From NCBI GenBank assembly GCA_025999215.1, contig AP024679.1, forward strand, positions 229,645 through 293,644: a stretch of 64,000 bases of DNA, given 5' to 3'. The stretch comes from Candidatus Dojkabacteria bacterium (lineage in GTDB: Bacteria; Patescibacteriota; Dojkabacteria; J137). The position numbers and the translations under genes were made by a program. The number at the start of each line of letters is the position of its first letter. Position 1 is the stretch's first letter. Below are positions 1 through 64,000 of this stretch, piece after piece. Under the pieces are notes generated by a model that was not told where the DNA came from, ran no database searches, and saw only the letters and a list, made by a program, of their open reading frames with translations.

Positions 1-90
1 GTTCATTCCATTTTCAATCATTTGTCTCATTACTTCTGGATCCCACGATGATGGGCCGATGGTACATACAATTTTGGTTTTTTTAGTCAT
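1..90 (-). CDS. pyk: pyruvate kinase, N-terminal end; gene continues beyond the window start
   Basis: Minus-strand translation from ATG (revcomp of 88-90) reads MTKKTKIVCTIGPSSWDPEVMRQMIENGMN, the canonical pyruvate kinase N-terminus (KIVCTIGP). It is not in the ORF track because the window edge truncates it. Confidence 0.6.
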   Translation of the reverse strand, partial: MTKKTKIVCTIGPSSWDPEVMRQMIENGMN

Positions 91-208
91 AGATTTATTT
101 TAAAAAATTACAAGTAAGTATACACTATAAATTGATTGAGTTGAAATATTAATCTATGAATTATAAAATTGGCAAATCATCTAAAAGCATTCAAATTATG
201 TAGCTAAA

Positions 209-607
209 ATGTTAGATAAAGAAAGAAATAATTTTCCTGACCATTTGGTTATTTCTGCAAGAATTTCTTATGATTCTCTAAAAAACGCAATTTTAAGTAC
301 CATAACCAAATTTTTTTTGAATTTTACAATATTAGATATAGATTTGAATATTAGTGAAGAAGATAGCTATGTAAAATTTACTCCTCATAGAAATATTTTA
401 GAAGATTTAATAGAAGAATTACTTAAAGAAAAAACACCTGGAGGAAACTATGTTGTTAGCAAAACTTCTATAAGAAACGCTTTAGAAAAGTACATTAGGC
501 TTACAAGCAATCAGTATATAGAAAGTCTTTTTATGCGTCAAGAATGGGTGATTTCAAAGCTGACAGATGCTATCTTTATCGCTTTATACAAATTAAAAAA
601 TAGTTAA
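209..607 (+). CDS. hypothetical protein (132 aa)
   Basis: ORF only; no recognisable motif. Confidence 0.3.
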   Translation: MLDKERNNFPDHLVISARISYDSLKNAILSTITKFFLNFTILDIDLNISEEDSYVKFTPHRNILEDLIEELLKEKTPGGNYVVSKTSIRNALEKYIRLTSNQYIESLFMRQEWVISKLTDAIFIALYKLKNS

Positions 608-1112
608 TAGACTTAGGAATCATATTTTGTTTATGGTGCTGGGCAGGTATTTTAGAAAATGTATCCGATATAAACTATTAGAAAGGTACAAGTAAGCCAA
701 GAATGTAAAAAGTAACTTTAATTTGTAATTAAAAGAAAATAGAGTACATTGCGATAAACCAAATTCCTGCTAAACCAAAAGGTATGATTGCCATAGCTGT
801 TATGTGTCCGTTATCTTTAGCTCCATAAGTATAAATCCATAACCTTTTGAAAAAAGTAGTAAAAATACCAAAAATAAGGGTGCAGAATCTAGCGTGTAAT
901 TAAAAGTATTAAATTTAGAAAATTCATCGCAAACTTTTTCAAAGTTAAGTTATAAATTAATTTGAGTAAAACAATTAAAAATGAACCTACTACAAAGATT
1001 AAAGAGTTAGCTGTAGAAATATTTAAGAATTTGTTATTAATGTAAAGATTGGTTATATTCGCAAATAGCGATCCTTCTGAAGGATCAGTTATACCCAGAA
1101 ATAATAATCCTC

Positions 1113-1475
1113 CTACTCCCCAAGGAACGAAGTTAAGGAGGCTAGAGCAAGACTTAAAAAATTGTTGATACTTGGTAAATCCAAATTTTTTTTGGAATAT
1201 ATTATCTTAAAAAATAGAAAAAATTGTTCACCTATGATTCCAGTAATCATAAAAACCAGAAAAATTTTTATAATCTCGCTATCTTTTTGGATTATACTCC
1301 ATATTATCAATGGAATTACAAAAATGGAGATAAATACGTGATAGTTAAAAATGGAAAATTCAAATCTATAAAGCTTTGGTTTCTTTTTCTTTAATAATCT
1401 TATAAAGTTTACAATTATGAGTATTGCTAAACCACATATCAAACATCCAGTCAAATAAAAAATATAAAAATTCAT
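1113..1475 (-). CDS. hypothetical integral membrane protein; the reading frame probably continues with frameshifts toward about 700
   Basis: Hydrophobic ORF. The minus strand of 700-1112 also translates to membrane-like segments in other frames. Confidence 0.3.
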   Translation of the reverse strand: MNFYIFYLTGCLICGLAILIIVNFIRLLKKKKPKLYRFEFSIFNYHVFISIFVIPLIIWSIIQKDSEIIKIFLVFMITGIIGEQFFLFFKIIYSKKNLDLPSINNFLSLALASLTSFLGE

Positions 1476-1735
1476 AAATGATTTTTTCTCAGAATGGTTT
1501 AAATGTAAAGTTTGTAAGTTAGTTTAGAATCACTAAAACACAAAAAATATTTTTGTAAACATGCTAAGTAAAAACTTAACGTATACTTGAAAGTGTAGAG
1601 AGTTTATCTATTGGTTGCAAAAATTGAAGAAGGTATTTCAAACAATAACTAATGGAAATTATGATTACATATGCTTGACGTATTAGTGTTGTAATCTTTT
1701 GTTAAATGCATTGAGTTCTATTGAAATAAGAATTC

Positions 1736-1764
1736 TTGAAATTTTTTGAGTTCTTTGGTATAAT
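1736..1764 (+). promoter_or_regulatory. sigma-70-like promoter (TTGAAA-17nt-TATAAT) upstream of ORF 1798..2355
   Basis: TTGAAA at 1736-1741, 17-nt spacer, TATAAT at 1759-1764, and the gene start 34 nt downstream. Confidence 0.45.
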
Positions 1765-1797
1765 CCAGCCATTCTTTTATCTTTATTTATTAGCTAT

Positions 1798-2355
1798 ATG
1801 AGTATGGAATATAAGGATATGCAAACAAATCCCGCGGAAAATTATCTTATAAATAATCAACTAGAAATTAGTTTGGAAGATTTTGAAAAATGTTTACTTT
1901 TACCTTTTATTGTCGAAATTTTAAGAAAAGAGAAAGGGCAATCAGACATAGATTTGTTAAAAAATTTTATTAGTAAAAAAGGAGGGATGACATTACCCCC
2001 TCTTTTATCTAAACCTATTCTTTTTCTTTTAAGACAAAGAGGTTTGGAAATAGATTATATGCACGACGAATCTTTAAGTATTTTTACTCCTAATAATATA
2101 GAAAATAATATAGAAAGAGATACCGCAGTACTTAAGGAGCTTATATACTTAGGAAATAAAATTAAAGGTTTTTTAGAAAAAATCTTTTTATATGATAAAC
2201 TTGTGGAAGAATCTTTTAATAACACAATACTTAATATTTGCATTGAATTGTTTTTTGATCGCCCTGAAGAGTACACTCAGGAAACTTCAGGTGCAGAAAG
2301 TATTTTATCAAATTCACGACACGACAGCTCTGTATTGAGTTTTTTACTCAAATAA
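1798..2355 (+). CDS. hypothetical protein (185 aa)
   Basis: ORF with a good upstream promoter; no recognisable domain. Confidence 0.35.
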   Translation: MSMEYKDMQTNPAENYLINNQLEISLEDFEKCLLLPFIVEILRKEKGQSDIDLLKNFISKKGGMTLPPLLSKPILFLLRQRGLEIDYMHDESLSIFTPNNIENNIERDTAVLKELIYLGNKIKGFLEKIFLYDKLVEESFNNTILNICIELFFDRPEEYTQETSGAESILSNSRHDSSVLSFLLK

Positions 2356-2541
2356 GCAGGTTGTTAACAGATTCACCTATAGAAATAAAAACTGATAAGG
2401 AGGGTGTAACAGTAACTATTAATTGGGGAAAGTTAAACAATTTTCCTGGCAATTTGAGGAGAAAACCAAGTGAATCATAAGAACTAAAGATTTGTTTTAA
2501 TTTAACTTTTAAGGTGCCCGGTAAAACAGTGTCCAGTTATT

Positions 2542-2802
2542 GTGATATCTATACTCTCAATATCAAAATTCTTTGTTTTTACAGATTTAATTAAATTTGT
2601 AGGCAGAAGACATCGCAAAATCGGTCTTGCTAATGCAATAATCAAAGCACTTGAAGCAAAAGTAGTAGAGAAGAACTACGAGAAAGTTTATATACACACC
2701 GATTTATCAAAGCCAGATGTTTTGAGGTTTTGGAAAAATAGAAGTTACTCCACTTTTGAAACGGAGAGATATGTGGTTCATATGATTAAAGATCTTGCAT
2801 AG
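2542..2802 (+). CDS. GNAT-family acetyltransferase, C-terminal fragment (possibly truncated or frameshifted)
   Basis: RRHRKIGLANAII resembles the GNAT motif A (R/Q-x-x-G-x-G/A). At 86 aa it is too short for a full GNAT domain. Upstream sequence in other frames could hold the N-terminal part. Confidence 0.35.
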   Translation: MISILSISKFFVFTDLIKFVGRRHRKIGLANAIIKALEAKVVEKNYEKVYIHTDLSKPDVLRFWKNRSYSTFETERYVVHMIKDLA

Positions 2803-3820
2803 AACAAAAATTTTCAATTGTTTTTTTAGTTTTTGGCCAAAAATTAGTAATGCCGGCGTTTCTGCCGTAAAGTTTGTATCCAGCATTTACTGGTCTCCCA
2901 CCAATTTTATTGCCTGGTTCAGGTACTATAAAGCGTGTATTTCCTTTTAAATAGCTCACTAGAGCTAACACTATTCCATGTAAAAGCTCGTGAAATGTTA
3001 CAACTTGCCTGGTTGTATGAACGTAGACCTCTTGATATAAAAATTCTTTAACATTTTCAATTGTATATGATATCGCTTGTATGTTTTTTGTGTTTTTTGA
3101 ATTAAAATTGTGATGTTTAAAAGTTTCAAATACTACTTTATCCAAATAACCTCTGTATGGCTCTATTAGATCATATACAAGTGAAGGGTATTCTGTAGGT
3201 GTATGAATGAAGCCATGATATGGGCTTAAATTATGGTAATGAATCCATCTTAATATTATGCTAGATACAAACTTTGATACAGCATCAAGCGTTGCTCCGA
3301 TTAAATTTTCGGAATCTTTTTTTCTTCTAGTAGTATTGTAAAAACCAAGTGTTTTGTAGTATTTTTCCCAGTAATTTTTGGAGTGCCACGCTTCAACATT
3401 TACAATATCTTTAATATCAGTTAATCCTTTAAGGCTATAGGCAGGTTCATTAATTAGCCACTTCATAGAATTAAATTTTGCTTTGATTAGTTTTCTTGCA
3501 ATGTATGCTTTCTTTTTTTTATTTATTCTAAAAGTGATTTGTTTAGTCAAGATATCTTCCTTTCCTGTGGTAACATTTGGTGTTATAACTACAGCTCTAT
3601 GCATGTTTCTTCTGTGAATTACGATTGATACTTTTCTTTTTACACAGTTTTCTAAAAACCCTTGTTCTAGTGGGCATACACTTCCATAAAACATTATAGA
3701 GTGAATGTTATCATAGTTAATTTTTAAATCTCCTCCTTTATAGTGAAAGTGTACAGAATTTTTATTTGTAGCAATTTTATTTGTGTAAGGTAGCCATAAA
3801 TAATCTTTATTTTTTTTCAT
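2786..3820 (-). CDS. cas1: CRISPR-associated endonuclease Cas1 (belongs to the type V-D-like locus)
   Basis: 344 aa with a Cas1-like layout: a basic helix ARKLIKAKF, then NLIGATLDAVSK, then HGFIHT...SLVYDLIEPYR, which resembles the conserved Cas1 GF(L)H...DLMEPFR catalytic region. It sits directly next to the CRISPR array. Confidence 0.85.
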   Translation of the reverse strand: MKKNKDYLWLPYTNKIATNKNSVHFHYKGGDLKINYDNIHSIMFYGSVCPLEQGFLENCVKRKVSIVIHRRNMHRAVVITPNVTTGKEDILTKQITFRINKKKKAYIARKLIKAKFNSMKWLINEPAYSLKGLTDIKDIVNVEAWHSKNYWEKYYKTLGFYNTTRRKKDSENLIGATLDAVSKFVSSIILRWIHYHNLSPYHGFIHTPTEYPSLVYDLIEPYRGYLDKVVFETFKHHNFNSKNTKNIQAISYTIENVKEFLYQEVYVHTTRQVVTFHELLHGIVLALVSYLKGNTRFIVPEPGNKIGGRPVNAGYKLYGRNAGITNFWPKTKKTIENFCSMQDL

Positions 3821-3922
3821 GTTTAGTTTAAAATATCTACAAATAATTCTTTAATTAAGTATAGATTTTGCATATATATTATTGCACTTTAACATTAAAC
3901 ACAAATTAATTTCGGATAAAGT

Positions 3923-4468
3923 CACCGAAATTATTGGTGATGAAGGCAGTAAAAAGTCTTTCAGTTCACCGAAATTATTGGTGATGAAGGCGGCGATAAA
4001 GTAAGGTGGACACCGAAATTATTGGTGATGAAGGCCCTGATACTTCATCTTTCGCACCGAAATTATTGGTGATGAAGGCAAAAGGGTGTTAGATTTGAAC
4101 ACCGAAATTATTGGTGATGAAGGCAAAGTTGTAAAACTCATTCACCGAAATTATTGGTGATGAAGGCGAAAAATTCATACATTAGCACCGAAATTATTGG
4201 TGATGAAGGCAATTCCCGTAATTGTGTTCACCGAAATTATTGGTGATGAAGGCATAAAGCTGTTGCCGTTACACCGAAATTATTGGTGATGAAGGCGTAA
4301 AAGAAGGTATTTTGCACCGAAATTATTGGTGATGAAGGCTTGTCTGTCTCCGAAAGCGCACCGAAATTATTGGTGATGAAGGCACGCCGAGATGTGATTT
4401 CACCGAAATTATTGGTGATGAAGGCAAGGGCTTTCTTCAACATCACCAAAATTAAAAGGGTTTCCGGT
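3923..4468. CRISPR. CRISPR array: 12 x 25-nt repeats CACCGAAATTATTGGTGATGAAGGC plus one degenerate terminal repeat (4444-4468); 12 spacers of 17-20 nt
   Basis: I located every repeat by hand. Repeat starts are 3923, 3967, 4011, 4055, 4100, 4143, 4186, 4229, 4272, 4315, 4359 and 4401. Spacer lengths are 19, 19, 19, 20, 18, 18, 18, 18, 18, 19, 17 and 18 nt. The terminal copy CACCAAAATTAAAAGGGTTTCCGGT is degenerate. The repeat can form a CACC/GGTG mini-hairpin. Confidence 0.92.
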
Positions 4469-4531
4469 ATGTTAGAGATAACATACATTAGCCTTACCCA
4501 TTTCGAAATTATTTGTGTTTTTTGTTAAAAT

Positions 4532-7500
4532 TTGTTAATGAAGAAAAAATATAAAAAACATAAGGGAATAACTGGATATACCCTTCACAATAAAAGACTT
4601 GTATACACTGGTAACCCAAGTATTCGATCAGTTAAATTACCTCTACTTTACAATGGTGATTCTCAGATTATTCAAAATTTCTATGAATCAATGATTCATG
4701 ATTACGAAAAGCTTAATGGCGCTATTAATATTTCAACTTTTATCAAAGATAAAAATATCTATAGCCTTATAGATTTTTGGTTAGATAGCCTGAGACTTGG
4801 AGTAATATTTGGAAGTTCTTTCAAAAGTTTACAAGGTACCATAAATGAAATTTTTGGTACACGCGGTCCTTATGATGAAATACTCAGTAAGATTCCTCAA
4901 GAATTTAGAAATGAAATAAACTTTGATATTTTTGTTAAAGAAATTTTGCAAAAACAAGGAATGAGAAGCACTTCAAGCAAGAACAGTTTTATAAAAAAAT
5001 TAAAAAGATCGTTTGGTATAGATGAAAATTCACCAGATGATCAAATCCCTACACAAAAAAAATTTGTGATGGATAAAATTAATAAAATTGCCGACAGAAT
5101 GTTCCCAGTTGATAACAATTATAAGGTAGTAGATATTCAAACTCAAAGATTAATATGGAAGGAAGAGTTAAATATAGAATTTTCTGATTCAGACAAATCT
5201 GACTATAAACCAACTTTTTACATCATTCCCAGTTTGGTTGATAAAAATACTAAAGATTTTTCTAAAATCTCGCCGATTGAGGTTTTAAATAAACTTAGAA
5301 ATTTTGTAAAAGAAACATGGAATTATTCCGAAAATGATGAAAAAGAAATAACTTCTCAAGTAAAAAGCCTTGCTGGATTGTCCGAAAACTTTAATGCATT
5401 TTCAAATTATTTCAACAATATTTTTAATTTGTTGTTTGATGGGAATATAGAAGCGGTAAAAGATAATTTAAATGCCGTTTTTGAACTTGAAAAAGCTTGG
5501 GGCGATAATATTGCTGATTTAGATGAAAGATTAAATTATTTGGCAAATCAGGCTCAAAAATTAGGAAAACCCAAAATGCAAAATAATTGGGATACATATA
5601 GATCAACTTTTGGAGGTAAACTTCAAAGCTGGTTTTCAAATCTTTTAAACCAAGAAAATGAAATTAGAAACCAGTTAGAAAAACATAAAAAAGAAATAGA
5701 AGTAGCTATAAAGTTTATAGAAAAGCATGATGAAAATTCTCCAATTCTTCAAGATTTGGATCAGTTAAAACGAATTGTTCAAGAAACTATAAACTCAGGA
5801 AATATATTCGAGGCAGAAACAAAAATTAACCTATACAGACAACTCCTTGCGAAGTTTCGCTCGGATTTTAATCAATTTTACCAACGGCACAACAAAGACG
5901 ATGATGACAATAAAGACTTAAAAATTAACAAGGCTTATCCTAATTTATTTAAAAATCTTAGAGTAACTCCAGAATTTTTTGGTGGCTCTAAATACAAAGA
6001 ATACTCAAAGTACGTAGATAAAACTTTTGATATCATCACACAAGGAATTAATATGGTATTGCAAATAGAAGAATCTTTGATTAATAAAATAGATAAAAAA
6101 AATCTCGAAATAGAAAAAGAATATTTTTGTAAACAATTACAATCTTTAAAAAATAAAATAACTACAGAATCTTTATTAGACAAAGATATCAGAATAGAAG
6201 TAGAATCAATTATCAAAAAATATTATGAGTCCAAAGATAAGTTGCCAGATAAATTTGAAGCTTTCTACATCAGTCCTTACTCCAGAGACAAAAGGCTTAA
6301 ATTGATACCGATTTCAGATGATTTGAATTTCGCTTCACAACTACTTGACATACATACCGGGTTAAACAAATTTGATGTTACTAAATTTGGTTTGGATTTT
6401 AAAAAATATTTATCTTACATTGAAATTTTAAAAATTAGATTTGGTTGGATTTTAAAAATGAGCCAAAATCCTACTATAGATGTTTCAGATCTTAAATATG
6501 ATTTATCGAACTTTGAAAATGCTCAAACTTATGTAGATTACTTCGGTAGCAAAATTGAAGATATTGGAAAATTTGTAAATAGCTTCATATTTAGCGAAAT
6601 AAAAGGTGCAATATCAAAAGCAACAAGAAAAGAATTTGTTGAAAGATATGTTATCCAATTTATGGACAGCGAACAAAGGGGCTTAAAATTAACTTATGTG
6701 CCTAAAATAATAAATTCAAAGCCTGTTTCACTACCTAAGACAGTAAGCTTACCTTCAAATGCTGATGAATTATTACAAGATCCCAAAAATGACAAATTGT
6801 TTTTTTATCCTCATAGATGGAAAGTTTTGTTTGACTTTGCATCAATTAAAACAGAATCAACAGAAAATAAACCTAATGCTTTGGTATTTACTTCAAAAAA
6901 CGATTTTAAAAATCCAAAAAAAGTCTATGTTGATGATGAAAATTCCTTTGATATTACTACATCAAAATACCAAATTCACTTTTTAGACAGGCTTCTTTAT
7001 CAAACAAAAAAATGGCGGCAAACTAAAGTGGAGTTTAGCTCGCCTTTTTTAATTTTGGAAGTTACAAGCAAAGTAACTTGGGATTCTCAAACAAAAAAAC
7101 CAATACTCAAACCCAAATCTAACTCAGCAAAACAAGGTGTTCGACTTTTTATAAATTACCCGATCAATTTAAAAACTTTACCAAAAAGCAAAGAAAACAA
7201 ACAAAGTAATATTTATTTGGGAATTGATACTGGAGAATACGGACTAGCTTGGGTAGCTGTTGATTTTTCAGAAAGATTAGCACCTAAAATTTTAGATAAA
7301 GGCTTTATTTATGACGATTCACTAAGAAAAATACAAGATAGAGTAGATGAGATTAAAGATGCTCAAGTTAAAGGAACATTTGGTATTCCTAGTACCAAAC
7401 TTGCCAGAATTAGACAACACACAATTACTACTTTGCGAAATAAAGTTCATGATTTACTATTAAAATACAATGCTAAAGTAATCTACGAGTACTCAATTTC

Positions 7501-8170
7501 CAATTTTGAAACAGGTAGCAATAGAGTTGCTAAAATTTATAGGAGTATTAAGGTCTCAGACGTTTATGCCGAAACAGAGGCTGACAAATTAGTTAAAAAA
7601 CTTGTTTGGGGTAATGCCAATTTGTTACTTGGTAATCATATTTCAGCTTATGCCACTAGCTACACTTGTAGCAAATGTAGAAGATCAATATATTTTGAAA
7701 AAGGTGATAAAAATATTGTAGAAGAAAAACAAGGTTCTTTGATTAAAGTAAAAATAAACGAAAATCTGTATGTTTGGGGATATTCAGCAGATAAAAATAT
7801 TCATAAAGGGAGTATTATAAACAGTAGAGAGCTAATTAATATTGTTAAAAAATATGCTAGACCACCACAAAACTCAGAAGCTTTAAAAAAATTTAATATA
7901 CAAGCCGAACAGTTTTATGAAAATAGAGGAGCCAGCGCAATATTCATTTGCCCTTATGATGACTGTAATCATTTATCGGATGCCGATATTCAGGCTGCGC
8001 TCAACATTGCTATAAAGGGTTATGTATCTGACCAAATAGGGAAGAAAAATACTGAAAAAGATGATGATAAAAAATTAAAGTTTTATTTAGAATATTTAGA
8101 TGAAATTAAAGAAAAACATCCGGTAATCTCATTAGAAGATGTAACAGAAAATCGGGGAGACAGGACTTGA
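4532..8170 (+). CDS. cas12d: Cas12-family type V effector, most consistent with Cas12d (CasY); 1212 aa (the ATG at 4538 is the likely true start)
   Basis: C-terminal third carries a split RuvC nuclease: RuvC-I LGIDTGEYGLAWVAV (D codon 7226-7228), RuvC-II KVIYEYSISNF (E codon 7487-7489), RuvC-III SDADIQAALNIAIKG (7979-8020). A roughly 150-aa insert lies between RuvC-II and RuvC-III and contains a CSKC (7667-7678) ... CPYDDC (7949-7966) zinc finger, which is the Cas12 Nuc/TNB arrangement. There is a large N-terminal region of about 880 aa with no recognisable motif. The neighbours are Cas1 and a short-spacer array, and there is no Cas2 or Cas4. Confidence 0.75.
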   Translation: MLMKKKYKKHKGITGYTLHNKRLVYTGNPSIRSVKLPLLYNGDSQIIQNFYESMIHDYEKLNGAINISTFIKDKNIYSLIDFWLDSLRLGVIFGSSFKSLQGTINEIFGTRGPYDEILSKIPQEFRNEINFDIFVKEILQKQGMRSTSSKNSFIKKLKRSFGIDENSPDDQIPTQKKFVMDKINKIADRMFPVDNNYKVVDIQTQRLIWKEELNIEFSDSDKSDYKPTFYIIPSLVDKNTKDFSKISPIEVLNKLRNFVKETWNYSENDEKEITSQVKSLAGLSENFNAFSNYFNNIFNLLFDGNIEAVKDNLNAVFELEKAWGDNIADLDERLNYLANQAQKLGKPKMQNNWDTYRSTFGGKLQSWFSNLLNQENEIRNQLEKHKKEIEVAIKFIEKHDENSPILQDLDQLKRIVQETINSGNIFEAETKINLYRQLLAKFRSDFNQFYQRHNKDDDDNKDLKINKAYPNLFKNLRVTPEFFGGSKYKEYSKYVDKTFDIITQGINMVLQIEESLINKIDKKNLEIEKEYFCKQLQSLKNKITTESLLDKDIRIEVESIIKKYYESKDKLPDKFEAFYISPYSRDKRLKLIPISDDLNFASQLLDIHTGLNKFDVTKFGLDFKKYLSYIEILKIRFGWILKMSQNPTIDVSDLKYDLSNFENAQTYVDYFGSKIEDIGKFVNSFIFSEIKGAISKATRKEFVERYVIQFMDSEQRGLKLTYVPKIINSKPVSLPKTVSLPSNADELLQDPKNDKLFFYPHRWKVLFDFASIKTESTENKPNALVFTSKNDFKNPKKVYVDDENSFDITTSKYQIHFLDRLLYQTKKWRQTKVEFSSPFLILEVTSKVTWDSQTKKPILKPKSNSAKQGVRLFINYPINLKTLPKSKENKQSNIYLGIDTGEYGLAWVAVDFSERLAPKILDKGFIYDDSLRKIQDRVDEIKDAQVKGTFGIPSTKLARIRQHTITTLRNKVHDLLLKYNAKVIYEYSISNFETGSNRVAKIYRSIKVSDVYAETEADKLVKKLVWGNANLLLGNHISAYATSYTCSKCRRSIYFEKGDKNIVEEKQGSLIKVKINENLYVWGYSADKNIHKGSIINSRELINIVKKYARPPQNSEALKKFNIQAEQFYENRGASAIFICPYDDCNHLSDADIQAALNIAIKGYVSDQIGKKNTEKDDDKKLKFYLEYLDEIKEKHPVISLEDVTENRGDRT

Positions 8171-8225
8171 ACCTGCAACCTCACGGTCCCAAACCGTGCG
8201 TTCTAGCCAATTGAACTACTCCCCG
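8152..8225 (-). tRNA. tRNA-Pro (anticodon UGG)
   Basis: The minus strand folds as a cloverleaf: acceptor CGGGGAG/CTCCCCG with the bacterial tRNA-Pro-specific C1:G72 pair and A73, D-stem GTTC/GAAC, anticodon stem CACGG/CCGTG, loop TTTGGGA (anticodon TGG), T-arm GCAGG-TTCAAGT-CCTGT. CCA is not encoded. The 3' part overlaps the last 19 nt of cas12d. Confidence 0.8.
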
Positions 8226-8278
8226 TAGAGTAGTTACTAGCTAATTCTAACATTTTCTGAAAATTTTTGCTACTAAAT

Positions 8279-8656
8279 TTATTCCAGCAACTCTAACCCT
8301 CCGATATCACTATAAGTTTCTTTTCTGTTGGTTAGTAGTGGAGTAGAAGAGTTAATAGCTGTTGCCGCAACCAATGCATGGGCAAGAGTGATTTTTTCTT
8401 TTTTTTGGCGGATTATCCTTGCTGCAAGCAAAGCAATCTCTTCATTTATAACTTGGGTAACAAAATACTCTTTGAGAAAATTCATTACTTCTTTTTCTAA
8501 ATAATCTTCCGAAAAAGTCGTGCTCGCTAATATCTCGGTATATGTTGAAGGAGCAATCACCATGTCATATTTTTCGTAGGCATCAACCAGCTTACCTTCA
8601 CCAGTTTTCAAATATTCAATTATTACATCCGAATCTACTGTAATTGTATTTTTCAT
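8279..8656 (-). CDS. vapC: PIN-domain toxin (VapC-like)
   Basis: 125 aa. It has the N-terminal acidic motif ITVDSDVIIEYL and internal D/E residues typical of PIN nucleases, and it lies immediately downstream of a small antitoxin-like gene. Confidence 0.65.
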   Translation of the reverse strand: MKNTITVDSDVIIEYLKTGEGKLVDAYEKYDMVIAPSTYTEILASTTFSEDYLEKEVMNFLKEYFVTQVINEEIALLAARIIRQKKEKITLAHALVAATAINSSTPLLTNRKETYSDIGGLELLE

Positions 8657-8676
8657 AATTTTTTAATTTAAAAATA

Positions 8677-9039
8677 TTACTGAATTGGTTTTAAAATTTC
8701 TTTTATAAATTCTTTTTCAATTTCACTTTCAGAATTCCAAGCAACAATCTGACTCAAAGTAAACTCGCTAGAATTATTACTTTTACGTTTTTTGACTGTT
8801 TCAGCTTTTTGCTCGGGCTGAGATTTTTTAGGTTTGTTTTGTGATTTAGATTTTTTTTGAGATTCTTCCTCTAGCTCTAAATTTTTTTCTAAGTCAATCT
8901 TTTGAATTATGTACCTAGGCTTGTTGTAAGAAGTGAGAATAATTTCACCGTATTGATCAACAATAGCAAAAATATCTCCAGTTTTATTTTTAACTTCAGT
9001 AAGCGATGCAACAATTTGTCCTTTTTTGTTTTTCTTCAT
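8677..9039 (-). CDS. Phd/YefM-like antitoxin with a lysine-rich C-terminal tail
   Basis: N-terminus IVASLTEVKNKTGDIFAIVDQYGEIILTSYNKPRYII resembles the YefM/Phd fold signature. It overlaps the PIN gene in operon arrangement. The basic, low-complexity tail is unusual. Confidence 0.45.
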   Translation of the reverse strand: MKKNKKGQIVASLTEVKNKTGDIFAIVDQYGEIILTSYNKPRYIIQKIDLEKNLELEEESQKKSKSQNKPKKSQPEQKAETVKKRKSNNSSEFTLSQIVAWNSESEIEKEFIKEILKPIQ

Positions 9040-9093
9040 TTGAAAAATTATAATCTAGCATATTATAGCTAATTTAGCTAACATGTCAATGCT

Positions 9094-10149
9094 TTAGTAT
9101 CGTTTCTTTCGCTTTTCTATTTTTTCGTAAAAATTTGTAAAAAAATATAGAGAGCTTGTGGGAATGTCCTTGGCGGGAATCCATTGCATAAGTTGACCTG
9201 GAAATTTTTGTTTAAATTGGCTTAGGCCTTGCCATGGATGCGTTGATTTAGAATTTTTGGGTGCCAAACCCCAAAAATTAAAATGGGTGCTATTGTGCTT
9301 GAAAGCTTCAAGGTAGGCATGCCAAATAATTCCGTATGGGGCGCTTAAGTTTTTAAATTCGGCCAATGATCCAGAATGGTGATAACAAGTTTGTTGGGCG
9401 TAGTGAATAAACATTGCTCCCGCAACGTATTTTTCCTTATATTTCGCTAAAATTAAAGAAGCCTTGCCTGCTTTTGAAAAAACATCTAACTCCTCCTTTA
9501 TGAAATCTTTGGGAAAAGGCTTCCAGTTGTTTCTTTGTGCTGTGGATTGTAAAATTTCATAAAACTCTTCAAATTTTTGAGAATCTTCATGAATTTCGAA
9601 GGTACAATTTTTGAGAGCTTTTTTGACTTCATAACGAGTTTTTTTCTTGAATGAAGAGAGTAGTAAATCAGGGTTTAGCTTGCCAATGCTACTAACCCAT
9701 GTATCTAACCCTTCGAGAGATGCAATTGGAGTATTAACTGCTTTAATTTTTTTGTAAACTTTTGCTTCAAGAGTTCCATCTTCAATCAGTGGGCTTATTC
9801 TTACAAACCATAAACCTTTTTGTTTGGATAATTGTTTGAGAAAACCAATTGTTTGTTGCGCCAAAATTTCGTTTGACCAATCAATCAATGGCCCATTTCT
9901 AAAATACAAATATTTGCCTCTTTTGGCGTATACTTCAATTCCTATACCCCCCCCAATAATCTCTCCGGTACTGTCTTTTACCACGAAACTTATTGAAGGA
10001 ATGTTGAGGTTATCATGAATTTGTTTCCAATAACTAGATTGTATAAAAGTGGTGCGCGGGATACCAGCCTTTGATCTTGGATAGTCGTTTACAAATCTAT
10101 CCCAAGAAGTTGTAGCTATGTTGTCTACTAATTCAAATGAATATTTCAT
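9094..10149 (-). CDS. FemAB-family protein (peptidoglycan branch aminoacyltransferase-like)
   Basis: 351 aa. The call rests on overall resemblance to Fem/MurM-type GNAT-fold transferases and the position directly upstream of a Mur ligase gene. No single diagnostic motif was verified. Confidence 0.5.
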   Translation of the reverse strand: MKYSFELVDNIATTSWDRFVNDYPRSKAGIPRTTFIQSSYWKQIHDNLNIPSISFVVKDSTGEIIGGGIGIEVYAKRGKYLYFRNGPLIDWSNEILAQQTIGFLKQLSKQKGLWFVRISPLIEDGTLEAKVYKKIKAVNTPIASLEGLDTWVSSIGKLNPDLLLSSFKKKTRYEVKKALKNCTFEIHEDSQKFEEFYEILQSTAQRNNWKPFPKDFIKEELDVFSKAGKASLILAKYKEKYVAGAMFIHYAQQTCYHHSGSLAEFKNLSAPYGIIWHAYLEAFKHNSTHFNFWGLAPKNSKSTHPWQGLSQFKQKFPGQLMQWIPAKDIPTSSLYFFTNFYEKIEKRKKRY

Positions 10150-11909
10150 TCGTTTTCTTTAACAATTTCTTGAATGATGGATGGATGAATGCGCCCTTCC
10201 AATAAAACCACATCTCCAAAATTTACATTTTCCCAAAACAGTTTGAGGGCCTCGTCAGGTTTGGAATACTTGAAAATTAAAGCGTTAGTGTTATTCTTTT
10301 TAGCTATTTCTGCAAGCAAACTATCTTCGGAAATTAAAATATCAAAATTTTTGCCAATTTTTTTAATTAACTCTGCGTAGGTTGCTTTTTTATACCTTCC
10401 TAGCTCATATATGCCTTTACAAATTATGATTCTTTGAGCTTTACTTTTTCTAATTTTGTTCATCATGTTTACTCCTGCTATGAAGCCATTGAATGAAGAA
10501 TTGTATGTATCGTTTATTATTGTGGTTTCATTGTCTCCTTTTAAAATTTCTTGTCTTGGTAATTTAATATTAAGGTCCTTCAAAGTATCTGCAATATCTT
10601 TTAAGGAAATATTTAATTCCATTGCTGTTGCAATACTTAACGCAAAATTCATAACTAAATGATCGGTATTGTGTTTTATGGTGAAGGTAACTTTTTCGTT
10701 TATTGTTTTAATGCTAAATCTGAGAGCTGTCTTGTTAGAGCTAACATTTTCAATTAACATTGCTGTTAATTCGGGGTCATTTTTCTTTATTGTGTTTTCA
10801 AAAATTTTGGCGCTTGTAGTTATGAAAATTGATTTTCCAGAAAAAAGTTCATGCATGTCTCTAATTAGCTCGTTGTCGGCGTTCAGTATTGCAACACCAT
10901 CTTTTTGTAGTCCTTGAACAATTTCAGATTTTGCTTCGAAAAGTTTTTGTTTTGATCCAAAAATTCCAATGTGTTGTCTGTCTAAGCTTGTTACGATTGA
11001 AATCTCAGGTGGAAAATGCTTGGTTACAGCTTTAATTTCTCCTTTTCTATATGCTCCCATTTCGGCTATGAAGATCTGAGTGTCTTTTTTGACTGATTGC
11101 AAAATTCCTTTTGCAATACCAACATCCGAGTTGAAATTGTATGGTGTTTTGGCAACTTTGTACTTTGAACTGAGTATTTCATAAAGAATTTCTTTGGTGG
11201 TTGTTTTGCCCTCGCTTCCAGTAATGCCAATTATTACAAGATTTGGGTTTGTTTTTCTTAGATACCTTTTTGCTTTATAAATTAATAATTGTCTCTTAAA
11301 TCGCGCAAAAGGGTAAGTTAAAGCTACACCTAAAGCAACCAAAAAAGGAGTAAACAAATCAATTAAAATACCAATAAGTGTTGCTAATCCCAAAAAAATA
11401 TATACGTCAGGGTAAATATAGTAACCAGATTCATTTTTGAAAGGTGTTACTTCCGATACAAAAGATTCATAAGAATCTAAATTTCTATCTAACACAGCAA
11501 AAGGTGCCGTAAAAACAAATGCGATAGTGATATAAAAAATACAAAGTATTCCAATAATCAATAAGTTTCTAGTATTTTTAAAACTAGGTCTCCTTGTTTT
11601 TTTGCTAAATAGCTGGTACACAAAATTTACTGATTGATCAAACCATATGGCGAAAGTCAAAGTGATACCAAGCATTGCTAGTAGGTCAAATTCAAAAAGC
11701 AAACTAACCATTGTGAACAACAAAAATTTAATTGCAATCATTCCAGCAGCTCTATTGTGTTCTTGTTGATCCCATCTGATGTACACCCAAAATCTATCCC
11801 AGCGATACTCTTTGAGTTGCCAGAGGTATAGATCCCACAAAACATTTTTAATGAAAACTATAAAAGCCGGCATCCAAAACAAAAAAGCTAATACTATAAA
11901 CTCTTTCAT
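10146..11909 (-). CDS. murF: Mur ligase family protein (MurF-like) with an N-terminal 5-TM membrane domain of about 220 aa
   Basis: P-loop GITGSEGKTTTKE and SLDRQHIGIFGS (compare the MurF AHLEGFGS motif). The N-terminal 220 residues are strongly hydrophobic with several predicted TM helices. The total is 587 aa against roughly 450 aa for a typical MurF. Confidence 0.6.
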   Translation of the reverse strand: MKEFIVLAFLFWMPAFIVFIKNVLWDLYLWQLKEYRWDRFWVYIRWDQQEHNRAAGMIAIKFLLFTMVSLLFEFDLLAMLGITLTFAIWFDQSVNFVYQLFSKKTRRPSFKNTRNLLIIGILCIFYITIAFVFTAPFAVLDRNLDSYESFVSEVTPFKNESGYYIYPDVYIFLGLATLIGILIDLFTPFLVALGVALTYPFARFKRQLLIYKAKRYLRKTNPNLVIIGITGSEGKTTTKEILYEILSSKYKVAKTPYNFNSDVGIAKGILQSVKKDTQIFIAEMGAYRKGEIKAVTKHFPPEISIVTSLDRQHIGIFGSKQKLFEAKSEIVQGLQKDGVAILNADNELIRDMHELFSGKSIFITTSAKIFENTIKKNDPELTAMLIENVSSNKTALRFSIKTINEKVTFTIKHNTDHLVMNFALSIATAMELNISLKDIADTLKDLNIKLPRQEILKGDNETTIINDTYNSSFNGFIAGVNMMNKIRKSKAQRIIICKGIYELGRYKKATYAELIKKIGKNFDILISEDSLLAEIAKKNNTNALIFKYSKPDEALKLFWENVNFGDVVLLEGRIHPSIIQEIVKENE

Positions 11910-11912
11910 AAG

Positions 11913-12611
11913 TTAATTTTTCAAAAAATTATCTATAATTTCGGCGATTTGCTCATACTTTACCAACGGCAAATTATGACCGCCTTTGATTACAACTAGT
12001 TTAGAGTTTAATATGTTTTCTTGCAAGTATTCTCCCATCCAAAGTGGAGTAGCTTTGTCTTCATCTCCCCAAATGATTAAAGTTGGTAAATTAATCTTAC
12101 TTACTTCATTATCATAAAAAGATTCATTGATAATTTTAAAAGTTTCTTTTAAATTACCTTGAGCTTTTAAGTAATCGCGTTCGTTTATGATTTTAGTATA
12201 GATAACTTTACGAACAAAATTGTAGAAAGGGAATTTTTCAAATTTTTTAGCAACTTTTGAAACATTTTTCCAAAACTTTTTTTTAAGAGTATTTTTGGGC
12301 TTTATGCCCGAAATATCTATCAACACAATTTTTTGGGGTTTTAATTGTTTATTGATTACAGAATGTATTATTATTCTTCCGCCAAAAGAATGTCCAACCA
12401 AAACAAATTTATCAAGGTGTGATGTTTTTTCTTTAAGCCACTTACTAAAATCGTTCATGTTCCAAGGTTTATTCATTTCTGGAGTGCTTCCAAATCCTGG
12501 AATTTCAAGTCTTAGTGTTGAGTAACCTTTTTTTTGTAGTGAAATATCAAGATTTTCTAAACTTTTTATACTTCCCCCCCAGCCGTGTATTAATACAATT
12601 GTTGGTTTCAT
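11913..12611 (-). CDS. alpha/beta-hydrolase fold esterase/lipase
   Basis: LIHGWGGS oxyanion region and GHSFGG nucleophile elbow. Confidence 0.65.
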   Translation of the reverse strand: MKPTIVLIHGWGGSIKSLENLDISLQKKGYSTLRLEIPGFGSTPEMNKPWNMNDFSKWLKEKTSHLDKFVLVGHSFGGRIIIHSVINKQLKPQKIVLIDISGIKPKNTLKKKFWKNVSKVAKKFEKFPFYNFVRKVIYTKIINERDYLKAQGNLKETFKIINESFYDNEVSKINLPTLIIWGDEDKATPLWMGEYLQENILNSKLVVIKGGHNLPLVKYEQIAEIIDNFLKN

Positions 12612-12685
12612 AATTAATTATAGCTAATTTTACCTTTTTATTAAATTTACTTGCTTAATTGTTACTTTGAGAATATACTTTAATT

Positions 12686-13018
12686 ATGAGTGAGTTTGAA
12701 ATTGCAAGAATAATTTTGTTTGTATCTATAAGTATTTCGGTACTAATTTTGGCTATTCAGTTTGCAAGATTGATTGGAGAATTTATCGGTATCGTAAAGG
12801 AATCAAAAAAAACTATAAGCAAGTTTGATGGCTTTTTTGAAAATGTAGAAAAAGATTATCAGGAATTAAGAGACAAAGTTTTTGACATAGTTAATTTTTT
12901 AGAAATAATGGTTTCAACAATGACAGGCGTGATTGGCGTTAGTAAAATTGTTAATGCGCTACAAACTTGGTTTAATTCAAAAGATAAAAATTCAAAAACA
13001 AAAGAAAACGATAATTAA
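12686..13018 (+). CDS. small hypothetical membrane protein
   Basis: 110 aa with an N-terminal TM segment. Confidence 0.3.
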   Translation: MSEFEIARIILFVSISISVLILAIQFARLIGEFIGIVKESKKTISKFDGFFENVEKDYQELRDKVFDIVNFLEIMVSTMTGVIGVSKIVNALQTWFNSKDKNSKTKENDN

Positions 13019-13073
13019 TGTGTTGATTTGTTGGTTTTTTTGTTGTAAAATTAATTGTTATTAGTGATTAAAT

Positions 13074-13364
13074 ATGGCAAGTAAAAAGAGTTTATTTCAA
13101 AAAAATAAAGAGAAAAAGCAAGAAATTATTAAAAAGTATGGATTGCATGAAAATGATGACGGTTCACCAAAGGTGCAAATTGCTTTGTTGACAGAAAAAA
13201 TTAATTACATTGCAAACCATCTAAAAAAACACAAAAAAGATAACCACACTCGCAGAGGTCTTCTTAAAGCTGTAGGCGCAAGAAGAAGGCTTATTAAATA
13301 CTTGCAACGAACTTCTACAAACAAAGAGGAAGTTGATAGTTTTTTGAAAGAAATGGGGCTTTAG
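13074..13364 (+). CDS. rpsO: 30S ribosomal protein S15
   Basis: [29 protein letters not shown] matches the S15 signature. Confidence 0.85.
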
Positions 13365-13411
13365 TTTGAGTAATAGTTCCATAATTTAGCGTTGCAAGCT
13401 AGAATGTATTC

Positions 13412-14557
13412 ATGAAGTTTTTAAAGTTTTTCAAGAAGAAAAGTGCTGATTCTACGATAAAGAAAAGAATTTATGTTGATAATCCTCGTTACTACACTCA
13501 GCTTTACGCATCAAGCGAACTCAAACTTCCAACTTATTCAAAAAAAGATTTGAAAAAGATTAAAAAGCGTCGTAGAAAAGGAAAATTAAGGGAATTTTTT
13601 GAAAAAATAAAACTTTCAGTTTTAAAGTTTCTAAGTTTTAAATTTGTTTTAGTAATTCTTCCTGTTTTTGTGTTGCTTTTTTCGTCATACATTTTTAAAA
13701 ATATAAATTTTTTCAATGTATCGGAGATAAGTGTTGTTGGGAATAAACAAATTTCTAACGAAGAAATCTACAACATACTTTCAAAATATCAAAACAAAAA
13801 TTTGTTTAACTTTAGCGCTCGCGATATAGAACAAGAAATCAAAGAAAATTTAAGTTTAGTGAAGGAAGTTTACGTATGGAAATATTTGCCTAACAAACTG
13901 AGTGTTGAAGTAGTTGAACGAAAACCTAGTTTTGTAATAACAACTTTAGATGCATCGCACATTGTTGATATTGATAATACTGTGATTCTTCAAATTCCTA
14001 ATGAACGTTTTGATTTAATAAAATTTGAGCGAGAAGTGTTGAGAGGTGAGGCAAGTATTGATGATACTTATGTAAAAGAGCAGTTTTTCATAAATCTTGA
14101 ACTTAAAGAAGGTGAAGAAGCACCAAAGTGGGAAGAAGTTCCGATTGAGGAAAAGCAAAAACTTTTTGAGCAACTCAAAGAAAATACATTAAACAAAGTC
14201 CGTACCTTTTTAGAATCACAGCGAGATATTCTTCCAGAGCAATTCAAAGACCTTCCATTAATGATTTTGTATACTGACCAAGTTTTTCCTGTTCGCCAAA
14301 AGGTAAATGACGAGCAAGTTGCATTTAGTAATGAAGCTTTAATTAAATTATCAAAAATTTCATTCAAAATAGATAGGGTGGTGTGGACTAGCCAGTTTAC
14401 TGCCGAGTTCATTTTGACTGATGGGAAAGTTTTACTTTTATCAAGGTTGAGACCTCTTGATGACCAAGTTCAAGATCTTAATCTACTTCTTCAAAATATT
14501 TCGTTTGAAAAATTTACTCGTTTTGATGTGAGGGTGCCCACTATCGCTGTAGAGTAA
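13412..14557 (+). CDS. ftsQ: cell division protein FtsQ/DivIB-like (POTRA domain)
   Basis: N-terminal TM segment, POTRA-like VSEISVVGNKQISNEEIYNIL, and a position immediately upstream of ftsA-ftsZ. Confidence 0.6.
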   Translation: MKFLKFFKKKSADSTIKKRIYVDNPRYYTQLYASSELKLPTYSKKDLKKIKKRRRKGKLREFFEKIKLSVLKFLSFKFVLVILPVFVLLFSSYIFKNINFFNVSEISVVGNKQISNEEIYNILSKYQNKNLFNFSARDIEQEIKENLSLVKEVYVWKYLPNKLSVEVVERKPSFVITTLDASHIVDIDNTVILQIPNERFDLIKFEREVLRGEASIDDTYVKEQFFINLELKEGEEAPKWEEVPIEEKQKLFEQLKENTLNKVRTFLESQRDILPEQFKDLPLMILYTDQVFPVRQKVNDEQVAFSNEALIKLSKISFKIDRVVWTSQFTAEFILTDGKVLLLSRLRPLDDQVQDLNLLLQNISFEKFTRFDVRVPTIAVE

Positions 14558-14699
14558 ATTTATTTGCTTAAAATAAATAAAAAACTTGTGTTCAAATAAA
14601 ATCTGCAGTATCCTTAAAAAGTAAGAAAATTTTTGTACAAATACTTGTCAAGTAGTTTGCTTCGTTGTAAACTAAGGTATACATTTTAATTAATACAAG

Positions 14700-16049
14700 A
14701 TGTCTAATATAGTTACAGCAATTGATATAGGTTCAAGCAAGGTTGTTGCGATTATTGCTGTTTTAGATGATGATAAGATCAAGGTGATTGGAGAAGCTAC
14801 ATATCCTTCATATGGAATCAGAAAAGGAGAAATTACGAGTATTGATGAAGCAATTAATTCAATAGCTTCTGCGCTTAATGGAGCGGAAAGAATGGCTGGT
14901 CTTACGGTTTCCTCTGCGTACGTTTCAATCAATGGAAAAAATATTATTTCAAATAATAATAAAGGTGTGGTAGCAGTTTCTGATGCAGAGATTGCTGAGG
15001 ATGATGTGCTAAGAGCGCTAGGCCAAGCGCGCACTGTTGCGATTCCCCCTGGAAGAGACATTATTCATTTGTTGCCAAGAGAATTTATTATTGATCAACA
15101 GTCTGGAATTAAAGTTCCTATTGGTATGACGGGTACGAGACTAGAAGTAGATGCTCATATAATTTCTGCGCCTACAACTGCAATTCATAATTTAGAAAAA
15201 TGTATTCAAAGAATTGGATTGAGAATTGACGGTATTGTTTTTACTGGTTGGGCAAGTGCTCAATCTGTTTTAACTAGTACAGAAAAAGAGTTAGGAGTAC
15301 TGCTTCTTGATTTTGGGGGCGGAACTGTAAGTGTTACCACTTTTGTAGAGGATGCAGTTACTTACAGTACTTCGATACCATTTGGCGGAAGTAATGTAAC
15401 TCGTGACTTGGCGGCGGGCTTGAGATTATCACAATTGGAGGATGCTGAAAAAATCAAAATTCATGCCGAAGAATTATTTAAAAAGGCTGATTCTAGAAAC
15501 TCTCTTGACGATGCAGATAACAAAACGGCATTGGAGCGAAAGAAATCTTCAAACAACGAAAAAGACTCTAAAGAAAAAAAGGAGAAGAAAGAACCTGTAA
15601 AATCAGATGTGCTTGATGTTACAGATTTAAATATTGAAGGAGTTAAAACAATATCGCGAAAACTTTTTACAGAGATTATTGAGGCAAGGGTAACTGAGAT
15701 TTTTGAGTTAGTGAAAGAAGATATTGAACAATCTGGAAACGAGTATAAATTGCCTGCCGGAATAATCATTACCGGTGGATCCGCAAATTTACCAAATATT
15801 ACACAATTAGCAAAAGATGTGTTTGGTGTACCTGCAAGAGTAGGTGTACCTAGAGGGTTAGAAGGTTTGACTGATGGAATTTCTGGCAGCGCGTATGCGG
15901 CTGCTCAGGGTTTGATTTTGTACGGAGTAAAAGATGAAGGGTTTAATGATGCATCGCCGCGGAAGCCCAAAGCAGGCAATAGTTACAAACAAGGAGGATT
16001 ATTTGGCAAGGTGGTAGATTTTTTCAAAGGATTGGTACCTAATGGGTAA
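14700..16049 (+). CDS. ftsA: cell division protein FtsA
   Basis: Actin-like ATPase motifs IDIGSSKVVAII and DFGGGTVSV; gene order ftsQ-ftsA-ftsZ. Confidence 0.85.
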   Translation: MSNIVTAIDIGSSKVVAIIAVLDDDKIKVIGEATYPSYGIRKGEITSIDEAINSIASALNGAERMAGLTVSSAYVSINGKNIISNNNKGVVAVSDAEIAEDDVLRALGQARTVAIPPGRDIIHLLPREFIIDQQSGIKVPIGMTGTRLEVDAHIISAPTTAIHNLEKCIQRIGLRIDGIVFTGWASAQSVLTSTEKELGVLLLDFGGGTVSVTTFVEDAVTYSTSIPFGGSNVTRDLAAGLRLSQLEDAEKIKIHAEELFKKADSRNSLDDADNKTALERKKSSNNEKDSKEKKEKKEPVKSDVLDVTDLNIEGVKTISRKLFTEIIEARVTEIFELVKEDIEQSGNEYKLPAGIIITGGSANLPNITQLAKDVFGVPARVGVPRGLEGLTDGISGSAYAAAQGLILYGVKDEGFNDASPRKPKAGNSYKQGGLFGKVVDFFKGLVPNG

Positions 16050-16153
16050 TTAATTTGTTCGATATTTAAAATTTATGAGTAGAAATTTTTAACAAACAGT
16101 TGCTTTTTAAAGGCATCAGGTTTAGTATATATTTAGTAATTATTTAAAAGATT

Positions 16154-17302
16154 ATGTTAGTAAAACCACAGGCACCCCTATCTGCAAAAATTAAAGTAGT
16201 CGGCGTTGGAGGTGGCGGAGGAAATGCCCTCAATACAATGATTACTGATTACAATATTCAGGATGTTGAATTCATAGCAGTAAACACTGATGCTCAAGCA
16301 TTAATGAATTCAAAAGCAGACATTAAGCTTAGAATAGGTGAGCAAATTACTAGAGGTTTAGGTAGTGGAGGTAACCCAGTAATTGGAAGAAAAGCAGCGG
16401 AAGAGAGTGTAGATATGCTTCATGAACATTTGGCCGGAGCGGATATGGTTTTTGTGACTGCTGGAATGGGTGGAGGTACAGGAACTGGCGCTGCTCCCGT
16501 TATTGCTGGTATTGCCAAAAATCTTGGAGCTTTGACAGTTGGTGTAGTTACTAAACCTTTTCACTTTGAAATGAAAAGGCGAATGGATTTAGCACTCAAA
16601 GGTATAGACGAACTAAAAGAGAAAGTGGATACTTTGATTGTTGTTCCTAATCAAAGGCTTTTGGAGATTATGGATAAAAAAGCAACATTTTCTGAAGCAA
16701 TGAAAAAGGCTGATGATGTTCTAGCGCAAGCTGTGAGAAGTATTTCTAATTTAATTAATCAACCTGGAATGATCAATGTTGACTTTGCCGATGTGCGATC
16801 CGTCATGGATGATGGAGGTACTGCTTTGATGGGAATTGGTTATGCCGAAGATGGAGATGATAGAGCACTTAAGGCTGCAGAAATGGCAATAGAAAGTCCT
16901 TTGTTGGAGATTAGTGTGGATGGGGCGAAGGGAGTTTTATTTAACATCATTGGAGGTAAAGATATGGCGCTTGGAGAAATCCATGAAGCGGCTGAAATTT
17001 TGCAGAGTAGGATAGCTCCTGATGCCACATTTATTTTTGGAGCTCAAATTGATCCAGAGAAAACTGGAATTGAGGTAACAGTTTTGGCAACTGGTTTTAG
17101 TGAAAATTATAGAAAATCAGAGGATACAGATTTGGAGCTTCTTGCTGCTCAAAGAGGCGCTGGAATTGATGCAAAACAAAAACCTAAGCAGACTGGTGTG
17201 ATTGGCAATGTTAATCCAGAGAGTGATAAAAAATATCAAGATGATGAACTAGATAATACCCCTAGTTTCCTTAGAAGAAAGAAGCAACAAGACGATGAAT
17301 AA
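16154..17302 (+). CDS. ftsZ: cell division GTPase FtsZ
   Basis: Tubulin signature [13 protein letters not shown] and the T1 loop [11 protein letters not shown]. Confidence 0.95.
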
Positions 17303-17360
17303 TTTTCTTGGTTATTGACTGAAATTATGGGTCTTGTTGAAATTTAGGTTTAGGTAGTTG

Positions 17361-18233
17361 TTATACTTCTCTTGCTACAGCTACGAATCTTTTGGAGTTA
17401 CTTCCGTTTGGAAAGCAGGTAAATAGTGTTAGTGTTCTTTTGCCAGGTGTTCCCGTAATTATCTCAATATCAGTTGGATCTACAATTTTACTTCTCTGCA
17501 TTTTAAATTGAAAAGTTTTTCCATCTATTTCAATAAATATATCATCACCAACTGAAATTTCTTGAAGATATGAAAAAGCAACCATAGGATCACTTCTTTT
17601 TGGATTATAACTAGGTGAAGCGCTATGACCATAAATGACTATGTTGTTTGGAATATCAGAAATAGGTAGTCCAGTATATTTAAAGTGAGCAAGTGAATCT
17701 TCAAGTGCAGGTAAATAAGATTCTTTTGATGATGAATCAACATTTGCTTCAACTGGAAGTCTTTCCATACCTAATGATGGGATTGATAAATAAAAGACGC
17801 CACTATACGATAAACTCACAGTATCTTCTTTTAGGACATTTTCAGACAGAGCTTTTTCGGTCAACTCCTCTAAACCTTGAGGAATTGAGACATATTCGGA
17901 CATTTCTATAAACTCTTCAGGAACTAATGCTATGGTGCCTTGTGCCAATTGGCCTGATTGCTCTTTTAATTTTTGCTGAATATCTGGTTTGAATTGTTGA
18001 AATATAAAATAAATCCCAGATACAAATAATATCAATGGCAACAAAAAATTAGCAATAGGTGAAACCCTTGTAAAATTATCTACATCTTTATAAACCTCCT
18101 TTGAGTAATCCCAGAATTTTTTTTTGTTGGGATAGTCATACTCAGTAAGAGGATTTAACTCAAACTCATCGTTTTTGTTTTCTTTAGAGTTAATTACCAT
18201 TTTAATAGTGAAAATTACTATTTTATGATACAA
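17361..18233 (-). CDS. sortase-family transpeptidase
   Basis: TLTLFTCFP (TLxTC catalytic Cys), the IVIYGH His, a conserved Arg in VAVAREV, and an N-terminal membrane anchor. Confidence 0.6.
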
Positions 18234-18289
18234 TTAACCTGTGTATTTTACAAATTTCAAATTTATTTAATTTTATTAAAAATTTTGCC

Positions 18290-19561
18290 ATGGCTATATC
18301 ACCATCCGACAAGCAAAAAGTTAAAGATCTTGTAATTTTGGGAAAAAAACAAGGATATGTGACAGAAGATGATATTTTATCTGTTTTTCCTGATATTGAG
18401 GATGATTTGAAACTACTAGAGTATATTGTTTCTAAACTTCAAGATTCTGATATAGAGATAATACACCTTGGCGATGAAAAGGATCAAGGTTTTAGCAGTG
18501 ATCCTTCTAAAATGAGTTTTGAAGAAAAAGTTAAAATTTTAAAACAAATAAGATCTCACAACAGTACTGATCCGATAAGAGCATACTTACAAGAAATAGG
18601 TAGAATACCTCTGCTTAATGCTGAGGAAGAAATTTTACTTGCCAAGAAAATAGAAGCTGGAGAAAAAGAAATTCAAAAACTTTTTGAAAAACTAGCTAAA
18701 GAAAAATATCATCAAGTTTATATTGATGCCTACAATGATTATAAACAAGGTGTTAATAAATCTGAAGCTATTGAAAAAGCGAAAAAAAGACTAACTACCA
18801 AAGACAGAAAACTAATGAATAAAACTATCAAAGAGGGGCTAGAGGCAAAAGATTTGTTGAGTACGGCAAATTTAAGGTTGGTAGTTTCAATTGCAAAAAA
18901 TTACTCCAAAAGAGGTTTGGATTTATTAGATTTGATACAGGAAGGAAATTTGGGGTTGATGAGAGCTGTTGAAAAATTTGAATACAGAAAAGGTTTTAAA
19001 TTTTCAACTTATGCAACTTGGTGGATTAGGCAAGCAATAACTAGAGCAATCGCTGATCAGGCAAGAACGATCAGAATTCCAGTTCATATGATTGAGACAA
19101 TCAATAAATTAAGCAAAGTCTCTGCTCAATTAGCAACAAAATTAGGTAGAAAACCAAAGCCAAGTGAAATTGCAAAAGAAATGGGGATCACTGTAGATAA
19201 AGTTGAAGAGATTATTAAAATTGCACAAAAACCACAATCTTTAGAAACTAAAATAGGTGAAGATGGTGAAAACGGGTTGATTGAAATAATTCCTGATGAG
19301 TATTCAGCTTCTCCTGCAGAACTTGCAAACTGGTCTTTTTTGAAAAAACAAATTGGTGAAGTATTAAAAAATTTGTCAGATCGAGAAAGAAAAGTTTTAG
19401 AACTAAGGTTTGGTTTAGTTGATGGCGTTCCAAGAACTCTTGAGGAAGTAGGGCATGAATTTAACGTTACGAGAGAAAGAATTAGACAAATAGAAGCTAA
19501 GGCTTTGAAAAAAATGAAAAATGATAAAATAGCCAAAGCTTTAAGAGATTACTTGATTTAA
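18290..19561 (+). CDS. rpoD: RNA polymerase sigma-70 factor RpoD
   Basis: Regions 2-4 are recognisable: region 2 [17 protein letters not shown] and region 2.4 [18 protein letters not shown]. Confidence 0.9.
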
Positions 19562-19568
19562 TTTTATT

Positions 19569-20369
19569 ATGTCAAAAAAAAGGTTTTCTGTTTGGTTAGC
19601 TCAAGCAAAGTATGATCTTCAAGCGGCAAAAAATTCTTTTGAAAATGGTTACCATGAGTGGGCTTGTTACCAATCAACGCAATGTATTGAAAAGGCAATA
19701 AAAGCTGTTGTTGTGCATGCCGGATGGAGACCGCCTAAGGTTCATAAACTTGGAATTCTTATGGGTATTGCAAATAAGGCAAATAGATTGTTTGAAAGCG
19801 TAACTTTTGATTTTCGGAAAGTTGAGGCATACACTTATATTTCGAGATATCCCTTTTTAAACCCTGGACAAATGTTGCCACCTCATGAATTTATTTCGAA
19901 ACATGACTCTGAAACATGCATTAAAATAGCAGAGGATGTAATTAACAAAGTTGACGAGTTTATTAAAATCGGGAAAATTGAGCGTGGAGGTGTTGAAAGT
20001 AGTGTCAGAGAGATTGAGTCTTATTATTTTACAAAACAAGAAATTGAACAAAGATTAGAACAAGTTGTTCAGCAAATTTTGAGCTGTCCAAAATTAGATC
20101 CTCAAAAAATTTATCTCTATGGTAGTTTTGCAAGGGAACACACAAGACCTCGAACATCAACCATGGATATTTTGGTTATTGCTAATACACAGCTTGGTTT
20201 TATTGAAAGATTACAGTGTGTGAGAGAGGTAACCAAAGGTAGAGAGCCGATAATTGAGCCTTTGGTATACACACCAGAAGAATTTGATGTTTTATTAAAA
20301 GAAGAAGGGGAAGGTTACCTTGAGAGTGCCCTTGAAGAGGCAAAACTCCTTTGGAAAAAAGAAAATTAG
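19569..20369 (+). CDS. fused HEPN-domain / minimal nucleotidyltransferase (MNT) protein
   Basis: The N-terminal helical part resembles HEPN (AQAKYDLQAAKNS...HKLGIL). The C-terminal part has the MNT signature LYGSFAREHTRPRTSTMDILVIAN (G-S ... D-x-D). Confidence 0.5.
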   Translation: MSKKRFSVWLAQAKYDLQAAKNSFENGYHEWACYQSTQCIEKAIKAVVVHAGWRPPKVHKLGILMGIANKANRLFESVTFDFRKVEAYTYISRYPFLNPGQMLPPHEFISKHDSETCIKIAEDVINKVDEFIKIGKIERGGVESSVREIESYYFTKQEIEQRLEQVVQQILSCPKLDPQKIYLYGSFAREHTRPRTSTMDILVIANTQLGFIERLQCVREVTKGREPIIEPLVYTPEEFDVLLKEEGEGYLESALEEAKLLWKKEN

Positions 20370-20418
20370 AAATCTTCCCGTTTTTTAAAGTTTAAAATTT
20401 TATCTATCTAATCTAGTT

Positions 20419-21975
20419 TTATTTTGCTTCTGTTGTTACGCGTAATTCCCTAATAACATTCACTTTTACTACACCAGGATAACTTTGAGTTTCTTCTATT
20501 TCTTTGGCAATTTCATAAGCTAATAATTCTGTATCTTTGTCATTTAGCTCTTCAGGTTTTACTATAACTCTAACTTCTCTACCTGCGTGAATAGCGAATG
20601 CTTCTGCTACACCTTTGTGCTTTAGCGCTATATCTTCAAGTGCTCTTACTCTTTTTACATATTCTTCATAACTATCTCTTCTAGCGCCAGGTCTAGCGCC
20701 TGAGATAGCGTCCGCTATTCTAACTATTTCAGCTTCAATGCTTTTAGCTTCAATATCAAAGTGGTGAGCCTCAATAGCATTGATAAGTTTTTCATCATTT
20801 TTAAAGTACTTCCTTGCTATCTCTCCAGAAATATGATGGTGTTGTTTTCCTTCCTCAGGAGCGACTTTTCCAATGTCATGCAAGAGACATGCTAGCTTAA
20901 CTGTTCGCACATCTGCATTTAATTCGTTTGCTAGGGCTTCTCCAATTTTTACCATTTCAAGAGTGTGTTTAACCAAATTTTGACCATAACTAAATCTGTA
21001 CTTAAACCTTCCCAAAAGCATAATTATCTCGTTTGGAAGATTATTAAATCCAGTTTCGTATGCCATTTCTTCACCCGTTTTTTTGATTTCTTTGAGAACT
21101 TCTTTTTTAACTTTGTTTACAGTTTCTTCAATTGTGCCTGGATGAACTCTACCGTCTTTAAGAAGTTTTTGCATTGCGAGTGATGCGACTTCTCGTCTGA
21201 TTGGATCAAAACTTGATAATGTTACTTGATTTGGAGCTTCGTCAATTATTACGTCAACTCCAGTTAATTTTTCAAATGCCCTTACATTTCTTCCGTCTTT
21301 TCCTATGATTTTACCTTTGAGATTTTCATCTTCAATCGTTAGAGTAGTTGTGGTAGTTTCAGCTACGTAATCTGTAGCGCTGTTGAGCATAACATCAACA
21401 AGAATGTTTTTTGCTGTTTCGTCGGATTCTCTTTCTATCAAATCTTTTGTTTCTTTGATTTTTTTTGCTTTCCAGTCACTTAATTCTTGCTCAATTTGAT
21501 TTTTCAATTGTTTTTCAGCTTCACTTTTAGTTAACTTAGCTATTTCTTCAAGTTCAGTTTGAAGTTTGGATCTCAAAGCTTTTACATCTTTTTTCGCTTG
21601 CTCTAGAGATTTTTCTTTTCGTTCAAGTTCATCAAATCTTTGATCTATTGATTTTAATCTTTCTAAAAGTTTTCTTTCTCGTTTATTTAATTCTTCCTCT
21701 TGTACTCTAAGTTCATCTTTTATTTTTCTAGCTTCATTTTGAGCTTTGGAGGTAATTTCTAAAGCTTTGTTTTCAGCCTCTAAAAGTTTATTTTTGGCGA
21801 TCTGATTTGCTTTTAATAATGCTTCTTCATCAGATACAGGTTTTATTCCTGATTTTTTGAGTTGTAGAAGTAGAAAGGTTATAAGAATAACCATTAAAAT
21901 GATTAAAATTGTTAGTCCAGCGACCAATATATATAGACCGTTCATAATTTTTATAGTAATAAACAAAAACTCCAA
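20419..21975 (-). CDS. rny: ribonuclease Y
   Basis: N-terminal TM segment, long coiled coil, KH-like region and HD domain (LLHDIGK). Confidence 0.85.
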   Translation of the reverse strand: MEFLFITIKIMNGLYILVAGLTILIILMVILITFLLLQLKKSGIKPVSDEEALLKANQIAKNKLLEAENKALEITSKAQNEARKIKDELRVQEEELNKRERKLLERLKSIDQRFDELERKEKSLEQAKKDVKALRSKLQTELEEIAKLTKSEAEKQLKNQIEQELSDWKAKKIKETKDLIERESDETAKNILVDVMLNSATDYVAETTTTTLTIEDENLKGKIIGKDGRNVRAFEKLTGVDVIIDEAPNQVTLSSFDPIRREVASLAMQKLLKDGRVHPGTIEETVNKVKKEVLKEIKKTGEEMAYETGFNNLPNEIIMLLGRFKYRFSYGQNLVKHTLEMVKIGEALANELNADVRTVKLACLLHDIGKVAPEEGKQHHHISGEIARKYFKNDEKLINAIEAHHFDIEAKSIEAEIVRIADAISGARPGARRDSYEEYVKRVRALEDIALKHKGVAEAFAIHAGREVRVIVKPEELNDKDTELLAYEIAKEIEETQSYPGVVKVNVIRELRVTTEAK

Positions 21976-22141
21976 GAGAAGTTTGTCTTAGGAATTTAAC
22001 TCAAAATTTCCCCTTATTAAACCAAAGGGGAGTAAGAAGAATTTTCTTTTTAGTTAAATAATTTGGTTTCAAAGACATAAACTTCATCTTGTTTAACATA
22101 AAATTATAGCACAACATTTAAAAATTTTTGACTTTGGAAGT

Positions 22142-22573
22142 TTAAGAATTTTTTGTAAAATGAGGATTTTGTTGATCGGTTGGTAAATTTTGGGGTGGAG
22201 TATTGTAATCTAAAAATTCGCCTGGCAATGTGATGCTTCTAGCAGTAAGTTCATATCTTAATCTTGTTATTAAAGCTCTCTTGTGTTTTAGAAGTTTTGT
22301 CAAATTTTCAAGCATTCGTTCTGTATCTCTTAATTTTTGATTTAGATTTTTGATTTCGATCTCATTTTGCTTAGATTTATCTTCATTTTGTTTAAAATTT
22401 TGATATTCTTCTAGCATTTTTTTATATTCTTCAGAATCTAAAATTTTCTTCATTAATTCTTCTTCATTTACTCCCTGATTTGTATATGTGTTTACAAGCG
22501 TTTCTTGAGGTTCTTTACCAAAAAATTTTTTGTAAACATCTTTTATCATTTGCTTTCTCTCATCACGATCCAT
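22142..22573 (-). CDS. hypothetical coiled-coil protein
   Basis: ORF only. Confidence 0.3.
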   Translation of the reverse strand: MDRDERKQMIKDVYKKFFGKEPQETLVNTYTNQGVNEEELMKKILDSEEYKKMLEEYQNFKQNEDKSKQNEIEIKNLNQKLRDTERMLENLTKLLKHKRALITRLRYELTARSITLPGEFLDYNTPPQNLPTDQQNPHFTKNS

Positions 22574-22709
22574 AATTTTGGTTGAAGAACTGCTTGTGTT
22601 TGATGAGTTTGTAGAGCTGGATAAAGTGCTCGTATTTGAATTATTGTTAGAATTTTGAAAACTTGATGAACTTTTTAAATTGGGTGGAGTGAAAGAGTTA
22701 AATAATAAA

Positions 22710-23353
22710 TCATCCTCGAAAGTCAGTTAATGGTATTGCTGGTTTTATTTCTCTGGCTTCTTGTTTACTGCTTAATTTTTCTAGCTCTTCATCAGTTAAC
22801 TGTACATAGGCATAGATTGATTCAACTAAATCTTTAGCTATTCCATCAAGCTTAGAATCATCTTTTAATATTTCGGCATCCTGAGGATTATCAATGTATA
22901 AAATTTCTAAAGCTGTACTTATAGGTTTCGTTTGGTTTAGGATAATTAGTTGTCCAAAGCTATGCTCATATTCACTATGAGCTTTTTGGTTTACAAATTT
23001 TGTTCTGTTGCAAAAATCGTTTAATAAAAATTCAGCCAAAGTTTGAGATTTATTTTTAGGCCCTGGATTACCACTATACCACGCTTCCACACCAGTTTTT
23101 CCACCGTCATTAATATGTATTTCAACGAAAATACGTCTCCCTCACTCTCACTGTATCCTGTTTTATTGATCCAATCAATCCGATCAAGCAAATTCATGTC
23201 AAGTGGTACAGTTTTGAATTCTATTTGCTTTTTTTCAAGATATGGAATACAAAATTTTAAAATTTTCCTAGTTAGCTCAGCTTCTTTAAGATCACCCTTA
23301 ACTTGCCCTGGAGCATCTAGAGTGTGAGCAGCTGACAACAAAACTCTTTTCAT
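22710..23353 (-). CDS. N-acetylmuramoyl-L-alanine amidase (Amidase_3), split by an apparent frameshift near 23050-23110
   Basis: ORF 23021..23353 begins MKRVLLSAAHTLDAPG, resembling the Amidase_3 N-terminal AGHGG.DPGA motif. ORF 22710..23090 continues the domain in another frame (LEILYIDNPQDAEIL). Confidence 0.5.
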
Positions 23354-23380
23354 AATTTTATTTTAACACAAAACGAAGTT

Positions 23381-24232
23381 TTACAGAAGTTTGTTGGTGA
23401 GTTCTTTAAGTTCTTCGTCGGATTTGAAAGGTATGACAATTTTTCCACCTCGAATTGATTTAGACAAGCTAACTCTTGGCCCGAACTTGTCTTTTAATTT
23501 CATTTCCAGTTGAGTAGTGTAGGAGTCATGTACCTCAATTGTTTTTTTCTTCGCTAGCTTTTTGCCGCTGTTAAGTCTACGAACCAACTCTTCAACGGCT
23601 CGTACGGATAAATGGTCTTTTAAAATTGCCTTGTATGTTGGAATCATTAAATCTTTCTTTTTGAGACCGAGCAAAGCTCTTGCATGTCCTTCAGATATTT
23701 TATCTTCCAATAACCCTCTCTTGATATCATCGGGCAGAGCAAGAAGTCTAATTTTGTTTGCAATTGCTGATCTTGATAAACCAACTTTTTTGGCAATCTC
23801 TTCGTAAGACAAACCAAATTCTTTAACCAATTGATCAAAAGCTAGAGCTTCTTCAAGCGCATTTAAATCTTCTCTTTGAATATTTTCAATTACTGCAATC
23901 TCAAGCATATCTTGAGGGGTGGCTTCTTTCACCACAACAGGAACAGTTTTTAATCCAGCCAATTTTCCAGCTTGGAGTCTTCTTTCTCCTGCAATTAACT
24001 CAAAGTGTGTTTCGCTTTTTTTGGTAACAAGCAATGGCTCTATAATGCCATGTTCACGAATTGAATCAGCTAACTCAACAAGAGATTCAGGCTTTATTTC
24101 TGATCTGGGTTGATAAGGGTTGGGAGTAATATACTCTATGGGTAAGTTTGGAATAAACCCTCCCGAGAGTCCAGTTAGTTTATTTTCGTCTATGAGCGCC
24201 GATAGTCCTTTGCCTAATCCAGTTTTTTTCAT
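23381..24232 (-). CDS. parB: chromosome partitioning protein ParB/Spo0J
   Basis: ParB box GERRLQAGKLAGL plus an HTH region. Confidence 0.85.
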   Translation of the reverse strand: MKKTGLGKGLSALIDENKLTGLSGGFIPNLPIEYITPNPYQPRSEIKPESLVELADSIREHGIIEPLLVTKKSETHFELIAGERRLQAGKLAGLKTVPVVVKEATPQDMLEIAVIENIQREDLNALEEALAFDQLVKEFGLSYEEIAKKVGLSRSAIANKIRLLALPDDIKRGLLEDKISEGHARALLGLKKKDLMIPTYKAILKDHLSVRAVEELVRRLNSGKKLAKKKTIEVHDSYTTQLEMKLKDKFGPRVSLSKSIRGGKIVIPFKSDEELKELTNKLL

Positions 24233-24271
24233 ATAAATAATACTAAAATATTTTTATTTAAAAATCTACAA

Positions 24272-25048
24272 TCAGATTTTTTTTATTTCAAATTTTTTTA
24301 TCAATTCTTTAGCTAATTTTTTGTAACTTTCTGCGCCTGTTGAGTTGGGATCGTATTCTTGAATAGATAAACCATGTGATGGAGCTTCAGAAAGTTTAAT
24401 GTTTCTGGGAATTACAGTTTTAAACATTTTTTTATCAAAAAAACTTTCAATTTCTTGTTTAACATCTTTACTTAGGTTAGTTCTATTATCAAACATTGTT
24501 ATTATCACGCCACCTATTTCAAGGTTTGGGTTTAGATTAGTTTTAACTAAATTTATTGTGTTGATCAATTGCCCGAGTCCTTCGAGTGCAAAATATTCTG
24601 CCTGTACAGGTATCAATACTTTTTGAGCCGCAACCAAACCATTTATTGTTAGGAGGCCTAGAGATGGAGGACAGTCTATAAAAATCAAATCGTATTGATC
24701 TACAACGCTATCTATTGCTTTTTTTAAAATATTTTCTCTTGAAAAAGCTCCCACCATTTCTATTTCTGCGCCTGCCAGCTCTATTTCTGAGGGTAATAAA
24801 TCTAAGTTAGGAATTCTTGTTTTTATGACTGCGCTTAAAATATCTGTATTTTTAATCAAAACATCATAAACGGTAGGTTTTTCTTTGACCTCTCTTAAAT
24901 TTATACCTAATCCTGAGGTTAAGTTTGCTTGAGGATCAATGTCAATTAATAAAACTCTGTAACCTAAACTTGCTAAATAGCTTCCTAAATTTAGCACTGT
25001 TGTTGTTTTTCCTACTCCTCCTTTTTGGTTTGTTGTTGCAAAAATCAT
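24272..25048 (-). CDS. parA: chromosome partitioning ATPase ParA/Soj
   Basis: Deviant Walker A NQKGGVGKTTT. Confidence 0.9.
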   Translation of the reverse strand: MIFATTNQKGGVGKTTTVLNLGSYLASLGYRVLLIDIDPQANLTSGLGINLREVKEKPTVYDVLIKNTDILSAVIKTRIPNLDLLPSEIELAGAEIEMVGAFSRENILKKAIDSVVDQYDLIFIDCPPSLGLLTINGLVAAQKVLIPVQAEYFALEGLGQLINTINLVKTNLNPNLEIGGVIITMFDNRTNLSKDVKQEIESFFDKKMFKTVIPRNIKLSEAPSHGLSIQEYDPNSTGAESYKKLAKELIKKFEIKKI

Positions 25049-25074
25049 ATTAGAAAAGATTATATTTTGGATGT

Positions 25075-25612
25075 TTAAAAATAGTTAATGGTGGCCAATA
25101 TCTTATTACTCACTTCACCTCTGATCCATTCTTTTTTAACAAATCCAACTTCATAAAAACGTGAATCCTGACTATTGTTTCTATTATCACCCATTACAAA
25201 AAAACTTCCCTCTGGAACAATCAAAGGTTTGTTTTCTCTCAAAAAAGTTCCCTGCTTCAGTTCTTGTGCCTTCAGGTAAATATTCACTTTCATCTAACAA
25301 GGTATCGTTTATAAAAACTCTACCATCAGATATTTCAATTTTATCACCAGGCTCTGCAATTATCCTTTTTATAAAATCACTAAGACCTGGTTTTCGAAAA
25401 ACAATGATATCCCCTCTTGAATAGTTAAGTCCCAATTTGTGTCCTATCTCTGTATCTCCAAGCCAGTTGGTAATTTTGTTTGTAAGTATAATTTCACCTT
25501 GGTGGACCGTGGGTTCCATGGAACTTCCTTGTACTTGATTAGGCATTGCTACCAGAATATAGATTATAGCGCAAAGTATCAAAGATATTGACAATGACTG
25601 AATCAAGATCAA
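25075..25612 (-). CDS. lepB: signal peptidase I, split by an apparent frameshift near 25190-25290
   Basis: GSSMEPT (catalytic Ser) lies in ORF 25187..25612. [11 protein letters not shown] (the C-terminal SPase I box) lies in ORF 25075..25293, in another frame. Confidence 0.75.
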
Positions 25613-25653
25613 GAATAGAATCAGACATTCCTTTTTTTTTATTTTCTTTTAAC

Positions 25654-28600
25654 TCATTCATCTAACTTAATTAACTTAACTAATATTTTGGTTGCAGTAT
25701 CTATGGTCACTTCGTGAGCAGAATCATCATATGCTAGTTTAGTATCTTCCCTCAAAATTTCTGCATTAACTGCCTCTTTGAGCTCTTTTTGTTTAGTTTC
25801 AAAAAGTTTCTTTAAAGTTTCACCATTAAATTGCTGCTATTGTACAATACTCTAAAATTATCTTCTCTTTCATTTCAAAATTCAAATTTTTTCTAACCGA
25901 TTGAATATGTCTTATTATTTCTCGCAATAATCCTTCATTTCTCAATTCTTCAGTTACAAAAGTATCAAGAGCTATAGCTATCTGATTTGTTGCATCTCTG
26001 TTTACGAGTAAATTTTCTTGTTCTTGCAAGTTGAAAAGTTTCTTCAAACATTTTTACATTTAATTCATCCATTATGATTTCTTTCATCCAATCTGAAAAA
26101 ACTGGAATGTTTTGGTTTTTATTTTCTATGACAATTTTGCTTAATGGTTGTCTAAGTTTTAAATTGTTTTCTGTTCTTAATGAGTGTCCTATTTCCACTA
26201 TTCGTCTAACAAAGAGCATTTCATTATCGTATGCTATGTGTTGATTAATAAAATTTAAATCAGCTTCAGGATAATTACATAAATGTATTGATTCTGGAAC
26301 AGTATCAAGTATTCTCACGACAAGTTGCTGATAAATTTCTTCGGTAATGAACGGAGTGAAAGGAGCTAATAATTTTAATGTTTCAACAAAAACATAATAC
26401 AGAGTTTCAAGAGCGCGTTCATCACCGTTTACAAATCTATCTCTTGATCGTCTTATATACCACTTAGAAATTTCACTTACAAATTCTTTGATTGCTCTGG
26501 TGGCTTTTGGAATTTTATAATTTTCTAGTTCATCATTTACGGTTTTAATTGTTTGCTGCAGTTTGAGTAAAATCCATGCATCTAGGGCATTTGTAATATC
26601 ATCGAATGGTATATGATCCCAAGGATGATCATCGTCTGTTACCATTCTTTCGTTGTATGCAAGGTATTCTTTTGGTTGCCAATCATGAATTTCTGCATAG
26701 GTTACAATGTATTTATAAATATTCCAAAGAGGAAGTATTGTTTCTTGAGCTTGTATTTTTAGGGTTTTGGCGCTAATTGTTGTATCCTCACCTGATGCAA
26801 TTGGTGTTGAGAAAAAATTCAATCTGATTGTGTCAGCGCCAAATTGTTCAAGCATGGTTTCTGGAGCGGTATAGTTCCCTTTGCTTTTGCTAAGTTTTGC
26901 ACCGTTGTCGTCCAATACCAAACCACTCATTACAACATTTTTGAATGCATTTGAGTTGAATAGAGCAGTTCCTATTGCATGCAAAGAATAAAACCAACCT
27001 CTAGTTTGATCAACGCTTTCAGAAATATAATCAGCAGGGAATTTTTGTTCAAATTTATTTTTATTTTCAAATGGATAATGAAATCTTGCAAATGGCATTG
27101 CGCCTGAATCATACCAAACATCAAGCACATCAGGGATTCTTTTGTAAACTTCACCTTCAAATTCAAACTCGAATTCATCAATAAATGGTCGGTGAGGATC
27201 CTCTACTTTTTTATTAGTGAGTTTTTCCAATTCGCTAAAGCTTTCAAAAATTTTTACTTTGCCTGATTCACTTTTCCATATGGGTAGCGGAGTACCCCAG
27301 TATCTTAATCTAGAAATTCCCCAATCTTTAATTTCAGCAAGCCAGTTGCCGAACCTTCCTTCTTTTACGTGATCTGGTTCCCAATTAATTTTTTCGTTGT
27401 TATCTAGCAATTCCTTTCTTAACTTACTCATTGCTATGTACCAGGATGTTATTGGTTTGTAAATTAGTGGAGTATTAGTTCTCCAACACATTGGCATATC
27501 GTGCTCGTAATCTTCCTTTTTGAAAAGTAAATTTTTTTCTGTTAGTTTTTGAATTATTTTTTCGTTTGCATCTTTGTAAAATAGTCCTTCAAGATCAGGA
27601 CAGTCCGATGTAAAATCTCCTTGTTCGTCGAGCACATCTATTGATTCAATTCCTACATTTTGGAAAATTTCATTATCTTCAGCTCCGTACGGTGCCAAGT
27701 GAACTACACCTGTTCCTGATTCTGTGGTTACATGAAATCCTTCATAAATTTGAAAAGCATTTTGTTTGTCTTTGAAATAGTCAAAAAGTGGTAAATATTT
27801 CTTACCTACCAAATCACTTCCTTTGAAAGTTTGTACAACTTCAAAATCAATTCCTTCAAAAACTTGCTTTGCTAAATCTTGTGCAACTATGTAATTTTCA
27901 TTATTTGCTTTAACTTTAACATAAGTTATATCTTTACCTACAGCTAAAGCAAAATTTGTCGGCAGTGTCCATGGAGTAGTTGTCCAAGCTAAAACAAAAG
28001 TGTTTGAATCTTCAAGCAGCCTAAATTTAACCGTTACTGCAGGATCAACTACAGGCTTGTAGCCTCCTAGTGCAACTTCAGCGTTAGAAAGTGTAGTTCC
28101 AGCTCTGGTTGAGTAGGGTACAACTTTAAAACCCTCATACAAAAGTCCTCTTTTGTATAACTCGCTTAGTGACCACCAAATTGATTCAATGTAATCTTTG
28201 TCCATGGTTGCGTATTCTTCTTCTGAGTTTGTGAGACGACCCATTTTTTCTTCCAATTCTATAATTTTACCTTTGTGTTCTAAAACTGAATTTCTACAAA
28301 GCTCGTTAAATTTTGCTATGCCAAACTTTTCGATGTCTTTTTTCTCTTTAAAACCTAATTTCTTTTCAATCTCATACTCCACAGGAATTCCTTGGCAGTC
28401 CCAACCTAAACTTCTGGTAACTCTGTAACCTTTCATGGTCCAATACCTAGGAATTATATCTTTCATTGCAAAGGTTAACATGTGTCCGTGATGAGGAGCT
28501 CCGTTTGCGGTTATTGGTCCATCATAAAAAGTTTTGATATTGTCTTCTGGTCTTAGTTCGATAGATTTTTCCAAAATCTTGTTTTCTTTCCACCAGTTTA

Positions 28601-28718
28601 GAATTTTTTGTTCTATTTCGTAGAAATTGGGTTTGTTTTCAGGTTTTTGAAACATAGAGATCCCTGTAACATTTATTATTTCAAAAGAGGACTCTTTGAT
28701 AGAGCGGTACCACCTCAA
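25654..28718 (-). CDS. ileS: isoleucyl-tRNA synthetase; the C-terminal 130 aa are spread over three frames by two apparent frameshifts (about 26030 and about 25830)
   Basis: Class I motifs PHHGHML (HIGH) and KLSKSKGN (KMSKS). The C-terminal tRNA-binding region continues in ORF 25826..26047, and again in a third frame down to a stop at 25654-25656. Confidence 0.9.
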
Positions 28719-28888
28719 TTCCTTGTTATTGCAAGGCTCTCATTTAAAGCTATAACGGGCAAACCCGGATCGTTCTACTAGAATAAATCGTTCTTCGATC
28801 TGCTCCAGAGTGATAGCTCTTTCATAGCATTTACTTATTATATCACAACGAATTTTAAACTTTAAATGTTTTGTTGCTATAATTTTTT

Positions 28889-29830
28889 ATGAAAATTAAC
28901 AAAATTAAAACTATTTTTTTTGGTACATCAGAATTTGCTGTTGCTTGTTTTGAGGCTCTACTTGATATTGAACAAATTGATTTGGTAGCTGTTGTTACTC
29001 AACCAGATAAGCCAGCGGGAAGAAAAATGGAGTTGAAGCCTCCTCTTTTGAAGCAATTTATACTCGAAAATAAAATTAATGTTGACATTCTTCAACCATT
29101 AAGCATCAAAAAAGAAGGTCAAAACATATTAGAAAAATATACACCAGAGCTAATAGTAGTTGCGCAGTATGGGCAGATCATTCCAAAAAATATTTTGAAT
29201 TATCCAAAATTTAAGTGTCTAAATGTGCATGGTTCTATCCTTCCAAAGCTTCGTGGCGCAGTGCCTATTCAAATGGCAATTTTGCAAGGTTTAGATGAAA
29301 CGGGTATTACAATTCAAAGAATGGTTTATGAAATGGATAAAGGGCCAATAATTTTTGTAAAAAAATGTGCTATTGAAAAAAATGAAACTTATGAAAGTTT
29401 GTTAGCTAAGTTATCTATATTAGCTAATTTATCACTTAAAGAATCTTTACCAAAATGGCTAAATGGAGAATTGCGTGAGGTTGAGCAAGATGATAAAAAA
29501 GCAACTTATTGTTATGTTTCAGATGTATCAAAAGACAAGGCGCAGATATTTTTTGAAACTCCTGTTATTCAAGCAGAAAGGATGGTTAGAGCTTTTTATC
29601 CTCAACCTGCTGCATGGGTAAATTTAGACGGAAAAAGAATGAAAATTTTTAAAGCAAGCTTGTCTGATGGTTTTAATCAAAAATTTAATCAGATTCAACT
29701 AGTTAATTTTAAAAAAGAATTATACATTACATTAATTGATGGAAATTTAAAACTTATAGAAATTCAATTTGAAGGGAAAAACAAGGCAAGCACGAAAAAT
29801 TATCTAAATATTGCAAAACTTATTCAGTGA
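28889..29830 (+). CDS. fmt: methionyl-tRNA formyltransferase
   Basis: IFFGTSEFAV...VVTQPDKPAGRK and the characteristic Fmt C-terminal domain. Confidence 0.85.
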   Translation: MKINKIKTIFFGTSEFAVACFEALLDIEQIDLVAVVTQPDKPAGRKMELKPPLLKQFILENKINVDILQPLSIKKEGQNILEKYTPELIVVAQYGQIIPKNILNYPKFKCLNVHGSILPKLRGAVPIQMAILQGLDETGITIQRMVYEMDKGPIIFVKKCAIEKNETYESLLAKLSILANLSLKESLPKWLNGELREVEQDDKKATYCYVSDVSKDKAQIFFETPVIQAERMVRAFYPQPAAWVNLDGKRMKIFKASLSDGFNQKFNQIQLVNFKKELYITLIDGNLKLIEIQFEGKNKASTKNYLNIAKLIQ

Positions 29831-30074
29831 TTTCTAATAACTTTTGTTTAATGTAATTTTCTTCCCAGTATTTAAGCGCAGTGCTTAGGTAGGTTATGGC
29901 TTCATCTCTAGCTCCAAATTCAATGGCAATGATTGCCTTGTTATAATAATTTCTTGCTTGAGTTTTGGGTATTCCTATAAATATTAAATATATGCAAAAT
30001 GCAAAAAAAGTAACTATGCTAACGGTTATAGCTAATAAAAAATTTTTTATTTTGTAATTAAGTTTATGAATCAT
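29820..30074 (-). CDS. small membrane protein
   Basis: 84 aa with a TM segment. Confidence 0.3.
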   Translation of the reverse strand: MIHKLNYKIKNFLLAITVSIVTFFAFCIYLIFIGIPKTQARNYYNKAIIAIEFGARDEAITYLSTALKYWEENYIKQKLLEITE

Positions 30075-30079
30075 GATTT

Positions 30080-32111
30080 TTAATAAATTACAAGACCTAC
30101 GCGACCAAGTCTAGACCAATAATAATCAAATAGCGAGGCTTGTATCCAAATTTTCCCGTACCATGGATCATTGAGAAAAATATGTGTTGGATTGTCGCTT
30201 GATCCTCTAAAACCAGTTACTACGCCTCCATGTTGACCATTGATTCCTACTACATAAGTTCCATCTTGAGCAACCCAATTCTTGTCATAATTTGCGCTTT
30301 CACCATTGTATCTCCAAATAATTACTGGATGCCCTTGTTCTACAGCTTTTGCAAGTCCACTCAAATTCCAACCCTTGTAAAGTTCTGTTTGAATTCCTCT
30401 GTTTGTAAACAGCTTTTGGATTGGATCCCAATAAACTCCATAACCCCATGAACCATCATAATTACCTACATATTCTTTATACGGATTTCCTAACCAATGG
30501 CCATTTTGATAACCATCGTTATAACCCATTTCGGCAATTAGGCTTATAATTCCCACATTGTAACCTTTCCACGCTAATGCCATTCTTGCAGCATAAACAT
30601 TACATGAAAAGGATGGTGGTGATTGAGGCTGAAAATATTGAGGCATTTGTATAATGATTTGATTAGATCTTACAGTAAATGTAGAAGAAAATTCCTCCGT
30701 ATTTGGAAGTCCGTAAATTGATTCAATTCCAGTATTGATTTTTACAGTGTATGTGGTGCTAAAATTTAATTTGTTAGGCCTAAAAATCATTGTGAAATCA
30801 TTTTCCCATTCAAATGATCCACTAACATTTGGTGTAATTGAAAATTTACTCTGGGCAGATTCTCTAGATACAGCTTGATCAAAAGTAACTTTAATTATTG
30901 AATTTTCATTAACATTGGATGAGTTATTTTGGGGTTCTACGGATTTAACAATTATCGGACCAATGGTTTTAAACTCATAAGTTATATCTTTTGTAGAAAT
31001 TCCACCACTTTTGCTTAAAACTCCTTGCTTCAAGGTAACTTTAAAAGATGTATCTTTGGGTAGAGGATCCGTTGGCGTAATTTTTAGTAGATCAAGACGC
31101 TCGTTCCATTCGTAATCAAAGTTTATTGTAGGAGTTATATCTAATTTTTCTAAAACAGATTCAGAGTTCATGGGCACTTCAAATCGAATTAAGATATCAG
31201 TATCTTGAAGTGCTCCTGTACCTGTTGGACTAAAGCTTTTAATTAGAGGTTCTCTTTTTGTATAAAAAGCTATACGAGCAGCATCTTCAAAATTGGTGGT
31301 TTCCAAAATTTCTCCAGTTTTAAAGTTTTTCTTTAAACTTCTTACCTGCATTTTGAAAACATACTTTTGGCTTTGTTGTAAATCCTCTTCAAAATTGACT
31401 AAAATTTGGGTTGGTGATGTTTCTTGAATTGTAAATTTAATTTCAGGTTCAATGGAATATGAAAACTCGGCATAACCTGTGTTTGGTTTATTGAAATTTA
31501 ACTCTAAGTCTGTATCAATCGGCACTTCAATATCTCCATTAAATGGTGTAGAGTAAGTAAGCATAGGTAAATTAGGAGAATCAAAAACGAAACCATACTC
31601 ATGATTTTCATTTTTTAGAGGTCTTGAGATACCTGTAATGTAGATAACTATTCTTTGATCATTAAAAGTAGACTGTTCTGGATAGAAATATCCAATCTTG
31701 GTCAATGAAGGAATCCCCAAAAAATCCTTCCATACCCAATAACCTTGTATATTTGGATTAATGCTAGGGTCTAGTTTATCTTTTTTGTACAGGTGTATTA
31801 AATTCAACTACAATTGGTTGATCATAATTATCCCATTTTGTTTCGGTATCAGGGTATGTATAAATTATTTTCGGCGGAGTTTTTTCTAAACTCCAAAAAA
31901 TAGAAAAAGCGATTAAAGTTAATATTAGCAAGTTTAAACCTAGGGATATGAAAATTATTTTTTTGAAATTTTTTTGGTTACGTTTAATTATAAAAAAAAC
32001 TAAACCTACCAGATCAACGGTAAATAAAAAAAACACAAAAAAAATACTTATTTTAAAAACATTTTCAAAATTATTCATTAATCTCCATTGTAAAAAGTAT
32101 CTCGTGGCCAC
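30080..32111 (-). CDS. large secreted/cell-surface protein with Ig-like repeats and a C-terminal papain/C39-like cysteine-peptidase-like domain; the N-terminus is split off by an apparent frameshift near 31790
   Basis: ORF 31776..32111 encodes a signal/TM segment and the start of an Ig-like domain, and 30080..31807 continues it. The C-terminal region (CNVYAARMALAWKGYNV ... HGGVVTGF) looks like a Cys/His peptidase core. Confidence 0.4.
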
Positions 32112-32124
32112 TGAGCATAGATTT

Positions 32125-33236
32125 CTTCAAGAGTTGCAAAAACTACTGGGCCGTTATCATCATCAAACTTAAACTGACTAATGTATGAAAACAAACCTCT
32201 AATTTTTGGCTCGTCCACTTGCTGATACCAGTGTGGGTGAGTTAGGTAAGTTACCACTTGAGGACGACTTAGAGTAAGAGTTTTTACTTGGGTAATTTAA
32301 ATCAAACCTTCTTCTGAGCTCTGCTTCTCCATACCAGTAACTATCAGCTCCGTTGTTTGGAAATTCCCAAATTTGCTAACCTTTCTCCTTCCCAAGAGTT
32401 GATATCATTTACGCTCGGTAGATAAGGATATGTAGTTTCAGTCAAGTTCCATGGAGAAATTAAATAATTAGGGTTGGTTTGACTAATTGATCCGCCAGTT
32501 CGCCCAGTGGTATCAATTAAAAATCCCGCATTTTGAGCGGCTTTCAAAACATTTACTCCAGACATCCAAGCACCTGTTCTGTAACTAATAGGTAATCCCA
32601 AACCATTACCAGATAATTTTTCTCTTCCCCAACGGAAAACTTTTGTTAATTCTTCTTCTGTGTAAATATATGTGAACGCATCACCATACATTGCGGCTTT
32701 TGCCTGCTTGATATCTAGGTTGAACACCTGCTTCTTGTACCATGTCAGGAAACATATGGATGTGCATCCCTATCTCTTCATATTTATTTTTTTGTCTCTC
32801 TCTTACCCATGAAGTCAGAGTATTGAGCTCTATCTTGTGAAATAGGTTTGTATGAATATTGGTTTTGTACATAAATTCTTGGGTTAAACAAATGCACCAT
32901 TGGCATACCATAACTATCAGCAGTATTTGCCATAGCATTTAGATTATTTTCACTTACATCAAACCCTTCCCAGTCTTGCGTCCAAGTTACGTATAGTGGG
33001 TAGGTGATGTAAAATTCCACAGCTTTGCTTCTTACTACTTTAAGGTTTTCGCCTGGTTCCGTGATATTAGCTTGAATAGTATAAACTCCTGGATCAAGGT
33101 CAGAGACAACAACTTTGGCAGAATATTTTTTATCTGAAACCTTGTCCATTCTTCCAAATTTATCTGTGCCTAGGATTGAGTAGGTAACGATAGGACTAGC
33201 GCTTATCGTGTCCGATATAGTTTCTGCTTCAAACAC
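32125..33236 (-). pseudogene. fragmented gene of unknown function (secreted hydrolase-like), spread over at least three frames
   Basis: ORFs 32784..33236, 32681..32938 and 32344..32727, plus the region below them, overlap in different frames and look like one continuous protein. It is either decayed or hit by several homopolymer errors. Confidence 0.35.
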
Positions 33237-33301
33237 TAGCGATGCTGCCTGAAAAGCGGTTTCTTTTTTCCTTAAGTACCATTTTTTGTTTGTTCTGCCA
33301 G

Positions 33302-35068
33302 TTACGCTGTGAGTTCTTTCATCTGAGTACAGCTAATTCCTTGTGATAGGGTTGAATTTGGTCTTAGCTCTGGTTGTGGGTGATCTTCGTGTTTTTTCCC
33401 ATAGTAGATGAAATATGTATCAACTTCTTCATTGCTTGTAATGAGTTTTTCTGTTTGAAAAATTAGCTTTGTATTTTCTGAATTTGGGTTTTCAATAAAA
33501 AATGGCAGTTCTTTAAAAGCTCCTAAATTTTCATCGTAAAACACAACTCTAATGTCCTTTCCATTGCTATCTAAAGATTTCCCTTCTCTTACAGCTCTTG
33601 CGTGATCGAAACTTACCTCAATCCAAGTTTTTTCTGGAATTGTATTTTGAGGTTTGATTATTATTTGCCTGAAAGCGTTGTACTGATGATCCCACCAAAA
33701 TGGCCATTCTTCTTCTCTGATTAACCTTTTCTTGAACTGAACATTGCTTGTAGTTTCTGCCGAGCCACTTGCGAGTACATCTTTGTAAAAGTTGGCTCCA
33801 GCAATTACAAGTACAGTGATAATCGCAAATGAGGATAAAGCTCTCTCTGTTAATCCCCACCAAATTACTTCTGTTTCGGTATTTTCTAGGCTCCAAGCTT
33901 TAAATTGATTTTTGCTGTTTGTAAAAATTATGCACAAAAGTAAAACAAAAAGGTAAAACAAAATGATTGAAAAAGTCCCATCAAATTGCATGCCCACATC
34001 GCCGCTTACTGAGTCATCCATTGTTAAATAGCGAAATCCGAAAATTATAGTAAGATGTAGAAAAAACATTTCTAATGGATTGGATCCCATAAAGTGAATT
34101 GCAGCTTTAATTAGCCCTGGTAAAAAGTTTTTAAATAGAATTAAAAACAATAGCGAAGCAAAAGCTATGAACATACTCAAACTCAAAAATCCAAAAGATG
34201 GAGGAAATCTTCCGGGCAAGCTGGAATCGAATCCTACTTCAAAAAGTTTTATTTCTGTTTGTTCAAAAGTTATGAAAGAAAGAGTAGTTAGTATACTAAA
34301 TATAATTGTCCAGGTTATTACAATTTTATATTTTTGAAAATCTGTTTCTAATGATAACCACAATCGTGCAAATAGCATTCCTAGTAAATAAATACTTAGG
34401 TATTGAAAAATAGGAAAAGTGTGTAGGTAAGTATCTGGGTTAGAAGGATTGATGCTTCCTGCAATTAGAGCTTTAATAGCAACTAAACCTAAACTGTCAA
34501 AATTTACTCCGCTAAGTAAATATCCCAAAACAAAAAGTGCACAGCTAACAACCAAACCAAAAAAAGATTTTTCTACCAAAAATTTAAATACTGGCCGCAA
34601 AAATACAACTAACAAACCAAATATCACAAATGCCAATAGAAATTCTGTGTATTCAGGAACGGTTATAAAAAAAATTATTCTTGGCAATCCGTTGGTGATA
34701 TTTTCCAAATCTAGCGTATTGGGAATTGATGTCCCAGTGTTTCCCAAAACCAAAACAGAAGCTATGGCTAGTATGTAATAAATGCCAAGAAGTTGAATAT
34801 TTCTAACAAAAAATCTCAATTTTCTCTCAGGAAGCACAGGGTCATCATTGGTATATTTAATTAAACCAAAGTATGCTCCAAATCCAGAAATAAAAAGAAA
34901 CATAGTGAATGAAGCAATGCCACCTATAATTGATATGTTATTGATAAAGTTATTTCTACCAACATAGGTAAGCCCAACCACATGAGTAAAAATCATTAAC
35001 GCAACGGCTAAACCTCTGAAGTAATCTATTAATACTTCGCGTTTTGTGGTCTTTGGTGTTAAATTCAT
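33302..35068 (-). CDS. acyltransferase-3 family membrane protein (OatA-like O-acyltransferase) with a C-terminal extracytoplasmic domain
   Basis: N-terminus IDYFRGLAVALMIFTHV and about 10 TM helices, then a soluble C-terminal region of about 200 aa. Confidence 0.5.
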   Translation of the reverse strand: MNLTPKTTKREVLIDYFRGLAVALMIFTHVVGLTYVGRNNFINNISIIGGIASFTMFLFISGFGAYFGLIKYTNDDPVLPERKLRFFVRNIQLLGIYYILAIASVLVLGNTGTSIPNTLDLENITNGLPRIIFFITVPEYTEFLLAFVIFGLLVVFLRPVFKFLVEKSFFGLVVSCALFVLGYLLSGVNFDSLGLVAIKALIAGSINPSNPDTYLHTFPIFQYLSIYLLGMLFARLWLSLETDFQKYKIVITWTIIFSILTTLSFITFEQTEIKLFEVGFDSSLPGRFPPSFGFLSLSMFIAFASLLFLILFKNFLPGLIKAAIHFMGSNPLEMFFLHLTIIFGFRYLTMDDSVSGDVGMQFDGTFSIILFYLFVLLLCIIFTNSKNQFKAWSLENTETEVIWWGLTERALSSFAIITVLVIAGANFYKDVLASGSAETTSNVQFKKRLIREEEWPFWWDHQYNAFRQIIIKPQNTIPEKTWIEVSFDHARAVREGKSLDSNGKDIRVVFYDENLGAFKELPFFIENPNSENTKLIFQTEKLITSNEEVDTYFIYYGKKHEDHPQPELRPNSTLSQGISCTQMKELTA

Positions 35069-35298
35069 TTGAGTGATGTTAATTTTAGCTAAATTTTATC
35101 AAAAACTAAATAATTATAACATTTTAGTTTTAATTAAAATTTTTCACAAGCACAAAAATTATTATGGATTAATAAAATAACTGTTAAAAATATAACAGAA
35201 AGCAAAAATAATGAACAAAATATTGAAAAATTTTTAAAAAGCGACTTCATAGTGTAAAATCAAAACAATTTTCATTTTGAAATTTTAATTATTAAGAA

Positions 35299-36234
35299 TT
35301 GTTTATGCCTAATTTTGATAATGTCTCACCAATGTCTTCAGAAAGTGAAACTAAAAGTGAGATAGAACAAATACTAATTAGTGAAGAGCTGTTAATAAAA
35401 CATGCTGTAAGGTGTGAAAATGAGGACGGCCAAGTCGTGTATTATGCTTATGGAAAAAACTTAAAAAGGTTGCTTTCAGAAGCAGGCCTAATTGACAACG
35501 TTGCTTCGACTGTTGCGCGATTGACGGGTGGCAGCGATTTTGACGGAAATATTTTTCAACCAAGTTTGCCAAATTTGCTTCCTCAAAATGCGCAAAATAT
35601 CAAAGATCAAATAAATAAAAATTTATCTATTATGACTTTTGTGCCTAGTGAAGATGAAGAGTATTACTTTTGTAGACACTTTGCAACACTTTATGAATAT
35701 GAATTGCCTGAAAATCCAGCAACATCAATGGCTGAACTTGGAACAGTTGTAACCTTATATGGCGATTATTCTAGAGATGTAGCAGGCAGGTCACAAACAA
35801 AATACCCAAAAGCTGCCCATTTGTTGTATCAGGGAGCTGTTAACATGGCTACAGAACAACGTATAGTCTTAGTAGAAACAACCACTGCTCTTGTGCCCAT
35901 CTTTCTTGCTGCAAAAGCTGGGTTTAAATTTGTTACAAGAGAACAGTTAGCCGAAATAATGGAGGGCATGGATATTGTTTTAAGAGAAGTATGTGTGTGC
36001 CCGAAAAGCAAAACTGGTAGTAATAAAGATAACAATGATTGCAGATGTGCGGAAGTGTATAATAACATACTAAAAGGTCATACAATAAGTAATGGATACC
36101 CACCTTGCGCGATTAGAGTATATGTACCTGAAGAGCATCATCTAAGACCATGGTTTAATAATATTATATCGCCTAGTATTACAGCAGAGCGTTACCCTAG
36201 TATATACCAGAAAGTAGTTACTCAAGAGCATTAA
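35299..36234 (+). CDS. hypothetical protein with a Cys-rich C-terminus and atypical (GC-richer) composition
   Basis: 311 aa. It contains CVCPKS...DCRCAEV...PPCAIRV. Its local GC content and codon usage are visibly higher than in the neighbouring genes. Confidence 0.4.
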   Translation: MFMPNFDNVSPMSSESETKSEIEQILISEELLIKHAVRCENEDGQVVYYAYGKNLKRLLSEAGLIDNVASTVARLTGGSDFDGNIFQPSLPNLLPQNAQNIKDQINKNLSIMTFVPSEDEEYYFCRHFATLYEYELPENPATSMAELGTVVTLYGDYSRDVAGRSQTKYPKAAHLLYQGAVNMATEQRIVLVETTTALVPIFLAAKAGFKFVTREQLAEIMEGMDIVLREVCVCPKSKTGSNKDNNDCRCAEVYNNILKGHTISNGYPPCAIRVYVPEEHHLRPWFNNIISPSITAERYPSIYQKVVTQEH

Positions 36235-36250
36235 ATATTTTAAATTTTAA

Positions 36251-37327
36251 ATGTGTAATATGGAGTTAATTGAGTTATTTAAAAAACTTGCGGAGATTGA
36301 TTCAGTCTCAGGTGAAGAAAAAGAACTTTCAAATTTTGTTTTAAATCATTTAAAAAAACTAGGTTTGAATCCCGTACAAGATGAAAATTTTATGATTTAT
36401 TGCCGTACTGGTGAGTCATCATTCCCTAAACTTTTTTGCGCACATCTTGACACTGTTGAGCCAGGTAGAGGAGTTAAAATTATTGAAAAGGATGGTTATT
36501 TAGTATCTCAAGGTAAAACAATTATTGGTGGAGACAATAAAGTAAGTTTGGCGGCAGTTCTTTACACAGTTGAAAAATTATTAAAAGAAGGCAAGAGCTT
36601 TGATGTGGAGCTAGTATTTAGTGTAAGAGAAGAAACAGATTCAGGAATTAAAGACATTGATAAATCGTTAATACAATCTAAGGTAGGTTTTATATTTGAT
36701 TTGGGCGGGGTTGATAACTTTCAAGATGTAGTAACTCAAGCACCTACAATTTGGGATTTTAAAATTGAAATTATTGGTAAATCATCTCACGGATCTCGAC
36801 CTGAAGATGGAGTGAATGCCTTAAATGGGCTTATAGAATTTAAAGATAGAATAAAATTTGGAAGATTGGATGAAAAGAGTACCTTTAATGTTGGGCTCAT
36901 AAATGGAGGAGATGCAACAAACACTGTTCCAGGGCATATTAGCTTAGCAGGAGACTTAAGAAGCACTGATCATGAGACTTTTGAAATGCATAAAGAAAGT
37001 TTAGAAAATAGTTTGAAACAAATTGAAAAAGAAACGGGTTTACATATTAAACTAGAATGGATACCTTATGCTTTTGGCTATAATTTAGATACTTCTTCAC
37101 ATAATTTCAAAAAACTATCACAAATTTATTTGGATGAATTTGATATTAAGCTTGAACATAAGGCTGTTACGTCTGGTAGTGATGCAGGATTTTTAAACTA
37201 CATGGGTGTAGAAACATTTTGCTTAGGGTATTGCGTTGAAAACTCTCACTCTGTTAACGAAAGAATAAAGATTGATAATTTTTATAAACTTCAAAAAATT
37301 GTTAATACTTTGATGGTTAAGTTTTGA
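36251..37327 (+). CDS. M20-family metallopeptidase (PepT/DapE-like)
   Basis: CAHLDTV and GGDNK metal-binding motifs. Confidence 0.7.
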   Translation: MCNMELIELFKKLAEIDSVSGEEKELSNFVLNHLKKLGLNPVQDENFMIYCRTGESSFPKLFCAHLDTVEPGRGVKIIEKDGYLVSQGKTIIGGDNKVSLAAVLYTVEKLLKEGKSFDVELVFSVREETDSGIKDIDKSLIQSKVGFIFDLGGVDNFQDVVTQAPTIWDFKIEIIGKSSHGSRPEDGVNALNGLIEFKDRIKFGRLDEKSTFNVGLINGGDATNTVPGHISLAGDLRSTDHETFEMHKESLENSLKQIEKETGLHIKLEWIPYAFGYNLDTSSHNFKKLSQIYLDEFDIKLEHKAVTSGSDAGFLNYMGVETFCLGYCVENSHSVNERIKIDNFYKLQKIVNTLMVKF

Positions 37328-37352
37328 TACTTTTTTGTGGTAAAATTTCACT

Positions 37353-38243
37353 GTGGAGTTATTTTTAGATTTCAAAACTATAACGCTAGGAATAGTGGTA
37401 GAAGCCTTGCCTTTCTTGTTGATTGGTGTATTGGTTTCGGTTGCGGTTGATCTTTTTTTAAAACCTGAATGGATTTTTAAATTAATTCCCAAAAACCGCT
37501 ATATTTCTCATTTTTTTGTATCCACGCTAGGAATTTTTATGCCGGTATGTGAATGTGGTAATGTGCCTGTTGCTAGAAGGTTACTTATGTATAACTTAAA
37601 TGTATCTCACGTGATTACCTTTTTGCTTGCAGCGCCAATCATAAATCCAATTACTTTGTGGTCAACTTTGGAAGCTTTTGGTTTTGATCAAAATGTGGCA
37701 ATTTTTAGGTTAATTGGTGCTTTGGTAATAGCGTGTACCGTTGGAATAATTTTGAGTTTTTATAGTAATCAGGAAAATTTTTTAACTAAAAAAATGAAGG
37801 AAGACATTGAAAATTGCCACATACATTCTCATGATGAAAATCGAATTAATAGAGCATTAGATGTATTTGAAAAAGAATTTTTGAGTACTTTCAAATTGTT
37901 GATAATTGGTTCAGCAATTGCTGGTTTTACTCAAACGGTTGTACCTCGAGAAATATTAGAAAATTTAGGTTCTTCGCCTGTTTTGTCTGTGGTTGCTATG
38001 ATGTTACTTGCTTTTGTGGTTTCTATTTGCGCTAATATTGACGCATTTTTTGCGCTTGCTTATGCCAACACTTTTACTTTGGGATCACTTTTGAGTTTTA
38101 TGATATTTGGACCAATGATTGATATGAAAATGCTTGCCATGCTCAAAAATACTTTTAATTTTAAATTACTTTTGATGGTAACAATTTTTGTTGCAACTTA
38201 TAGTTTTTTAATTGGTTTATTAATTAATAATTTTTATGTATAA
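37353..38243 (+). CDS. membrane permease (two-component membrane permease family, first partner)
   Basis: Polytopic membrane protein; the next gene overlaps it and is a DUF1980-like partner. Confidence 0.45.
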   Translation: MELFLDFKTITLGIVVEALPFLLIGVLVSVAVDLFLKPEWIFKLIPKNRYISHFFVSTLGIFMPVCECGNVPVARRLLMYNLNVSHVITFLLAAPIINPITLWSTLEAFGFDQNVAIFRLIGALVIACTVGIILSFYSNQENFLTKKMKEDIENCHIHSHDENRINRALDVFEKEFLSTFKLLIIGSAIAGFTQTVVPREILENLGSSPVLSVVAMMLLAFVVSICANIDAFFALAYANTFTLGSLLSFMIFGPMIDMKMLAMLKNTFNFKLLLMVTIFVATYSFLIGLLINNFYV

Positions 38244-38943
38244 GTTAGCTAACTTTTTAATTATTTTTTTGATCGGAGTTTATTCAAGCTTTTTGATTAA
38301 TTCTGGAAACATCGGGTTGTATATTAATCCTAGATATTTTCAACTCTCTGAGTTTGCAAGCATTGTTTGTTTATTTGTTGGTGCACTTGGTTTAATTTAT
38401 CATTTGAAAAATTTTCAATTTAGAATTAGGTTTAGTTTGAAAGAATTTAAAAACATTTTTAACAGCTATTTTTTCGTTATAATTTTTTTCGTATTTGCAT
38501 TTGGATTTGCGCCTAAAACACTTTCATCTAATATTGCTTCTAGCAGATCAACTGAAAATGGATTTTTTCAAGAAAATTTCGATAGCATATTCGATACATT
38601 CAAAAAAACTGATGAGTCTTTTAATATAAACGATTGGGTAAGTGAAATAGCAAAATCAGGAGACATTTATTCTTTTGAGGGTAGAAAAGTTGATGTAGTG
38701 GGTTTTGTATTTCGAGACAACACTAAAAGCGATGAATTTAGAGTTGGAAGATTTATAATTAGGTGTTGTATTGTGGATGCCACACCAATTAGTTTGCTTG
38801 TGAAATCTGATAAAGCTCAAAACTTTGAAGATAATTCATGGGTGAGAGTTAGGGGGACTTTTATAGTTGAAGATGAAATTTTAAAGGTACAAGCAGGTGA
38901 GATAGAAAAAGTAGAGAAGCCAGATTCACCTTATTATTATTAA
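38236..38943 (+). CDS. DUF1980/TIGR03943-like membrane protein (permease partner)
   Basis: N-terminal TM helices and a C-terminal RCCIVDATPISLLV-type domain. Confidence 0.4.
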   Translation: MYKLANFLIIFLIGVYSSFLINSGNIGLYINPRYFQLSEFASIVCLFVGALGLIYHLKNFQFRIRFSLKEFKNIFNSYFFVIIFFVFAFGFAPKTLSSNIASSRSTENGFFQENFDSIFDTFKKTDESFNINDWVSEIAKSGDIYSFEGRKVDVVGFVFRDNTKSDEFRVGRFIIRCCIVDATPISLLVKSDKAQNFEDNSWVRVRGTFIVEDEILKVQAGEIEKVEKPDSPYYY

Positions 38944-38946
38944 AAT

Positions 38947-40353
38947 ATGTATAACATATCTAACTTAGCTAAAAAACACAAATTCAATCTAATTTATGGG
39001 GTAAGCCTGTTTATTGCTTTTTCTGCAAGTATCTTGTTAGGTGTAAATATTGAAAATCAAACTCCAAAAGTTTTGGAGCTTTTTCAAATTAATGGCGATA
39101 TTGACAATGCGGAAATAGAAAATCAAAAATTAGTTTTTAAAACCAATAGATTAATTGATAAAAATACTCTTAACGCAATCAAGGTTGAACCAGCAGCAAA
39201 GTTTGGAGTAACATCATACGAAAACAAATTAAACATTAATTTTACAGAGCCATTAAAATCTAATCAGGTTTATGCCATAACTTTTGGCGAAGGTTTGCTT
39301 GATGTTTATGGAAATAGCTTTGAAGAAAAATCATTTGAGTTTAAAACTAAAAAACTTCAGCTTGCATTTATGGACCTTGATAGAAAGAAAATCAAAAAAA
39401 CAGATGTAGAGCTTACTAATTTTGAAACTTTGTTTGAAAGCGAGTATGAAATTAAGCGATTTATTGCGCGTGATGCAGGTTTAATTGTTCAAGCAGAAAG
39501 TGGTATTGGAAGTAGTATTTTCTTAGTTTCAGAGAATAATAAAATCAAAGTCGAGTTAAATCAAAAATTAGTGAACGCAATCACTGCTTCAGATAATTTT
39601 GAAAAAGTTTTTTTTGTGGCTGGAGATGCGAACTTCATTGATGGCCAAATTTATCCGACAGGTCTAAACTCCCTTTATGAGCTTGACTTTAAAACTGGAA
39701 TTTATAGAGAAGTACCGCTAGAAAAAAGTGTTTTTTGGGAAGTAGTTGATGCGCAAATTGTGCCTGATGGGTCAGCTATTTTAATTAAAAATTTTGAATC
39801 TAATTTTTTTCTTGTTAGTACTTCAAATTACAGTGATTACATTAACCTTGGTAAATATTTGGATGTAACTGATTTTAACCAGGTAGCCAAAAAATATCTT
39901 GCTGTAGAATCACCATTTGGGGCGAGCTTTGCAAATTTTCCTTACATAACCATAATTGACTCTAATTCTAACAAAACGGCAATAACCGATGGTGATGTGT
40001 ATGTTTTGGATCCTAAGTTTTGGGGAGCTGATTCTATAGTTTATTCAAGTAGAGTTGCTGAAACGGATTATTCGAGAGGGCTTTTTGGTATAAGTATTTT
40101 AAATTTGCAAAATAATGAAATAAAAGAGTTAATTAAAATTAACGATAAAAGTGTGGAATTGCCAATAGTAAGCCCTGATTTAAGATATATCGCAGTAGAA
40201 ATTTATAATAAGGATGATTTAAATAGCTTTGAAGGACTAAGAAATAAAGGCTTTCAGTCAAAGCCGGGAATAGCAGAAATTGGAATAATTGATATGGAAA
40301 ATAATCTTTTGATAAGTAAAGGGGTAGAGGGTATTGAAGCTCAATGGATGTAA
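38947..40353 (+). CDS. hypothetical membrane-anchored extracytoplasmic protein (Ig-like plus beta-propeller-like)
   Basis: N-terminal TM segment; no catalytic motif. Confidence 0.35.
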   Translation: MYNISNLAKKHKFNLIYGVSLFIAFSASILLGVNIENQTPKVLELFQINGDIDNAEIENQKLVFKTNRLIDKNTLNAIKVEPAAKFGVTSYENKLNINFTEPLKSNQVYAITFGEGLLDVYGNSFEEKSFEFKTKKLQLAFMDLDRKKIKKTDVELTNFETLFESEYEIKRFIARDAGLIVQAESGIGSSIFLVSENNKIKVELNQKLVNAITASDNFEKVFFVAGDANFIDGQIYPTGLNSLYELDFKTGIYREVPLEKSVFWEVVDAQIVPDGSAILIKNFESNFFLVSTSNYSDYINLGKYLDVTDFNQVAKKYLAVESPFGASFANFPYITIIDSNSNKTAITDGDVYVLDPKFWGADSIVYSSRVAETDYSRGLFGISILNLQNNEIKELIKINDKSVELPIVSPDLRYIAVEIYNKDDLNSFEGLRNKGFQSKPGIAEIGIIDMENNLLISKGVEGIEAQWM

Positions 40354-40579
40354 ATTTTTCAAAAAATATTTACTTAGCTAATCATATTTGGTATAAAGCA
40401 CTAGTTAAAAGGTTTACGTAAAGTGCAATTAGATTGTAGCATCAAAACATACATTAGCTATACTATACAAACTTTTACACACTTCTCTCTAAAATTTATA
40501 CTTAAAAAATATCTCAGAAAATTCCTTTGTAAGGTAATAAACTTCAAAGTATTTATTTATTATGAAAAATTAGTAAATT

Positions 40580-41035
40580 TTGAAACCTGAAAATGTATAC
40601 AACGTAACTAAATGGATAGTGTCGATTGCTGGAATAGTTATTTTGGGTTCGTTTGCTTTCTCTAAAGCCTCTAGGAAAGCTATTTGGGAAAGAGCGAAGG
40701 GAGTTTCAGAATTATCTGGAGAAAGAACTAGAAGAATGGAGTGCGCTCATTTAGATCATGATCAAACAAAAAATTATTATGACGACCCAAACAATGGATT
40801 GTTAGTTACAATTTTTGAACACCACGCTCATCATCTGTTTTTTGAAGGTCGAGCTTTTTTGATAGGTTTGAGTGAAGAAGCAAATGAAGTGGCAATACAA
40901 AAAACTTGGGACAGAATTTTTGAATTTGAAAAAAATATTTCCGAAGAAGAAGCTGAAATGAAAGTTCAAGAAGCGATAATAAGATGGGCTAATTATTACA
41001 GAGTCCGTTTTGTTAGGAGTTGCGAAGAAGCATAA
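40580..41035 (+). CDS. small membrane-anchored protein with a His-rich, HNH-like motif
   Basis: ECAHLDHD...N...HHAHH. It lies directly upstream of the type II array. Confidence 0.3.
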   Translation: MKPENVYNVTKWIVSIAGIVILGSFAFSKASRKAIWERAKGVSELSGERTRRMECAHLDHDQTKNYYDDPNNGLLVTIFEHHAHHLFFEGRAFLIGLSEEANEVAIQKTWDRIFEFEKNISEEEAEMKVQEAIIRWANYYRVRFVRSCEEA

Positions 41036-41104
41036 ATATTTGTAGTTGGAGTTTAGTTTTTTGGGATTAAGGATTAAATTTGAAAAACGGTAAAAACGGT
41101 AAGA

Positions 41105-41273
41105 GTCTTTATTCCCTTCTAATTCCCGATAGTGTATAATAGCGATAGCGATGCCATTATACACAAAACAGTCTTTATTCCCTTCTAATTCCCGATAGTG
41201 TATAATAAACGGAAAAACTAGAAAACTTTACGTTCTGTCTTTATTCCCTTCTAATTCCCGATAGTGTATAATA
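41105..41273. CRISPR. CRISPR array: 3 x 37-nt repeats GTCTTTATTCCCTTCTAATTCCCGATAGTGTATAATA, 2 spacers of 29 nt
   Basis: Repeats at 41105-41141, 41171-41207 and 41237-41273. Spacers at 41142-41170 and 41208-41236. Each repeat ends in TGTATAAT. Confidence 0.85.
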
Positions 41274-41276
41274 ACC

Positions 41277-41390
41277 AAAGGGAATAAAGCCTAATGATAA
41301 AGCAAAATAGAGCTTTTGGCTAAGTAAAAAATTAGAACAAAGTTAGTTGATCGGCCGAGTTTTTGGTTTCTTTTTGAGCAGGTTTGCCAA
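41277..41390 (+). ncRNA. candidate tracrRNA (model A): the anti-repeat AAAGGGAATAAAGCC lies 4 nt after the last repeat; extent unknown
   Basis: 41277-41291 is the reverse complement of repeat positions 3-14, with 12 of 13 matching. The TATAAT of the last repeat (41267-41272) would place a transcription start at about 41279-41281. Confidence 0.3.
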
Positions 41391-41658
41391 GCAAAATGTA
41401 CATTTTTTCGTATTGTCTTTCGGTGATGATGAGCGCTCGGATTGCGCCTTTTTGAGGTACATTTTTTTGCAGTCTGTCTATGTGTTTTTTTGTGCCGTCC
41501 AATCCTTTACATATGCGTGAATATACAGAATACTGAAGCATAAAGTAACCGTCATTCAGTAAAAACTTTCGAAATTTTGTATATTTTTTCCGCAATCCCG
41601 GATTATTTACCGGTAAATCAAAAAATACAAGTATGCGCATATATTTTTGATTATTCAT
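41332..41658 (-). CDS. cas2: CRISPR-associated endoribonuclease Cas2
   Basis: MRILVFFDLP...LQYSVYSR matches the Cas2 signature. Confidence 0.85.
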   Translation of the reverse strand: MNNQKYMRILVFFDLPVNNPGLRKKYTKFRKFLLNDGYFMLQYSVYSRICKGLDGTKKHIDRLQKNVPQKGAIRALIITERQYEKMYILLGKPAQKETKNSADQLTLF

Positions 41659-42562
41659 AACAAATACGCTTTATCCTATTAAAACTTGGTAGTTCCAACA
41701 TTTTGGAATTTTTATTTTGAATACACGAAACTAGGCTTTTGACTACATGCTCGGTGGCAGTCATCAATTGCGTTTTTTGATTTTTAATAATTACTTCAAT
41801 TTCAAAAATTTGCATTAAATGAGCTTTAGTTTGTGGCGTTAGATTAGAATCTTCTTGTTTGAGGTTGAGAGTGCGTATCAAAAAATAATCGGCAATTGGT
41901 CTAAAAGGTTCAATTAAGTCATCAGCCAAATTAAAGTTGTTGTATTCGTTGCAGTGTTTGATGCCTATACTAGGAATAAAACCATAAGCGCTACAATGCC
42001 TTGCTAGATTGGATCTGATTAGGGCGTAGGTAAAATTAAGGGCAGAATTTATAAAAATATCTTTATCTCGTGTAAAATTTTTCCCAAAAATAGTAGTGAA
42101 ATATATGCCAGATGCTCTTCCTTCTATGTTTGATTTGTCTGATGATTTTACTTGTTTGCTTAGGGTCAATAGAGTGTTACTCTCTAGAGTAAAATTAAGC
42201 AATTTGAGCACTTTGGCTTGATTGCGAATTTTTTGAGAGACTATCTGTTGCCACAATTGATTTTTGAATGGTTGAGTTAGAGAAACTTGCTCCATTATTC
42301 TTTTGCTTTGTCGTGTATGGTTTTGATAAGGTAAAATTATAGCTTCGGGTAAGTGTTTGCCATTGCATACAATTGCGCATACTTTGTTTTGAGTAAGTGA
42401 AACTATCAGGTTAGAGGTTAGAAGTGATTGGCTATCTATCACTAAAGTGTCTATATCTTCTATTGGAATTTCAAATTTTTCTCCATCTTTTTCAATCACT
42501 ATTTGAGAATTTTTTTGGCTTAGTTTGGTGTTGCTTGAGATTAGAATATTTCTAAATCCCAT
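41651..42562 (-). CDS. cas1: CRISPR-associated Cas1 (type II)
   Basis: 303 aa with Cas1 motifs including YGFIPS...DLIEPFRP; it overlaps cas2. Confidence 0.85.
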   Translation of the reverse strand: MGFRNILISSNTKLSQKNSQIVIEKDGEKFEIPIEDIDTLVIDSQSLLTSNLIVSLTQNKVCAIVCNGKHLPEAIILPYQNHTRQSKRIMEQVSLTQPFKNQLWQQIVSQKIRNQAKVLKLLNFTLESNTLLTLSKQVKSSDKSNIEGRASGIYFTTIFGKNFTRDKDIFINSALNFTYALIRSNLARHCSAYGFIPSIGIKHCNEYNNFNLADDLIEPFRPIADYFLIRTLNLKQEDSNLTPQTKAHLMQIFEIEVIIKNQKTQLMTATEHVVKSLVSCIQNKNSKMLELPSFNRIKRICYE

Positions 42563-42567
42563 TGATT

Positions 42568-45500
42568 TTACTTTAATATAATTGGTTGCCTTGTTTCTTT
42601 ATGTACTTTGTATAGCCTTCCTAGTACATCTACTTGATATTTTTCAATCAAATATAAATTTTTGGATCCTTTCCTAATGTATCCTTTGGAGCCCACATTG
42701 TCGTGCTTTACAAAACTTATTCTTGCATTTGAGGAGTCTACACCAATGAAATATCCACTCAGGTAATAATCATCATCTTTCTTAACTTTTATTTTGATAA
42801 AATCATTTTTGTAAAGGCTAAATTGAAACTCATATGTATCATCAAGTTCTTGCCAGTCGCTCTTTGGAGTATTGATAGTAATGACCTTATTTGGGAGTTC
42901 TCCTGACATAATTTCTGGAAGATAAATTGGCACAAGATAGTATTTTCCATCTTTTTTGAAAACATCCGTTCTCACAATGCGAGAGTTAAGTACATATCCA
43001 TATCCATTTCCTCTTTTTAATTTAACGGTATTGTTTTCAACAGTTTCGCTAATGTACGAAAAAATAGGGCTTTTTTTGTTGGGATCTTTCCAGGTTAATG
43101 GTTCATCTGGTTCTAATTTTCGTTTTTCATTTATAGCTTTGTTTACTGCTTTGTAATATGCTGGATCAGTGTTTTTATAAATTTTTTCAAGAGAATTATT
43201 TAAATCTTTAGATTCTTTTGATAGGTCAATTTGCTTTCTAGTACCTAGTATACTTAAACCTTTCTCGGTTACTCCTCTTTGACTATAAACTGTTTCAAGG
43301 TGCGCTGCGCCTCTAATTTTTCTTTTTGGCTCACGAGATACAATCAAAGGTTTAATTTTGTTTTTAATATCTTTATACAGTTTAAGAAAATCATCAGATT
43401 TTTTATATTTCCAAAACTCTGAGTTTATTTCGCCATTTTGCTCTTTAGAATCCATCTTTTGCGGTTTTTGTGTACCAAAAACTCTTATCAACACATCGTT
43501 TCTAAAGTTAGGCCAAGGATTGGGGAAAGATTTTTTTCGTTTATAAAAATTTTCTTTGTCGTTTTTGTGCCATTCATTCATTTTTTGAATCATCCATGGA
43601 GTGGTAATGCCTACTAGTGTGGCATCAACTGCATGGTGCCTTGCATTTAAATCACGATTTTTTGGTAATCCATACATTTTGAGCAAGTAGTTAGTCATTG
43701 CACCGGTTATCACGTAGACTTTTCGTTTTTTTCCAGGCGTTTCTCTAAATTTTAAATTGTTTTCTACGTAATTTTTGATAGTTCTTGCCGCAAATTGAGT
43801 ATCATTTAAATTTCTATTCAAGAACTCTTCCGGAGGAACATCTTTTGGTAGAGTAGTGTTTAATATTTTATTTTTTTTGGATGTATTAATGTTAAGGCTA
43901 TTTACAAAATTTACAAAGTTTTGCCATTGTTCAGAATTTTCATCTCCTCCAAAATATTCAAAAGGGGTACTGTTTCCTTTTTTTCTATTTACACTGGTTA
44001 ATACCAAAATTTTATTGTTTCTTGAATCATCAAATGATCTGCTGTAAGGTAAAGCGTGATCAATTTCAACGTAGTTATCTTCAAAGAGTTTTTCTGCAGG
44101 AATTTCTTTACCAGACAATAAACATTTGCCTAGCTGTTCTTCTCGTAATTCGTATTTAAGTATATCGTGAGGAGTTACTTCTTTAGTTTTGAAATAGTCA
44201 AAGTTTTCTTCTAAAAATTTCTTTATTTTTTCTTTTCCTTTGGTTATTTCTTCTAAATTTTTTGTTATTTTTCTTTTTTCATCTTCACTTTTTGCCAAAT
44301 CTCTAGCAAGCTCAATATTAACAAAACTTGGGCTTCCATATTTATCTACTATGGCGTTAATAACTTTTCTTGTTTGCGATATTACTTTTTTGACTACAGG
44401 ATTGGTAACTGATGAACTCGTAAATGGCGGGAGTTTTGTAAAATTTCTTTTAAGTTTTAAGGTTTCATTAGGATACTTACTGCGCAAAATTTCTTCTGCA
44501 TGGGTGTAGTTTTCTCCTTCTTTTCGAATTATTTGAGCTAATTCTTTGTAAGCTTTGACTGAAAGATTTGCAAAGCCTGATAAGTTCGGTCCGTAATTTA
44601 CCAAAGTTTCAACTTCTTGAGGACTTAGTTGTGAAATTCCCTCAAAATAATCTTTCAAATCTTCATCAGTTTTTCTAACGGTTAAGCCATACACAATTTG
44701 TTCATAAAGATTAAAATCATTTGTGATTTTTTCCCAAAGATCACCATTTCTGTCTTTAATAGCTTTTCGAAGTTTGTGATATCCACTTAAAGGTTTTAAA
44801 CCTTTGATCTTTTCTTTTTCTTTGCTTGCATCAACATCTCTAAAAGAGTACTCTTCGGGAATTTCTGCCCACTTTCTAATGTGATAATAACTTATGTTTG
44901 AAGAGTGGGAAAATATATGATCATAAATCTTATCAAGTTCGCTTTGATTCAAAGGTCTTAACTCTCCTGTTTTTGTGTTAAAAACTTTAATGTTATTTTG
45001 CAGAAAGTTAAAAAATCTAAATATTTCAAAATTTATTGAGTGTACAGGTGCTCTGCTTTCATTTGGGAAAATACCACACTTTCCAACCATTTTTTCAATG
45101 TCATCTGTTTGTGCAAAAGGCCTTTGATAATTAAAAATCTCCAAAATTTTATTTTCAAAATCTTCAGTGATCTTTTTGTTTCCAAACTTTTTTTGTTTTT
45201 TTTAAATTTCTTTGAGTTCATCTTCAAGCATTTTTCGAGTTACCAGTCTTTTGTAGTTTCCTCTTCTATTTCTCTTTTGAAACTTAAACTCTTCATCTTT
45301 ATAAAACATTTCTCCAACTGTTCTGTAATTTTTTAAAAGTTCTTGGTTTTTTGATATATTCTCTGCTAGTTTTCCGCCTTCTTCTCCTTCTAATGCAATA
45401 TTTTTACGGTTTGATTTAAACCCTCTCCTTTTGACTATGTGTATCAAAACTCGAGCTAATTCTTCATCAGTTAAGCGCTCATCTAACGCCTTGCAACGAA

Positions 45501-45813
45501 GGAACCATGGATCATGTTTTTTGATATCAAAATTGTCAAATTCCGTGGGGAAACCAAAGCTATCTAGAGCTTTTTTAAGTTTTTTTATTCTGTATTTTCT
45601 TCTTCTTACTACTCGCCTTGATGATCGGGCTTCTCTTCTCACTTGATTTGGGTGTTTATCTCCTGCATTTACTCCAGCTTCAAAAACTCTTACTCCAGTA
45701 TCAATCAACCTCACTGGACGATAATATTCATTTTCTTTCTGTATTTCTATTACAGCCCAACCAATTGTCGCAGACCCTATATCAAGGCCAAGCGTATACT
45801 GTAAATCTTTCAT
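42568..45813 (-). CDS. cas9: Cas9 (type II-C-like, about 1078 aa), reading frame interrupted by one in-frame TAA at 45202-45204
   Basis: N-terminal fragment (45202..45813) has RuvC-I LGLDIGSATIGWAVIE and the Arg-rich bridge helix. C-terminal fragment (42568..45144) has the HNH motif (DHALPYSRSFDDSRNNKILV), RuvC-II (KVYVITGAMTNYL) and RuvC-III (HHAVDATLVG). Both fragments are in the same frame. Confidence 0.85.
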
Positions 45814-45909
45814 TTTTTTTATTTTTTAATTCTCTACAAAAGTAGAGATGAGTTTTCTAAAGGATCTCAAACCTTTCGGCTTATTGCCTTATCTTTATAA
45901 CCTTAATAA

Positions 45910-45930
45910 CTTTATTCCCGATAGTGTATA
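45910..45930 (+). repeat. solitary degenerate type II repeat, missing the internal 11 nt TTCTAATTCCC
   Basis: CTTTATTCCC-GATAGTGTATA equals repeat positions 3-12 joined to 24-34. It lies 97 bp upstream of the cas9 start. Confidence 0.6.
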
Positions 45931-45978
45931 TTCAAGCTATAAAGATTCAGTTTAATTCTACAAAACTTATGAAAATAT

Positions 45979-46075
45979 TTCAAGGAAAATATTTCTAAGA
46001 TCTTCCTAAAATTTCATCCAAGCTGTTGGGATCGGGTTCAGAAAATTTTAAATGCAAAGTATTGTTTACTCTATA
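45979..46075 (+). repeat. direct repeat copy A (duplicate of the 3' end of ORF 47229..48725), downstream of pyrD
   Basis: About 75 nt are near-identical to 47213-47291 (AAATATTTCTAAGATCTTCC[T/C]AAAATTTCATCCAAGCTGTTGGGATC[G/A]GGTTCAGAAAATTT), with weaker similarity for another 20 nt or so. Confidence 0.75.
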
Positions 46076-46086
46076 TTTCCTATATT

Positions 46087-47127
46087 TCAAGAATTAAATT
46101 TTTTTAGCAATAATTTATTTATTTTCTTCACCAAAGCTGGCCCTTCGTAAACAAATCCTGTATAAATTTGTACTAAATCGGCCCCTGCATTTATTTTTTC
46201 TAAAGCATCTTGTGGAGATGTTATACCTCCCACTCCAATTACTGGAAATGCGTTTTTTGATTTTCGCTTCAAGTATTTTATTACTTCTGTTGAGTTTTTA
46301 AATATAGGTTTACCACTCAATCCACCTCCACCAATTTTATTAACGACTTTGTGGTGTGTGATCAATCTATACCGGTTTGTGGTTGTATTGGTGGCAATTA
46401 CACCATCAATTTTTGTTTCTTTGACAATCTCAATAATATCGTCTAACTGTTGATGATTTAAATCTAGTGAAATTTTCAATAATATAGGTTTTCGTTTAGA
46501 TTTTTGGTTGTTTTCTTGTTGTAGCCGATTTAACAGATCTGTGAGAGGTTTTTTATTTTGCAATTTGCGGAGGTTTGGAGTATTGGGTGAACTTACATTT
46601 ACCACAAAGTAATCAACATACATGAAAAGCTCGTTAAAGCATTTCAAATAATCTTCGGCAGCTTTTTCGTTTGGAGTAAATTTATTTTTTCCAATATTTC
46701 CGCCTATTACAATGTCTGTTTTTCTCTTTTTTAAATTCTCCACAACTTTTAATACTCCATCGTTATTGAAACCCATTCGATTAATCAGCGCTTTGTCTTT
46801 TGGTAAAAAGAAAAGTCGTGGCTTAGGATTTCCTGGTTGAGGTTTTGGTGTAACAGTACCGATTTCTATAAAACCGAATCCAAAGTTTGAAAATTCATTG
46901 TAAAAGCAAGCATTTTTATCAAATCCAGCTGCCAAACCTATTGGATTTTTAAAATGTAATCCGAAGAGTTGTCTCTCAAGGGCAGGAGAATTAACTGTAT
47001 AGATTTGTTGTGTTACTTTTTTAAATAATGGGATTTTGAATAAAGTTTTTATTATAACTACAAAAACATAAATTGCCTTTTCAGGTGGTAGTAATGATAA
47101 ACTTAATCTTATGATTATTTTATGCAT
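46087..47127 (-). CDS. pyrD: dihydroorotate dehydrogenase (quinone-type, membrane-anchored)
   Basis: N-terminal hydrophobic anchor, [10 protein letters not shown], and NIGKNKFTP...GGLSG motifs. Confidence 0.85.
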
Positions 47128-47212
47128 TTAGTTTATTCTATCAAAAATCAAAACTTAATATAAAAATATAAATGATAGTTTGATTAATATACTTTTGGTA
47201 AACTTTTGATGT

Positions 47213-47300
47213 TTTTCAAAAAATATTTCTAAGATCTTCCCAAAATTTCATCCAAGCTGTTGGGATCAGGTTCAGAAAATTTAGAGTGTAAATTTGCAAA
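47213..47300 (+). repeat. direct repeat copy B (the coding 3' end of ORF 47229..48725)
   Basis: See copy A. Confidence 0.75.
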
Positions 47301-48898
47301 AAAAGAATTATCTTTTCGTAGCTCTTCAAGCATCAAATAAACCCAATATTTGTAACCAAAATCAGCACCATGCCCCAATCTTAGCGAAGTTAAATAAACC
47401 CATTGTGTTGGTGGAGCGCTCATGTGCATTTTGGCCGAATGCGCAAGAGGTAGAATGTTGTAGATAAATGTTCTATCAGCTTTTGGTTCAAGGAAGGTAT
47501 CAATTTTACTGTAAAATTCCCAGACTTTTTTGTAATAAGTTTCAAAAGTTTCTATCCATTTTGGAACTAAATCAGAAAGCGCGCGAGTTTTGACTAACTG
47601 AAAATTAATATGGAAACCTTCTTTTAAAATGCTTTCAACATCAGAGCTTTCAATCATATGAATTAACCTACCTGTAGCTCTTTGTCTATTCAAATCTCTA
47701 ATGTATGCAACTGAAGTTTTTGATACTAGTATTAGTTGCCCTCTCACATCACCAATTCTTTGCATTAGGTTGTGATGATTGTGATCTTTGAGAATTATTT
47801 CACCTATTTTGCTTTTTGTTTTTTTGTCTAACTTAGATATAAATTTTAAAATTTCATTTTCATTAACACTCGGATACAAAACAGAAATGTAGCTTAGCGC
47901 CAAAGCTTCCCCAGCATCAAAATTACTGATTTTGTAAACTAACGTTTCTGATCCTTGGATTTGATCTTTAGGTTTTAGAATTTTTTTAATATTAGTGTTT
48001 TTTTCAAGAAAATCTTTGAGTTCTTGTAAGTTTTTAGGTACTGTTTTGGTACCTTCCGCATACTTTGTCAAACCTTCAAAGTTTAATTGAATTTTTTCTC
48101 CCTCAGCATATCGTCTAATATTAAGCAATGTTTCAATTTGTGTTGCTAGAGCTTGCATTCGAACATCATTTTGATGATCTCTTAATTGAGCAATATTTGT
48201 AATGTGTTGTCTTACTGTTGTGTTTATAACCATCGCCGTGCGAGCGCCTATAGGAATAAACCCTCTTGATATATCAAGCACTCTCGCGTTTAATGTTGAT
48301 TGAGTAAGTTTTTGAGGATGGTTTTGTTTTTGAATTTCATCGTTTATAAATTTTTTTAATTTATCAGTTAATAGTTTGGTCCAAATTTCATAGTTTTCAG
48401 CCAAGAATTTTTGTAAATCATCCCATTCAGCTTCTAATTCTTCTAACTTTTCAGCATCAAACAACTCAGAGTTTATTAGAGATCTTAACTTAGGAATTTT
48501 AAACTCTCCAATTTTAACGTACCTGGTAGACAATTCTTGTCCGGATTGTCTTGAATCAATGTTAAATATGGTTAGAGCTTCTTCCATGGTAATGCCTTCA
48601 ATCGATAAGAGTAGTGGGGTAGCAAGGTCAGCCACACTTGCATGCCCGTAATTCACAAATACTTTCGCTAATTTTTGAGCAGCAAAGTCAGGATCATTTT
48701 TGGAGTGTTCGTTTATTTCTCGCATGATTTCAAGCAGTCCACCGCCATTTCGAGAATATCTGGCGCCGGCCCATGCGGTGATGTTGTAAAAATCTTTTGT
48801 GTTCGTTTGGTATCGGGAGTCCTAAGTGTAATGTTTGTTTCGGTGTCAGTTAAACTTAAGATGGTAAAATTAAATTTATCTGGATCGCCAATTTCCAA
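47229..48898 (-). CDS. ThyX-like (flavin-dependent thymidylate synthase fold) protein, unusually long and possibly two tandem domains; the N-terminus probably continues in ORF 48713..48898 across a frameshift
   Basis: FNIDSRQSGQELSTRYVKIGEFKIPK parallels the ThyX block [25 protein letters not shown], but the RHR motif is not conserved. Confidence 0.3.
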
Positions 48899-49043
48899 TT
48901 TGTAGTGACTTGGTAAGATTCATTATTGGTAGTTAAATAATTAATCTCTAAGCACTATTGGCTCAAGCAAATTTTACTTCAAATTAAATTTCTTATCAAA
49001 TATTTGATTGTGACAAAATTAGTGTTATAATTAATCCAGCTGT

Positions 49044-49118
49044 TCCGCAGTAGCTCAATGGTAGAGCGTCCGGCTGTTAACCGGTAGGTTGCTGGTTCGA
49101 GTCCAGCCTGCGGAGCCA
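49044..49118 (+). tRNA. tRNA-Asn (anticodon GUU), CCA encoded
   Basis: Acceptor TCCGCAG/CTGCGGA with U1:A72, D-arm GCTC-AATGGTA-GAGC, anticodon loop CTGTTAA, T-arm GCTGG-TTCGAGT-CCAGC, discriminator G, then CCA. Confidence 0.85.
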
Positions 49119-49213
49119 TGTTTTCTTACTCGTAAAGTTTTCTCCTGAATTTTTGAATTTTGCTTGTTATATTTTTGTTTTAAGTATAAAATTTTTAAGT
49201 TAAACTTCTCGTT

Positions 49214-50051
49214 ATGTTTACAAAAGTAGGCGTGATATTAAAACCTTCATCTCCTGAATTAAAAACATTGTATAGTAAAGTAAAAAGTATTTTTAACAGA
49301 GAAGGTTTTGAGGTTGTGTTGGAATCTGCAAGCGCGGATATGATAAGTGAACCAAACGGAATTGATTTTGATGATATGGCCCAATTTGCAGATTTATTAA
49401 TCTCGATAGGTGGTGATGGAACATTAATATCAGTTGCAAGGAAAAGTTTTAAATTCAATAAACCAATTGTTGGCATACATGCGGGTAACCTTGGTTTTTT
49501 GGTTGATTTTTTACCCGAAGATATTTACGACTTAGTTAAAGAATTGAAGGTTGGTAATTACAAAATAGAGGAGAGGATTATGCTTGAGGTTTTCTTAAAC
49601 AGTCAACCGATAAGTCTATTTGCTTTCAATGAGATAGTTTTATCTACGAGACAATATTGCAAAAATGAATTTCGTTAAAACTTTTGTTAATGATAAATTG
49701 TTTAATTCATATTATGCTGATGGTTTAATAGTTTCAACACCTACAGGTTCTACAGCATACAACCTTTCGGCAGGTGGTCCAATTGTTCATCCTTGTTTGG
49801 ATGGTTTTATTTTGACTCCTATTTGCCCCCATTCACTTACCCAGAAACCAATAGTTATTCCAAATAATTTGGATTTGTCGATTACTGTGGATCGTAACTC
49901 TGTTTTGGTGTTAGATGGGCAAGAAAGTTATAATTTTAACCCAGAAGATAAATTAACCATAAAAAAAGCTAAAGAAACTGTAAAACTATTATTTAAAAAA
50001 GATAGGGATTATTTTCAAACCTTGAAAGAAAAATTGAAATGGGGAAATTAG
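49214..50051 (+). CDS. nadK: NAD kinase, split by an apparent frameshift near 49660
   Basis: The GGDGT motif is in ORF 49214..49678. The C-terminal DGLIVSTPTGSTAYNLSAGGPIV is in ORF 49665..50051. Confidence 0.8.
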
Positions 50052-50131
50052 TTTTCTAAAAATTTAATTTGACAAACCTCCTGAAATTTTTTAGTATAAC
50101 TTAGCTAACTTATGTTTTTTATTAAGTACCT

Positions 50132-50942
50132 ATGAAAAAACCTATGCTAGATTCCAATCAAAACTCAGAAAGCGAGTTTGATAGATTAAGAATTTTTAAT
50201 TTTATCATGGGTATTTTTCATTTTGCACAAGGGGTTTTGATGGTTCTGTTGAGCAAGGATTATACTGAGACCTTAACCACATCATTTATAAATATCGTAG
50301 GTACTTCTGAAAATTTTAGGTTTGTTAGCCAGACTCAAGAATTTGTAACTTTTAAATTAGGACCTGCTGTTGCTTTGTTTTTGTTTATTTCTGCTATGGC
50401 GCACTTTTTGTTAACTTTGCCAGGAATTTTTGAATGGTATGTAAAAAATTTAAAAAAGGGAGCGAATTATGCAAGGTGGTATGAATACTCAATTAGCTCA
50501 TCTGTAATGATTGTTATAATTGCAATATTGGTTGGAATGTACGATGCACCTAGCTTATTGCTGCTTGTTTGGTTTAAATGCTTGTATGATTTTCTTTGGC
50601 TTGATGATGGAACTTCACAATCAAACAACTTCTAAGGTTGACTGGACAGCATTTATTTATGGATGTTTTGCTGGAATCATTCCGTGGATAGCTATTGCTT
50701 GGTATTTCTTTGGCGCATTCACAAATGCTAGAGATAATGGTTGGGAAGTACCTGATTTTGTGGTTGGAATCTTGATATCACTATTTATTTTCTTCAATGT
50801 TTTTGCTGTAAACATGTACTTGCAGTACAAAAAGATTGGACCATGGAAAAACTACTTATTCGGCGAGAAGATGTATATTGTTTTGAGTTTGCTAGCAAAA
50901 TCGGCTTTGGCATGGCAAGTATTTAGTGGAACGTTGAGGTAG
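50132..50942 (+). CDS. heliorhodopsin, split by a one-base homopolymer indel near 50553
   Basis: FNFIMGIFHFAQ, RWYEYSISSSVMIVIIAIL, GCFAGIIPWIAIAWYF and YIVLSLLAKSALAWQVFSGTL closely parallel heliorhodopsin 48C12 as I recall it, including the Schiff-base lysine in AKSALAW. A putative promoter, TTGACA at 50069-50074 with TAGTAT 17 nt downstream, lies upstream. Confidence 0.75.
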
Positions 50943-50968
50943 TGATTAGAACTTTTATCGTGTAAGTA

Positions 50969-51430
50969 ATGACATTAATAAAAATCATTTATGCCTCTAC
51001 TTCTGGCAACACCGAGTTAGTTTGTGAATTTATAGCAGATATTTTGCAAAAAGAAAATTTTTCAGTGCAACTTTTTAGATCGGAATTGTGTGATGTTCAA
51101 GTATTTGATGATTCTAAGTTTTTTATTCTAGCTACCTCTACCTGGGAACATGGTGAAGTTAATCCTTATTTTACAAATTTGCTTAATTCAATGATGCAAT
51201 ATGATTTTTCAAATAAATTTGCGGGTTTTATAGGCTTGGGTGATGTACGTTACGAGCCCGTTTTTTTTACTAGAGGTATAGATGAGATAGAAAAAGTTTT
51301 CACAGCGAATTCTGGCACTAAGCTCTGTGAAACTTTAAGAATTAACGGTGAACCTCATGATCAGCTTGAAGAACTAGTTATCCCTTGGGTTAAAATTTTT
51401 AAAAATCAAATTTTGCAAAATGAAAAATAG
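50969..51430 (+). CDS. flavodoxin
   Basis: IIYASTSGNTE FMN-binding loop; 153 aa. Confidence 0.7.
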   Translation: MTLIKIIYASTSGNTELVCEFIADILQKENFSVQLFRSELCDVQVFDDSKFFILATSTWEHGEVNPYFTNLLNSMMQYDFSNKFAGFIGLGDVRYEPVFFTRGIDEIEKVFTANSGTKLCETLRINGEPHDQLEELVIPWVKIFKNQILQNEK

Positions 51431-53141
51431 GTTTTCAGTTAAAATTGTAGGTGAATCGGGACAAGGTATTAATTTAATGGGAGAAGTTTTGAGTAAAGCT
51501 TTTTTAGAGCTTGGTTATTATGTTTTTGGTTATAGAGAATACCCTTCTTTGATAAAAGGAGGAAGCGCTTCATATCAGTTAGATATTTCAGCTCAAAATA
51601 TAAATTCTTCTTTTAAATCTTCCAACGTGATTATCGGTTTGAGCAGGATTGCATTAAGCCAATATTTAAGTGATATATCAGATGGTGGGTTAATAGTTCA
51701 TAATGTTGTTAAATTTCAAAAGAGTGAAGCTGAGAATCATATTTTAAAATCTAAAAATGCAAGCGAAGAATTTATTGATACTAATTCTTTGCTAGACAAA
51801 TTAAATTTAAATTACAGATACGCCAATACATTTTTGGTAAGTTTAATCTGGGCTAGGCTAGGTTTTGATGTTGAAATTCTGCAAGAAATTTTTAAAGAAT
51901 ACTTTAAAGAACGAGATGATATTTTAGAAAATAACTTGACATGCATTAACTTGGGTTTTGAGGAGGGATCTAATCAAAGTTTAGTTGAGCATGGATTAGA
52001 TAAGCCAGAAAAAAAAGCAAATTTAGAAATAATGACGGGAAATGAAGCGATTGCGCGAAGCGCAATCGCTTGTGGTGTAAGAGCTTTTTATGCTTATCCA
52101 ATGACTCCTGCATCAAGTATTTTAGAATATCTGGCAAACAATGCCATTAATACCGGGATGATAGTAAAACAAGCAGAAGATGAAATAACCGCAGCGCAAA
52201 TGACTTTGGGGAGTATGTTTATGGGAACACGAGCCATGACAGCTACATCTGGAGGAGGTTTTGATTTAATGACTGAAACCATATCTCTCGCAGGCATGAC
52301 GGAAACACCTTTTGTATGCGTTTTAGCACAAAGGCCGGGACCTGCCACTGGTTTACCAACCTGGACCCAAGCAGGTGACTTGAATTTAGCTATTTTTGCA
52401 GGGCATGGTGAATTTCCTAGATGCGTTTTAGCATGTAGCGACTTGGAGTCTTGTCATAGGCTTACTCAACAGGCGTTTAATATTGCTGAGTATTTTCAGA
52501 TTCCAGTTATAGTTTTGACGGAAAAACATATTGCAGAATCGTACTTTACCAAAGATACAAATTTTGAAAATTTGCCAATTATACGTAACTTGGTGGAAGG
52601 TAAGGCGCTTGAGAAGCTTTCACCAAATGATAGATATCAGTTTACAGATTCTGGAGTTTCTAAAAGATGGGTGATTGGAGCGAGTAAAGCAACTTTTTTA
52701 GCTAATAGTGATGAACACTCTGAAGATGGTTCTGTAACTGAAGATGCAAGTTTGGCGCAACAAATGTATGAAAAAAGAATGAAAAAGTACACTGGACTAC
52801 TGAAAGTCATTCCAGAACCAACTCTTTTTGGAAAAACTTCGGGAGAATTTTTGCTGATTGGTTGGGGAAGCGTTAAGTTATCTGTTTTAGATGCAATAAA
52901 TTTTGCTGATAAAAATGTTTCTTATCTTCACCTTGAGGTGCTTCACCCATTAGATATAGCTAAGTTATCTAATATTATGGGTAGATTCAAAAAGTATATT
53001 GCAATTGAACAAAATTATCTAGGTCAAATGTCTAAAATTTTAGAAATGGAATTAAAGATAAGTTTCACTGATAAATGGTTGAAGTATGATGGTAGACCTT
53101 TTTTTGTAGATGAAGTTATTAAATATATTAATAAATTATAA
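51420..53141 (+). CDS. porA: 2-oxoacid (pyruvate):ferredoxin oxidoreductase, fused gamma-alpha subunit
   Basis: The N-terminal gamma-like domain is followed by the alpha domain (NEAIARSAIACGVRAFYAYPMTPAS). Confidence 0.8.
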   Translation: MKNRFSVKIVGESGQGINLMGEVLSKAFLELGYYVFGYREYPSLIKGGSASYQLDISAQNINSSFKSSNVIIGLSRIALSQYLSDISDGGLIVHNVVKFQKSEAENHILKSKNASEEFIDTNSLLDKLNLNYRYANTFLVSLIWARLGFDVEILQEIFKEYFKERDDILENNLTCINLGFEEGSNQSLVEHGLDKPEKKANLEIMTGNEAIARSAIACGVRAFYAYPMTPASSILEYLANNAINTGMIVKQAEDEITAAQMTLGSMFMGTRAMTATSGGGFDLMTETISLAGMTETPFVCVLAQRPGPATGLPTWTQAGDLNLAIFAGHGEFPRCVLACSDLESCHRLTQQAFNIAEYFQIPVIVLTEKHIAESYFTKDTNFENLPIIRNLVEGKALEKLSPNDRYQFTDSGVSKRWVIGASKATFLANSDEHSEDGSVTEDASLAQQMYEKRMKKYTGLLKVIPEPTLFGKTSGEFLLIGWGSVKLSVLDAINFADKNVSYLHLEVLHPLDIAKLSNIMGRFKKYIAIEQNYLGQMSKILEMELKISFTDKWLKYDGRPFFVDEVIKYINKL

Positions 53142-53994
53142 AATGTGTAATGGATGCAAAGTGAAATACAGCGATTATTACAGCGATAATATTTATACAT
53201 GGTGCACGAATTGTGGTAACTACGCTATTCATCAAGCGTTAAAGAGATCTTTAGTAAAATTAAAAATACCACCTTATCAAGTTTTATTATGTTTTGATAT
53301 AGGATGTCATGGAAATGGAGCAGATAAAATCGGCGGTTATAGATTTCATGGGTTGCATGGAAGAGTTATACCTTTTGCTGTAGGAGCTCACTTAGCTAAT
53401 CACAAAATGCCAGTTATCGCTTTTGGAGGAGATGGCGGCACTTTAGATGAAGGAATTAATCATTTAATTCATGCTGTAAGGTCTAATTATAATATAACTT
53501 TCATTCTTCATAACAATGGAAACTTTGGTTTGACCAAGGGGCAAGTGACTCCGACATCACCCAAAGGTCTAGCGATGAATTCAAATCCTTTTGGGCTCAT
53601 TGAAGATCAGATAAATGTTTGTAAATTTTTATTAAATTTGGAGCCTAGTTTTGTTGCGCGTACTTTTTCCGGTAATATTCATCAAATGGAGCGAGTGTTT
53701 GTAGATGCTATTACACACAAAGGATTTAGTTTTGTGGAAATTTTGCAAGCATGCCCAACGTATAACAAAGTAAACACTCATGAAAAAATATATTCAAAAG
53801 TCTACGATGTAGATGAACTGGATGATTACGATCCTCAAAATTTGTCGCAAGCCTTAAAAGTATCTAGCGATTTGGATAATAAAATAGCTACAGGTGTTTT
53901 GTATTTTAACAAGACAAAGAAAGATTTTTATTCTAGACTACCTCAAAGACTAAATCGAAATAAAGCTTTAATCGATGAGGTAAAAAATTATTAG
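53110..53994 (+). CDS. porB: 2-oxoacid:ferredoxin oxidoreductase beta subunit (TPP-binding)
   Basis: CxxC...GCHGNG and the GDGG TPP motif; it overlaps porA. Confidence 0.8.
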   Translation: MKLLNILINYKMCNGCKVKYSDYYSDNIYTWCTNCGNYAIHQALKRSLVKLKIPPYQVLLCFDIGCHGNGADKIGGYRFHGLHGRVIPFAVGAHLANHKMPVIAFGGDGGTLDEGINHLIHAVRSNYNITFILHNNGNFGLTKGQVTPTSPKGLAMNSNPFGLIEDQINVCKFLLNLEPSFVARTFSGNIHQMERVFVDAITHKGFSFVEILQACPTYNKVNTHEKIYSKVYDVDELDDYDPQNLSQALKVSSDLDNKIATGVLYFNKTKKDFYSRLPQRLNRNKALIDEVKNY

Positions 53995-56100
53995 TTATTT
54001 TTTCACAAAAATTTTGAGATCTACGCAGTAACATTTGTCAGGAGTGAGCATCATTGGGTTGATGTCTATAGATTCAATTTCCGGATAAGTTTGTACAATT
54101 TTTTGCAATTTTTGTAATGTTTCAAGTATCAAATTTAGATCATATTTGATACCACCCCGATAGCCGTTAAGAATTTTATAAACATCTGTTGATTTTATAG
54201 ATTTTTCTATTATTTCTTTTGTAGCTGGTACTATGAATGAAGAAGTATCTTTGAAAACTTCCGCATAAATACCACCATGTCCGAATAAAATCAAATGTCC
54301 GAAACCGTGTCCGAAATTTGTATACACATTGCTGTCACCATCTCGTATCGCACCAGACATCAATTCTATTTTAGAATTTACAAATTCTTGTATTAATAAC
54401 TCTTCGCTTTTGCCATATTTTTGACAAAGTGACATTAGTTTGTTGAAGGAGTGTTTGAGTGCTTCTTTTGAGTTGATGTCCAAATAAATGGCTTTGTATT
54501 CTGTTTTGTGGGGAAGCGACTCAGTAGTTACTTTTAATACAACAGGAAAACCTAATTTATTCACAAAATCTATGGCTTCATCAAAAGTATGAATTATTTC
54601 TTCTTGCGGTAGCGTCAATCCAAACTCTCTAGCAATACTTTTTGATAGCATTTCCGGTAGAGGTTCTGTTTGAACGGTCGCAATTTTAGACAAAATATTT
54701 TTATATTTCCCTATTTTTAGGTTAAGTTTTGGTATTTTATAAGAGTTCTTATTGTAAAAATTAAAATTTATTCCATGTTTGATGGCTTTGACAGCAAGAC
54801 TTGCAAATTTATAACCTGCGATTTTTCTATCATCTAAGCGCTCAAGCGCATCATCCATATATTTATCACCTAGTAAAATTGGAACTATACATTTTTTAGA
54901 TTTGAAAGATATTTCTGAAATTATTTTGACAGTTTCCTCTATTTGAGTTACATATTGCGGACTGATTAAAACAAATATAATATCAACTTTTTTTGATTTT
55001 TCTAAAATATTTAGAGCTTGTGCATACCGTGAAGCATCAGCATCACCTAGGATATCAATAGGATTGTGCACACTTGCGTTTGAAGGGAGAATTTTTTGCA
55101 ATTCTTTTTCAATTTCAGACTCTAGTTTCGCAGTAACTATGTTTTCATTCGATAGTAGGTCTAGTAGCATTACAGCGGGACCACCAGCATTTGTTAAAAT
55201 TGCCGTCTTACTTCCTTTCGGTATTTTACTTCTTTCAAAAAATAAAAGAGTAGCAAAAAGTTCTTCAATGCTATCTACCAAATTTACTCCAGCTTGAGTT
55301 AATGCTGTGGATGTTATTACATTGTTTGTAGCGAGCGATCCTGTGTGAGAATGTATAGCTTTTTGGGAAGCTTCTCCCTTTCCGGTATTTAGTATTACAA
55401 TTGGCTTGTTTGCTTTGCTTGCTATTTTTACAAAGTCATTTCCGTCATAAAAATCTTCAAGATAACCACCTATCACTGATACTTCGGGATCGTTTATCCA
55501 TGCGTTTAAAATTTCATTCTCGTTAATATCTATTTTGTTTCCAAGAGAGACAAAATATTTAAATCCCAAGTTTCGTGACTGCGCCATATCAAGAAGTGCG
55601 GTATTTATAGCGCCCGATTGTGAGAAAAATGCAATTTTGCCTGAAATTGCATTCACAGCAGAAAAGGAAGCATTCATTTTATTGTGTGTGGAAGTAATTC
55701 CCAAACAATTTGGTCCAAGTATTCTTATTCCATACTTTTGAGCAATTTCTTTAAGTTCTAATTCTCTCTTCAAACCGTCTTGTCCGCTTTCTCTAAAACC
55801 TGCTGTAATGATTATCGCCAAGCTTACTTTTTTTTCTCCCGCTTCAATTAAAACATCTTTAACATAATCTGTAGGTATTGCTATGACTACCGCATCAATT
55901 TTTTCAGGAATATCAAGTATGCTCTTGTAAACTTTTTTTCCAAACAAATTTTTGTATTTTGGATTAACAAAGTAAATGCTTCCTTTAAATTCGGAATTTA
56001 TTAAGTTATTGTAAATTACCGTACTAAGTTTATGAGGGCTTGATGAAATTCCAATTATAGCTATGTTTTTGGGAGAAAATACTTTGTTTAGATCACTCAT
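53995..56100 (-). CDS. acd: acetyl-CoA synthetase (ADP-forming), fused alpha-beta
   Basis: N-terminal CoA-binding domain (NIAIIGIS), succinyl-CoA-synthetase-like domains and a C-terminal ATP-grasp. Confidence 0.8.
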   Translation of the reverse strand: MSDLNKVFSPKNIAIIGISSSPHKLSTVIYNNLINSEFKGSIYFVNPKYKNLFGKKVYKSILDIPEKIDAVVIAIPTDYVKDVLIEAGEKKVSLAIIITAGFRESGQDGLKRELELKEIAQKYGIRILGPNCLGITSTHNKMNASFSAVNAISGKIAFFSQSGAINTALLDMAQSRNLGFKYFVSLGNKIDINENEILNAWINDPEVSVIGGYLEDFYDGNDFVKIASKANKPIVILNTGKGEASQKAIHSHTGSLATNNVITSTALTQAGVNLVDSIEELFATLLFFERSKIPKGSKTAILTNAGGPAVMLLDLLSNENIVTAKLESEIEKELQKILPSNASVHNPIDILGDADASRYAQALNILEKSKKVDIIFVLISPQYVTQIEETVKIISEISFKSKKCIVPILLGDKYMDDALERLDDRKIAGYKFASLAVKAIKHGINFNFYNKNSYKIPKLNLKIGKYKNILSKIATVQTEPLPEMLSKSIAREFGLTLPQEEIIHTFDEAIDFVNKLGFPVVLKVTTESLPHKTEYKAIYLDINSKEALKHSFNKLMSLCQKYGKSEELLIQEFVNSKIELMSGAIRDGDSNVYTNFGHGFGHLILFGHGGIYAEVFKDTSSFIVPATKEIIEKSIKSTDVYKILNGYRGGIKYDLNLILETLQKLQKIVQTYPEIESIDINPMMLTPDKCYCVDLKIFVKK

Positions 56101-56194
56101 AAATTCATTTTACATTTTTTTCTAAAATTACTCAAAAAAGTTGTCTAACATAACTAAAATTGAATTTATATTTAAATAATTGTAAAATTGAGTC

Positions 56195-57247
56195 ATGAAT
56201 TTAGAAATTGTACAAATTAGTAAAGATAGTTTATATGATTTAGCTTTGGTATTTGCTATTGTTTTTCTAGTAGCCATGGGTCTTTATTTGGCAAAAGTAA
56301 CTATAAAATTAGTGCTTGAAAAAATCCAAATTACGAATGAATCGAAATTATTTTTCTTCCAAAAATTTTTTCAAAGGATAAATATTTGGCTTTTTATTGC
56401 TGTTGGATTCTTTGTTGCAAGTAGGATGGTTGAAGTAAAAAAAGAACTTGAAACTTTATTCTTTGTAATTGTTGTGGTGTTGCTTGGCTATCATGCAATA
56501 TATTTTCTGAATTATGTTTTGAGTGAAGCGTTGATTAAAACTTTGAGCAGGGATAACGATGATTATTCCGATTTTCAAGAAGATAAAACTGTTGTTAGGT
56601 TTATAAGCGTTGTGTTTAGAAGTTTGATGTGGGGGTTGCTTGTAATAATAATTTTACAAAACATTGGTTACAACGTCTCAGCATTACTTGGAGGACTTGG
56701 AATTGTAGGTTTGGCTGTGGCTTTTGCGGTGCAAAACATACTTGAAGATATATTTTCCTTCTTGTCTATTTATTTTGATAAGCCTTTTAGGGTCGGCGAC
56801 TTTATAACTATAAATCAAGATTCTGGAACAATTCAGAAAATTGGAATCAAAACTACCAGAATAAAAACTTTAGAAGGGCAAGAATTAATTGTTTCTAATA
56901 AAGAGTTAACCTCCATAAGAATTAATAATTATAAAAGAATGGATGAGAGGCGAGTTCAGTTTCAAATAGGTGTAGAGTATTCAACTAGCAATTCGAAACT
57001 AAAACAAGTTAATAAAATAATAGAAGGTATTTTTGATGAGTTGAAAATTGCTTATCTTGATAGAGTGCATTTCAAAGAATTTGGAGATTTTGCGTTAATT
57101 TTTGAAGTTGTTTACTATGTTAAGTCTCCAGATTACAAAGTTTACATGGATGTTCAACAAAAAATAAATTTTGAAATAAAAGAAAGATTTGAAAAAGAGC
57201 AGATTGAAATGGCTTTCCCTACTCAAAAAATTATTCTACAAAAATAA
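56195..57247 (+). CDS. mscS: mechanosensitive channel, MscS family
   Basis: TM helices plus the MscS beta-domain (FRVGDFITI...GTIQKIGIKTTRIKTLEGQELIVSNKEL). Confidence 0.7.
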   Translation: MNLEIVQISKDSLYDLALVFAIVFLVAMGLYLAKVTIKLVLEKIQITNESKLFFFQKFFQRINIWLFIAVGFFVASRMVEVKKELETLFFVIVVVLLGYHAIYFLNYVLSEALIKTLSRDNDDYSDFQEDKTVVRFISVVFRSLMWGLLVIIILQNIGYNVSALLGGLGIVGLAVAFAVQNILEDIFSFLSIYFDKPFRVGDFITINQDSGTIQKIGIKTTRIKTLEGQELIVSNKELTSIRINNYKRMDERRVQFQIGVEYSTSNSKLKQVNKIIEGIFDELKIAYLDRVHFKEFGDFALIFEVVYYVKSPDYKVYMDVQQKINFEIKERFEKEQIEMAFPTQKIILQK

Positions 57248-57248
57248 G

Positions 57249-57737
57249 TTAATTTCGTTTGTTTAGTTTTGCAACATATTCCACAAAAGTAATTAACAAA
57301 ACTATACCTAAAATTGCTAATATCAAGTAATTTATAGTATCTTGCGGTTGAAAGATTCTGTATAGATCAAGAATAAGATCTCGCATAACGCAAAGCCATC
57401 CTGAATGATCTTTGGGTAAAATTTTTAAAATCACTAAAGCAAAAACTTTAAACATTGATAAAGGAAATATCGCATTTGTGATAGAGCGTTGATAAAGAAG
57501 TTTGATAGAGTATTTTTCATCAAAATACTCACCGAGTTCTAAAACAAACGAATAAATTAAAAGTGTTCCTAACATCAAAAGAACTAGAGTTAAGAGTGCC
57601 AAAATTACTTCTGCTAGTGTAGAATTTTCAATAAAAAGAACACTAACGGGAAGATAAATTGCGCTGAATATGAAAAAAGCTCTTTCAGCATCATTTAGTT
57701 TGAAGATGTTTTTGCGGCTTTTTTTGAATATTTTCAA
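57249..57737 (-). CDS. hypothetical membrane protein
   Basis: Hydrophobic 162-aa ORF. Confidence 0.3.
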   Translation of the reverse strand: MKIFKKSRKNIFKLNDAERAFFIFSAIYLPVSVLFIENSTLAEVILALLTLVLLMLGTLLIYSFVLELGEYFDEKYSIKLLYQRSITNAIFPLSMFKVFALVILKILPKDHSGWLCVMRDLILDLYRIFQPQDTINYLILAILGIVLLITFVEYVAKLNKRN

Positions 57738-57781
57738 TTTGTTTTAAACTTAAAAACTTAAATTTTCTAATTATATCAATT

Positions 57782-58543
57782 TTAGTTGTTTTCCCAAAGA
57801 TTTTCAAAAAATTTTTTCTCGAGATATGTAATACTTTCAAGTGACAACTCAATAGTGTTTTCTTTGCTTAGTATCAGCGTTTCACCGCCACATAAGAGTA
57901 TTGTTTGGGTTAGATTAAAGTCTTCTGTGTTTACCATTTTTGTTTGAAAATTTCCTCTAAATTCTAGGTAAAATTTTTTAATTTCTGAGTTAATAGCTAA
58001 TTTGGTAAGTAGCTTTGGAGTGTAGATTTCCTTGATTACAGATTTTGTTTGCACAATTGATTCAAAAAAAACGACTGTTTGATCTACCCCTAAAATTTCT
58101 TCCCAAGTCTGAGCCAAAAATACCAAAATTTCTTTGTTTTTTATTAACTTTTGCGCTATTAATTTTGAAAAATTATTTACCGGATAGGTTTTACAAAAAT
58201 CAATACTTTGATTTGATTGAGACATGTAGACTTTAATGTCGGGTAAAAGAGTTTGCAGTGTTTTGGCTTTGTAAAGCTTGTTTGAAACAAGTTGTTTTAG
58301 ATTTTCAAAGCTTGCAATTTTGGCTTTAATTGCTTTGTTTTCTTTGTAAATTTCTACAATTCCTTGATTTTTTAATTTTTCACATATTCTGTAGGTGGTG
58401 GTTCTGTTTATGCCTGATCTTTTTGATAAGTTAAGCATTGTCTGTGGGCCTTCTTGAATTAAGACAAAGCATATTTTAGATTCTTCTTCGTCAAGATCAA
58501 GATTGTTGAGAAAATCTATTAATTGCAGGTTTGTAGTGTTCAT
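57782..58543 (-). CDS. TrmB-like winged-helix transcriptional regulator
   Basis: N-terminal wHTH (TMLNLSKRSGINRTTTYRICEKLKNQGIVE). Confidence 0.45.
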   Translation of the reverse strand: MNTTNLQLIDFLNNLDLDEEESKICFVLIQEGPQTMLNLSKRSGINRTTTYRICEKLKNQGIVEIYKENKAIKAKIASFENLKQLVSNKLYKAKTLQTLLPDIKVYMSQSNQSIDFCKTYPVNNFSKLIAQKLIKNKEILVFLAQTWEEILGVDQTVVFFESIVQTKSVIKEIYTPKLLTKLAINSEIKKFYLEFRGNFQTKMVNTEDFNLTQTILLCGGETLILSKENTIELSLESITYLEKKFFENLWENN

Positions 58544-58650
58544 GTTTTAAACAAGTTGTGGTAATTTATAATTATTACTATTGTATACAATATTTTAAAA
58601 TGTTGCAATAGTGAACAATTTTTTTGTTTAAGGTATGTTAAAATATTTAT

Positions 58651-59703
58651 ATGAAAAATTTCTTAATATTTTTTGGGTTTTTAATTGGATTCGTTGGAGG
58701 GTATGTAGGTATAAATTTTTTGAACTCAAATACCTCACAAGTTAATTTAGAAAATCAAGATTTAAACGTAGTTAGTTTTGAAAAAATAGAGACTTTAAAA
58801 AATAAGGAAGAAACATCTAATCAAAATGTTAATTTGCCGCAACCTGAAGATCAAACTGTAAGGTTAGCGATAGTAGGAGATATAAGTTTTGTTGGGCTTA
58901 CAGGCGAGTATATGCTTGAGTCTGGAGCAACACCTTTCCAGTTCGTTTGGGAGGAATTTGATAAATATGATTTGGTTATAGGAAATTTGGAAACTAACAT
59001 TTCGGAGCCTGGAATTGGTTCTCCTCAGCCTGGTAAAAATTATACTTTCAATTCTCCGATTGAATCGCTTGATAAAATGAAGGGCAATTTAGATGTTGTG
59101 TCCCTAGCAAATAATCATACTAACGATTACGGTAGCCAAGCTCTTTTGAGGCAAATTGAATTGTTAAATGAAAATGGCATTGTAAGTTTTGGAGCTGGCA
59201 AAGACATAGATGAAGCTTTTGAGATTAAGATTGTTGAAGTAAAGGGTTTGAGGATAGGTTTTATGGGAGTTAATTCAATTGAAGGTTATTATCAAGATGT
59301 TCGATCTGGTAGAGCTGGAAGTGCATATTTTGATGAGAATTTAATTAAATCTAGTATCGAGAAGTATAAAGATAGGTATGATTTTTTGATTGTGATGCCA
59401 CATTGGGGAGTAGAGCATCAAGAGGTTGCAAATTCATGGCAAAGGTCTTGGGCGCGAAAATTTGTGGAGTGGGGAGCTGATTTGATAGTTGGCGCGCATC
59501 CTCATGTGGTGCAAGATGAGGAAGTTATAGATGGTGTTCCAGTTTATTATTCACTAGGCAACTTTATTTTTAGCGGGTTTGGATGGAACCCTAAGGCTAT
59601 TGAGAGTTTTATACTTGGAATTGAAATTAAGGATGGAAAAATAGTAAACACTTCAAAAACAAATGTAAAACTTACTTACCACGGCTTCCCTGAAATTATT
59701 TAA
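58651..59703 (+). CDS. capA: CapA/PgsA-family metallophosphatase (poly-gamma-glutamate capsule synthesis protein-like)
   Basis: RLAIVGDISF, GNLETNIS, LANNHTNDYG and MPHWGVE motifs. Confidence 0.7.
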   Translation: MKNFLIFFGFLIGFVGGYVGINFLNSNTSQVNLENQDLNVVSFEKIETLKNKEETSNQNVNLPQPEDQTVRLAIVGDISFVGLTGEYMLESGATPFQFVWEEFDKYDLVIGNLETNISEPGIGSPQPGKNYTFNSPIESLDKMKGNLDVVSLANNHTNDYGSQALLRQIELLNENGIVSFGAGKDIDEAFEIKIVEVKGLRIGFMGVNSIEGYYQDVRSGRAGSAYFDENLIKSSIEKYKDRYDFLIVMPHWGVEHQEVANSWQRSWARKFVEWGADLIVGAHPHVVQDEEVIDGVPVYYSLGNFIFSGFGWNPKAIESFILGIEIKDGKIVNTSKTNVKLTYHGFPEII

Positions 59704-59705
59704 AG

Positions 59706-59734
59706 TTGACATTTTAAAGTGACAGTGGTATAAT
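59706..59734 (+). promoter_or_regulatory. consensus sigma-70 promoter TTGACA-17nt-TATAAT upstream of the tandem paralogs
   Basis: TTGACA at 59706-59711, 17-nt spacer, TATAAT at 59729-59734; the ORF starts at 59745. Confidence 0.5.
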
Positions 59735-59744
59735 TGGTCGCTTA

Positions 59745-60914
59745 TTGTTTTTTTTTATGGGAGAATGTCCTCATCATGAACCACAATTTAAAAGAGGTGG
59801 TAGTTTTTTCGATGCAGAAGTAGTAGGAAATGGATTAAATAAGATAAAGTCTTGTGTTGATAGTTTCGAATCTTATGAAACTTTGAAAGAGAGTACAAAT
59901 GAATATAGGGAATTTAAAAATACAGTTCAAAGTATTTTAGAGTCAAAAAGGACAAAACTTTTGATAAGGTTTTTTGAATTACCTAGCATAAGTGAAGCTT
60001 ACTTAACGAGTGGAATAAATTATAAAGAAATTAAAATACCTCCAGAATTACAACCATACGAAGGGCTTGTTTTGGCAAGAATTCATATCGTTCTTGATAA
60101 TTATTTTAGTCAAGTCAATCAACAACTTGCCAATGTGCTTGGTGATGTTGATGGATCTCGTGATAATTTACTAACTACACCAGATTATATCCTCGAACAA
60201 ATATTCAGTTTCTTTAAAACAAAAGGTGATGAAGTTAATCAACAAAATTTTACAGAATTTTTAAATAATTTAGCCAGAACAGAGGAAAATGATTTACAAT
60301 TTTTAACTAGTGCATTTTCAATGTTGGTTTTTGCAGATGAAAATTATGAGGTGATTAATGATGATAATATACTGACTTTTGTTGAAGTATTTACAGTGAT
60401 TTATTTAAGTTTGTTTTTTGCCAAAAATAAATATGGAAAAATAGATAAACCGCAAGATTTAAATAACCTAGATTTATGGAATATTATTTTACAAGAAAAA
60501 AATTTATCTAAAATTATTAGTTTAATTTCTGAAGTTTTGATATATAACATCAACGGAGTTTGGGCTAGCATGATGAGAGAATTGGGGCTTAAGAATGGTG
60601 TTTATAAAGATTTTTATGGTGGTATTAATTTTGCAAATGATCTTGATTTAAATAGATTTTTAGGTGCGTTAGATTCTGTTTATCCTGGTCTTAGATTATC
60701 TTGGGATGAAAATGGTAATTTTGATTATGAATTTTCAGAAAAAAATATGAGTAATCATAAGTCTAATGTTGTTAGTGCTCAAGGTGGTATTTGTCCTGCT
60801 TTAATTGCATCTGAAGGTCCAGAGTTTTTAAAAGCGATATTTAGTTATCTTCTTCAGCGTGGAGTGATTGATTATATCTTAAATCCTTATACTAGAAGCT
60901 ATTTCGAACAATAA
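59745..60914 (+). CDS. hypothetical protein, paralog A (389 aa)
   Basis: It shares blocks with the next gene (NGVWASMMRELGL vs NGSWAEMVRILNL; GGICPALIAS vs GGRCPANVTI; LSWDENGNFDYEFSEKN vs ISWQLTNGKWELSFSYKD). Confidence 0.4.
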   Translation: MFFFMGECPHHEPQFKRGGSFFDAEVVGNGLNKIKSCVDSFESYETLKESTNEYREFKNTVQSILESKRTKLLIRFFELPSISEAYLTSGINYKEIKIPPELQPYEGLVLARIHIVLDNYFSQVNQQLANVLGDVDGSRDNLLTTPDYILEQIFSFFKTKGDEVNQQNFTEFLNNLARTEENDLQFLTSAFSMLVFADENYEVINDDNILTFVEVFTVIYLSLFFAKNKYGKIDKPQDLNNLDLWNIILQEKNLSKIISLISEVLIYNINGVWASMMRELGLKNGVYKDFYGGINFANDLDLNRFLGALDSVYPGLRLSWDENGNFDYEFSEKNMSNHKSNVVSAQGGICPALIASEGPEFLKAIFSYLLQRGVIDYILNPYTRSYFEQ

Positions 60915-60956
60915 ATAAATTTTTTAGTTATATAACATTTCATTCTTTTTTAATCT

Positions 60957-62126
60957 ATGGGCAACAATCAGAATTATCCAAATCCTGATCAACGGCCAAG
61001 GGTTTTTATTGAAGTAACAGAGTGGATTGCGGAGCTTTTATATAACGCTTTGCGTAATAATCTCGATATAAGACAGTTATCTGACATAATTAAAAAGATT
61101 TTGCTAGATAATCGACTCAAACTCCTAAATTATTTTTTTTCTCGAGAACATCTTATTAATTGTTATATGCTTACCGATAAAGAAAAAAGTGATTTAGAGG
61201 AGGATTTTAAAAGAGAATTATCAACGATTGGCCCATCTACAATTTTAAGACGAATTGAGATAGCATTACGTTTGTATTTTAAGGTAGTAGATGAAAAAAT
61301 GAAACAAAACCTGGCATTGGCGGATCTTTTTTCACCAGTAGATAGTACCACTGGACATGTTACATATGATCCTAGGTTTGGTTCTGAAGACTTTAATAGT
61401 TTTATTTCTAGGTTAAAAGACTTGGCTAATCAGCATGACTATAACGATATTGAATCTTTCAGAGTAGCAGTACAAGAATTATTTAATGATATGTATGGCA
61501 ATGAAGCGACTAGGGACGAACTTTCAAAAATTTCGTTTATTTTACTCACTTTTTTTCATGGGAGTTTTGAAAAAATAAATAATGATAATATCAACACATT
61601 TATACAATTTTTTGAATTAGTTTATAGTTTGTTATATTTAGAAAATATTATTACAAACAATGGCGAAGATAATGAACAGGATGATTTATCCAATACTTAT
61701 TTTCAGATAAATCCGAGTAATGAGAGCCTATGGGAAGCTATTTTTGAAAATTTAGGTGTTTGTTTTCAACTCATTTGCAGAGCTTTTGTTTACAATAAAA
61801 ATGGGAGTTGGGCTGAAATGGTAAGAATTTTAAATTTAGATCAAATTTATAATAAGGGTTCGCTTGTAAAATCGAAAGCTGACTTTGAATGCATTATATC
61901 TCAATATTATCCGGGCTTAGATATCTCTTGGCAACTTACAAATGGAAAATGGGAATTAAGCTTTTCTTATAAGGATTTTGAAGAATGGAGGAAACATTTA
62001 TTAAAAAATGTAAGCTCTTCTGGTGGAAGGTGTCCTGCAAATGTAACAATTTTTAGGGAAATTTTTGACATTATACGAATATTAGCACCTTTAATTTTGT
62101 ACGATGGTCTTGCTCCAGAACAATAA
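60957..62126 (+). CDS. hypothetical protein, paralog B (389 aa)
   Basis: See paralog A. Confidence 0.4.
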   Translation: MGNNQNYPNPDQRPRVFIEVTEWIAELLYNALRNNLDIRQLSDIIKKILLDNRLKLLNYFFSREHLINCYMLTDKEKSDLEEDFKRELSTIGPSTILRRIEIALRLYFKVVDEKMKQNLALADLFSPVDSTTGHVTYDPRFGSEDFNSFISRLKDLANQHDYNDIESFRVAVQELFNDMYGNEATRDELSKISFILLTFFHGSFEKINNDNINTFIQFFELVYSLLYLENIITNNGEDNEQDDLSNTYFQINPSNESLWEAIFENLGVCFQLICRAFVYNKNGSWAEMVRILNLDQIYNKGSLVKSKADFECIISQYYPGLDISWQLTNGKWELSFSYKDFEEWRKHLLKNVSSSGGRCPANVTIFREIFDIIRILAPLILYDGLAPEQ

Positions 62127-62156
62127 AATTTTAGCAATTAATCATAATAGTAAAAT

Positions 62157-62717
62157 CTAATCTCCTTTGAGCATGTCTTTTTCTATTAAATCTCTAATGT
62201 AATCAGATTTAGATATATTGTGCTTTTTGGATTGACAATTAAGATATGTTTCGTGAGTTTGTGATAAAAACATATTAAACCTGATATTTAGTGGCAGAGG
62301 TTCGCTTTTGATTAAAAATTCTTTCAAGATTGTTTTTAAATTATTTTTATTATAAATTTTACTTTCAAAATGATCATTGTTAATTTTTTTGTTAATGTTA
62401 GTTTTTAAAGATAAACCTAAAGTATTCTTTTTGAGGTTGAGGGCATTGTTTAAGTGATAACCAAGGAGTAAATCTTGAGCAGTAAGTTCAAATATCAAAA
62501 TATCAGCCCAAAGTATGCCTTTTTCAATTGTTTCGTAGTGAATGTCTTCATCGTCTCTAAGACTATTCATTTCGATTGGTTTAAGAAGTTTTTTGCTACC
62601 TTCAAAATTTGAAACGAGTACTTTGCAAGAGAATTTTTTTAATTCTTGCTCAATTAAATCATAATAGATTTGCAAAGTTTCTCTAAAATTATGTGGTGTT
62701 GCAACAAAAATTTTCAT
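62157..62717 (-). CDS. hypothetical protein with a C-terminal ribbon-helix-helix-like motif
   Basis: ISKSDYIRDLIEKDMLK at the C-terminus resembles RHH (CopG/ParD) strands and helices. It is convergent with the paralog pair. Confidence 0.3.
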   Translation of the reverse strand: MKIFVATPHNFRETLQIYYDLIEQELKKFSCKVLVSNFEGSKKLLKPIEMNSLRDDEDIHYETIEKGILWADILIFELTAQDLLLGYHLNNALNLKKNTLGLSLKTNINKKINNDHFESKIYNKNNLKTILKEFLIKSEPLPLNIRFNMFLSQTHETYLNCQSKKHNISKSDYIRDLIEKDMLKGD

Positions 62718-62852
62718 ATGTATATAACTTCACAATAATGTTATATTATATTTAATAAAAAGTCAAATAAATGTATGTATAAACGTTGCTAAATACCTTA
62801 TAAGCCTCGAAATTTAAGATAATTCATTACTCTTTTTGTGAGAGTTATGTTT

Positions 62853-63200
62853 TTATGAAGTTTTACGTCTTTGTTGATCAAGGATTAAGAAGAGTAGAAC
62901 TATCAAAGCAATCCCGATGAGGATAGTTCCTGCAACAATGAACACTTGGGGTTGAATGGAGTTGATATCTATGCTTCCGATTGGAAGGTTTGTATTGTTT
63001 GAAACATTTGTGCTTTCAGCGGTAGTAATACCTGCTACCTGCCCTTGCGTTTGTTGGTTAAGTGGTTGAGGCGCGATGTACGTTTCTATTAACCAGGCAG
63101 GCAACGCAAAAAACAAAGTTATGGTTAATAATATAGTTACCACCTTTGCAAAGGTGATCTCTGGTTTTAGTTGTGGTAGTAAATCTGGATCCATATGCAA
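62853..63200 (-). CDS. small membrane protein
   Basis: 115 aa with two TM segments. Confidence 0.3.
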   Translation of the reverse strand: MHMDPDLLPQLKPEITFAKVVTILLTITLFFALPAWLIETYIAPQPLNQQTQGQVAGITTAESTNVSNNTNLPIGSIDINSIQPQVFIVAGTILIGIALIVLLFLILDQQRRKTS

Positions 63201-63235
63201 ATTTTAATTTTAAATTGGAAAACTTGCAAGTTTTA

Positions 63236-64000
63236 TTAATTACAACCTCTTATTGCGCAAACTTTTTGCGTATGTTCATAATCTGTTTCTGAATAGTATG
63301 TGTTACCTTCATCATCATGAAAAAAGAAAAAATAATTGGAATCCTTGGGTTTGATGGCAGCGACAATAGAATCAATTTGCGGATTGTTGATTGGTGTAGG
63401 TGGAAGCCCTAAATTTTTGTAGGTGTTATATTCCGAATCAATTTGAGTATTAAGGTTTTTAGAAGTTTGACCGGTTATAAAATTAATTGTAGAATCAGCA
63501 CCTAGTACGTAGCCAAACTTTAATCTGTTATGAAAAACACTGGAAATGAGAGCTTTATCGTCTTTGTATGAAGCTTCTTTTTCAATGATTGATGCCAAAA
63601 TCTAGCGCATTGTAAAAATTGGTAATCTCTTCAGTTTGGTAAGAACTTTCTGTGATATTGGCATTTTTTATCTTTAGTATTAAGTTATCAATTAAAAATT
63701 CAACTACCTCAATAGTTTGCATTTTAGTATCTAAAAAGTAAGTGTCCGGATACAAAAAACCTCGCAATGGTTTGCCTATGGGCTTATTTTCATCTAAAAA
63801 TTCTTGAATTGATGATTTAAATTGATATTGATCTGGGTTTAAAACTATGTCCATAAACTGATCTTTATCAAAATTGTAATCATTTCCAGTGGACTGCATT
63901 TTTAAGTCTATAATTTCTGCAATGTCTTCACTTTTACTACCTTCAATAATTGTTACTTTGGCAGTTGAAGTGTAAACTCCGTTTTCGAGCAATTCAATTA
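63236..64000 (-). CDS. mltG: MltG/YceG-like endolytic transglycosylase, frameshifted near 63590 and continuing beyond the window end
   Basis: C-terminal YceG block (GLPPTPINNPQ...YFFFHDDEGNTYYSETDYEHTQKV) in ORF 63236..63598; the upstream part lies in 63582..63992, in another frame. Confidence 0.6.

Follow-up and report, generated by a model that had tools for sequence, protein, structure and literature searches.

Whether a Cas1 gene, a set of short-spaced repeats and a large adjoining open reading frame (ORF) in Candidatus Dojkabacteria make up a complete type V-D CRISPR-Cas system is the question raised by this locus. A first-pass annotation had read them as a Cas12d (CasY) locus of a CPR bacterium. 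Here, we analyzed the locus within a 64-kb window, the whole stretch of DNA under study, which belongs to an 862-kb contig of a Candidatus Dojkabacteria (CPR) MAG, so the supposed host was right. The Cas1 gene, the 12 repeats of 25 nt and the large ORF were all located where that annotation had placed them. We found that the locus is complete and looks like an ordinary representative of a CRISPR immune system already known from tiny CPR bacteria, Cas12d (CasY), and that the new element here is a previously unmarked scoutRNA gene. The identities of the parts, their order and strand, the conserved catalytic residues and the conserved scoutRNA structure are established here, and we put the probability of an intact type V-D CRISPR-Cas locus with four parts (cas1, short-spacer array, scoutRNA gene and cas12d) at roughly 93%.

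Organization of the locus

The features of the locus are listed in Table 1. The exact effector protein is deposited as GenBank BCX13698.1 from the Candidatus Dojkabacteria MAG and is labelled 'hypothetical protein', as the first-pass annotation had guessed, while NCBI's own HMM would name it Cas12d. The large ORF starts at 4532 (TTG) or 4538 (ATG) and comprises 1212 codons from the TTG; the ATG is the GenBank call. The elements of the locus are present within the span originally assigned to it, but the end of that span, 8226, takes in the tRNA-Pro(tgg) gene. A literature search on the source MAG ('KatS3mg') found nothing concerning the present locus.

Table 1. Features of the type V-D locus (positions in the 64-kb window)
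Feature	Position	Strand	Remarks
cas1	2786..3820	-	344 aa; sole adaptation gene; divergent from array; GenBank BCX13697.1 'hypothetical'
Leader	3821..3922	+	AT-rich
CRISPR array	3923..4443	+	12 identical 25-nt repeats and 12 spacers of 17-20 nt
Truncated, degenerate terminal repeat	4444..4454	+	CACCAAAATTA vs repeat nt 1-11 CACCGAAATTA; abuts scoutRNA gene
scoutRNA gene, core	4455..4502	+	alignment to KbCas12d scoutRNA; covariance-model match
Repeat-like segment, then T-run	4499..4523	+	TTCGAAATTATTTGTG vs repeat nt 2-17 ACCGAAATTATTGGTG, 13/16
cas12d (casY)	4538..8170	+	1210 aa; NF033951 Cas12d equivalog
tRNA-Pro(tgg) gene	8152-8225	-	overlaps last 19 nt of cas12d ORF; outside CRISPR system

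The cas1 product matched Pfam PF01867 (Cas_Cas1; E 8e-26), TIGR00287 (87 bits, cutoff 71.7) and the PADLOC Cas1 profile (6e-31). No cas2, cas4 or match to any Cas family was found among the nine flanking ORFs from 209 to 12611, in agreement with the absence of cas2 and cas4 noted at first. Having cas1 as the sole adaptation gene, without cas2 and cas4, is a feature of type V-D and is found here; V-C and V-D systems have been described as lacking cas2, and V-C Cas1 alone integrates spacers (PMC6977970).

The CRISPR array and its spacers

The repeat, CACCGAAATTATTGGTGATGAAGGC, occurs in perfectly identical copies starting at 3923, 3967, 4011, 4055, 4100, 4143, 4186, 4229, 4272, 4315, 4359 and 4401. 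It can form a 6-bp hairpin (CACCGA/UUGGUG; fold -6.0 kcal/mol, z -3.2) and ends in AAGGC, as do all repeats whose 3' end could be read at about 40 Cas12d loci. The 25-nt length, the 43-44-nt period and the co-orientation with cas12d are likewise common to about 40 related loci. We compared the array with the crRNA and scoutRNA sequences published as supplementary material to the KbCas12d preprint (bioRxiv 10.1101/2023.12.12.571249). The repeat was identical to the KbCas12d/CasY.1 crRNA repeat CUCCGAAAGUAUCGGGGAUAAAGGC at 20 of 25 positions, which bears out the resemblance to CasY repeats put forward in the first-pass annotation, and the spacer lies 3' of the repeat, as in the experimentally used KbCas12d crRNA. 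No Rfam family matched the repeat or the scoutRNA described below.

The spacers are unusually short, as had been noted, but they are not strictly of 17-19 nt: their lengths in order are 19, 19, 19, 20, 18, 18, 18, 18, 18, 19, 17 and 18 nt. No exact match to spacers S2, S3, S4 and S10 was found in IMG/VR. Spacer S8, an 18-mer, matched seven IMG/VR contigs from three to four unrelated viral groups, with a 5' flank of TG in some and CG or CA in others. None of these contigs was matched by a further spacer. The S8 matches, which occur about as often as chance predicts, are thus consistent with chance and provide no convincing protospacer.

Positions 4444-4468 resemble a degenerate 13th repeat, but we rejected a plain repeat here, as they comprise a truncated terminal repeat joined to the first part of the scoutRNA gene. 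The KbCas12d/CasY.1 locus (L028), among others, shows the same layout of truncated repeat followed by scoutRNA.

A scoutRNA gene between the array and cas12d

The first-pass annotation had pointed out that a Cas12d system additionally needs a scoutRNA, and we found a gene for one within the locus. Positions 4455-4502 align to the published, experimentally active KbCas12d scoutRNA. In the predicted RNA, P1 is formed by 4458-4461 paired with 4496-4499 and is extendable to AAAGGGU/ACCC(A)UUU. P1 is followed by a UUCCG linker and by the P2 hairpin (4467-4474 paired with 4479-4486, GAGA loop). The anti-repeat GCCUU at 4491-4495 is invariant and complementary to the AAGGC at the 3' end of the repeat.

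MAFFT alignments placed many scoutRNAs out of register, and a covariance model was seeded on three loci and then iterated. The model matched the scoutRNA here with 54.5 bits (E 8e-11), its sole match in the 64-kb window. At E <= 0.05 it found matches from 18 sources in 571 kb, and these lay only on the cas12d strand, just upstream of cas12d. Across the 18 loci, 90.9% of the pair cells were paired, compared with 54% in shuffles (none of 500 shuffles was as high), and pairing was at most 48% when the helix partners were slid. Compensatory changes were seen in 13 of the 14 pairs. All these covariation counts are somewhat inflated because the alignment was fitted to the model. These results support strong covariation in both scoutRNA helices.

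The repeat-like segment with its T-run, which is kept in the syntenic relative described below and was not picked up by the terminator scan, is a possible 3' end or terminator for the scoutRNA. More speculatively, the scoutRNA gene could have arisen from the array's truncated last repeat and might still begin in it.

A syntenic relative and the state of the system

The locus of Cas12d P0004 in JGI metagenome 3300034038 (L076) has the same order of cas1, leader, identical repeats, nearly identical scoutRNA, cas12d, tRNA-Pro, PIN, FemAB and Mur ligase. Its Cas1 is 95% identical to Cas1 here, while its Cas12d is only 57% identical. The leaders agree at 93 of 102 positions; all mismatches lie in the part nearer cas1, and identity is 100% over the 57 nt adjoining the first repeat (3866-3922). 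In contrast to these likenesses, the genes left of cas1 differ between the two loci, and in L076 the tRNA-Pro gene lies clear of the cas12d stop codon, unlike here.

The nucleotide identity of cas1, leader, repeats and scoutRNA is 93-100%, whereas Cas12d and the neighbouring core proteins are just 57-74% identical in amino acids, and this disparity suggests a recent exchange of the adaptation/RNA module. From the sequence comparison, it is plausible, at about even odds, that cas1, leader, repeats, scoutRNA and the first ~19 codons of cas12d (~2808-4594) were recently swapped as a unit between two Dojkabacteria lineages, with a breakpoint just inside cas12d. If so, Cas12d orthologues that are only 57% identical would use the same crRNA and scoutRNA.

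L076 carries 17 spacers compared with 12 here, and all of them are different. Identical repeats with wholly different spacers are consistent with ongoing acquisition in this lineage. This bears on the possibility that the locus is genuine type V-D but has lost its defence function, either as an inactive relic or by being put to a use other than cutting invaders. Such a loss would fit the lack of an assignable protospacer and of a consensus promoter: no sigma-70 consensus was found on the + strand of the leader, and a promoter and terminator scan of 3700-4700 gave nothing above expectation. There is also the precedent of fragmented CasY loci with self-targeting spacers in hot-spring Roizmanbacteria (PMC6509639). 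However, the cas12d ORF here is uninterrupted with its catalytic and zinc residues intact, the 12 repeats do not differ from one another, the helices of the scoutRNA are preserved, and a search of the rest of the 64-kb window at two or fewer mismatches gave no match to any spacer. Together with the recent acquisition implied by the spacers of L076, these observations make a loss of defence unlikely, and an intact type V-D locus remains the preferred reading.

The large ORF encodes Cas12d

The NCBIfam Cas12d equivalog NF033951 matched the effector with 1132.3 bits (cutoff 250) over its full length (profile 1-1180 of 1180, protein 11-1165), and the PADLOC Cas12d profile matched at 1e-181. The statement that the first 880 aa or so hold no recognisable motif was thus not quite right, as the Cas12d profile matches throughout. 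A representative-protein search, in which residues 11-1210 were used as in the structure prediction below, put the size of the Cas12d family at about 170 clusters at 50% identity among 1.84 billion representative proteins.

The motifs quoted for the effector in the first-pass annotation (GIDTGEYGLAWV, VIYEYS, CSKC...CPYDDC and DADIQAALNIA) are all present, and the protein has the single C-terminal RuvC with D/E/D and the zinc-ribbon insert that mark membership of the family. The catalytic residues are D897 in RuvC-I (nt 7226-7228), E984 in RuvC-II (7487-7489) and D1150 in RuvC-III (7985-7987), and the zinc ligands are C1044, C1047, C1138 and C1143. All seven residues are invariant in an alignment of nine family members with 28-59% identity. 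D897 and E984 align with D827 and E913 of KbCas12d, whose alanine mutants lose cleavage.

An AF2 model of the effector, built on nine sequences only, reached a pLDDT of 76.8 and a pTM of 0.63. It predicts a bilobed fold like that of Cas12c. Its best PDB match was Cas12c1 (7vyx, TM 0.60, E 4e-27), Cas12c2 also matched over the whole length, and a PDB sequence search returned Cas12c2 as its sole, weak match. These matches, and the partial matches of Cas12c HMMs to the C-terminal part, could speak for type V-C, a sister family that likewise has Cas1 only, short spacers and a scoutRNA. However, the Cas12c equivalog NF033950 scored only 49.6 bits against the same cutoff of 250, with a partial, C-terminal match, and the repeat and scoutRNA match the KbCas12d RNAs in sequence. 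No solved Cas12d structure was found by PDB sequence search or structure comparison, and because the PDB set appears to hold none, Cas12c is simply the nearest solved relative. A type V-C system is thus very improbable. A TnpB/IS605-type transposon nuclease lying beside the array by chance is the least credible reading, refuted by the full-length Cas12d matches that head the profile search proposed at the outset: the Pfam Cas12f1-like TNB domain, over the second zinc-ligand motif, stayed below threshold (E 0.0021, 18.6 vs 26.3 bits), the protein, at 1210 aa, is about three times as long as TnpB (about 400 aa), no TnpA gene or transposon ends were seen, and cas12d lies between array and tRNA-Pro in a second genome as well. 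Taken together, these results support the type V-D (Cas12d/CasY) assignment, every testable point of which was borne out.

Proposed mechanism

The steps proposed here draw on work on relatives; for the PAM, the processing of the crRNA and the cleavage of DNA, they extrapolate from KbCas12d and CasY15. Cas1, acting without Cas2, would insert 17-20-bp spacers at the leader-proximal repeat (3923), and rightward transcription would cover the array, the scoutRNA and probably cas12d. The crRNA would consist of a 25-nt repeat handle, with the hairpin and AAGGC, followed by the spacer. At the repeat-spacer junction, GCCUU of the scoutRNA is predicted to pair with AAGGC, and both RNAs would be bound together by Cas12d. 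By analogy, the complex would recognise double-stranded DNA beside a short 5'-TR/TA PAM, and the single RuvC site would cut the target, with collateral cleavage of ssDNA.

Significance

This locus adds one intact, fully delimited Cas12d system, with effector, Cas1, array, leader and scoutRNA, to a small family. With the coordinates of the scoutRNA known, the system is directly testable, as the sequences allow synthesis of the protein and of both RNAs, crRNA and scoutRNA. The locus also holds a lesson for annotation: both cas genes are recorded as 'hypothetical' and the scoutRNA has no Rfam family, but a curated HMM and a simple covariance model name them unambiguously. Moreover, the mosaic conservation shared with L076 offers a natural experiment on the extent to which Cas12d can diverge with unchanged guide RNAs.

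Comparison with known systems

Type V-C loci resemble the one studied here in having Cas1 only, short spacers and a dependence on scoutRNA. Among solved structures, the folds of Cas12c1 and Cas12c2 (PDB 7vyx, 7v93 and 7v94) come closest, with TM 0.52-0.60 along the entire chain, but these proteins share only 13-15% identity with the effector, and their repeat and scoutRNA sequences are unlike those here.

The KbCas12d/CasY.1 system is that of Burstein 2017 and Harrington 2020. This system, from Candidatus Katanobacteria (bioRxiv 10.1101/2023.12.12.571249), likewise consists of cas1 and cas12d only. Beyond the 20 shared positions, its repeat has the same 25-nt length, the same hairpin and the AAGGC end, and its spacers are of the 17-19-nt class, like those here. 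The scoutRNA has the same architecture (P1, UUUCC, P2 hairpin, UUA-GCCUU, P1) and shares the long identical stretches CAAAAU.AAAAGGGUUUCC and UUAGCCUU..ACCC. The order of array, truncated repeat, scoutRNA and cas12d recurs on L028, the contig carrying the KbCas12d gene, and the catalytic D and E are common to both effectors. In contrast, KbCas12d is only 35-38% identical to the effector and has 1125 aa, 85 fewer than the protein here; the P2 hairpin differs in sequence, with 8 bp and a GAGA loop here compared with 5 bp there; and the host phyla are Dojkabacteria (WS6) and Katanobacteria, respectively. Finally, the KbCas12d preprint places the scoutRNA 'upstream of the array', whereas in L028, as in the Dojkabacteria locus, it lies 3' of the array in crRNA orientation.

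Organization of the locus

The ORF list, repeat finders and the raw sequence together bore out the cas1 gene, the 12 repeats of 25 nt and the large adjoining ORF described in the first-pass annotation, and the motifs GIDTGEYGLAWV, VIYEYS, CxxC...Cx4C and DADIQAALNIA were found in the translation of that ORF. The order of the locus is cas1 (-), leader, array (+), truncated terminal repeat, scoutRNA (+) and cas12d (+). The right-hand limit first assigned to the system, 8226, did not hold, since it takes in a tRNA-Pro(tgg) gene that is outside the CRISPR system. The cas12d ORF overlaps this gene, and therefore the C-terminal tail of the Cas12d reads into it; in L076, a syntenic locus from JGI metagenome 3300034038, tRNA-Pro lies 6 nt past the cas12d stop codon and Cas12d is 12 aa shorter overall.

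Features of the type V-D locus in the window
Feature	Position	Strand	Remarks
cas1	2786..3820	-	344 aa; Cas1 profile matches
CRISPR array, 12 repeats CACCGAAATTATTGGTGATGAAGGC	3923 to 4425 (first to last repeat)	+	25 nt, perfectly identical
Truncated terminal repeat CACCAAAATTA	4444-4454	+	
scoutRNA	4455-4502	+	covariance-model match
cas12d ORF	4532 (TTG) or 4538 (ATG) to 8170	+	1210-aa protein
tRNA-Pro(tgg)	8152-8225	-	overlaps final 19 nt of cas12d ORF

The reported lack of cas2, cas4 or any other cas gene nearby was confirmed among the nine ORFs flanking the locus, which are a GNAT fragment, a PIN-domain protein, FemAB, a Mur ligase, an alpha/beta hydrolase and four others without a Pfam family above cutoff. 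Systems of types V-C and V-D are described as devoid of cas2, and a V-C Cas1 integrates spacers unaided (PMC6977970). The locus is bounded by a variable region left of cas1 and by tRNA-Pro. Beyond the tRNA gene, a PIN-domain ORF (125 aa; Pfam PIN 1.6e-05) and then a 120-aa ORF with no family match lie on the minus strand (8279-9039); this arrangement is conserved in L076, and the two ORFs could be a toxin-antitoxin pair.

The effector is a full-length Cas12d

The 1210-aa effector matched the NCBIfam equivalog model NF033951, 'type V CRISPR-associated protein Cas12d/CasY', over the full model length (1-1180/1180) with 1132 bits against a cutoff of 250, and the PADLOC Cas12d models at 1e-181 and 4e-165. 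Its score with the sister family Cas12c was only 49.6 bits (cutoff 250). TnpB, the alternative raised with the original claim, is disposed of by this full-profile Cas12d match, the sole Pfam match being a Cas12f1-like TNB zinc-ribbon domain below threshold. Cas1 was matched by Pfam (8e-26) and by TIGR00287 (87 bits, cutoff 71.7). An exact-sequence look-up identified the effector as GenBank BCX13698.1, 'MAG: hypothetical protein KatS3mg085_230 [Candidatus Dojkabacteria bacterium]', on an 862-kb contig, and Cas1 as BCX13697.1, likewise 'hypothetical'. As far as the deposited record goes, then, the guess that the effector would be annotated as hypothetical was correct; the curated HMM nevertheless names it unambiguously.

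Eight relatives emerged when 5.8 billion proteins were searched with a word index, the closest being the L076 protein (P0004, 57% identical to the window Cas12d) and the second closest 41% identical; KbCas12d/CasY.1 (P0006, 1125 aa) is 35% identical. When 1.84 billion representatives (50% identity) were scanned in full with HMMER, 170 proteins reached E <= 1e-30. The family is of modest size, though well populated. In a nine-sequence alignment, D897, E984, D1148/D1150, C1044, C1047, C1138 and C1143 were invariant. The P0006 residues aligned with D897 and E984 are D828 and E914, which correspond to D827 and E913 in the KbCas12d preprint (numbering offset by one), where alanine mutants at these positions abolished cleavage (bioRxiv 10.1101/2023.12.12.571249). 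An AlphaFold2 model of residues 11-1210, built from the nine-sequence alignment, had a mean pLDDT of 76.8 and a pTM of 0.63. The best Foldseek matches in the PDB, over about the whole chain, were Cas12c1 (7vyx; TM 0.60, E 4e-27) and Cas12c2 (7v94, 7v93), followed by CasX/Cas12e and Cas12a. No Cas12d structure appeared among the best 50 fold matches listed or by PDB sequence search, and Cas12c is just the closest relative with a solved structure.

The P0006 protein is encoded at about 100% identity in contig L028, adjoining the exact published scoutRNA. Around position 993 of this contig, which belongs to the metagenome collection, tblastn shows the protein in two pieces meeting at residue 268; the break is a frameshift that reflects an assembly error or a variant.

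The array is typical of Cas12d loci

Spacer length ranges from 17 to 20 nt among the 12 spacers: one has 17 nt, six have 18, four have 19 and one has 20. For comparison we used 68 loci that encode relatives of Cas12d; almost all come from CPR/Patescibacteria MAGs or metagenomes, and about 40 of the loci carry an array. The repeats recovered from these were mostly 25 nt (26 in three, shorter where a contig end cuts the array), with a period of 43-44 nt and on the cas12d strand; all those recovered to the 3' end terminate in AAGGC, and most start with C.CCGAAA. The window array is a typical one for this set. The KbCas12d crRNA repeat CUCCGAAAGUAUCGGGGAUAAAGGC is identical to the window repeat at 20 of 25 positions, and its spacer lies 3' of the repeat, which fixes the transcribed strand of the window array as plus. 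A 6-bp hairpin (CACCGA/UUGGUG; -6.0 kcal/mol, z -3.2) forms in the window repeat and leaves GAUGAAGGC single-stranded; the Kb repeat folds in the same manner.

We found no consensus promoter in the leader, no self-target of the spacers within the 64-kb window and no convincing protospacers, four spacers having no IMG/VR match. Spacer 8, the 18-mer ATAAAGCTGTTGCCGTTA (4254-4271), matched seven IMG/VR contigs exactly, from 3-4 unrelated viral groups, and no second spacer matched these contigs. The dinucleotide immediately 5' of the match was TG in two groups, a possible TR PAM, and CG or CA in one; the number of matches is about the chance expectation for an 18-mer. Spacer 6 GAAAAATTCATACATTAG (4168-4185) and the scoutRNA gene (4480-4489, P2 3' strand and linker) share the 10-mer CATACATTAG, which may be a coincidence in AT-rich sequence.

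A conserved scoutRNA lies between the array and cas12d

The 112 nt that separate the last repeat from cas12d contain a clear homologue of the KbCas12d scoutRNA, which is experimentally active (bioRxiv 10.1101/2023.12.12.571249). The window scoutRNA reads CAAAATTAAAAGGGTTTCC-GGTATGTTAGAGATAACATAC-ATTAGCCTT-ACCCATTTC, aligned with CAAAAUAAAAAGGGUUUCC-AGUUUUUAACUAAACU-UUAGCCUUCCACCCUUUCC of KbCas12d, and its GCCUU (4491-4495) complements the terminal AAGGC of the repeat. In nearly all related loci, the 150 nt or so upstream of cas12d include GCCTT with a hairpin before it. The common plan is the 5' strand of P1, a (U)UUCC linker and a P2 hairpin of variable sequence, followed by UUA-GCCUU, 0-4 nt and the P1 3' strand.

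Starting from a seed of only three loci and then rebuilt on 12 hits, a covariance model scanned over both strands of 571 kb gave 18 matches at E <= 0.05, every one on the cas12d strand just upstream of cas12d; the one in the table was the sole match in the 64-kb window (54.5 bits, E 8e-11). In the 18-hit alignment, standard pairs occupied 90.9% of pair cells versus 54% after shuffling (0/500 shuffles as high), 13 of 14 pairs showed compensatory double changes, and pairing fell to 39-48% when partners were slid by 1-3 columns, figures that are somewhat generous because the alignment was fitted to the model. Compensation is also visible in the raw sequences, for instance against locus L038 (window GGGT/ACCC vs GGCT/AGCC, and window GTATGTTA/TAACATAC vs GTTTGTTA/TAACAAAC). 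Rfam 15 holds no family for scoutRNA.

On either side of the scoutRNA core lies sequence that looks repeat-derived (window 4438-4454 and 4499-4517; L028 98-125). The 5' flank CACCAAAATTA differs from repeat nt 1-11 at a single position, and together with the preceding CAT it yields CAUCACCAA, whose 9 nt are complementary to repeat nt 12-20; the 3' flank TTCGAAATTATTTGTG matches repeat nt 2-17 at 13/16 positions. The first 13 nt of a repeat likewise precede the Kb scoutRNA, and P1 AAAGGG resembles the AAAGGC end of the repeat. These resemblances hint at an origin of the scoutRNA gene in the terminal repeat unit. A 44-nt core scoutRNA was optimal in the KbCas12d preprint, which argues that the repeat-like flanks are not essential.

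A second class of Cas12d loci (L003, L032, L034, L035, L040, L042 and L051) carries repeats of type CATCGAAAGTTAGGAACCAAAAGGC, which do not fold by themselves. In these loci the scoutRNAs, located about 75-145 nt upstream of cas12d, are longer than those of the window's class and combine GCCUU with an anti-repeat of 10-12 nt that precedes it by about 49 nt. The anti-repeat covaries with the repeat (GGTTCCTAAC/GTTAGGAACC, AGTTCCTAACT/AGTTAGGAACT and GGTTACTAACCC/GGGTTAGTAACC pair), an arrangement more tracrRNA-like than that of the window's class.

Mosaic conservation between the window and L076

L076 shares cas1, array, scoutRNA, cas12d, tRNA-Pro, PIN, FemAB, Mur ligase and hydrolase in synteny. 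When window 2808-4594 was compared with L076 6046-8057, cas1, leader, repeats, scoutRNA and the first ~19 cas12d codons showed 93-100% nucleotide identity. Cas1 is 95% identical (third codon positions 85%), the array-adjacent 57 nt of the leader match at 100%, as do the repeats, only 3 of 90 nt differ in the scoutRNA region, and identity is still about 97% over the first ~55 nt of cas12d. Past this point, nucleotide identity falls to 57-77% per 30-nt window. By 50-residue windows, Cas12d retains 82-94% in the RuvC core, and mostly 34-66% N-terminal to it. The neighbours have 74% (PIN), 64% (FemAB), 67% (Mur ligase) and 60% (hydrolase) amino acid identity, with only 49% at third codon positions of the Mur ligase. 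No spacers are common to the two arrays. In its simplest reading, this pattern suggests that the adaptation-plus-RNA module was recently recombined or transferred and that the breakpoint lies a short way into cas12d. Under this reading, effectors only 57% identical would share their guide RNAs.

Proposed mechanism and comparison with known systems

The locus parts, their conservation and the RNA structure come from our analysis, and relatives provide the likely steps of its action. Short spacers would be inserted by Cas1 alone at the leader-proximal repeat, and transcription would proceed rightward through the array and scoutRNA. The scoutRNA GCCUU would pair with AAGGC at the repeat-spacer junction, both RNAs being bound by Cas12d, and the complex would cleave dsDNA beside a 5'-TR/TA PAM using the RuvC site. 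These steps draw on work on KbCas12d/CasY15 and V-C Cas1, and on findings reportedly made by Harrington in 2020.

The order array, degenerate or truncated repeat, scoutRNA and cas12d is also found in the Kb locus and many others. The KbCas12d preprint places the scoutRNA 'upstream of the array', whereas in L028 we see it 3' of the array in the authors' own crRNA orientation. Cas1 and the effector flank the window array on opposite sides, as in the originally described CasY loci; in hot-spring Roizmanbacteria loci both lie on one side of the array (PMC6509639). Taken together, the profiles, array, scoutRNA and cas1-only content support the type V-D (Cas12d/CasY) interpretation first proposed. 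The known type V-D family gains one more, apparently intact member, whose scoutRNA has now been located. The locus can serve annotation and offers an orthologue open to testing, but it does not represent a new kind of system.

What the first reader, a model, noticed from the sequence alone, without database searches (positions are those of the whole stretch)
3923..4468. Array architecture: 17-20 nt spacers, a repeat with a CACC/GGTG mini-hairpin, and a degenerate terminal repeat that defines polarity
All 12 spacers are 17-20 nt, which is far shorter than the 28-37 nt typical of most CRISPR types. The repeat can fold as CACC-gaaattatt-GGTG followed by ATGAAGGC. The copy at 4444-4468 (CACCAAAATTAAAAGGGTTTCCGGT) is degenerate, which in most arrays marks the leader-distal end. 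That would put the leader on the Cas1 side (around 3821-3922), with transcription in the + direction, the same as cas12d. Very short spacers mean short guide-target duplexes and a different targeting-specificity regime.
Basis: seen in the sequence. Interest (0 to 1): 0.55.

Follow-up and report, generated by a model that had tools for sequence, protein, structure and literature searches.

The report
Cas12d CRISPR array ending in scoutRNA
This is an ordinary type V-D (Cas12d/CasY) CRISPR array, whose very short spacers are already a published hallmark, and what looked like a decayed last repeat is mostly the start of the small helper RNA (scoutRNA) gene that Cas12d needs.

Summary
There are 12 perfect 25-nt repeats (CACCGAAATTATTGGTGATGAAGGC, 3923-4425) and 12 spacers of 17-20 nt. 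The array lies between a divergent cas1 (2786-3820, -) and a gene that scores 1132 bits on the NCBIfam Cas12d/CasY model (4538-8170, +).

Short spacers (17-19 nt) are the published hallmark of type V-D. In 11 related loci, 96 of 98 distinct spacers were 17-21 nt.

It rests on better evidence than a degenerate repeat:
- the repeat is co-linear with the experimentally used KbCas12d crRNA;
- three variants of a homologous locus differ only at the cas1-proximal end of the array;
- leader blocks are conserved across loci.

The "degenerate terminal repeat" (4444-4468) is misread. Only 4444-4454 resembles the repeat. From 4454 to 4503 the sequence is a homolog of the published KbCas12d scoutRNA (AAAAGGGUUUCC, hairpin, AGCCUU, ACCC). 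Its GCCUU is complementary to the repeat's 3' AAGGC.

The CACC/GGTG hairpin is possible and always pairable in this subgroup, but its statistical support is weak.

This is a new, unannotated member of a known kind, and interest is low. The direct fusion of last repeat and scoutRNA, and a recently exchanged cas1-leader-repeat-scout cassette, are modest extras.

The parts
2786..3820 (-). cas1 of the type V-D locus (344 aa). It is the only adaptation gene next to the array, transcribed divergently from it.
   Evidence: Pfam Cas_Cas1 8e-26. NCBIfam TIGR00287 87 bits. There is no cas2 or cas4 among the neighbouring ORFs.
3821..3922 (+). Leader. The last 52 nt (3871-3922) are identical in the sister locus L001. 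It contains conserved promoter-like blocks: TTGCAT 3868-3873, 16 nt, TAACAT 3890-3895. The junction motif CGGATAAAGT sits directly before repeat 1.
   Evidence: Alignment of leaders from 7 loci. Identity to L001. The promoter assignment is an inference: the consensus scan did not call it.
3923..4425 (+). CRISPR array: 12 perfect 25-nt repeats CACCGAAATTATTGGTGATGAAGGC with 11 internal spacers of 17-20 nt.
4426..4443 (+). Twelfth (oldest, trailer-end) spacer, 18 nt: AAGGGCTTTCTTCAACAT.
   Evidence: The trailer position is inferred from spacer turnover in L002/L003/L004.
4444..4454 (+). Remnant of a 13th repeat (CACCAAAATTA, 10/11 identical to repeat positions 1-11).
   Evidence: The same layout occurs in CasY.1 (L013) and in L005-L007, where the last repeat runs directly into AAAGGGTTTCC.
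4454..4503 (+). scoutRNA core. 5' arm AAAAGGGU 4454-4461; UUCC 4462-4465; hairpin GUAUGUUA-GAGA-UAACAUAC 4467-4486; GCCUU 4491-4495, complementary to the repeat's 3' AAGGC; 3' arm ACCCAUUU 4496-4503.
   Evidence: Homology to the published KbCas12d scoutRNA1-3. The motif GGGTTTCC-N-GCCTT occurs once in the window against 0.03 expected. Closing stem and hairpin covary across 10 loci. AGGC:GCCU pairing, 4 of the 5 complementary positions, is part of the best predicted repeat:scout duplex.
4504..4537 (+). scoutRNA 3' tail and cas12d upstream region. It holds a second repeat-like stretch (TTCGAAATTATTTGTG), a T6 run at 4518-4523, and a promoter-like TCGAAA-17-TGTTAAAAT ending at 4531.
   Evidence: The function is inferred only.
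4538..8170 (+). cas12d (CasY), 1210 aa.
   Evidence: NCBIfam NF033951 Cas12d/CasY equivalog, 1132 bits against a cut-off of 250. It is 100% identical to an NCBI 'hypothetical protein KatS3mg085_230' of a Candidatus Dojkabacteria MAG.

Best explanation
This is a type V-D CRISPR-Cas12d (CasY) locus of a CPR bacterium (Candidatus Dojkabacteria). The gene order is cas1 (-), leader, 12-repeat array (+), scoutRNA (+), cas12d (+).

Shown by sequence or homology:
- The array is read on the + strand.
- Each crRNA is a 25-nt repeat-derived 5' handle followed by a 17-20-nt spacer, as in the KbCas12d crRNA that works in vitro.
- New spacers enter at the cas1-proximal (leader) end.
- The 13th, 'degenerate' repeat copy is an 11-nt repeat remnant fused directly to the scoutRNA gene.
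- The scoutRNA has a closing stem (GGGU/ACCC plus A-U pairs), an invariant UUCC, an 8-bp hairpin and a single-stranded GCCUU.

Inferred from the published Cas12d mechanism:
- GCCUU pairs with the AAGGC at the 3' end of each repeat.
- Cas12d binds the crRNA:scoutRNA pair and cuts dsDNA next to a 5'-TA/TG PAM.

Inferred from the layout:
- Because the scoutRNA follows the last spacer on the same strand, with no room for a conserved promoter, it is probably made at least partly as the 3' end of the pre-crRNA transcript and released by processing.
- The short spacers are set by the V-D Cas1-only adaptation machinery. They are a family property, not a peculiarity of this array.
For: - Cas12d model, 1132 bits. 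Cas1.
- Twelve perfect repeats with 17-20-nt spacers.
- 96 of 98 distinct spacers in 11 V-D loci are 17-21 nt.
- The literature gives 17-19-nt spacers, a scoutRNA requirement and a TA/TG or TR PAM.
- The repeat is co-linear with the KbCas12d crRNA cuccgaaaguaucggggauaaaggc+spacer.
- Window 4454-4503 shares AAAAGGGUUUCC, UUAGCCUU and ACCC, in the same order and position, with the published KbCas12d scoutRNA. The original CasY.1 locus (L013) has the same array, last repeat, scout, cas12d layout.
- The motif is unique in the 64 kb window: 1 found, 0.03 expected.
- The closing stem takes seven different sequences across 10 loci and still pairs at 6-7 of 8 positions. The inner hairpins also differ and still fold.
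- Polarity: L002 equals L003 plus one spacer at the cas1 end. L004 shares the 7 cas12d-proximal spacers and differs in the 10 cas1-proximal ones. Mutated repeats lie at the cas12d end.
- The leader is conserved.
- Window and L001 have identical repeats but no shared spacers, which indicates active turnover.
Against: - No expression data: strand, RNA ends and processing are all inferred.
- The consensus promoter scan found no + strand promoter in the leader or before the scoutRNA.
- The window's scoutRNA closing stem has an A-A mismatch, and RNAfold prefers pairing the 5' arm with the GCCUU segment.
- In five related loci the scoutRNA lies 20-330 nt beyond the last repeat. In the class B loci it has its own promoter-like elements. 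Co-transcription is therefore not a family requirement.
- The preprint 10.1101/2023.12.12.571249 says the scoutRNA is 'upstream of the CRISPR array'. This conflicts with what the CasY.1 contig shows.
- No protospacers with a PAM were found.
- The primary papers (Harrington 2020, Burstein 2017) could not be read.
Confidence: 0.85

Rival explanations
1. The copy at 4444-4468 is only a decayed, functionless terminal repeat, as in most CRISPR arrays. The scoutRNA is an independent gene that merely abuts it, with its own promoter overlapping the last spacer and repeat remnant.
For: - In L011, L016, L024, L032 and L002 a degenerate last repeat and the scoutRNA are separate, 20-330 nt apart.
- The minimal active KbCas12d scoutRNA1 starts at AAAGGG and lacks the repeat remnant.
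- A weak -10-like CAAAAT lies 6-7 nt before GGG in the window and in CasY.1 (sequence).
Against: - In the window, L001, CasY.1 and L005-L007 the repeat's own 3' AAAGG supplies the scoutRNA's 5' arm, so the two cannot be separated physically.
- The sequence where a -35 element would sit is a spacer that differs between the window and L001.
- No promoter was called there.
Confidence: 0.35
2. The array is read on the minus strand, with the leader on the cas12d side. The true repeat would then be GCCTTCATCACCAATAATTTCGGTG.
For: Two sigma-70-like matches lie on the minus strand inside the array, but they fall in spacers and repeats and number fewer than the shuffle expectation.
Against: - The + strand repeat aligns with the crRNA that supports KbCas12d cleavage.
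- Type V crRNAs carry the repeat-derived handle 5' of the spacer (established knowledge).
- Spacer turnover is at the cas1 end in L002-L004.
- Leader conservation is on the cas1 side.
- The complementary GCCUU lies on the + strand.
Confidence: 0.03
3. The CACC/GGTG hairpin is not formed in the working complex. Instead the repeat's middle pairs with the scoutRNA, tracrRNA-like, as was found for Cas12c2.
For: - Class B Cas12d repeats lack the hairpin, and their scoutRNAs carry a 10-11-nt anti-repeat to exactly that segment.
- In the window, the best predicted duplex extends beyond AGGC:GCCU to GGUG:UACC and CGAAAU:AUUUCG.
- Cas12c2 showed more crRNA:tracrRNA pairing than had been predicted (PMC9522604).
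Against: - The hairpin is pairable in all 7 class A repeats, with A-U, U-G and C-G at pair 2:16.
- The scoutRNA 3' arm covaries with its own 5' arm, not with the repeat.
- The tail is dispensable for KbCas12d in vitro.
Confidence: 0.3

Closest known systems
Type V-D CRISPR-Cas12d (CasY), prototype CasY.1/KbCas12d from Katanobacteria (Burstein 2017; Harrington 2020; 10.1101/2023.12.12.571249)
   Same: - Effector family.
- cas1 as the only adaptation gene.
- 25-nt repeat of the form C.CCGAAA...GG.GAT.AAGGC.
- 17-20-nt spacers.
- scoutRNA with AAAGGGUUUCC...AGCCUU...ACCC, lying between the last repeat and cas12d on the same strand.
- CPR host.
   Different: - The Cas12d protein is only about 35% identical to the CasY.1-like proteins.
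- The repeat hairpin uses an A-U pair where CasY.1 has U-G.
- The scoutRNA inner hairpin is longer (8 bp with a GAGA loop).
- The closing stem has one mismatch.
- The last repeat has lost about 6-7 nt.
Type V-C Cas12c with its scoutRNA/tracrRNA (Harrington 2020; Kurihara 2022, PMC9522604)
   Same: - Short spacers.
- A helper RNA with a short segment complementary to the repeat's 3' end.
- Related RuvC region (49.6 bits to the Cas12c model; weak hit to 7v93).
   Different: - The effector fails the Cas12c model cut-off (49.6 against 250 bits).
- The scoutRNA sequence and fold differ.
- For Cas12c, processing of the pre-crRNA by the effector has been shown. For Cas12d it is unconfirmed.
tracrRNA genes adjacent to type II arrays
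   Same: A helper RNA gene next to the array that pairs with the repeat. The same window holds a type II locus with an anti-repeat right after its mini-array.
   Different: - The scoutRNA pairs through about 5 nt rather than a long anti-repeat.
- It is co-oriented with the array and fused to the last repeat.
- No RNase III-type long duplex is predicted.

Membership tests
Type V-D CRISPR-Cas (Cas12d/CasY) | The effector matches the Cas12d family model over its full length. | tested here: met
   NCBIfam NF033951.2, 1132 bits (cut-off 250), residues 10-1164 against profile positions 1-1180.
Type V-D CRISPR-Cas (Cas12d/CasY) | cas1 is next to the array, with no cas2 or cas4 in the locus. | tested here: met
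   Cas1 at 2786-3820. The neighbouring ORFs have no Cas2/Cas4 hits. A Cas2 exists only in the separate type II locus about 37 kb away.
Type V-D CRISPR-Cas (Cas12d/CasY) | Repeats of about 25-26 nt and spacers of 17-19 nt. | tested here: met
   25-nt repeat. Spacers are 17-20 nt, mostly 18-19.
Type V-D CRISPR-Cas (Cas12d/CasY) | 5'-TA/TG (TR) PAM beside protospacers. | tested here: inconclusive
   Seven spacers were scanned in IMG/VR. Four had no hit. Three had 2-7 exact hits, which I judge to be roughly chance level for an 18-mer (database size estimated, not measured). TG preceded the match in 2 of 3 independent contig families for one spacer only.
Cas12d scoutRNA | Sequence homology to an experimentally validated scoutRNA, in the same position and on the same strand. 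| tested here: met
   AAAAGGGUUUCC, UUAGCCUU and ACCC are shared with KbCas12d scoutRNA1-3. The alignment with the CasY.1 contig L013 is. The motif is unique in the window.
Cas12d scoutRNA | A short (about 5-nt) segment complementary to the 3' end of the repeat. | tested here: met
   GCCUU at 4491-4495 is complementary to the repeat's AAGGC. AGGC:GCCU pairing (4 of these 5 positions) is part of the best predicted duplex in the window; the anchor pairing is also in the best duplex for CasY.1 and L016.
Cas12d scoutRNA | Conserved fold: a closing stem enclosing UUCC, a hairpin and the GCCUU segment. | tested here: met
   Ten loci with seven different closing-stem sequences pair at 6-7 of 8 positions, and the hairpins differ and still fold. 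The window's stem has one A-A mismatch. The alignment was made by hand, and no covariance model could be built because MAFFT misaligned the arms.
Cas12d scoutRNA | The RNA is expressed and is required for Cas12d activity. | not testable with these tools
   Needs RNA-seq or a Northern blot, plus cleavage assays.
Type V-C (Cas12c) | The effector matches the Cas12c model above its cut-off. | tested here: not met
   49.6 bits against a cut-off of 250.
Ordinary degenerate terminal CRISPR repeat | The last copy aligns with the repeat over its whole length, with scattered substitutions. | tested here: not met
   Only positions 1-11 align (10/11). Ungapped identity is 14 of 25, and the remainder is scoutRNA sequence.

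The most novel reading that the evidence does not exclude
In this Cas12d subgroup (the window, L001, CasY.1 and L005-L007) the scoutRNA is not a separate gene. It is the modified last repeat-spacer unit of the array: its 5' arm is the last repeat's own AAAGG, and its 3' tail is again repeat-like.

On this reading it would be made as the 3' end of the pre-crRNA and released by the same processing that frees the last crRNA. Guide and helper RNA production would then be coupled, which would show how a scoutRNA can evolve from array sequence.

The module cas1-leader-repeats-scout moves as one cassette. It is 90-98% nt identical between two genomes whose Cas12d proteins are 57% identical.
Probability: 0.3. 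Interest if true: 0.45.

Novelty: new member of a known kind. Interest (0 to 1): 0.25.

Why it matters
The finding adds little to what is known, because short spacers and a scoutRNA are established for Cas12d.

Practical value:
- The locus is annotated only as 'hypothetical protein' in a public Dojkabacteria MAG. It can now be labelled as a complete V-D system with defined crRNA and scoutRNA sequences, ready for testing.
- A 'degenerate last repeat' next to cas12d should be read as the scoutRNA start. This matters for array-orientation tools that rely on repeat decay.
- 18-nt spacers gave 0-7 exact hits in IMG/VR, which I judge to be about chance level. Target assignment for V-D spacers therefore needs PAM or multi-spacer support.

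The repeat-scout fusion and the cassette exchange are small leads on how helper RNAs arise and how CRISPR modules recombine.

Tried and rejected
- **Single-protein scan of genome contigs:** no relatives found. The scans with a protein alignment worked.
- **Rfam:** nothing but two tRNAs at gathering threshold. In 3700-4700 there were only sub-threshold snoRNA and miRNA noise hits. No scoutRNA or CRISPR-DR family matched.
- **Covariance model of the scoutRNA:** MAFFT misaligned the stem arms and the long-hairpin members. I used a hand-segmented alignment with pairing counts and RNAfold instead, plus a motif scan with a shuffle control. The strict perfect-stem motif missed the window and L001 because of one A-A mismatch.
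- **Spacer targets:** there were no self-targets in the window at up to 2 mismatches. Seven IMG/VR scans gave nothing convincing.
- **Promoter and terminator scan:** it gave no + strand leader promoter and no terminator after the scoutRNA.
- **Primary papers:** Harrington 2020 and Burstein 2017 are not held. Their content is cited second-hand from papers that were read.
- **PDB:** no Cas12d structure. The best hit is Cas12c2 at E = 0.0036.
- **Rejected readings:** re-phasing of the repeat boundary (flanking bases are not conserved) and minus-strand transcription.

Full report
**1. The observation**

Reading 3600-4800 and the repeat finders show 12 identical copies of CACCGAAATTATTGGTGATGAAGGC from 3923 to 4425, with start-to-start spacing of 42-45 nt. 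The base before and the base after the 25-mer vary from unit to unit, so the repeat is 25 nt. The spacers are 19, 19, 19, 20, 18, 18, 18, 18, 18, 19 and 17 nt, plus an 18-nt spacer (4426-4443) before the copy at 4444-4468. The 13th copy matches the repeat at only 14 of 25 ungapped positions, and only CACCAAAATTA (4444-4454) is clearly repeat-like.

**2. Context**

The ORF at 2786-3820 on the minus strand is a Cas1 (Pfam 8e-26; TIGR00287). The ORF at 4538-8170 on the plus strand scores 1132 bits on the NCBIfam Cas12d/CasY equivalog model over its full length. It scores only 49.6 bits on the Cas12c model. No cas2 or cas4 lies in the locus. The Cas12d protein is identical to an NCBI entry named 'hypothetical protein KatS3mg085_230 [Candidatus Dojkabacteria bacterium]' on an 862-kb contig. 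This is a type V-D locus in a CPR bacterium.

**3. Short spacers are the known hallmark of this type**

[quoted passage not shown] A 2018 review says the same of CasY (PMC6546366). I fetched 34 related loci. In the 11 loci analysed for spacer length, 96 of 98 distinct spacers are 17-21 nt: 39 are 18 nt and 49 are 19 nt. The two exceptions come from one repeat with an internal deletion.

The same window also holds a type II locus whose mini-array has 29-nt spacers. Spacer length therefore follows the CRISPR type, not the host.

**4. What the 'degenerate terminal repeat' is**

The supplementary table of the preprint gives the KbCas12d RNAs:
- crRNA: cuccgaaaguaucggggauaaaggc plus an 18-nt spacer.
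- scoutRNA1: aaaggguuuccaguuuuuaacuaaacuuuagccuuccacccuuu.
- A longer form starting aaguaucaaaauaaaaaggg.

Window 4444-4503 reads CACCAAAAUUAAAAGGGUUUCCGGUAUGUUAGAGAUAACAUACAUUAGCCUUACCCAUUU. It shares AAAAGGGUUUCC, UUAGCCUU and ACCC with the Kb scoutRNA, in the same order.

One fetched locus (L013) is the CasY.1 contig itself. There the array's last repeat reads CTCCGAAAGTATCaaaaATAAAaAGG and continues directly into GTTTCCAG...AGCCTTCCACCCTTT, 30 nt before the cas12d start. In L005-L007 an almost intact last repeat does the same...GGGGATAAAGG|GTTTCCAGTCGAAAGACTTTTGCCTTCTACCCTTTT. The four-way alignment keeps AAAGGGTTTCC and GCCTT invariant. The motif GGGTTTCC-N15-40-GCCTT occurs once in the 64-kb window against 0.03 expected.

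From 4454 onward it is the scoutRNA gene, on the same strand as the crRNAs and cas12d. The preprint's sentence that the scoutRNA lies 'upstream of the CRISPR array' does not fit the CasY.1 contig, where it lies after the last repeat.

**5. scoutRNA fold**

I segmented ten scoutRNAs by hand into 5' arm, U/CUCC, hairpin, linker, GCCUU and 3' arm.
- Closing stems: the sequences are GGGU/ACCC (plus A-U pairs), UGGCAU/AUGCCA, UGGCUU/AAGCCA, AUGGUU/AACCAU, AAGGGAG/CUUCCUU, GGUGC/GCACC and ACCCAGU/ACUGGGU. All pair at 6-7 of 8 positions.
- Inner hairpins: they differ in sequence and all fold.
- Window versus L016: the hairpins GUAUGUUA-GAGA-UAACAUAC and GUUUGUUA-GAGA-UAACAAAC differ by one compensatory pair.
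- Weak point: the window's closing stem has one A-A mismatch. RNAfold alone prefers pairing the repeat-derived 5' arm with the GCCUU segment, which is unsurprising because GCCUU is complementary to repeat 3' ends.
- Repeat-to-scout pairing: duplex prediction puts AGGC:GCCU, 4 of the 5 complementary positions, in the best window repeat:scout interaction, and the corresponding anchor pairing in the best duplex for CasY.1 and L016.

A second group of Cas12d loci (class B: L009, L010, L014-L021, L023, L026-L030, L033-L035) has the array elsewhere. Its scoutRNA is longer, sits just upstream of cas12d, has its own TTGACA/TAAAT-like elements and carries a 10-11-nt anti-repeat, but keeps the same UUUCC-hairpin-UGCCUU core.

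**6. Polarity**

Three lines support + strand transcription with the leader at the cas1 side.
- **Co-linearity.** The repeat is co-linear with the crRNA that supports KbCas12d cleavage.
- **Spacer turnover.** L002, L003 and L004 encode the same Cas12d, with the same gene order as the window. L002 equals L003 plus one spacer at the cas1 end. L004 shares the seven cas12d-proximal spacers and has ten different cas1-proximal ones. The mutated repeats sit at the cas12d end.
- **Leader conservation.** The leaders of seven loci share blocks. In the window these are TTGCAT 3868-3873, TAACAT 3890-3895 and CGGATAAAGT directly before repeat 1. The last 52 nt are identical between the window and L001.

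The consensus scan did not call a promoter there, so the promoter assignment is an inference.

**7. The repeat hairpin**

CACC/GGTG can form: -6.0 kcal/mol, with 3.5% of shuffles folding as well. In seven class A repeats all four pairs are always pairable, and pair 2:16 is A-U (window), U-G or C-G. With one varying pair the control is weak, since 81 of 500 shuffles do as well.

Class B repeats lack the hairpin, and that segment pairs with the scoutRNA anti-repeat instead. No Cas12d structure is in the PDB copy. Whether the hairpin exists in the working complex is open.

**8. How it most likely works**

See the best explanation.
- Shown: the family assignment, the architecture, the homology of both RNAs and the acquisition polarity in a homologous locus.
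- Inferred: expression, AAGGC:GCCUU pairing in vivo, the PAM, and production of the scoutRNA from the pre-crRNA 3' end.

The co-transcription idea rests on layout. The scoutRNA starts inside the last repeat. The sequence where a -35 element would sit is a spacer that differs between the window and L001. No promoter was called there. Against it, other loci have detached scoutRNAs, one of them behind a small ORF.

**9. Targets**

There are no self-matches at up to 2 mismatches in the window. Of seven spacers scanned in IMG/VR, four have no exact match. Three have 2, 5 and 7 matches.

I judge this to be roughly the number expected by chance for an 18-mer in a collection of that size. That estimate is mine, and the database size was not measured. 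No contig carries a second spacer match. The 5' flank is TG in 2 of 3 independent contig families for one spacer only. The result is inconclusive.

**10. Verdict**

The one substantive correction is that the 'degenerate repeat' is the scoutRNA start. Novelty: a new, so far unannotated member of a known kind. Interest is low (0.25). A modest lead remains in the repeat-scoutRNA fusion and the cassette exchange noted below.

Noticed in passing
window 2790-4600 versus L001 2046-4065: The block cas1 + leader + repeats + scoutRNA + the first ~60 nt of cas12d is 89-98% nt identical to a syntenic Dojkabacteria contig (Cas1 95% aa). The rest of cas12d is 55-70% nt identical (57% aa). The flanking housekeeping genes are 61-74% aa identical (FemAB 64%, Mur ligase 67%). 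The boundaries are sharp, which suggests recent exchange of the adaptation and RNA cassette. No spacers are shared.
   Followed up: partly
window 41105-45813: A second CRISPR-Cas locus, type II. Cas9 is split into two ORFs (45202-45813 and 42568-45144, minus strand) at an A8/A7 homopolymer, so either a frameshift or an assembly error. It also has type II Cas1 (41651-42562) and Cas2 (41332-41658). A mini-array of three 37-nt repeats (GTCTTTATTCCCTTCTAATTCCCGATAGTGTATAATA) at 41105-41273 has 29-nt spacers. It is followed by AAGGGAATAAAG (41278-41289), complementary to the repeat's 5' end, which is a likely tracrRNA anti-repeat.
   Followed up: partly
window 4504-4519; L005 3978-3995; L013 168-185: The stretch just 3' of the scoutRNA core again resembles the 5' half of the repeat (window TTCGAAATTATTTGTG against repeat ACCGAAATTATTGGTG). 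The scoutRNA core therefore sits between two repeat-like pieces, as if it replaced a spacer. In the window, AUUUCG in this tail could also pair with the repeat's CGAAAU.
   Followed up: partly
L008 156-215 and L024 2160-2215: In this Cas12d locus the last full repeat is followed by TATAAT, a T-run and AGCCTTTATCCCC. That last stretch is a perfect 13-nt complement of the repeat's 3' end. It lies upstream of the scoutRNA core, so it is a tracrRNA-like long anti-repeat or a trailer hairpin.
   Followed up: no
window 8152-8225 (-) versus cas12d end 8170: A tRNA-Pro(TGG) gene on the minus strand overlaps the last 19 nt of the cas12d ORF. The Cas12d family model ends at residue 1164, about 45 residues before the stop.
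   Followed up: no
window 4503-4540: A promoter-like TCGAAA-17-TGTTAAAAT ends at 4531, only 6 nt before the cas12d ATG (4538), and no Shine-Dalgarno sequence is visible. The cas12d mRNA may be leaderless or read through from the array. In L001 the start codon is GTG.
   Followed up: no
L002 3530-3830: In the L002/L003/L004/L022 locus about 330 nt holding a small ORF are inserted between the degenerate last repeat and the scoutRNA. The scoutRNA can therefore be detached from the array.
   Followed up: no

Follow-up and report, generated by a model that had tools for sequence, protein, structure and literature searches.

The locus lies on the minus strand of the window, the 64-kb stretch of contig AP024679 analysed here, whose coordinates are used throughout. 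It comes from a published metagenome-assembled genome (MAG) of Candidatus Dojkabacteria (CPR; order J137) from hot-spring sediment, a circle of 862 kb assembled from HiFi reads with metaFlye at 10.8x coverage. Read along the minus strand, a promoter-like site and a tracrRNA candidate are followed by cas9 (45813..42568), cas1 (42562..41651), cas2 (41658..41332) and an array of three repeats and two spacers (41105..41272). The initial annotation had recognized the three genes and the array, and all are found at these positions; in the AP024679 annotation, cas9 is labelled hypothetical. Its single in-frame TAA, the upstream tracrRNA candidate and the TATAAT at the repeat ends went unremarked in the initial annotation. 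The 303-aa Cas1 belongs to the type II (NMENI) subtype (TIGR03639 cas1_NMENI, 286.7 bits against a cut-off of 120; PF01867), and the 108-aa Cas2 matches PF09827 and TIGR01573 (94.8 bits). Both genes are intact and overlap by 8 nt. One flank carries pyrD and a ThyX-like gene, the other an unclassified 151-aa ORF and a Big_5 protein. As initially claimed, csn2 and cas4 are absent; none lies within 5 kb of the locus, with neither present among the ORFs at 38947-48725 in scans with Pfam, NCBIfam, PADLOC and PHROGs. A cas9, cas1 and cas2 in a locus free of csn2 and cas4 constitute the operon composition of subtype II-C.

The cas9 gene comprises 1081 sense codons in one frame, with one internal TAA, and begins in an A-rich stretch that lacks a Shine-Dalgarno sequence. 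It had been described as two fragments with a joined product of about 1078 aa; the gene is real, and its two pieces share a frame and are split by that lone TAA. The equivalog model TIGR01865 (cut-off 100 bits) scores 184.7 bits on the 203-aa piece and 528.7 bits on the 877-codon piece, and the two matches are collinear across the stop, covering profile positions 1-216 and then 218-1070 of 1070. Matches to PF13395 HNH_4 (3e-21) and RuvC_III (4e-11) identify the Cas9 domains. The RuvC and HNH motifs reported in the initial annotation are all present and intact (GLDIGSATIGW with Asp11, IELAR, EIDHALPYSRS...NNK and HHAVDA) and align with those of solved Cas9 enzymes.

Alignments to solved Cas9 structures span the full length of the protein, with E values of 5e-183 to ~1e-148 for the top 14 sequences. 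We take several of these top matches (E 1e-148 to 5e-183) to be II-C enzymes, namely GeoCas9 and Nme1Cas9, while the entries with E values of about 1e-47 to 1e-56 are presumably II-A enzymes. The best 80 genomic relatives come from Geobacillus, Neisseria, Clostridia and similar cas9-cas1-cas2 loci. The nearest Cas9 is ~40% identical and none above 40% was found, hence there is no intact allele for comparison. A phylogenetic placement, proposed earlier as a check, was obtained from a rough neighbour-joining tree without support values: the protein forms a long branch whose sister is a small uncultured clade with a Saccharibacteria MAG among its members, and it falls outside the Bacillota group.

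The array consists of three identical repeats, GTCTTTATTCCCTTCTAATTCCCGATAGTGTATAAT, starting at 41105, 41171 and 41237, each 36-37 nt long, with the copies identical over 37-38 nt. The period is 66, which leaves two spacers, each 29-30 nt long. Chance cannot account for three perfect copies regularly spaced beside cas2. The repeat belongs to the same family as the repeats of 61 related II-C loci, and TAnAAT-like hexamer ends are common among these relatives. Since the strand of the anti-repeat fixes the orientation, the crRNA sense is the plus strand. Read directly from the sequence, each repeat ends in TATAAT with TG just before it; a sigma-70 scan, which requires a -35 hexamer, called none of these sites. 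Neisseria and Campylobacter crRNAs are made from repeat-internal promoters without processing. For II-C systems, promoters within the repeats themselves and acquisition of new spacers at the last repeat have been described (PMC12080349). As the repeats here end in TATAAT, the crRNAs would, by this analogy, most likely be made from repeat-internal promoters, antisense to the cas genes. The array adjoins cas2, as its initial description as the end of the operon implies, but would be read in the opposite direction.

Spacer 1 (AGCGATAGCGATGCCATTATACACAAAACA, 41141..41170, plus strand) would be the older of the two if, like other II-C systems, this one acquires spacers at the cas2-proximal repeat, and spacer 2 (AAACGGAAAAACTAGAAAACTTTACGTTCT, 41207..41236, plus strand), which is cas2-proximal, is presumably newer. 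The spacer search suggested initially was carried out, and neither spacer has a detectable match in the sequences searched; with no protospacer, no PAM can be inferred. Five nucleotides past the last repeat lies an inverted, perfect 12-nt copy of repeat positions 3-14 (AAGGGAATAAAG, 41278..41289, plus strand). None of 300 random 45-mers drawn from the locus had an inverted match this long. The feature is not general to II-C, and only one related locus (L002) has something similar, an 8-nt match.

Upstream of cas9, and co-directional with it, a tracrRNA candidate (45822..45948, minus strand) combines an anti-repeat, a nexus-like hairpin and a terminal hairpin; its 5′ end is placed by the promoter-like site and its 3′ end is uncertain. 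The anti-repeat (45890..45931, minus strand) and positions 1-35 of the crRNA-sense repeat form a duplex in which an internal loop or bulge separates an upper stem of 17 bp from a lower one of ~12 bp. At -36.2 kcal/mol, this is the best non-array site among 6394 windows on both strands of the 64 kb, where the other repeat-pairing windows average -9.1 kcal/mol (sd 4.0) and the next best reaches -26.4 kcal/mol. The best anti-repeat likewise lies upstream of cas9 in 51 of 61 related loci, with the same place and orientation as here in 23. A predicted tracrRNA with a repeat-complementary anti-repeat is what a type II system is expected to encode.

The nexus-like hairpin GGC-AAUAA-GCC (45878..45888, minus strand) lies within AAGGCAAUAAGCCG; a near-identical sequence, UAAGGCAUUAAGCCG, occupies the corresponding position in the RNAs upstream of cas9 in the Oceanobacillus (L015) and Bacilli (L026) loci. 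The terminal 7-bp hairpin UCUCUAC-UUUU-GUAGAGA (45831..45848, minus strand) stops 17 nt short of the cas9 ATG. In relatives, the hairpin in this position is G+C-rich and leads into a U-tract; on the minus strand here, a U-tract after the hairpin is absent. Folded alone, the candidate is no better than shuffled sequence (z = -0.92), and it matches no Rfam family. The promoter-like site (TTGAAA, 17 nt, TAGAAT; 45955..45983, minus strand) has 10/12 matches and lies ~7 nt before the proposed tracrRNA start. Its role as the tracrRNA/cas9 promoter is suggestive only, in a scan that called 20 sites in total against 19.4 in shuffled sequence.

We assign the locus to subtype II-C because it has cas9, cas1 and cas2 only, because its Cas9 and Cas1 group with II-C proteins, and because of its repeat family and layout. 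The initial subtype call therefore holds, and it is the one indicated by the family models, by the matches to solved structures, by the subtype of Cas1 and by the repeat family and layout alike. Considered by itself, the identity of the locus as a canonical type II-C CRISPR-Cas9 system is, from its sequence, close to certain.

The gene identities, catalytic motifs, repeat:anti-repeat complementarity and layout are read directly from the DNA; transcription, processing and cleavage would follow the pattern of the Neisseria and Campylobacter II-C systems. By this analogy, the TATAAT at the end of a repeat would serve as a -10 box, and a short crRNA would begin in the downstream spacer on the plus strand and run into the next repeat. 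The repeat part of this crRNA would pair with the anti-repeat of the tracrRNA, and the resulting dual RNA would load Cas9, which could then cut matching, PAM-flanked DNA through its HNH and RuvC sites. Cas1-Cas2 would insert new spacers at the cas2-proximal repeat.

The in-frame TAA occupies codon 204 of cas9 (45204..45202, minus strand), at the start of an A8 run in the context ATT TAA AAA AAA CAA AAA AAG. A working system needs an uninterrupted Cas9 reading frame, which classification does not, and the frame here is interrupted. A frameshift between the two pieces was considered and rejected, as both are in the same frame with a single TAA between them. The homologues carry Phe (107), Leu (11) or Val (1) in this column, a sense residue in 119 of 119, with Leu in the five closest; a split or stop at this position is seen in no relative. 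All three stop codons are used in the window and TAA terminates 33 of its 46 long ORFs, and the two further ORF pairs that share a frame each consist of complete genes in their own right. A Logan contig assembled from run DRR290133, presumably from the same read set as the MAG, is 100% identical over 4841 bp, TAA included, and this k-mer assembly is unbroken across the site. Because the gene keeps one frame, TAA is the main stop codon, the Logan contig is identical and the assembly is built from HiFi reads, the TAA is very probably real and acts as a stop, although a consensus error or a mixed TTA/TAA population may exist at this boundary between a T-run and an A-run at 10.8x coverage. A single TTA-to-TAA change would explain the stop. 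Since codon 204 is TAA where relatives have Phe or Leu, full-length Cas9 is most probably not made in the sequenced population.

Because cas9 has a single lesion across its 1081 codons, the repeats are identical and both cas1 and cas2 are intact, we read the locus as a very recently inactivated system. The joint statement, that this is a canonical II-C locus in a dojkabacterium and that the cas9 stop has very recently inactivated it, is probable, though well short of the near certainty that attaches to the identity by itself. The same solitary lesion would also fit a fully functional system, in which the TAA is an artefact of assembly or of the consensus, or else an allele that is transient or confined to a minority, while most cells encode a 1081-aa Cas9 with Leu or Phe at position 204. 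Intact catalytic motifs, cas1, cas2, tracrRNA candidate and repeats all suit such a system, and the codon falls at a T3/A8 homopolymer junction covered only 10.8x. However, substitutions are rare in HiFi reads, an error in homopolymer length would shift the frame, which is kept, and the independent k-mer assembly is identical and runs unbroken through the site; the array, moreover, holds just two spacers, with no targets found. We therefore regard a functional system as unlikely, while still the most serious competitor to recent inactivation.

It is far less probable that Cas9 is made despite the stop, whether by readthrough, by a +1 and then a -1 slip on the A-rich mRNA, or as two polypeptides, residues 1-203 and a C-terminal piece restarted at TTG 45144 or the next ATG, with the guide RNA bringing the two back together. 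The context is very slippery (CA A AAA AAG after the stop), internal restarts are conceivable given that the true cas9 start is also A-rich and without a Shine-Dalgarno sequence, and engineered split Cas9 enzymes can work. Against this, UAA is the preferred and most efficient stop of the genome, the break falls inside the REC lobe rather than at a domain boundary, every one of the relatives keeps a sense residue at codon 204, and no conservation points to a programmed arrangement. We give equally little credence to the reading that the locus is a remnant in longer-standing decay, of which only a part is retained, such as Cas1-Cas2 or the small RNAs. The very small array and the disrupted cas9 would fit a remnant, and degenerate systems are documented in CPR genomes (PMC6509639); long decay, however, should leave several lesions and diverged repeats where we find one stop and three identical copies, cas1, cas2 and the tracrRNA candidate are intact, and the co-resident type V-D system has its own Cas1 and repeat and spacer lengths different from those of the II-C array. 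Very recent inactivation thus remains our preferred reading.

Among known systems, the Geobacillus-type II-C Cas9 enzymes of thermophilic Bacillota are closest (9ar4, 8jtj and 8uza; full-length alignment at ~36% identity, E 5e-183 to 7e-179), and 8uza and its neighbouring structure entries are, we presume, GeoCas9. The likeness extends to size (~1080-1090 aa), domain order, the 36-nt repeat family and a layout of upstream co-directional tracrRNA, cas9, cas1, cas2 and array. The Dojkabacteria locus differs in its CPR host, its premature cas9 stop, a tracrRNA candidate without a U-tract terminator, a Cas9 only 36% identical (the value also for the Geobacillus jurassicus locus) and the position of this Cas9 in the rough tree, beside an uncultured clade and not within the Bacillota. 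With the N. meningitidis and C. jejuni II-C systems it shares a 36-nt repeat with GT..T...TCCC at its start and a -10-like hexamer (TATAAT here) at its end, 30-nt spacers, an array downstream of cas2 and the absence of csn2 and cas4. In those systems the TG lies one base upstream of the -10 hexamer, whereas here it abuts it; the Cas9 of Neisseria loci is 33% identical, and in 28 Neisseria-like loci the upstream anti-repeat is inverted relative to the array, unlike the co-directional one here.

Cas9 loci are also found in other CPR MAGs, in Saccharibacteria (L006), Patescibacteria (L017), Paceibacterota (P0033) and Dojkabacteria SKW36 (L081), all II-C-like. The first two share the cas9-cas1-cas2-array order and an upstream, co-directional anti-repeat, but these CPR Cas9 proteins are only 31-37% identical to ours and are scattered across the rough tree. 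The Dojkabacteria L081 protein is not the nearest relative in that tree, which suggests that the two Dojkabacteria Cas9 proteins were acquired separately.

As proposed in the initial annotation, the genome holds a further CRISPR system, of type V-D, 33 kb away, with its own cas1 and array. Its Cas12d (4532..8170) scores 1132 bits with NF033951 (cut-off 250) and 1e-181 with the PADLOC Cas12d model. The adjacent cas1 (2786..3820) encodes 344 aa, and the array (3922-4427; period 43, ~12 repeats) is read as ~26-nt repeats and ~17-nt spacers, unlike the II-C lengths. Cas12d, an adjacent cas1, short repeats and very short spacers are together what marks a V-D system. The two Cas1 proteins (344 and 303 aa) are as different as had been supposed; they are unrelated, with only 29% identity over 83 residues. 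The Cas9 locus is thus a second locus, as initially described; since the premature TAA is very probably real, it may not amount to a second system that works.

A comparable situation is reported by Chen et al. 2019 (PMC6509639), where Roizmanbacteria, likewise small hot-spring CPR genomes, combine CasY/Cas12d with one or two further systems. Some of these additional systems are degenerate, and the main defence is inferred there to be CasY. The partners described are III-A and I-B, and a term search of that paper found no type II partner, whereas here the host is a J137 dojkabacterium and the partner a II-C Cas9. A pair of class 2 systems within one CPR genome, though uncommon, is not new in kind: CPR genomes from hot springs with several systems have been published, and Cas9 is also encoded in other CPR MAGs. 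For this organism, the Cas12d system is the likelier working defence, beside a deep-branching Cas9 in a locus that is probably recently inactivated and otherwise of the ordinary II-C kind.

On the minus strand between 41105 and 45983, a compact cas operon comprises cas9 (45813..42568, an open reading frame with TIGR01865 matches), cas1 (42562..41651; 303 aa, TIGR03639 cas1_NMENI at 286.7 bits, cut-off 120) and cas2 (41658..41332; 108 aa, TIGR01573 at 94.8 bits). Three CRISPR repeats, identical over 37–38 nt, recur every 66 nt, with their first bases at 41105, 41171 and 41237. We take the repeat to be the 36-nt GTCTTTATTCCCTTCTAATTCCCGATAGTGTATAAT because the following base is A in all three copies, and the two spacers measure 29–30 nt. 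These matches bear out the coordinates and gene calls of the initial annotation. With tracrRNA, cas9, cas1, cas2 and array all present, the locus is a complete, canonical type II-C system, and we hold its type II-C identity to be virtually certain.

The joined Cas9 can be aligned from end to end with Cas9 chains of solved structure. Among these, the 14 best-scoring sequences range from E 5e-183 (9ar4, 8jtj and 8uza) to about 1e-148, with 6jdq at about 1e-162; we take the 8uza group to be Geobacillus-type Cas9s and 6jdq to be Nme1Cas9. Far worse scores are returned by 5axw (1.6e-55) and 6rj9 (3.8e-47, labelled St1Cas9 by the tool), both presumably II-A enzymes. The catalytic motifs GLDIGSATIGW, IELAR, EIDHALPYSRS...NNK and HHAVDA are intact. 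The flanking open reading frames encode a quinone-dependent dihydroorotate dehydrogenase, a ThyX-like protein, an unclassified 151-aa protein and a Big_5 protein, and searches of these flanks with Pfam, NCBIfam, PADLOC and PHROGs found neither Csn2 nor Cas4. The 80 best genomic relatives share 29–37% identity with this Cas9 and come from Geobacillus, Bacillus, Clostridia, Neisseria, Pasteurellaceae, Nitrosomonadales and several CPR (the group that includes Dojkabacteria) MAGs. Across 85 loci (these 80, four further loci and the locus itself), the array lies downstream of the cas genes in 68. On the cas9-sense strand, relatives' repeats start with ATTnTA and end with GGGA(A/G)CTA(T/C)AAC, and the repeat found here belongs to the same family. 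Structure matches, motifs, flanks, relatives and repeat family therefore identify the system as type II-C, upholding an assignment that had been drawn from the lack of csn2 and cas4.

Upstream of cas9, a partial same-strand copy of the repeat occupies 45914-45935. We scanned both strands of the 64 kb in 60-nt windows (6394 in all), folding the plus-strand repeat against each, and this upstream site is the best outside the array, at -36.2 kcal/mol against a mean of -9.1 (sd 4.0). The runner-up, near 51921 on the plus strand (-26.4 kcal/mol), is probably a chance result among so many windows. The anti-repeat, at 45890-45931 on the minus strand, pairs with repeat positions 1-35, forming upper and lower stems of 17 and ~12 bp with an internal loop between them. 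On its 3′ side lies AAGGCAAUAAGCCG, a small hairpin nearly identical to UAAGGCAUUAAGCCG, found at the same site in Oceanobacillus and Bacilli relatives. Of 61 related loci, 51 also have their best anti-repeat a short way upstream of cas9; in 23 of these it is co-directional, as here, and this set includes the closest relatives (L002 and L003) and loci from Saccharibacteria, Patescibacteria and Geobacillus. Folded alone, the candidate tracrRNA is no more stable than shuffled sequence (z = -0.92), and an Rfam scan of 40900-46150 returned no tracrRNA or other family. A promoter-like site (TTGAAA, 17 nt, TAGAAT) lies at 45983..45955, although such sites are no commoner in our promoter scan than in shuffled sequence. 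Whereas the relatives end their tracrRNA with a G+C-rich hairpin and then a U-tract, the terminal hairpin here (45831-45848, 7 bp) has no U-tract and stands 17 nt before the cas9 ATG. The tracrRNA candidate may therefore read through into cas9 and be co-transcribed with it.

The cas9 gene is interrupted. The initial annotation had reported two cas9 fragments; both pieces are indeed Cas9, but they form one frame, in which a 203-aa and an 858-aa open reading frame are separated only by a TAA at 45204..45202 (context GAA ATT TAA AAA AAA CAA AAA AAG). The piece ahead of the stop matches positions 1-216 of the Cas9 equivalog model TIGR01865, and the piece behind it matches positions 218-1070. The gene is therefore collinear with the model and the stop replaces a single residue, which rules out a frameshift or two separate genes. 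Among 119 aligned homologues, this column holds Phe in 107, Leu in 11 and Val in one. As the five closest relatives shown carry Leu, one TTA-to-TAA substitution would be enough to create the stop. Recoding of TAA, or an alternative genetic code, is ruled out by usage across the window: TAA ends 33 of 46 long open reading frames, TGA and TAG are also used, and a search of the window for a suppressor tRNA found none. The window has just two further same-frame pairs (DUF1980 with a Big_5 protein, and an alpha/beta hydrolase with a Mur ligase), and their members are complete, separate genes. The 858-aa product exactly matches the GenBank entry 'hypothetical protein KatS3mg085_268, Candidatus Dojkabacteria bacterium' on a contig of 862,240 bp.

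We consider it probable that this stop has recently inactivated the type II-C system in the sequenced population. The main rival, a working system in which the stop is either a minority allele or an artefact of the consensus, is appreciably less likely. The AP024679 MAG (class Dojkabacteria, order J137) is circular and finished, assembled with metaFlye from PacBio HiFi reads (PMC9671151), and we read the value of 10.8 in the supplementary table of that paper as its coverage. A Logan contig assembled from run DRR290133 with a different assembler (4841 bp) is 100% identical to 41393..46233, TAA included. This agreement and the HiFi data make an assembly artefact unlikely. A homopolymer length error is also unlikely, since it would shift the frame, which is kept. 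The comparison is one of consensus sequences, so the population could be mixed at the stop. On balance the nonsense codon is very probably genuine, and most probably so in the dominant genotype.

Alternatively, the cell might live with the stop, either by bypassing it or by using a natural split Cas9. The slippery, A-rich context AUU UAA AAA AAA CAA AAA AAG could allow regulated, low-level bypass. In the split version, the 203-aa N-terminal piece, which covers RuvC-I, the bridge helix and the start of REC, would reassemble with a restarted C-terminal piece on the crRNA:tracrRNA duplex. If true, a minimal CPR cell would carry a naturally attenuated or split Cas9 beside its Cas12d system, but neither version has support and we judge the two together very improbable.

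Because the anti-repeat lies on the minus strand with hairpins 3′ of it, the crRNAs would be plus-strand RNAs, antisense to the cas genes. Read in this direction, all three repeats close with a perfect TATAAT, with TG in front of it. Promoters are reported to lie within type II-C repeats, and new spacers to enter at the last repeat (PMC12080349); the repeats of this array probably contain promoters too. By this analogy, repeat 1 would drive a crRNA of spacer 1 and repeat 2, and repeat 2 one of spacer 2 and repeat 3; spacer 2, which adjoins cas2, would be the newer, and the repeat at 41105 the 'extra' repeat. The spacer matches proposed as a check did not materialize, and no PAM can be proposed. 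Even with as many as 8 mismatches allowed, neither spacer has a second site in the window; neither matches IMG/VR as full 30-mers or 3′ 20-mers, and both give only chance-level matches to INPHARED phages (E at least 0.6). GTDB species genomes gave no match to spacer 2, JGI metagenomes none to the 3′ 23-mer of spacer 1, and JGI metagenome contigs none to the exact repeat.

A perfect 12-nt inverted copy of repeat positions 3-14 lies at 41278-41289, 5 nt past the cas2-proximal repeat; none of 300 random 45-mers of the locus contains the like. By pairing with the last repeat in a 12-bp hairpin, it could mask the tracrRNA-pairing part of that repeat. Most relatives have an ordinary terminator there, and only the close relative L002, among 61 related II-C loci, has a similar, weaker copy (8 nt), which rules out a general II-C leader feature. 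At the other end of the array, the 151-aa open reading frame (40580-41035, plus strand) is convergent with the cas operon and reads towards the array, so that its transcription could run into the extra repeat. Its product carries a hydrophobic N-terminal helix as well as an HNH-like motif (ECAHLDHD...N...EHHAHH), and searches with Pfam, NCBIfam, PADLOC and PHROGs assigned it to no family.

A recent horizontal arrival was rejected on base composition: at about 31% G+C, the locus does not differ from its flanks and shows no sign of recent import. This Cas9 branches deeply, and no protein in a collection of 5.8 billion is more than 40% identical to it. In a rough neighbour-joining tree without support values it forms a long branch, sister to a small uncultured clade that includes a Saccharibacteria MAG, and stands apart from a Patescibacteria/Paceibacterota pair and from the other Dojkabacteria Cas9 (L081). 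This separation suggests that CPR lineages acquired Cas9 several times independently. One of the two closest relatives, L001 (SRR17161168; 40% identity), has an intact cas9 and tracrRNA. After its cas2 there is one repeat (10380-10414) and no spacers, which gives this Cas9 lineage another array that is either minimal or in decay. The nearest relatives (L001, L002 and L003, the last identical to L005) adjoin uvrA, an aminoacyl-tRNA synthetase gene, L21 and L27 ribosomal protein genes, and pth. A 4.8-kb contig with one nearest relative was binned as 'uncultured Bacteriovorax sp.', which leaves the true host of the clade uncertain.

Next to the operon, a 73-nt direct repeat of 92% identity (45986-46058 and 47220-47292) brackets pyrD alone (46087..47127), whose quinone-dependent dihydroorotate dehydrogenase is an odd product for a CPR bacterium. 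The 498-aa ThyX-like gene has its genuine 3′ end in the copy at 47220-47292. The other copy, directly upstream of the tracrRNA promoter and outside any open reading frame, still encodes ...FSEPDPNSLDEILGRS*. From sequence, it looks as though pyrD was inserted in the end of the thyX-like gene.

The co-resident Cas12d system proposed initially is confirmed, and the independence of the two adaptation modules, also proposed then, finds support. Cas12d is a 1212-aa open reading frame (4532..8170; NF033951, 1132 bits), accompanied by a 344-aa Cas1 (2786..3820) and an array of about 12 repeats with period 43 (3922-4427). The two Cas1 proteins align over 83 residues at only 29% identity; this divergence and the unequal repeat and spacer lengths support independent modules. 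The 3′ end of cas12d overlaps an opposite-strand tRNA-Pro(TGG) (8152-8225) by about 19 nt, and beyond them lie a weak VapC-like toxin open reading frame (8279-8656, minus strand; NF047959, E 6e-07, below cut-off) and an adjacent 120-aa open reading frame.

CRISPR-Cas is rare in CPR, occurring in 1.4% of high-quality drafts (Burstein et al. 2016, PMC4742961). Chen et al. 2019 (PMC6509639) quote 2.4% of CPR genomes and describe Roizmanbacteria from hot springs that combine CasY with III-A and/or I-B systems, some of these degenerate; there CasY was inferred to be the main defence. Our literature searches returned no Cas9 and Cas12d pair in Dojkabacteria, and the paper presenting the MAG (PMC9671151) does not discuss its CRISPR content, mentioning CRISPR only in connection with assembly difficulty. 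The locus is an undescribed member of a well-known kind and not a new kind; it leaves the understanding of type II-C systems unchanged, the GenBank record merely lacking the annotation. Given its warm-spring origin, a repaired version of this Cas9 could interest enzyme prospectors. A finished Dojkabacteria genome of 862 kb that holds both Cas12d and Cas9, two class 2 systems, adds a clean example to these rare cases, and the single nonsense codon would show a CRISPR system just as it is being lost, the second system having probably taken over.

Follow-up and report, generated by a model that had tools for sequence, protein, structure and literature searches.

In Campylobacter jejuni, the tracrRNA is encoded just after the CRISPR array on the crRNA strand, and it is transcribed mostly from promoters that lie within the repeats (PMC3656092; PMC3737331). 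Such repeat-embedded extended -10 promoters have been demonstrated experimentally in C. jejuni and Neisseria meningitidis, with crRNAs that start at the fifth or sixth nucleotide after the repeat (PMC3656092; PMC12477760). Spacer acquisition in type II-C systems takes place at the last, cas-proximal repeat (PMC12080349; PMC12477760), and the extra repeat of these arrays is the cas-distal one (PMC12080349). Hairpins between leader and repeat are known from type II-A and type VI systems, where they block extraneous crRNA (PMC12080349; PMC13187072). A published analysis of type II-C systems described no such hairpin, but the flank examined was the cas-distal one (PMC12080349).

The 64-kb stretch analyzed here (the window) contains a small type II-C CRISPR-Cas9 locus of a Candidatus Dojkabacteria bacterium, with cas9-cas1-cas2 on the minus strand and the array on the plus strand (Table 1). 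A short inverted copy of the repeat lies beside the cas2-proximal repeat, and the first-pass annotation had regarded this copy as the beginning of a possible tracrRNA driven by the terminal repeat. Our analysis shows that the tracrRNA of this system is a minus-strand RNA just upstream of cas9 (about 45948-45825) and not array-adjacent, and that the inverted copy is a feature separate from it, inside the acquisition leader.

Table 1. Features of the type II-C locus, in coordinates of the window.
Feature	Position	Strand	Remarks
CRISPR array	41105..41272	+	three identical 36-nt repeats, two 30-nt spacers
Repeats, GTCTTTATTCCCTTCTAATTCCCGATAGTGTATAAT	41105-41140, 41171-41206, 41237-41272	+	all three identical
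Spacers, 30 nt each	41141-41170, 41207-41236	+	
Putative -10 element, TATAAT	41267-41272 (last repeat); also 41135-41140, 41201-41206	+	homology to C. jejuni/N. meningitidis repeat promoters
Acquisition leader, 59 nt	41273..41331	.	between cas2-proximal repeat and cas2 stop codon
Inverted partial repeat copy, AAAGGGAATAAAGCC	41277-41291	+	13/15 vs reverse complement of repeat nt 1-15
cas2	41332..41658	-	Pfam CRISPR_Cas2, E = 1.9e-16
cas1	41651..42562	-	Pfam Cas_Cas1, E = 1.5e-30
cas9, type II-C	42568..45813	-	Pfam HNH_4, RuvC_III, Cas9_RuvC, Cas9_a
tracrRNA, both ends approximate	45825..45948	-	just upstream of cas9
tracrRNA anti-repeat	45931-45890	-	pairs with 35/36 repeat nt
Nexus hairpin, GGC-AATAA-GCC	45888-45878	-	part of tracrRNA
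AAAGG/CCTTT helix	45876-45859	-	part of tracrRNA
Terminal hairpin, TCTCTAC-TTTT-GTAGAGA	45848-45831	-	part of tracrRNA
Promoter-like element, TTGAAA-17 nt-TAGAAT	45955..45983	-	upstream of tracrRNA anti-repeat; 10/12, consensus match only

The locus and its putative repeat-embedded promoters

The assignment to type II-C follows from a gene set of cas9-cas1-cas2 only, without csn2 or cas4, and from the position of the array after cas2. A dihydroorotate dehydrogenase gene and an ORF without assignment flank the locus. The cas9 frame comprises 1,081 codons, within the range of about 1,000-1,100 aa typical of type II-C Cas9, and contains one in-frame TAA (45204-45202), which splits it into ORFs of 203 aa and 858 aa; the frame runs on past the stop, and the N-terminal 203 aa are 49% identical to residues 1-203 of P0002. 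With this in-frame stop codon and an array of only two spacers, the CRISPR-Cas system may be decaying. The closest Cas9 relative is only 38% identical, and a search of genome contigs for close relatives yielded two distant loci whose arrays were not useful, while viral contigs searched with the 15-mer from the 5' end of the repeat gave single chance matches only and no arrays. The nucleotide that follows each repeat is an A (3/3). No degenerate extra repeat was found on either side of the array; in three other loci (L003, L008, L012), the degenerate repeat is the cas-distal one. A decayed spacer-repeat unit 3' of the last repeat was also considered, but was rejected: the 59-nt leader is shorter than the 66-nt unit, and the stretch 41303-41338 matches the repeat at 12/36 positions, which is background.

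The 3' end of every repeat reads TGTATAAT / GTGTATAAT. The first-pass annotation had described a TATAAT hexamer with an adjacent TG that faces the plus direction, and this is indeed present in 3/3 repeats. With regard to an extended -10 element, the observations point in two directions: the element is homologous to the C. jejuni and N. meningitidis promoters and the TATAAT is perfect, but the TG directly abuts the hexamer and therefore lies at -14/-13, one position outside the canonical register TGnTATAAT. Among related repeats, TGnTAnnAT is found in 10/11. The homology suggests that the repeats of the window are putative promoters. The crRNA strand is the plus strand, as the anti-repeat of the tracrRNA upstream of cas9 is complementary to the plus-strand repeat and brings the nexus beside repeat nt 1. 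Therefore, the array is read toward cas2 and antisense to the cas operon, in agreement with the direction given in the first-pass annotation (cas2 = 41658..41332, minus strand). A transcript that begins at the fifth or sixth nucleotide after the last repeat would have its predicted start at 41277 or 41278, exactly where the inverted copy begins.

The tracrRNA upstream of cas9

In a window-wide duplex scan, the best partner of the repeat outside the array was the anti-repeat upstream of cas9, with a predicted anti-repeat:repeat duplex of -36.2 kcal/mol and a 17-nt exact repeat match (45914-45930). A homologous tracrRNA was found in eight related II-C loci, in the same position and orientation and with the same duplex geometry, in which a 2-nt mismatch separates the lower stem of 8 bp from a long upper stem. 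Homology is indicated by the blocks GGTTAyAAArATAAGG and GwAAGG, which are conserved in the tracrRNA of the relatives, together with a nexus helix that has changed on both sides with the pairing kept. In comparison with its II-C relatives, the tracrRNA of the window is devoid of their GC-rich U-tract terminator, and only 17 nt lie between its end and the cas9 ATG, so that the two may be transcribed together. An Rfam scan of 38000-48000 (E <= 10) gave no tracrRNA and no other credible family; the Rfam tracrRNA model is built on II-A sequences.

The alternative is that the inverted copy serves as anti-repeat in a tracrRNA, be it the main one or an additional, minimal one, which the terminal repeat would drive and which would load Cas9 with crRNA. 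The C. jejuni layout invoked for this reading is real (PMC3656092; PMC3737331) and is matched by the arrangement in the window, the predicted start site coincides with the start of the anti-repeat, and the copy covers the 5' part of the repeat, which the mature crRNA retains. However, the upstream element has the longer anti-repeat and a conserved scaffold on the minus strand, and the array-adjacent candidate is not the best partner of the repeat (13/15 nt and -16.0 kcal/mol vs 35/36 nt and -36.2 kcal/mol). Neither a nexus nor hairpins nor a terminator were found 3' of the copy, the TATAAT of the last repeat is the only promoter feature seen for it, and the cas2 stop codon is reached 55 nt after the start of the candidate. 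Folding of 41277-41400, which the first-pass annotation had proposed as a search for nexus and terminal hairpins, resulted in z = +1.04, and 175/200 shuffles folded at least equally well. In the relatives, only a short inverted repeat copy is common and nothing downstream of it is conserved, whereas the cas9-upstream tracrRNA is conserved in position, sequence blocks, and structure. The idea of a degenerate tracrRNA paralogue was dropped as well, since the tail of the candidate is without similarity to the true tracrRNA tail. Taken together, a function of the copy as tracrRNA anti-repeat is highly improbable.

An inverted repeat copy in the leader and its recurrence

The copy in the leader corresponds, in reverse complement, to repeat nt 1 and nt 3-14, and it includes the exact 12-mer AAGGGAATAAAG at 41278-41289. 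The first-pass annotation had correctly given its sequence and its distance of four nucleotides from the last repeat (AACC, 41273-41276), and had judged the complementarity to be short, which agrees with a predicted copy:repeat duplex of only -16.0 kcal/mol. What has been copied is the 5' end of the repeat, i.e. the end that is most distant from the leader. The 12-mer is absent from the remainder of the 64 kb outside the array, on both strands and with up to one mismatch allowed (<=1), 0.8 occurrences being expected window-wide. For an inverted repeat copy in the 40 nt beside the last repeat, the empirical p was 0.0003 against a background of 6,366 natural 40-nt windows out of the same 64-kb window. 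An energy-based enrichment test was much weaker than this identity-based one (p = 0.03 in the window, 0.12 in L012, and 0.20 in L015).

In related loci, the 40 nt beside the cas2-proximal repeat were likewise searched for an inverted copy of the repeat of that locus. The clearest case was L012 (p = 0.0027), whose copy GTTTTTATTCC likewise lies 4 nt off the repeat. It was followed by L013 (0.0096), L009 (0.031), L015 (0.072), L001 (0.12), L011 (0.24), and L010 (0.67), and the values in four outgroup loci were 0.28-0.80. Combined by Fisher's method, L009-L013 and L015, with the window and L001 left out, gave a chi-square of 36.9 (12 df, p about 2e-4) in a sample that is small and not fully independent, as L001/L009 and L004/L006 are pairs of close relatives. 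The leader thus carries complementarity to its adjacent repeat beyond chance expectation. The geometry of the copies varies, with offsets of 0-11 nt from the repeat, and L013 copies nt 17-30 and not nt 1-14. In the minimum-energy fold of last repeat plus leader, a repeat-leader helix was predicted for 6/6 loci that are without a leader terminator, and the two mismatches of L015 and the single one of L013 can be accommodated as G-U pairs only if the RNA is that of the crRNA strand. Covariation between leader and repeat was also looked for, but the cross-locus matrix gave no consistent preference of a leader for its own repeat, because the repeat 5' ends are nearly identical throughout the clade.

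The occurrence of leader terminators is complementary to that of the inverted copies across the 14 loci compared. The six copy-bearing loci have short leaders (41-60 nt) without a canonical terminator; in the leader of the window, a search of both strands found no canonical intrinsic terminator. A terminator hairpin is present in the leaders of seven loci (L004, L005, L006, L008, L010, L011, L136), and a significant inverted copy is absent from L004, L006, L008, L010, and L011, while the contigs of L005 and L136 end inside the first repeat. The leaders of the Neisseria-like L008, the Geobacillus-like L004/L006, and L003 of the Cellvibrionales have no inverted copy.

Proposed leader-repeat pairing, its alternatives, and known systems

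We tentatively favor the view that the inverted copy is a leader-repeat pairing element that acts in plus-strand RNA; its function, the promoter activity, the transcript ends, and the biological effect of the pairing are what we infer here. In plus-strand transcripts that exit the array toward cas2, the last repeat would contribute its nt 1-14 (41237-41250) to a helix with the copy, and the predicted hairpin would have 12-14 bp and a 27-nt loop that holds the -10 box. An RNA from the last repeat's own promoter could not form this hairpin, because its 5' arm would be missing; in such a short RNA, initiated at a repeat promoter that has no spacer behind it, the copy would constitute the extreme 5' end. 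The element sits where other II-C loci have an intrinsic terminator, but a standard terminator would require a U-tract behind the hairpin, and this is missing, which excludes such a function. It may be an array-exit element that handles the terminal unit or those transcripts that run antisense into cas2, and it would not take part in Cas9 loading. Masking of the leader-adjacent repeat handle would, if anything, hinder the newest crRNA.

Some of these observations can also be explained at the level of DNA. The copy would then be a leader motif for spacer integration that is read as dsDNA by Cas1-Cas2 or a host factor, helping to define the leader-repeat junction as integration site, and one and the same protein surface would meet this motif on both sides of the repeat. 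In the window and in L012, 4 nt separate the motif from the integration junction, the motif persists among loci with Cas9 proteins that are only 35-45% identical, and a leader copy that does not track repeat changes fits a conserved binding site equally well as pairing. The Neisseria II-C leader is stated to hold elements essential for acquisition (PMC12477760), and Flavobacterium columnare has II-C and VI-B arrays served by one II-C integrase, which are alike at the leader-distal repeat end and not at the junction, for which the authors propose recognition via junction-distal motifs (PMC8092290). However, a spacing to the junction of 0-11 nt and the use of a different repeat part in L013 are hard to square with a rigid protein-DNA geometry, the motif is missing in Neisseria-like and Geobacillus-like II-C leaders, the two copies are asymmetric about the two integration sites, and the G-U-compatible mismatches hint at RNA pairing. 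We therefore regard the DNA-level explanation as unlikely.

Another explanation is that the copy has no function and represents a scar of aberrant integration or repair, or the remnant of a decaying Campylobacter-type array-adjacent tracrRNA. The system looks degenerate (in-frame stop in cas9, two spacers), the complementarity is short, its energy-based significance is modest and covariation is not clear, and in C. jejuni a full anti-repeat occupies exactly this position (PMC3656092; PMC3737331). Against this, the tracrRNA is already upstream of cas9 in all relatives examined, including those with a Cas9 of about 35-45% identity, and a neutral relic of 12-14 nt should be gone, because such divergence would have erased it. 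Moreover, inverted copies are enriched beside the last repeat in independent loci (p about 2e-4) and absent from the outgroups, and the 59-nt leader has no room for a decayed spacer-repeat unit. A mere relic thus appears improbable.

Two further explanations assign the copy to an RNA of its own. In the first, the last repeat's promoter, which has no spacer behind it, would give rise to a leader RNA that acts in trans without being a Cas9 scaffold. This RNA would have the anti-repeat at its 5' end and continue through cas2 and cas1 in antisense direction. Pairing of its 5' end with the 5' handles of crRNAs could titrate these handles, or could make the antisense regulation of the adaptation genes dependent on crRNA abundance. 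In the clearest cases, the window and L012, the copy begins exactly at the predicted start (fifth/sixth nt), and there is no terminator ahead of cas2. With repeat nt 3-14, the copy can form an unbroken run of 12 Watson-Crick pairs and thereby a more regular helix than the lower stem of the true tracrRNA, which is interrupted, and the G-U-compatible mismatches suit pairing in trans as well as in cis. The copies of L013 and L015, however, begin at +1, so that a start at +5/+6 would lose 4-5 nt, and that of L009 begins only at +12; no structure is predicted for such an RNA, and the regulatory logic is speculative. For these reasons, a trans-acting RNA is decidedly unlikely.

The second explanation concerns the minus strand, on which GGCUUUAUUCCCUUU would lie within the 3' untranslated part of the cas operon transcript and act as a repeat-like handle. 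This handle could pair with the tracrRNA, and the preceding 20-30 nt would serve as a guide for self-regulation, in the manner of scaRNA or tracr-L. The minus-strand sequence resembles repeat nt 1-15 (13/15), and about 12-14 nt of repeat suffice as Cas9 guide handle in engineered single guides. Repeat-like regulatory RNAs are known near cas genes (bioRxiv 10.1101/2023.03.03.530964; PMC12477760). However, a search of the 64-kb window with the pseudo-guide, including the cas9/tracrRNA promoter region, gave chance 10-12-mers only and no match anchored in the seed, the L013 and L015 mismatches are C-A or A-C on the minus strand, and a dedicated promoter or terminator is lacking. A crRNA-like RNA is therefore scarcely credible.

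The pairing element that we favor may extend beyond this locus. It is conceivable, although we would call it doubtful, that a II-C clade with repeats beginning GTTTTTRTTCCC, including the locus studied here, has an undescribed anti-repeat in the acquisition leader beside the cas2-proximal repeat, which replaces the leader terminator and base-pairs either with the adjacent repeat or, in trans, with crRNA handles. The leader anti-repeat could also represent the starting point from which a Campylobacter-type tracrRNA, array-adjacent and driven by a repeat promoter, has evolved, or else what has been stabilised of such a tracrRNA as a remnant. Studies of CRISPR extra parts have covered only the cas-distal flank of II-C arrays, and we found no analysis of the cas-proximal side, at which spacers are acquired and from which the last repeat's promoter, with no spacer behind it, would fire toward cas2. 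The inverted copy, which recurs in several related Cas9 loci, may thus be a small leader element that has perhaps not been described before. If confirmed, it would be the II-C counterpart of the leader-repeat hairpins of type II-A and type VI systems, it would provide an element that can be mutated for testing the ends of II-C array transcripts or the marking of the integration site, and it would bear on the origin of array-adjacent tracrRNAs such as that of C. jejuni. For practical purposes, the short array-adjacent anti-repeat is a decoy in tracrRNA prediction, and guides for this Cas9 should be designed on the basis of the cas9-upstream RNA.

Compared with known systems, the array side of the locus resembles C. 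jejuni in that an inverted repeat copy follows the cas2-proximal repeat within few nucleotides, the repeat has a -10-like end that reads toward cas2, and the anti-repeat lies where transcription from the last repeat's promoter would begin. The copy in the window is shorter (13-15 nt vs about 25 nt in the C. jejuni anti-repeat) and is limited to repeat nt 1-14; it is not followed by a scaffold for Cas9 binding or by a terminator, and a complete tracrRNA is encoded elsewhere in the locus. In this latter respect, the locus is like the Neisseria, Haemophilus, and Geobacillus-like II-C systems and, among the loci compared here, L001, L004, L005, L009-L013, and L015, in which the tracrRNA lies upstream of cas9, the anti-repeat is directly followed by AAGG and the nexus hairpin, and the array is positioned after cas2 and transcribed toward it (PMC6199352); in the Neisseria-like L008, unlike in the window, the tracrRNA is on the opposite strand. 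The element in the leader shares its place with the II-C leader terminators, which start 7-14 nt after the cas2-proximal repeat, but it has neither their self-contained GC-rich hairpin nor the U-tract, and its 5' arm is the repeat. In type II-A systems, transcription passes through the leader first, and it is the extra repeat without a spacer that is masked; in the window, the repeat precedes the leader in the crRNA-sense transcript, and masking would affect the cas2-proximal repeat, which belongs to the newest crRNA. The rationale of the II-A hairpin therefore does not transfer to this locus. What the locus has in common with type II-A and type VI systems is an acquisition leader with a short complement to the leader-adjacent repeat, which is enriched at this position and predicted to form a helix.

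Locus and inverted repeat copy

The region is a minimal type II-C CRISPR-Cas locus, and its array contains two spacers of 30 nt each, with no degenerate extra repeat on either flank. As the first-pass annotation had described, all three repeats end in GTGTATAAT with a TATAAT, and an inverted repeat copy, here called the element, lies past the last repeat, directly after AACC. The element is identical to the reverse complement of repeat nt 1–15 (counted along the plus strand) at 13 of 15 positions, and its exact 12-mer (41278–41289) has no second occurrence outside the array in the 64 kb, even at one mismatch. It sits within the 59-nt leader between the last repeat and cas2, and an inverted repeat copy in this segment has an empirical p of 0.0003 against 6,366 natural 40-nt windows of the same sequence. 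Spacer acquisition in II-C systems takes place at the last, cas-proximal repeat (PMC12080349, PMC12477760), and therefore the array–cas2 flank is the acquisition leader.

Features of the CRISPR-Cas locus in the window
Feature	Position	Strand	Remark
cas9	45813-42568	minus	
cas1	42562-41651	minus	
cas2	41658-41332	minus	
CRISPR array	starts 41105, 41171, 41237	plus	three identical 36-nt repeats GTCTTTATTCCCTTCTAATTCCCGATAGTGTATAAT
Element	41277-41291	plus	AAAGGGAATAAAGCC
tracrRNA anti-repeat	45931-45890	minus	ATATACACTATCGGGAATAAAGTTATTAAGGTTATAAAGATA; upstream of cas9

A metagenome-assembled genome of Candidatus Dojkabacteria encodes a protein identical to the 858-aa cas9 ORF, and the next closest Cas9 shares only 38% identity. 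Candidatus Dojkabacteria belongs to the candidate phyla radiation, a group in which CRISPR-Cas9 systems are uncommon, and the source genome has a GC content of 32%. The gene is interrupted by one in-frame TAA (45204–45202, minus strand) in the A-rich run GAAATTTAAAAAAAACAAAAAAAG; the 203 aa ahead of it share 49% identity with the N-terminus of the closest Cas9, and homology resumes in the same frame past it, both sides of the stop being Cas9-like. The TAA could mark a pseudogene, be a genuine nonsense allele or stem from an error in assembly, and the window's CRISPR system may be decaying; a comparable premature stop is known from cas9 of C. jejuni RM1221 (PMC3656092). At the cas-distal end, a 151-aa ORF without Pfam match (40580–41104 region) reads toward the first repeat, directly ahead of which AAAAACGGT occurs twice in tandem (41083–41100). 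As this repeat is unmutated and no terminator was found between it and the ORF, read-through could give an extraneous crRNA.

The tracrRNA upstream of cas9

The first-pass annotation had proposed the element as the anti-repeat of a possible tracrRNA, but when both strands of the window were scanned in full for duplexes with the repeat, the best partner outside the array lay upstream of cas9. This anti-repeat pairs 35 of 36 repeat nt at −36.2 kcal/mol, compared with a predicted −16.0 kcal/mol for the element:repeat duplex, and it is directly followed by a scaffold of AAGG and the hairpin GGC-AATAA-GCC, an AAAGG/CCTTT helix and a TCTCTAC-TTTT-GTAGAGA hairpin; a promoter-like TTGAAA-17-TAGAAT lies upstream. 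It fixes the crRNA strand as plus, so that transcription of the array runs toward cas2, in agreement with the earlier annotation. The next-best repeat duplex after array and tracrRNA, a 60-nt tile at ~51921–51990 (plus strand, −26.4 kcal/mol), is probably a chance match, having no long exact word in common with the repeat.

Among related loci collected via Cas9 homologues, the best anti-repeat of eight (L001, L004, L009–L013 and L015) occupies the corresponding position and strand, and in all eight the duplex is built alike, with 8 bp in the lower stem, a mismatch of 2 nt and a long upper stem. For a ninth, L005, the tracrRNA was read from upstream sequence, and a complete repeat is missing because the contig ends within it. 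An alignment of seven tracrRNAs contains the invariant blocks GGTTAyAAArATAAGG and GwAAGG, and its nexus helix has pairs that differ on both sides with pairing kept. In the Neisseria-like Wielerella locus L008 (~4870–4910), the anti-repeat upstream of cas9 lies on the strand opposite cas9, whereas the window and its closer relatives use the cas9 strand. L013 carries a second antisense repeat-like segment, ATTGTAACATATCGGGAAATCATAGGGAAC (~3788–3823, ~170 nt upstream of the tracrRNA), also present in L014, which could be either an orphan repeat that has degenerated or another anti-repeat. Between tracrRNA and cas9, every relative has a TATAAT box and a GC-rich terminator with a U-tract; in the window, the sequence after the last tracrRNA hairpin (45811–45848, minus strand) is A-rich, the cas9 ATG follows 17 nt on, and neither a U-tract nor a separate promoter was found in between. 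Here, tracrRNA and cas9 may be co-transcribed.

The element itself lacks the properties of a tracrRNA. Shuffled sequences fold at least as well as the plus strand at 41277–41400 (z = +1.04), no terminator was found for the candidate, its tail has no similarity to that of the real tracrRNA, and the cas2 stop codon is only 55 nt away; on these grounds we rejected it as a true tracrRNA, and a true or second tracrRNA is very improbable. An Rfam scan of the region gave no match.

Recurrence in related leaders

Inverted copies recur in related leaders. L012, whose repeat is near-identical to the window's at the 5′ end, carries GTTTTTATTCC, repeat nt 1–11 inverted without a mismatch, 4 nt from the cas2-proximal repeat; in L015, GTTCTTGTTCACCT adjoins the repeat and matches nt 1–14 at 11 of 14 positions; the close relatives L009 and L001 contain TGTTCCCT and GGTTCCCCTAA, respectively; and L013 has a copy of nt 17–30 in a predicted tight hairpin whose 8-nt loop overlaps the −10 box. 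Empirical p-values for an inverted copy of the locus's own repeat were 0.0027 (L012), 0.0096 (L013), 0.031 (L009), 0.072 (L015), 0.12 (L001), 0.24 (L011), 0.67 (L010) and 0.28–0.80 in the outgroups L003, L004, L006 and L008. Fisher's method over six independent relatives (L009–L013 and L015), without the window, where the copy was discovered, and without L001, which is closely related to L009, gave a chi-square of 36.9 (12 df, p ~2e-4). This recurrence argues against a non-functional scar or relic, which we consider unlikely.

When the last repeat and the leader were folded together, the minimum-energy structure included a repeat–leader helix in each of the six copy-bearing loci, whose leaders are short (41–60 nt) with no canonical terminator. 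In seven other loci, the position of the copy is taken by a terminator hairpin that is often bidirectional; five of these could be tested (L005 and L136 could not), and an inverted copy was significant in none. After cas2, L001 (10379–10414) and L006 (6492–6526) have a single orphan repeat without spacers and keep intact cas9-cas1-cas2 and tracrRNA, resembling the experimental one-repeat arrays of Neisseria (PMC12477760).

An energy-based enrichment test was weak (p = 0.03 for the window, 0.003 for L013, 0.12 for L012 and 0.20 for L015). A cross-locus matrix showed no consistent preference of leaders for their own repeat and is uninformative because the repeat 5′ ends are too alike across the clade; for this reason, no covariation is claimed. 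L015 has two mismatches and L013 one that would become G-U pairs only in crRNA-sense RNA; these three hint at RNA-level pairing on the plus strand, although they are too few to decide.

Possible roles and comparison with known systems

Our preferred, though tentative, reading of the element is a leader-embedded anti-repeat that may pair with the leader-adjacent repeat in plus-strand transcripts exiting the array. It would replace the leader terminator of other II-C loci and would not provide a Cas9 scaffold; as the hairpin is not followed by a U-tract, it does not qualify as a standard terminator. Against this reading, RNA started by the promoter of the last repeat itself would lack the 5′ arm, and masking the leader-adjacent repeat brings no evident benefit. 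II-C repeats each contain a promoter (PMC3656092, PMC12477760), with transcripts starting at spacer nt 5 in C. jejuni and nt 6 in N. meningitidis (PMC3656092, PMC12477760). The TG of the window repeats directly adjoins TATAAT and is thus one position away from the canonical extended −10 register TGnTATAAT, which is present in 10 of 11 related repeats, and the first base of the element is the predicted start site of the last repeat's putative promoter. That the element forms the 5′ anti-repeat of a trans-acting leader RNA, antisense to cas2, is rather improbable, and a minus-strand crRNA-like RNA, for which a target search of the window found none, is extremely so.

The element could instead be a double-stranded DNA motif recognised by the integrase, as its location would suggest, together with work on F. 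columnare from which recognition of the leader-distal repeat end by the II-C integrase was inferred (PMC8092290), but the variable spacing, with offsets from the repeat of 0 to 11 nt across loci, weakens this idea, and we regard it as unlikely.

We found no description of a cas-proximal leader anti-repeat in the accessible literature, and a published II-C analysis, in which the cas-distal flank was examined, reported no leader–repeat hairpin (PMC12080349). The C. jejuni tracrRNA lies in the array–cas2 flank on the crRNA strand and is transcribed mostly from repeat promoters (PMC3656092, PMC3737331). As it sits exactly there, the C. jejuni-like arrangement proposed for the window is a real layout, but this locus uses another; the element has the same position and is truncated, without scaffold. 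Leader–repeat hairpins of II-A and type VI systems share the idea, but in the window the order along the transcript is the opposite and the masked repeat would be another one. With its tracrRNA upstream of cas9, the locus is otherwise an ordinary member of type II-C.
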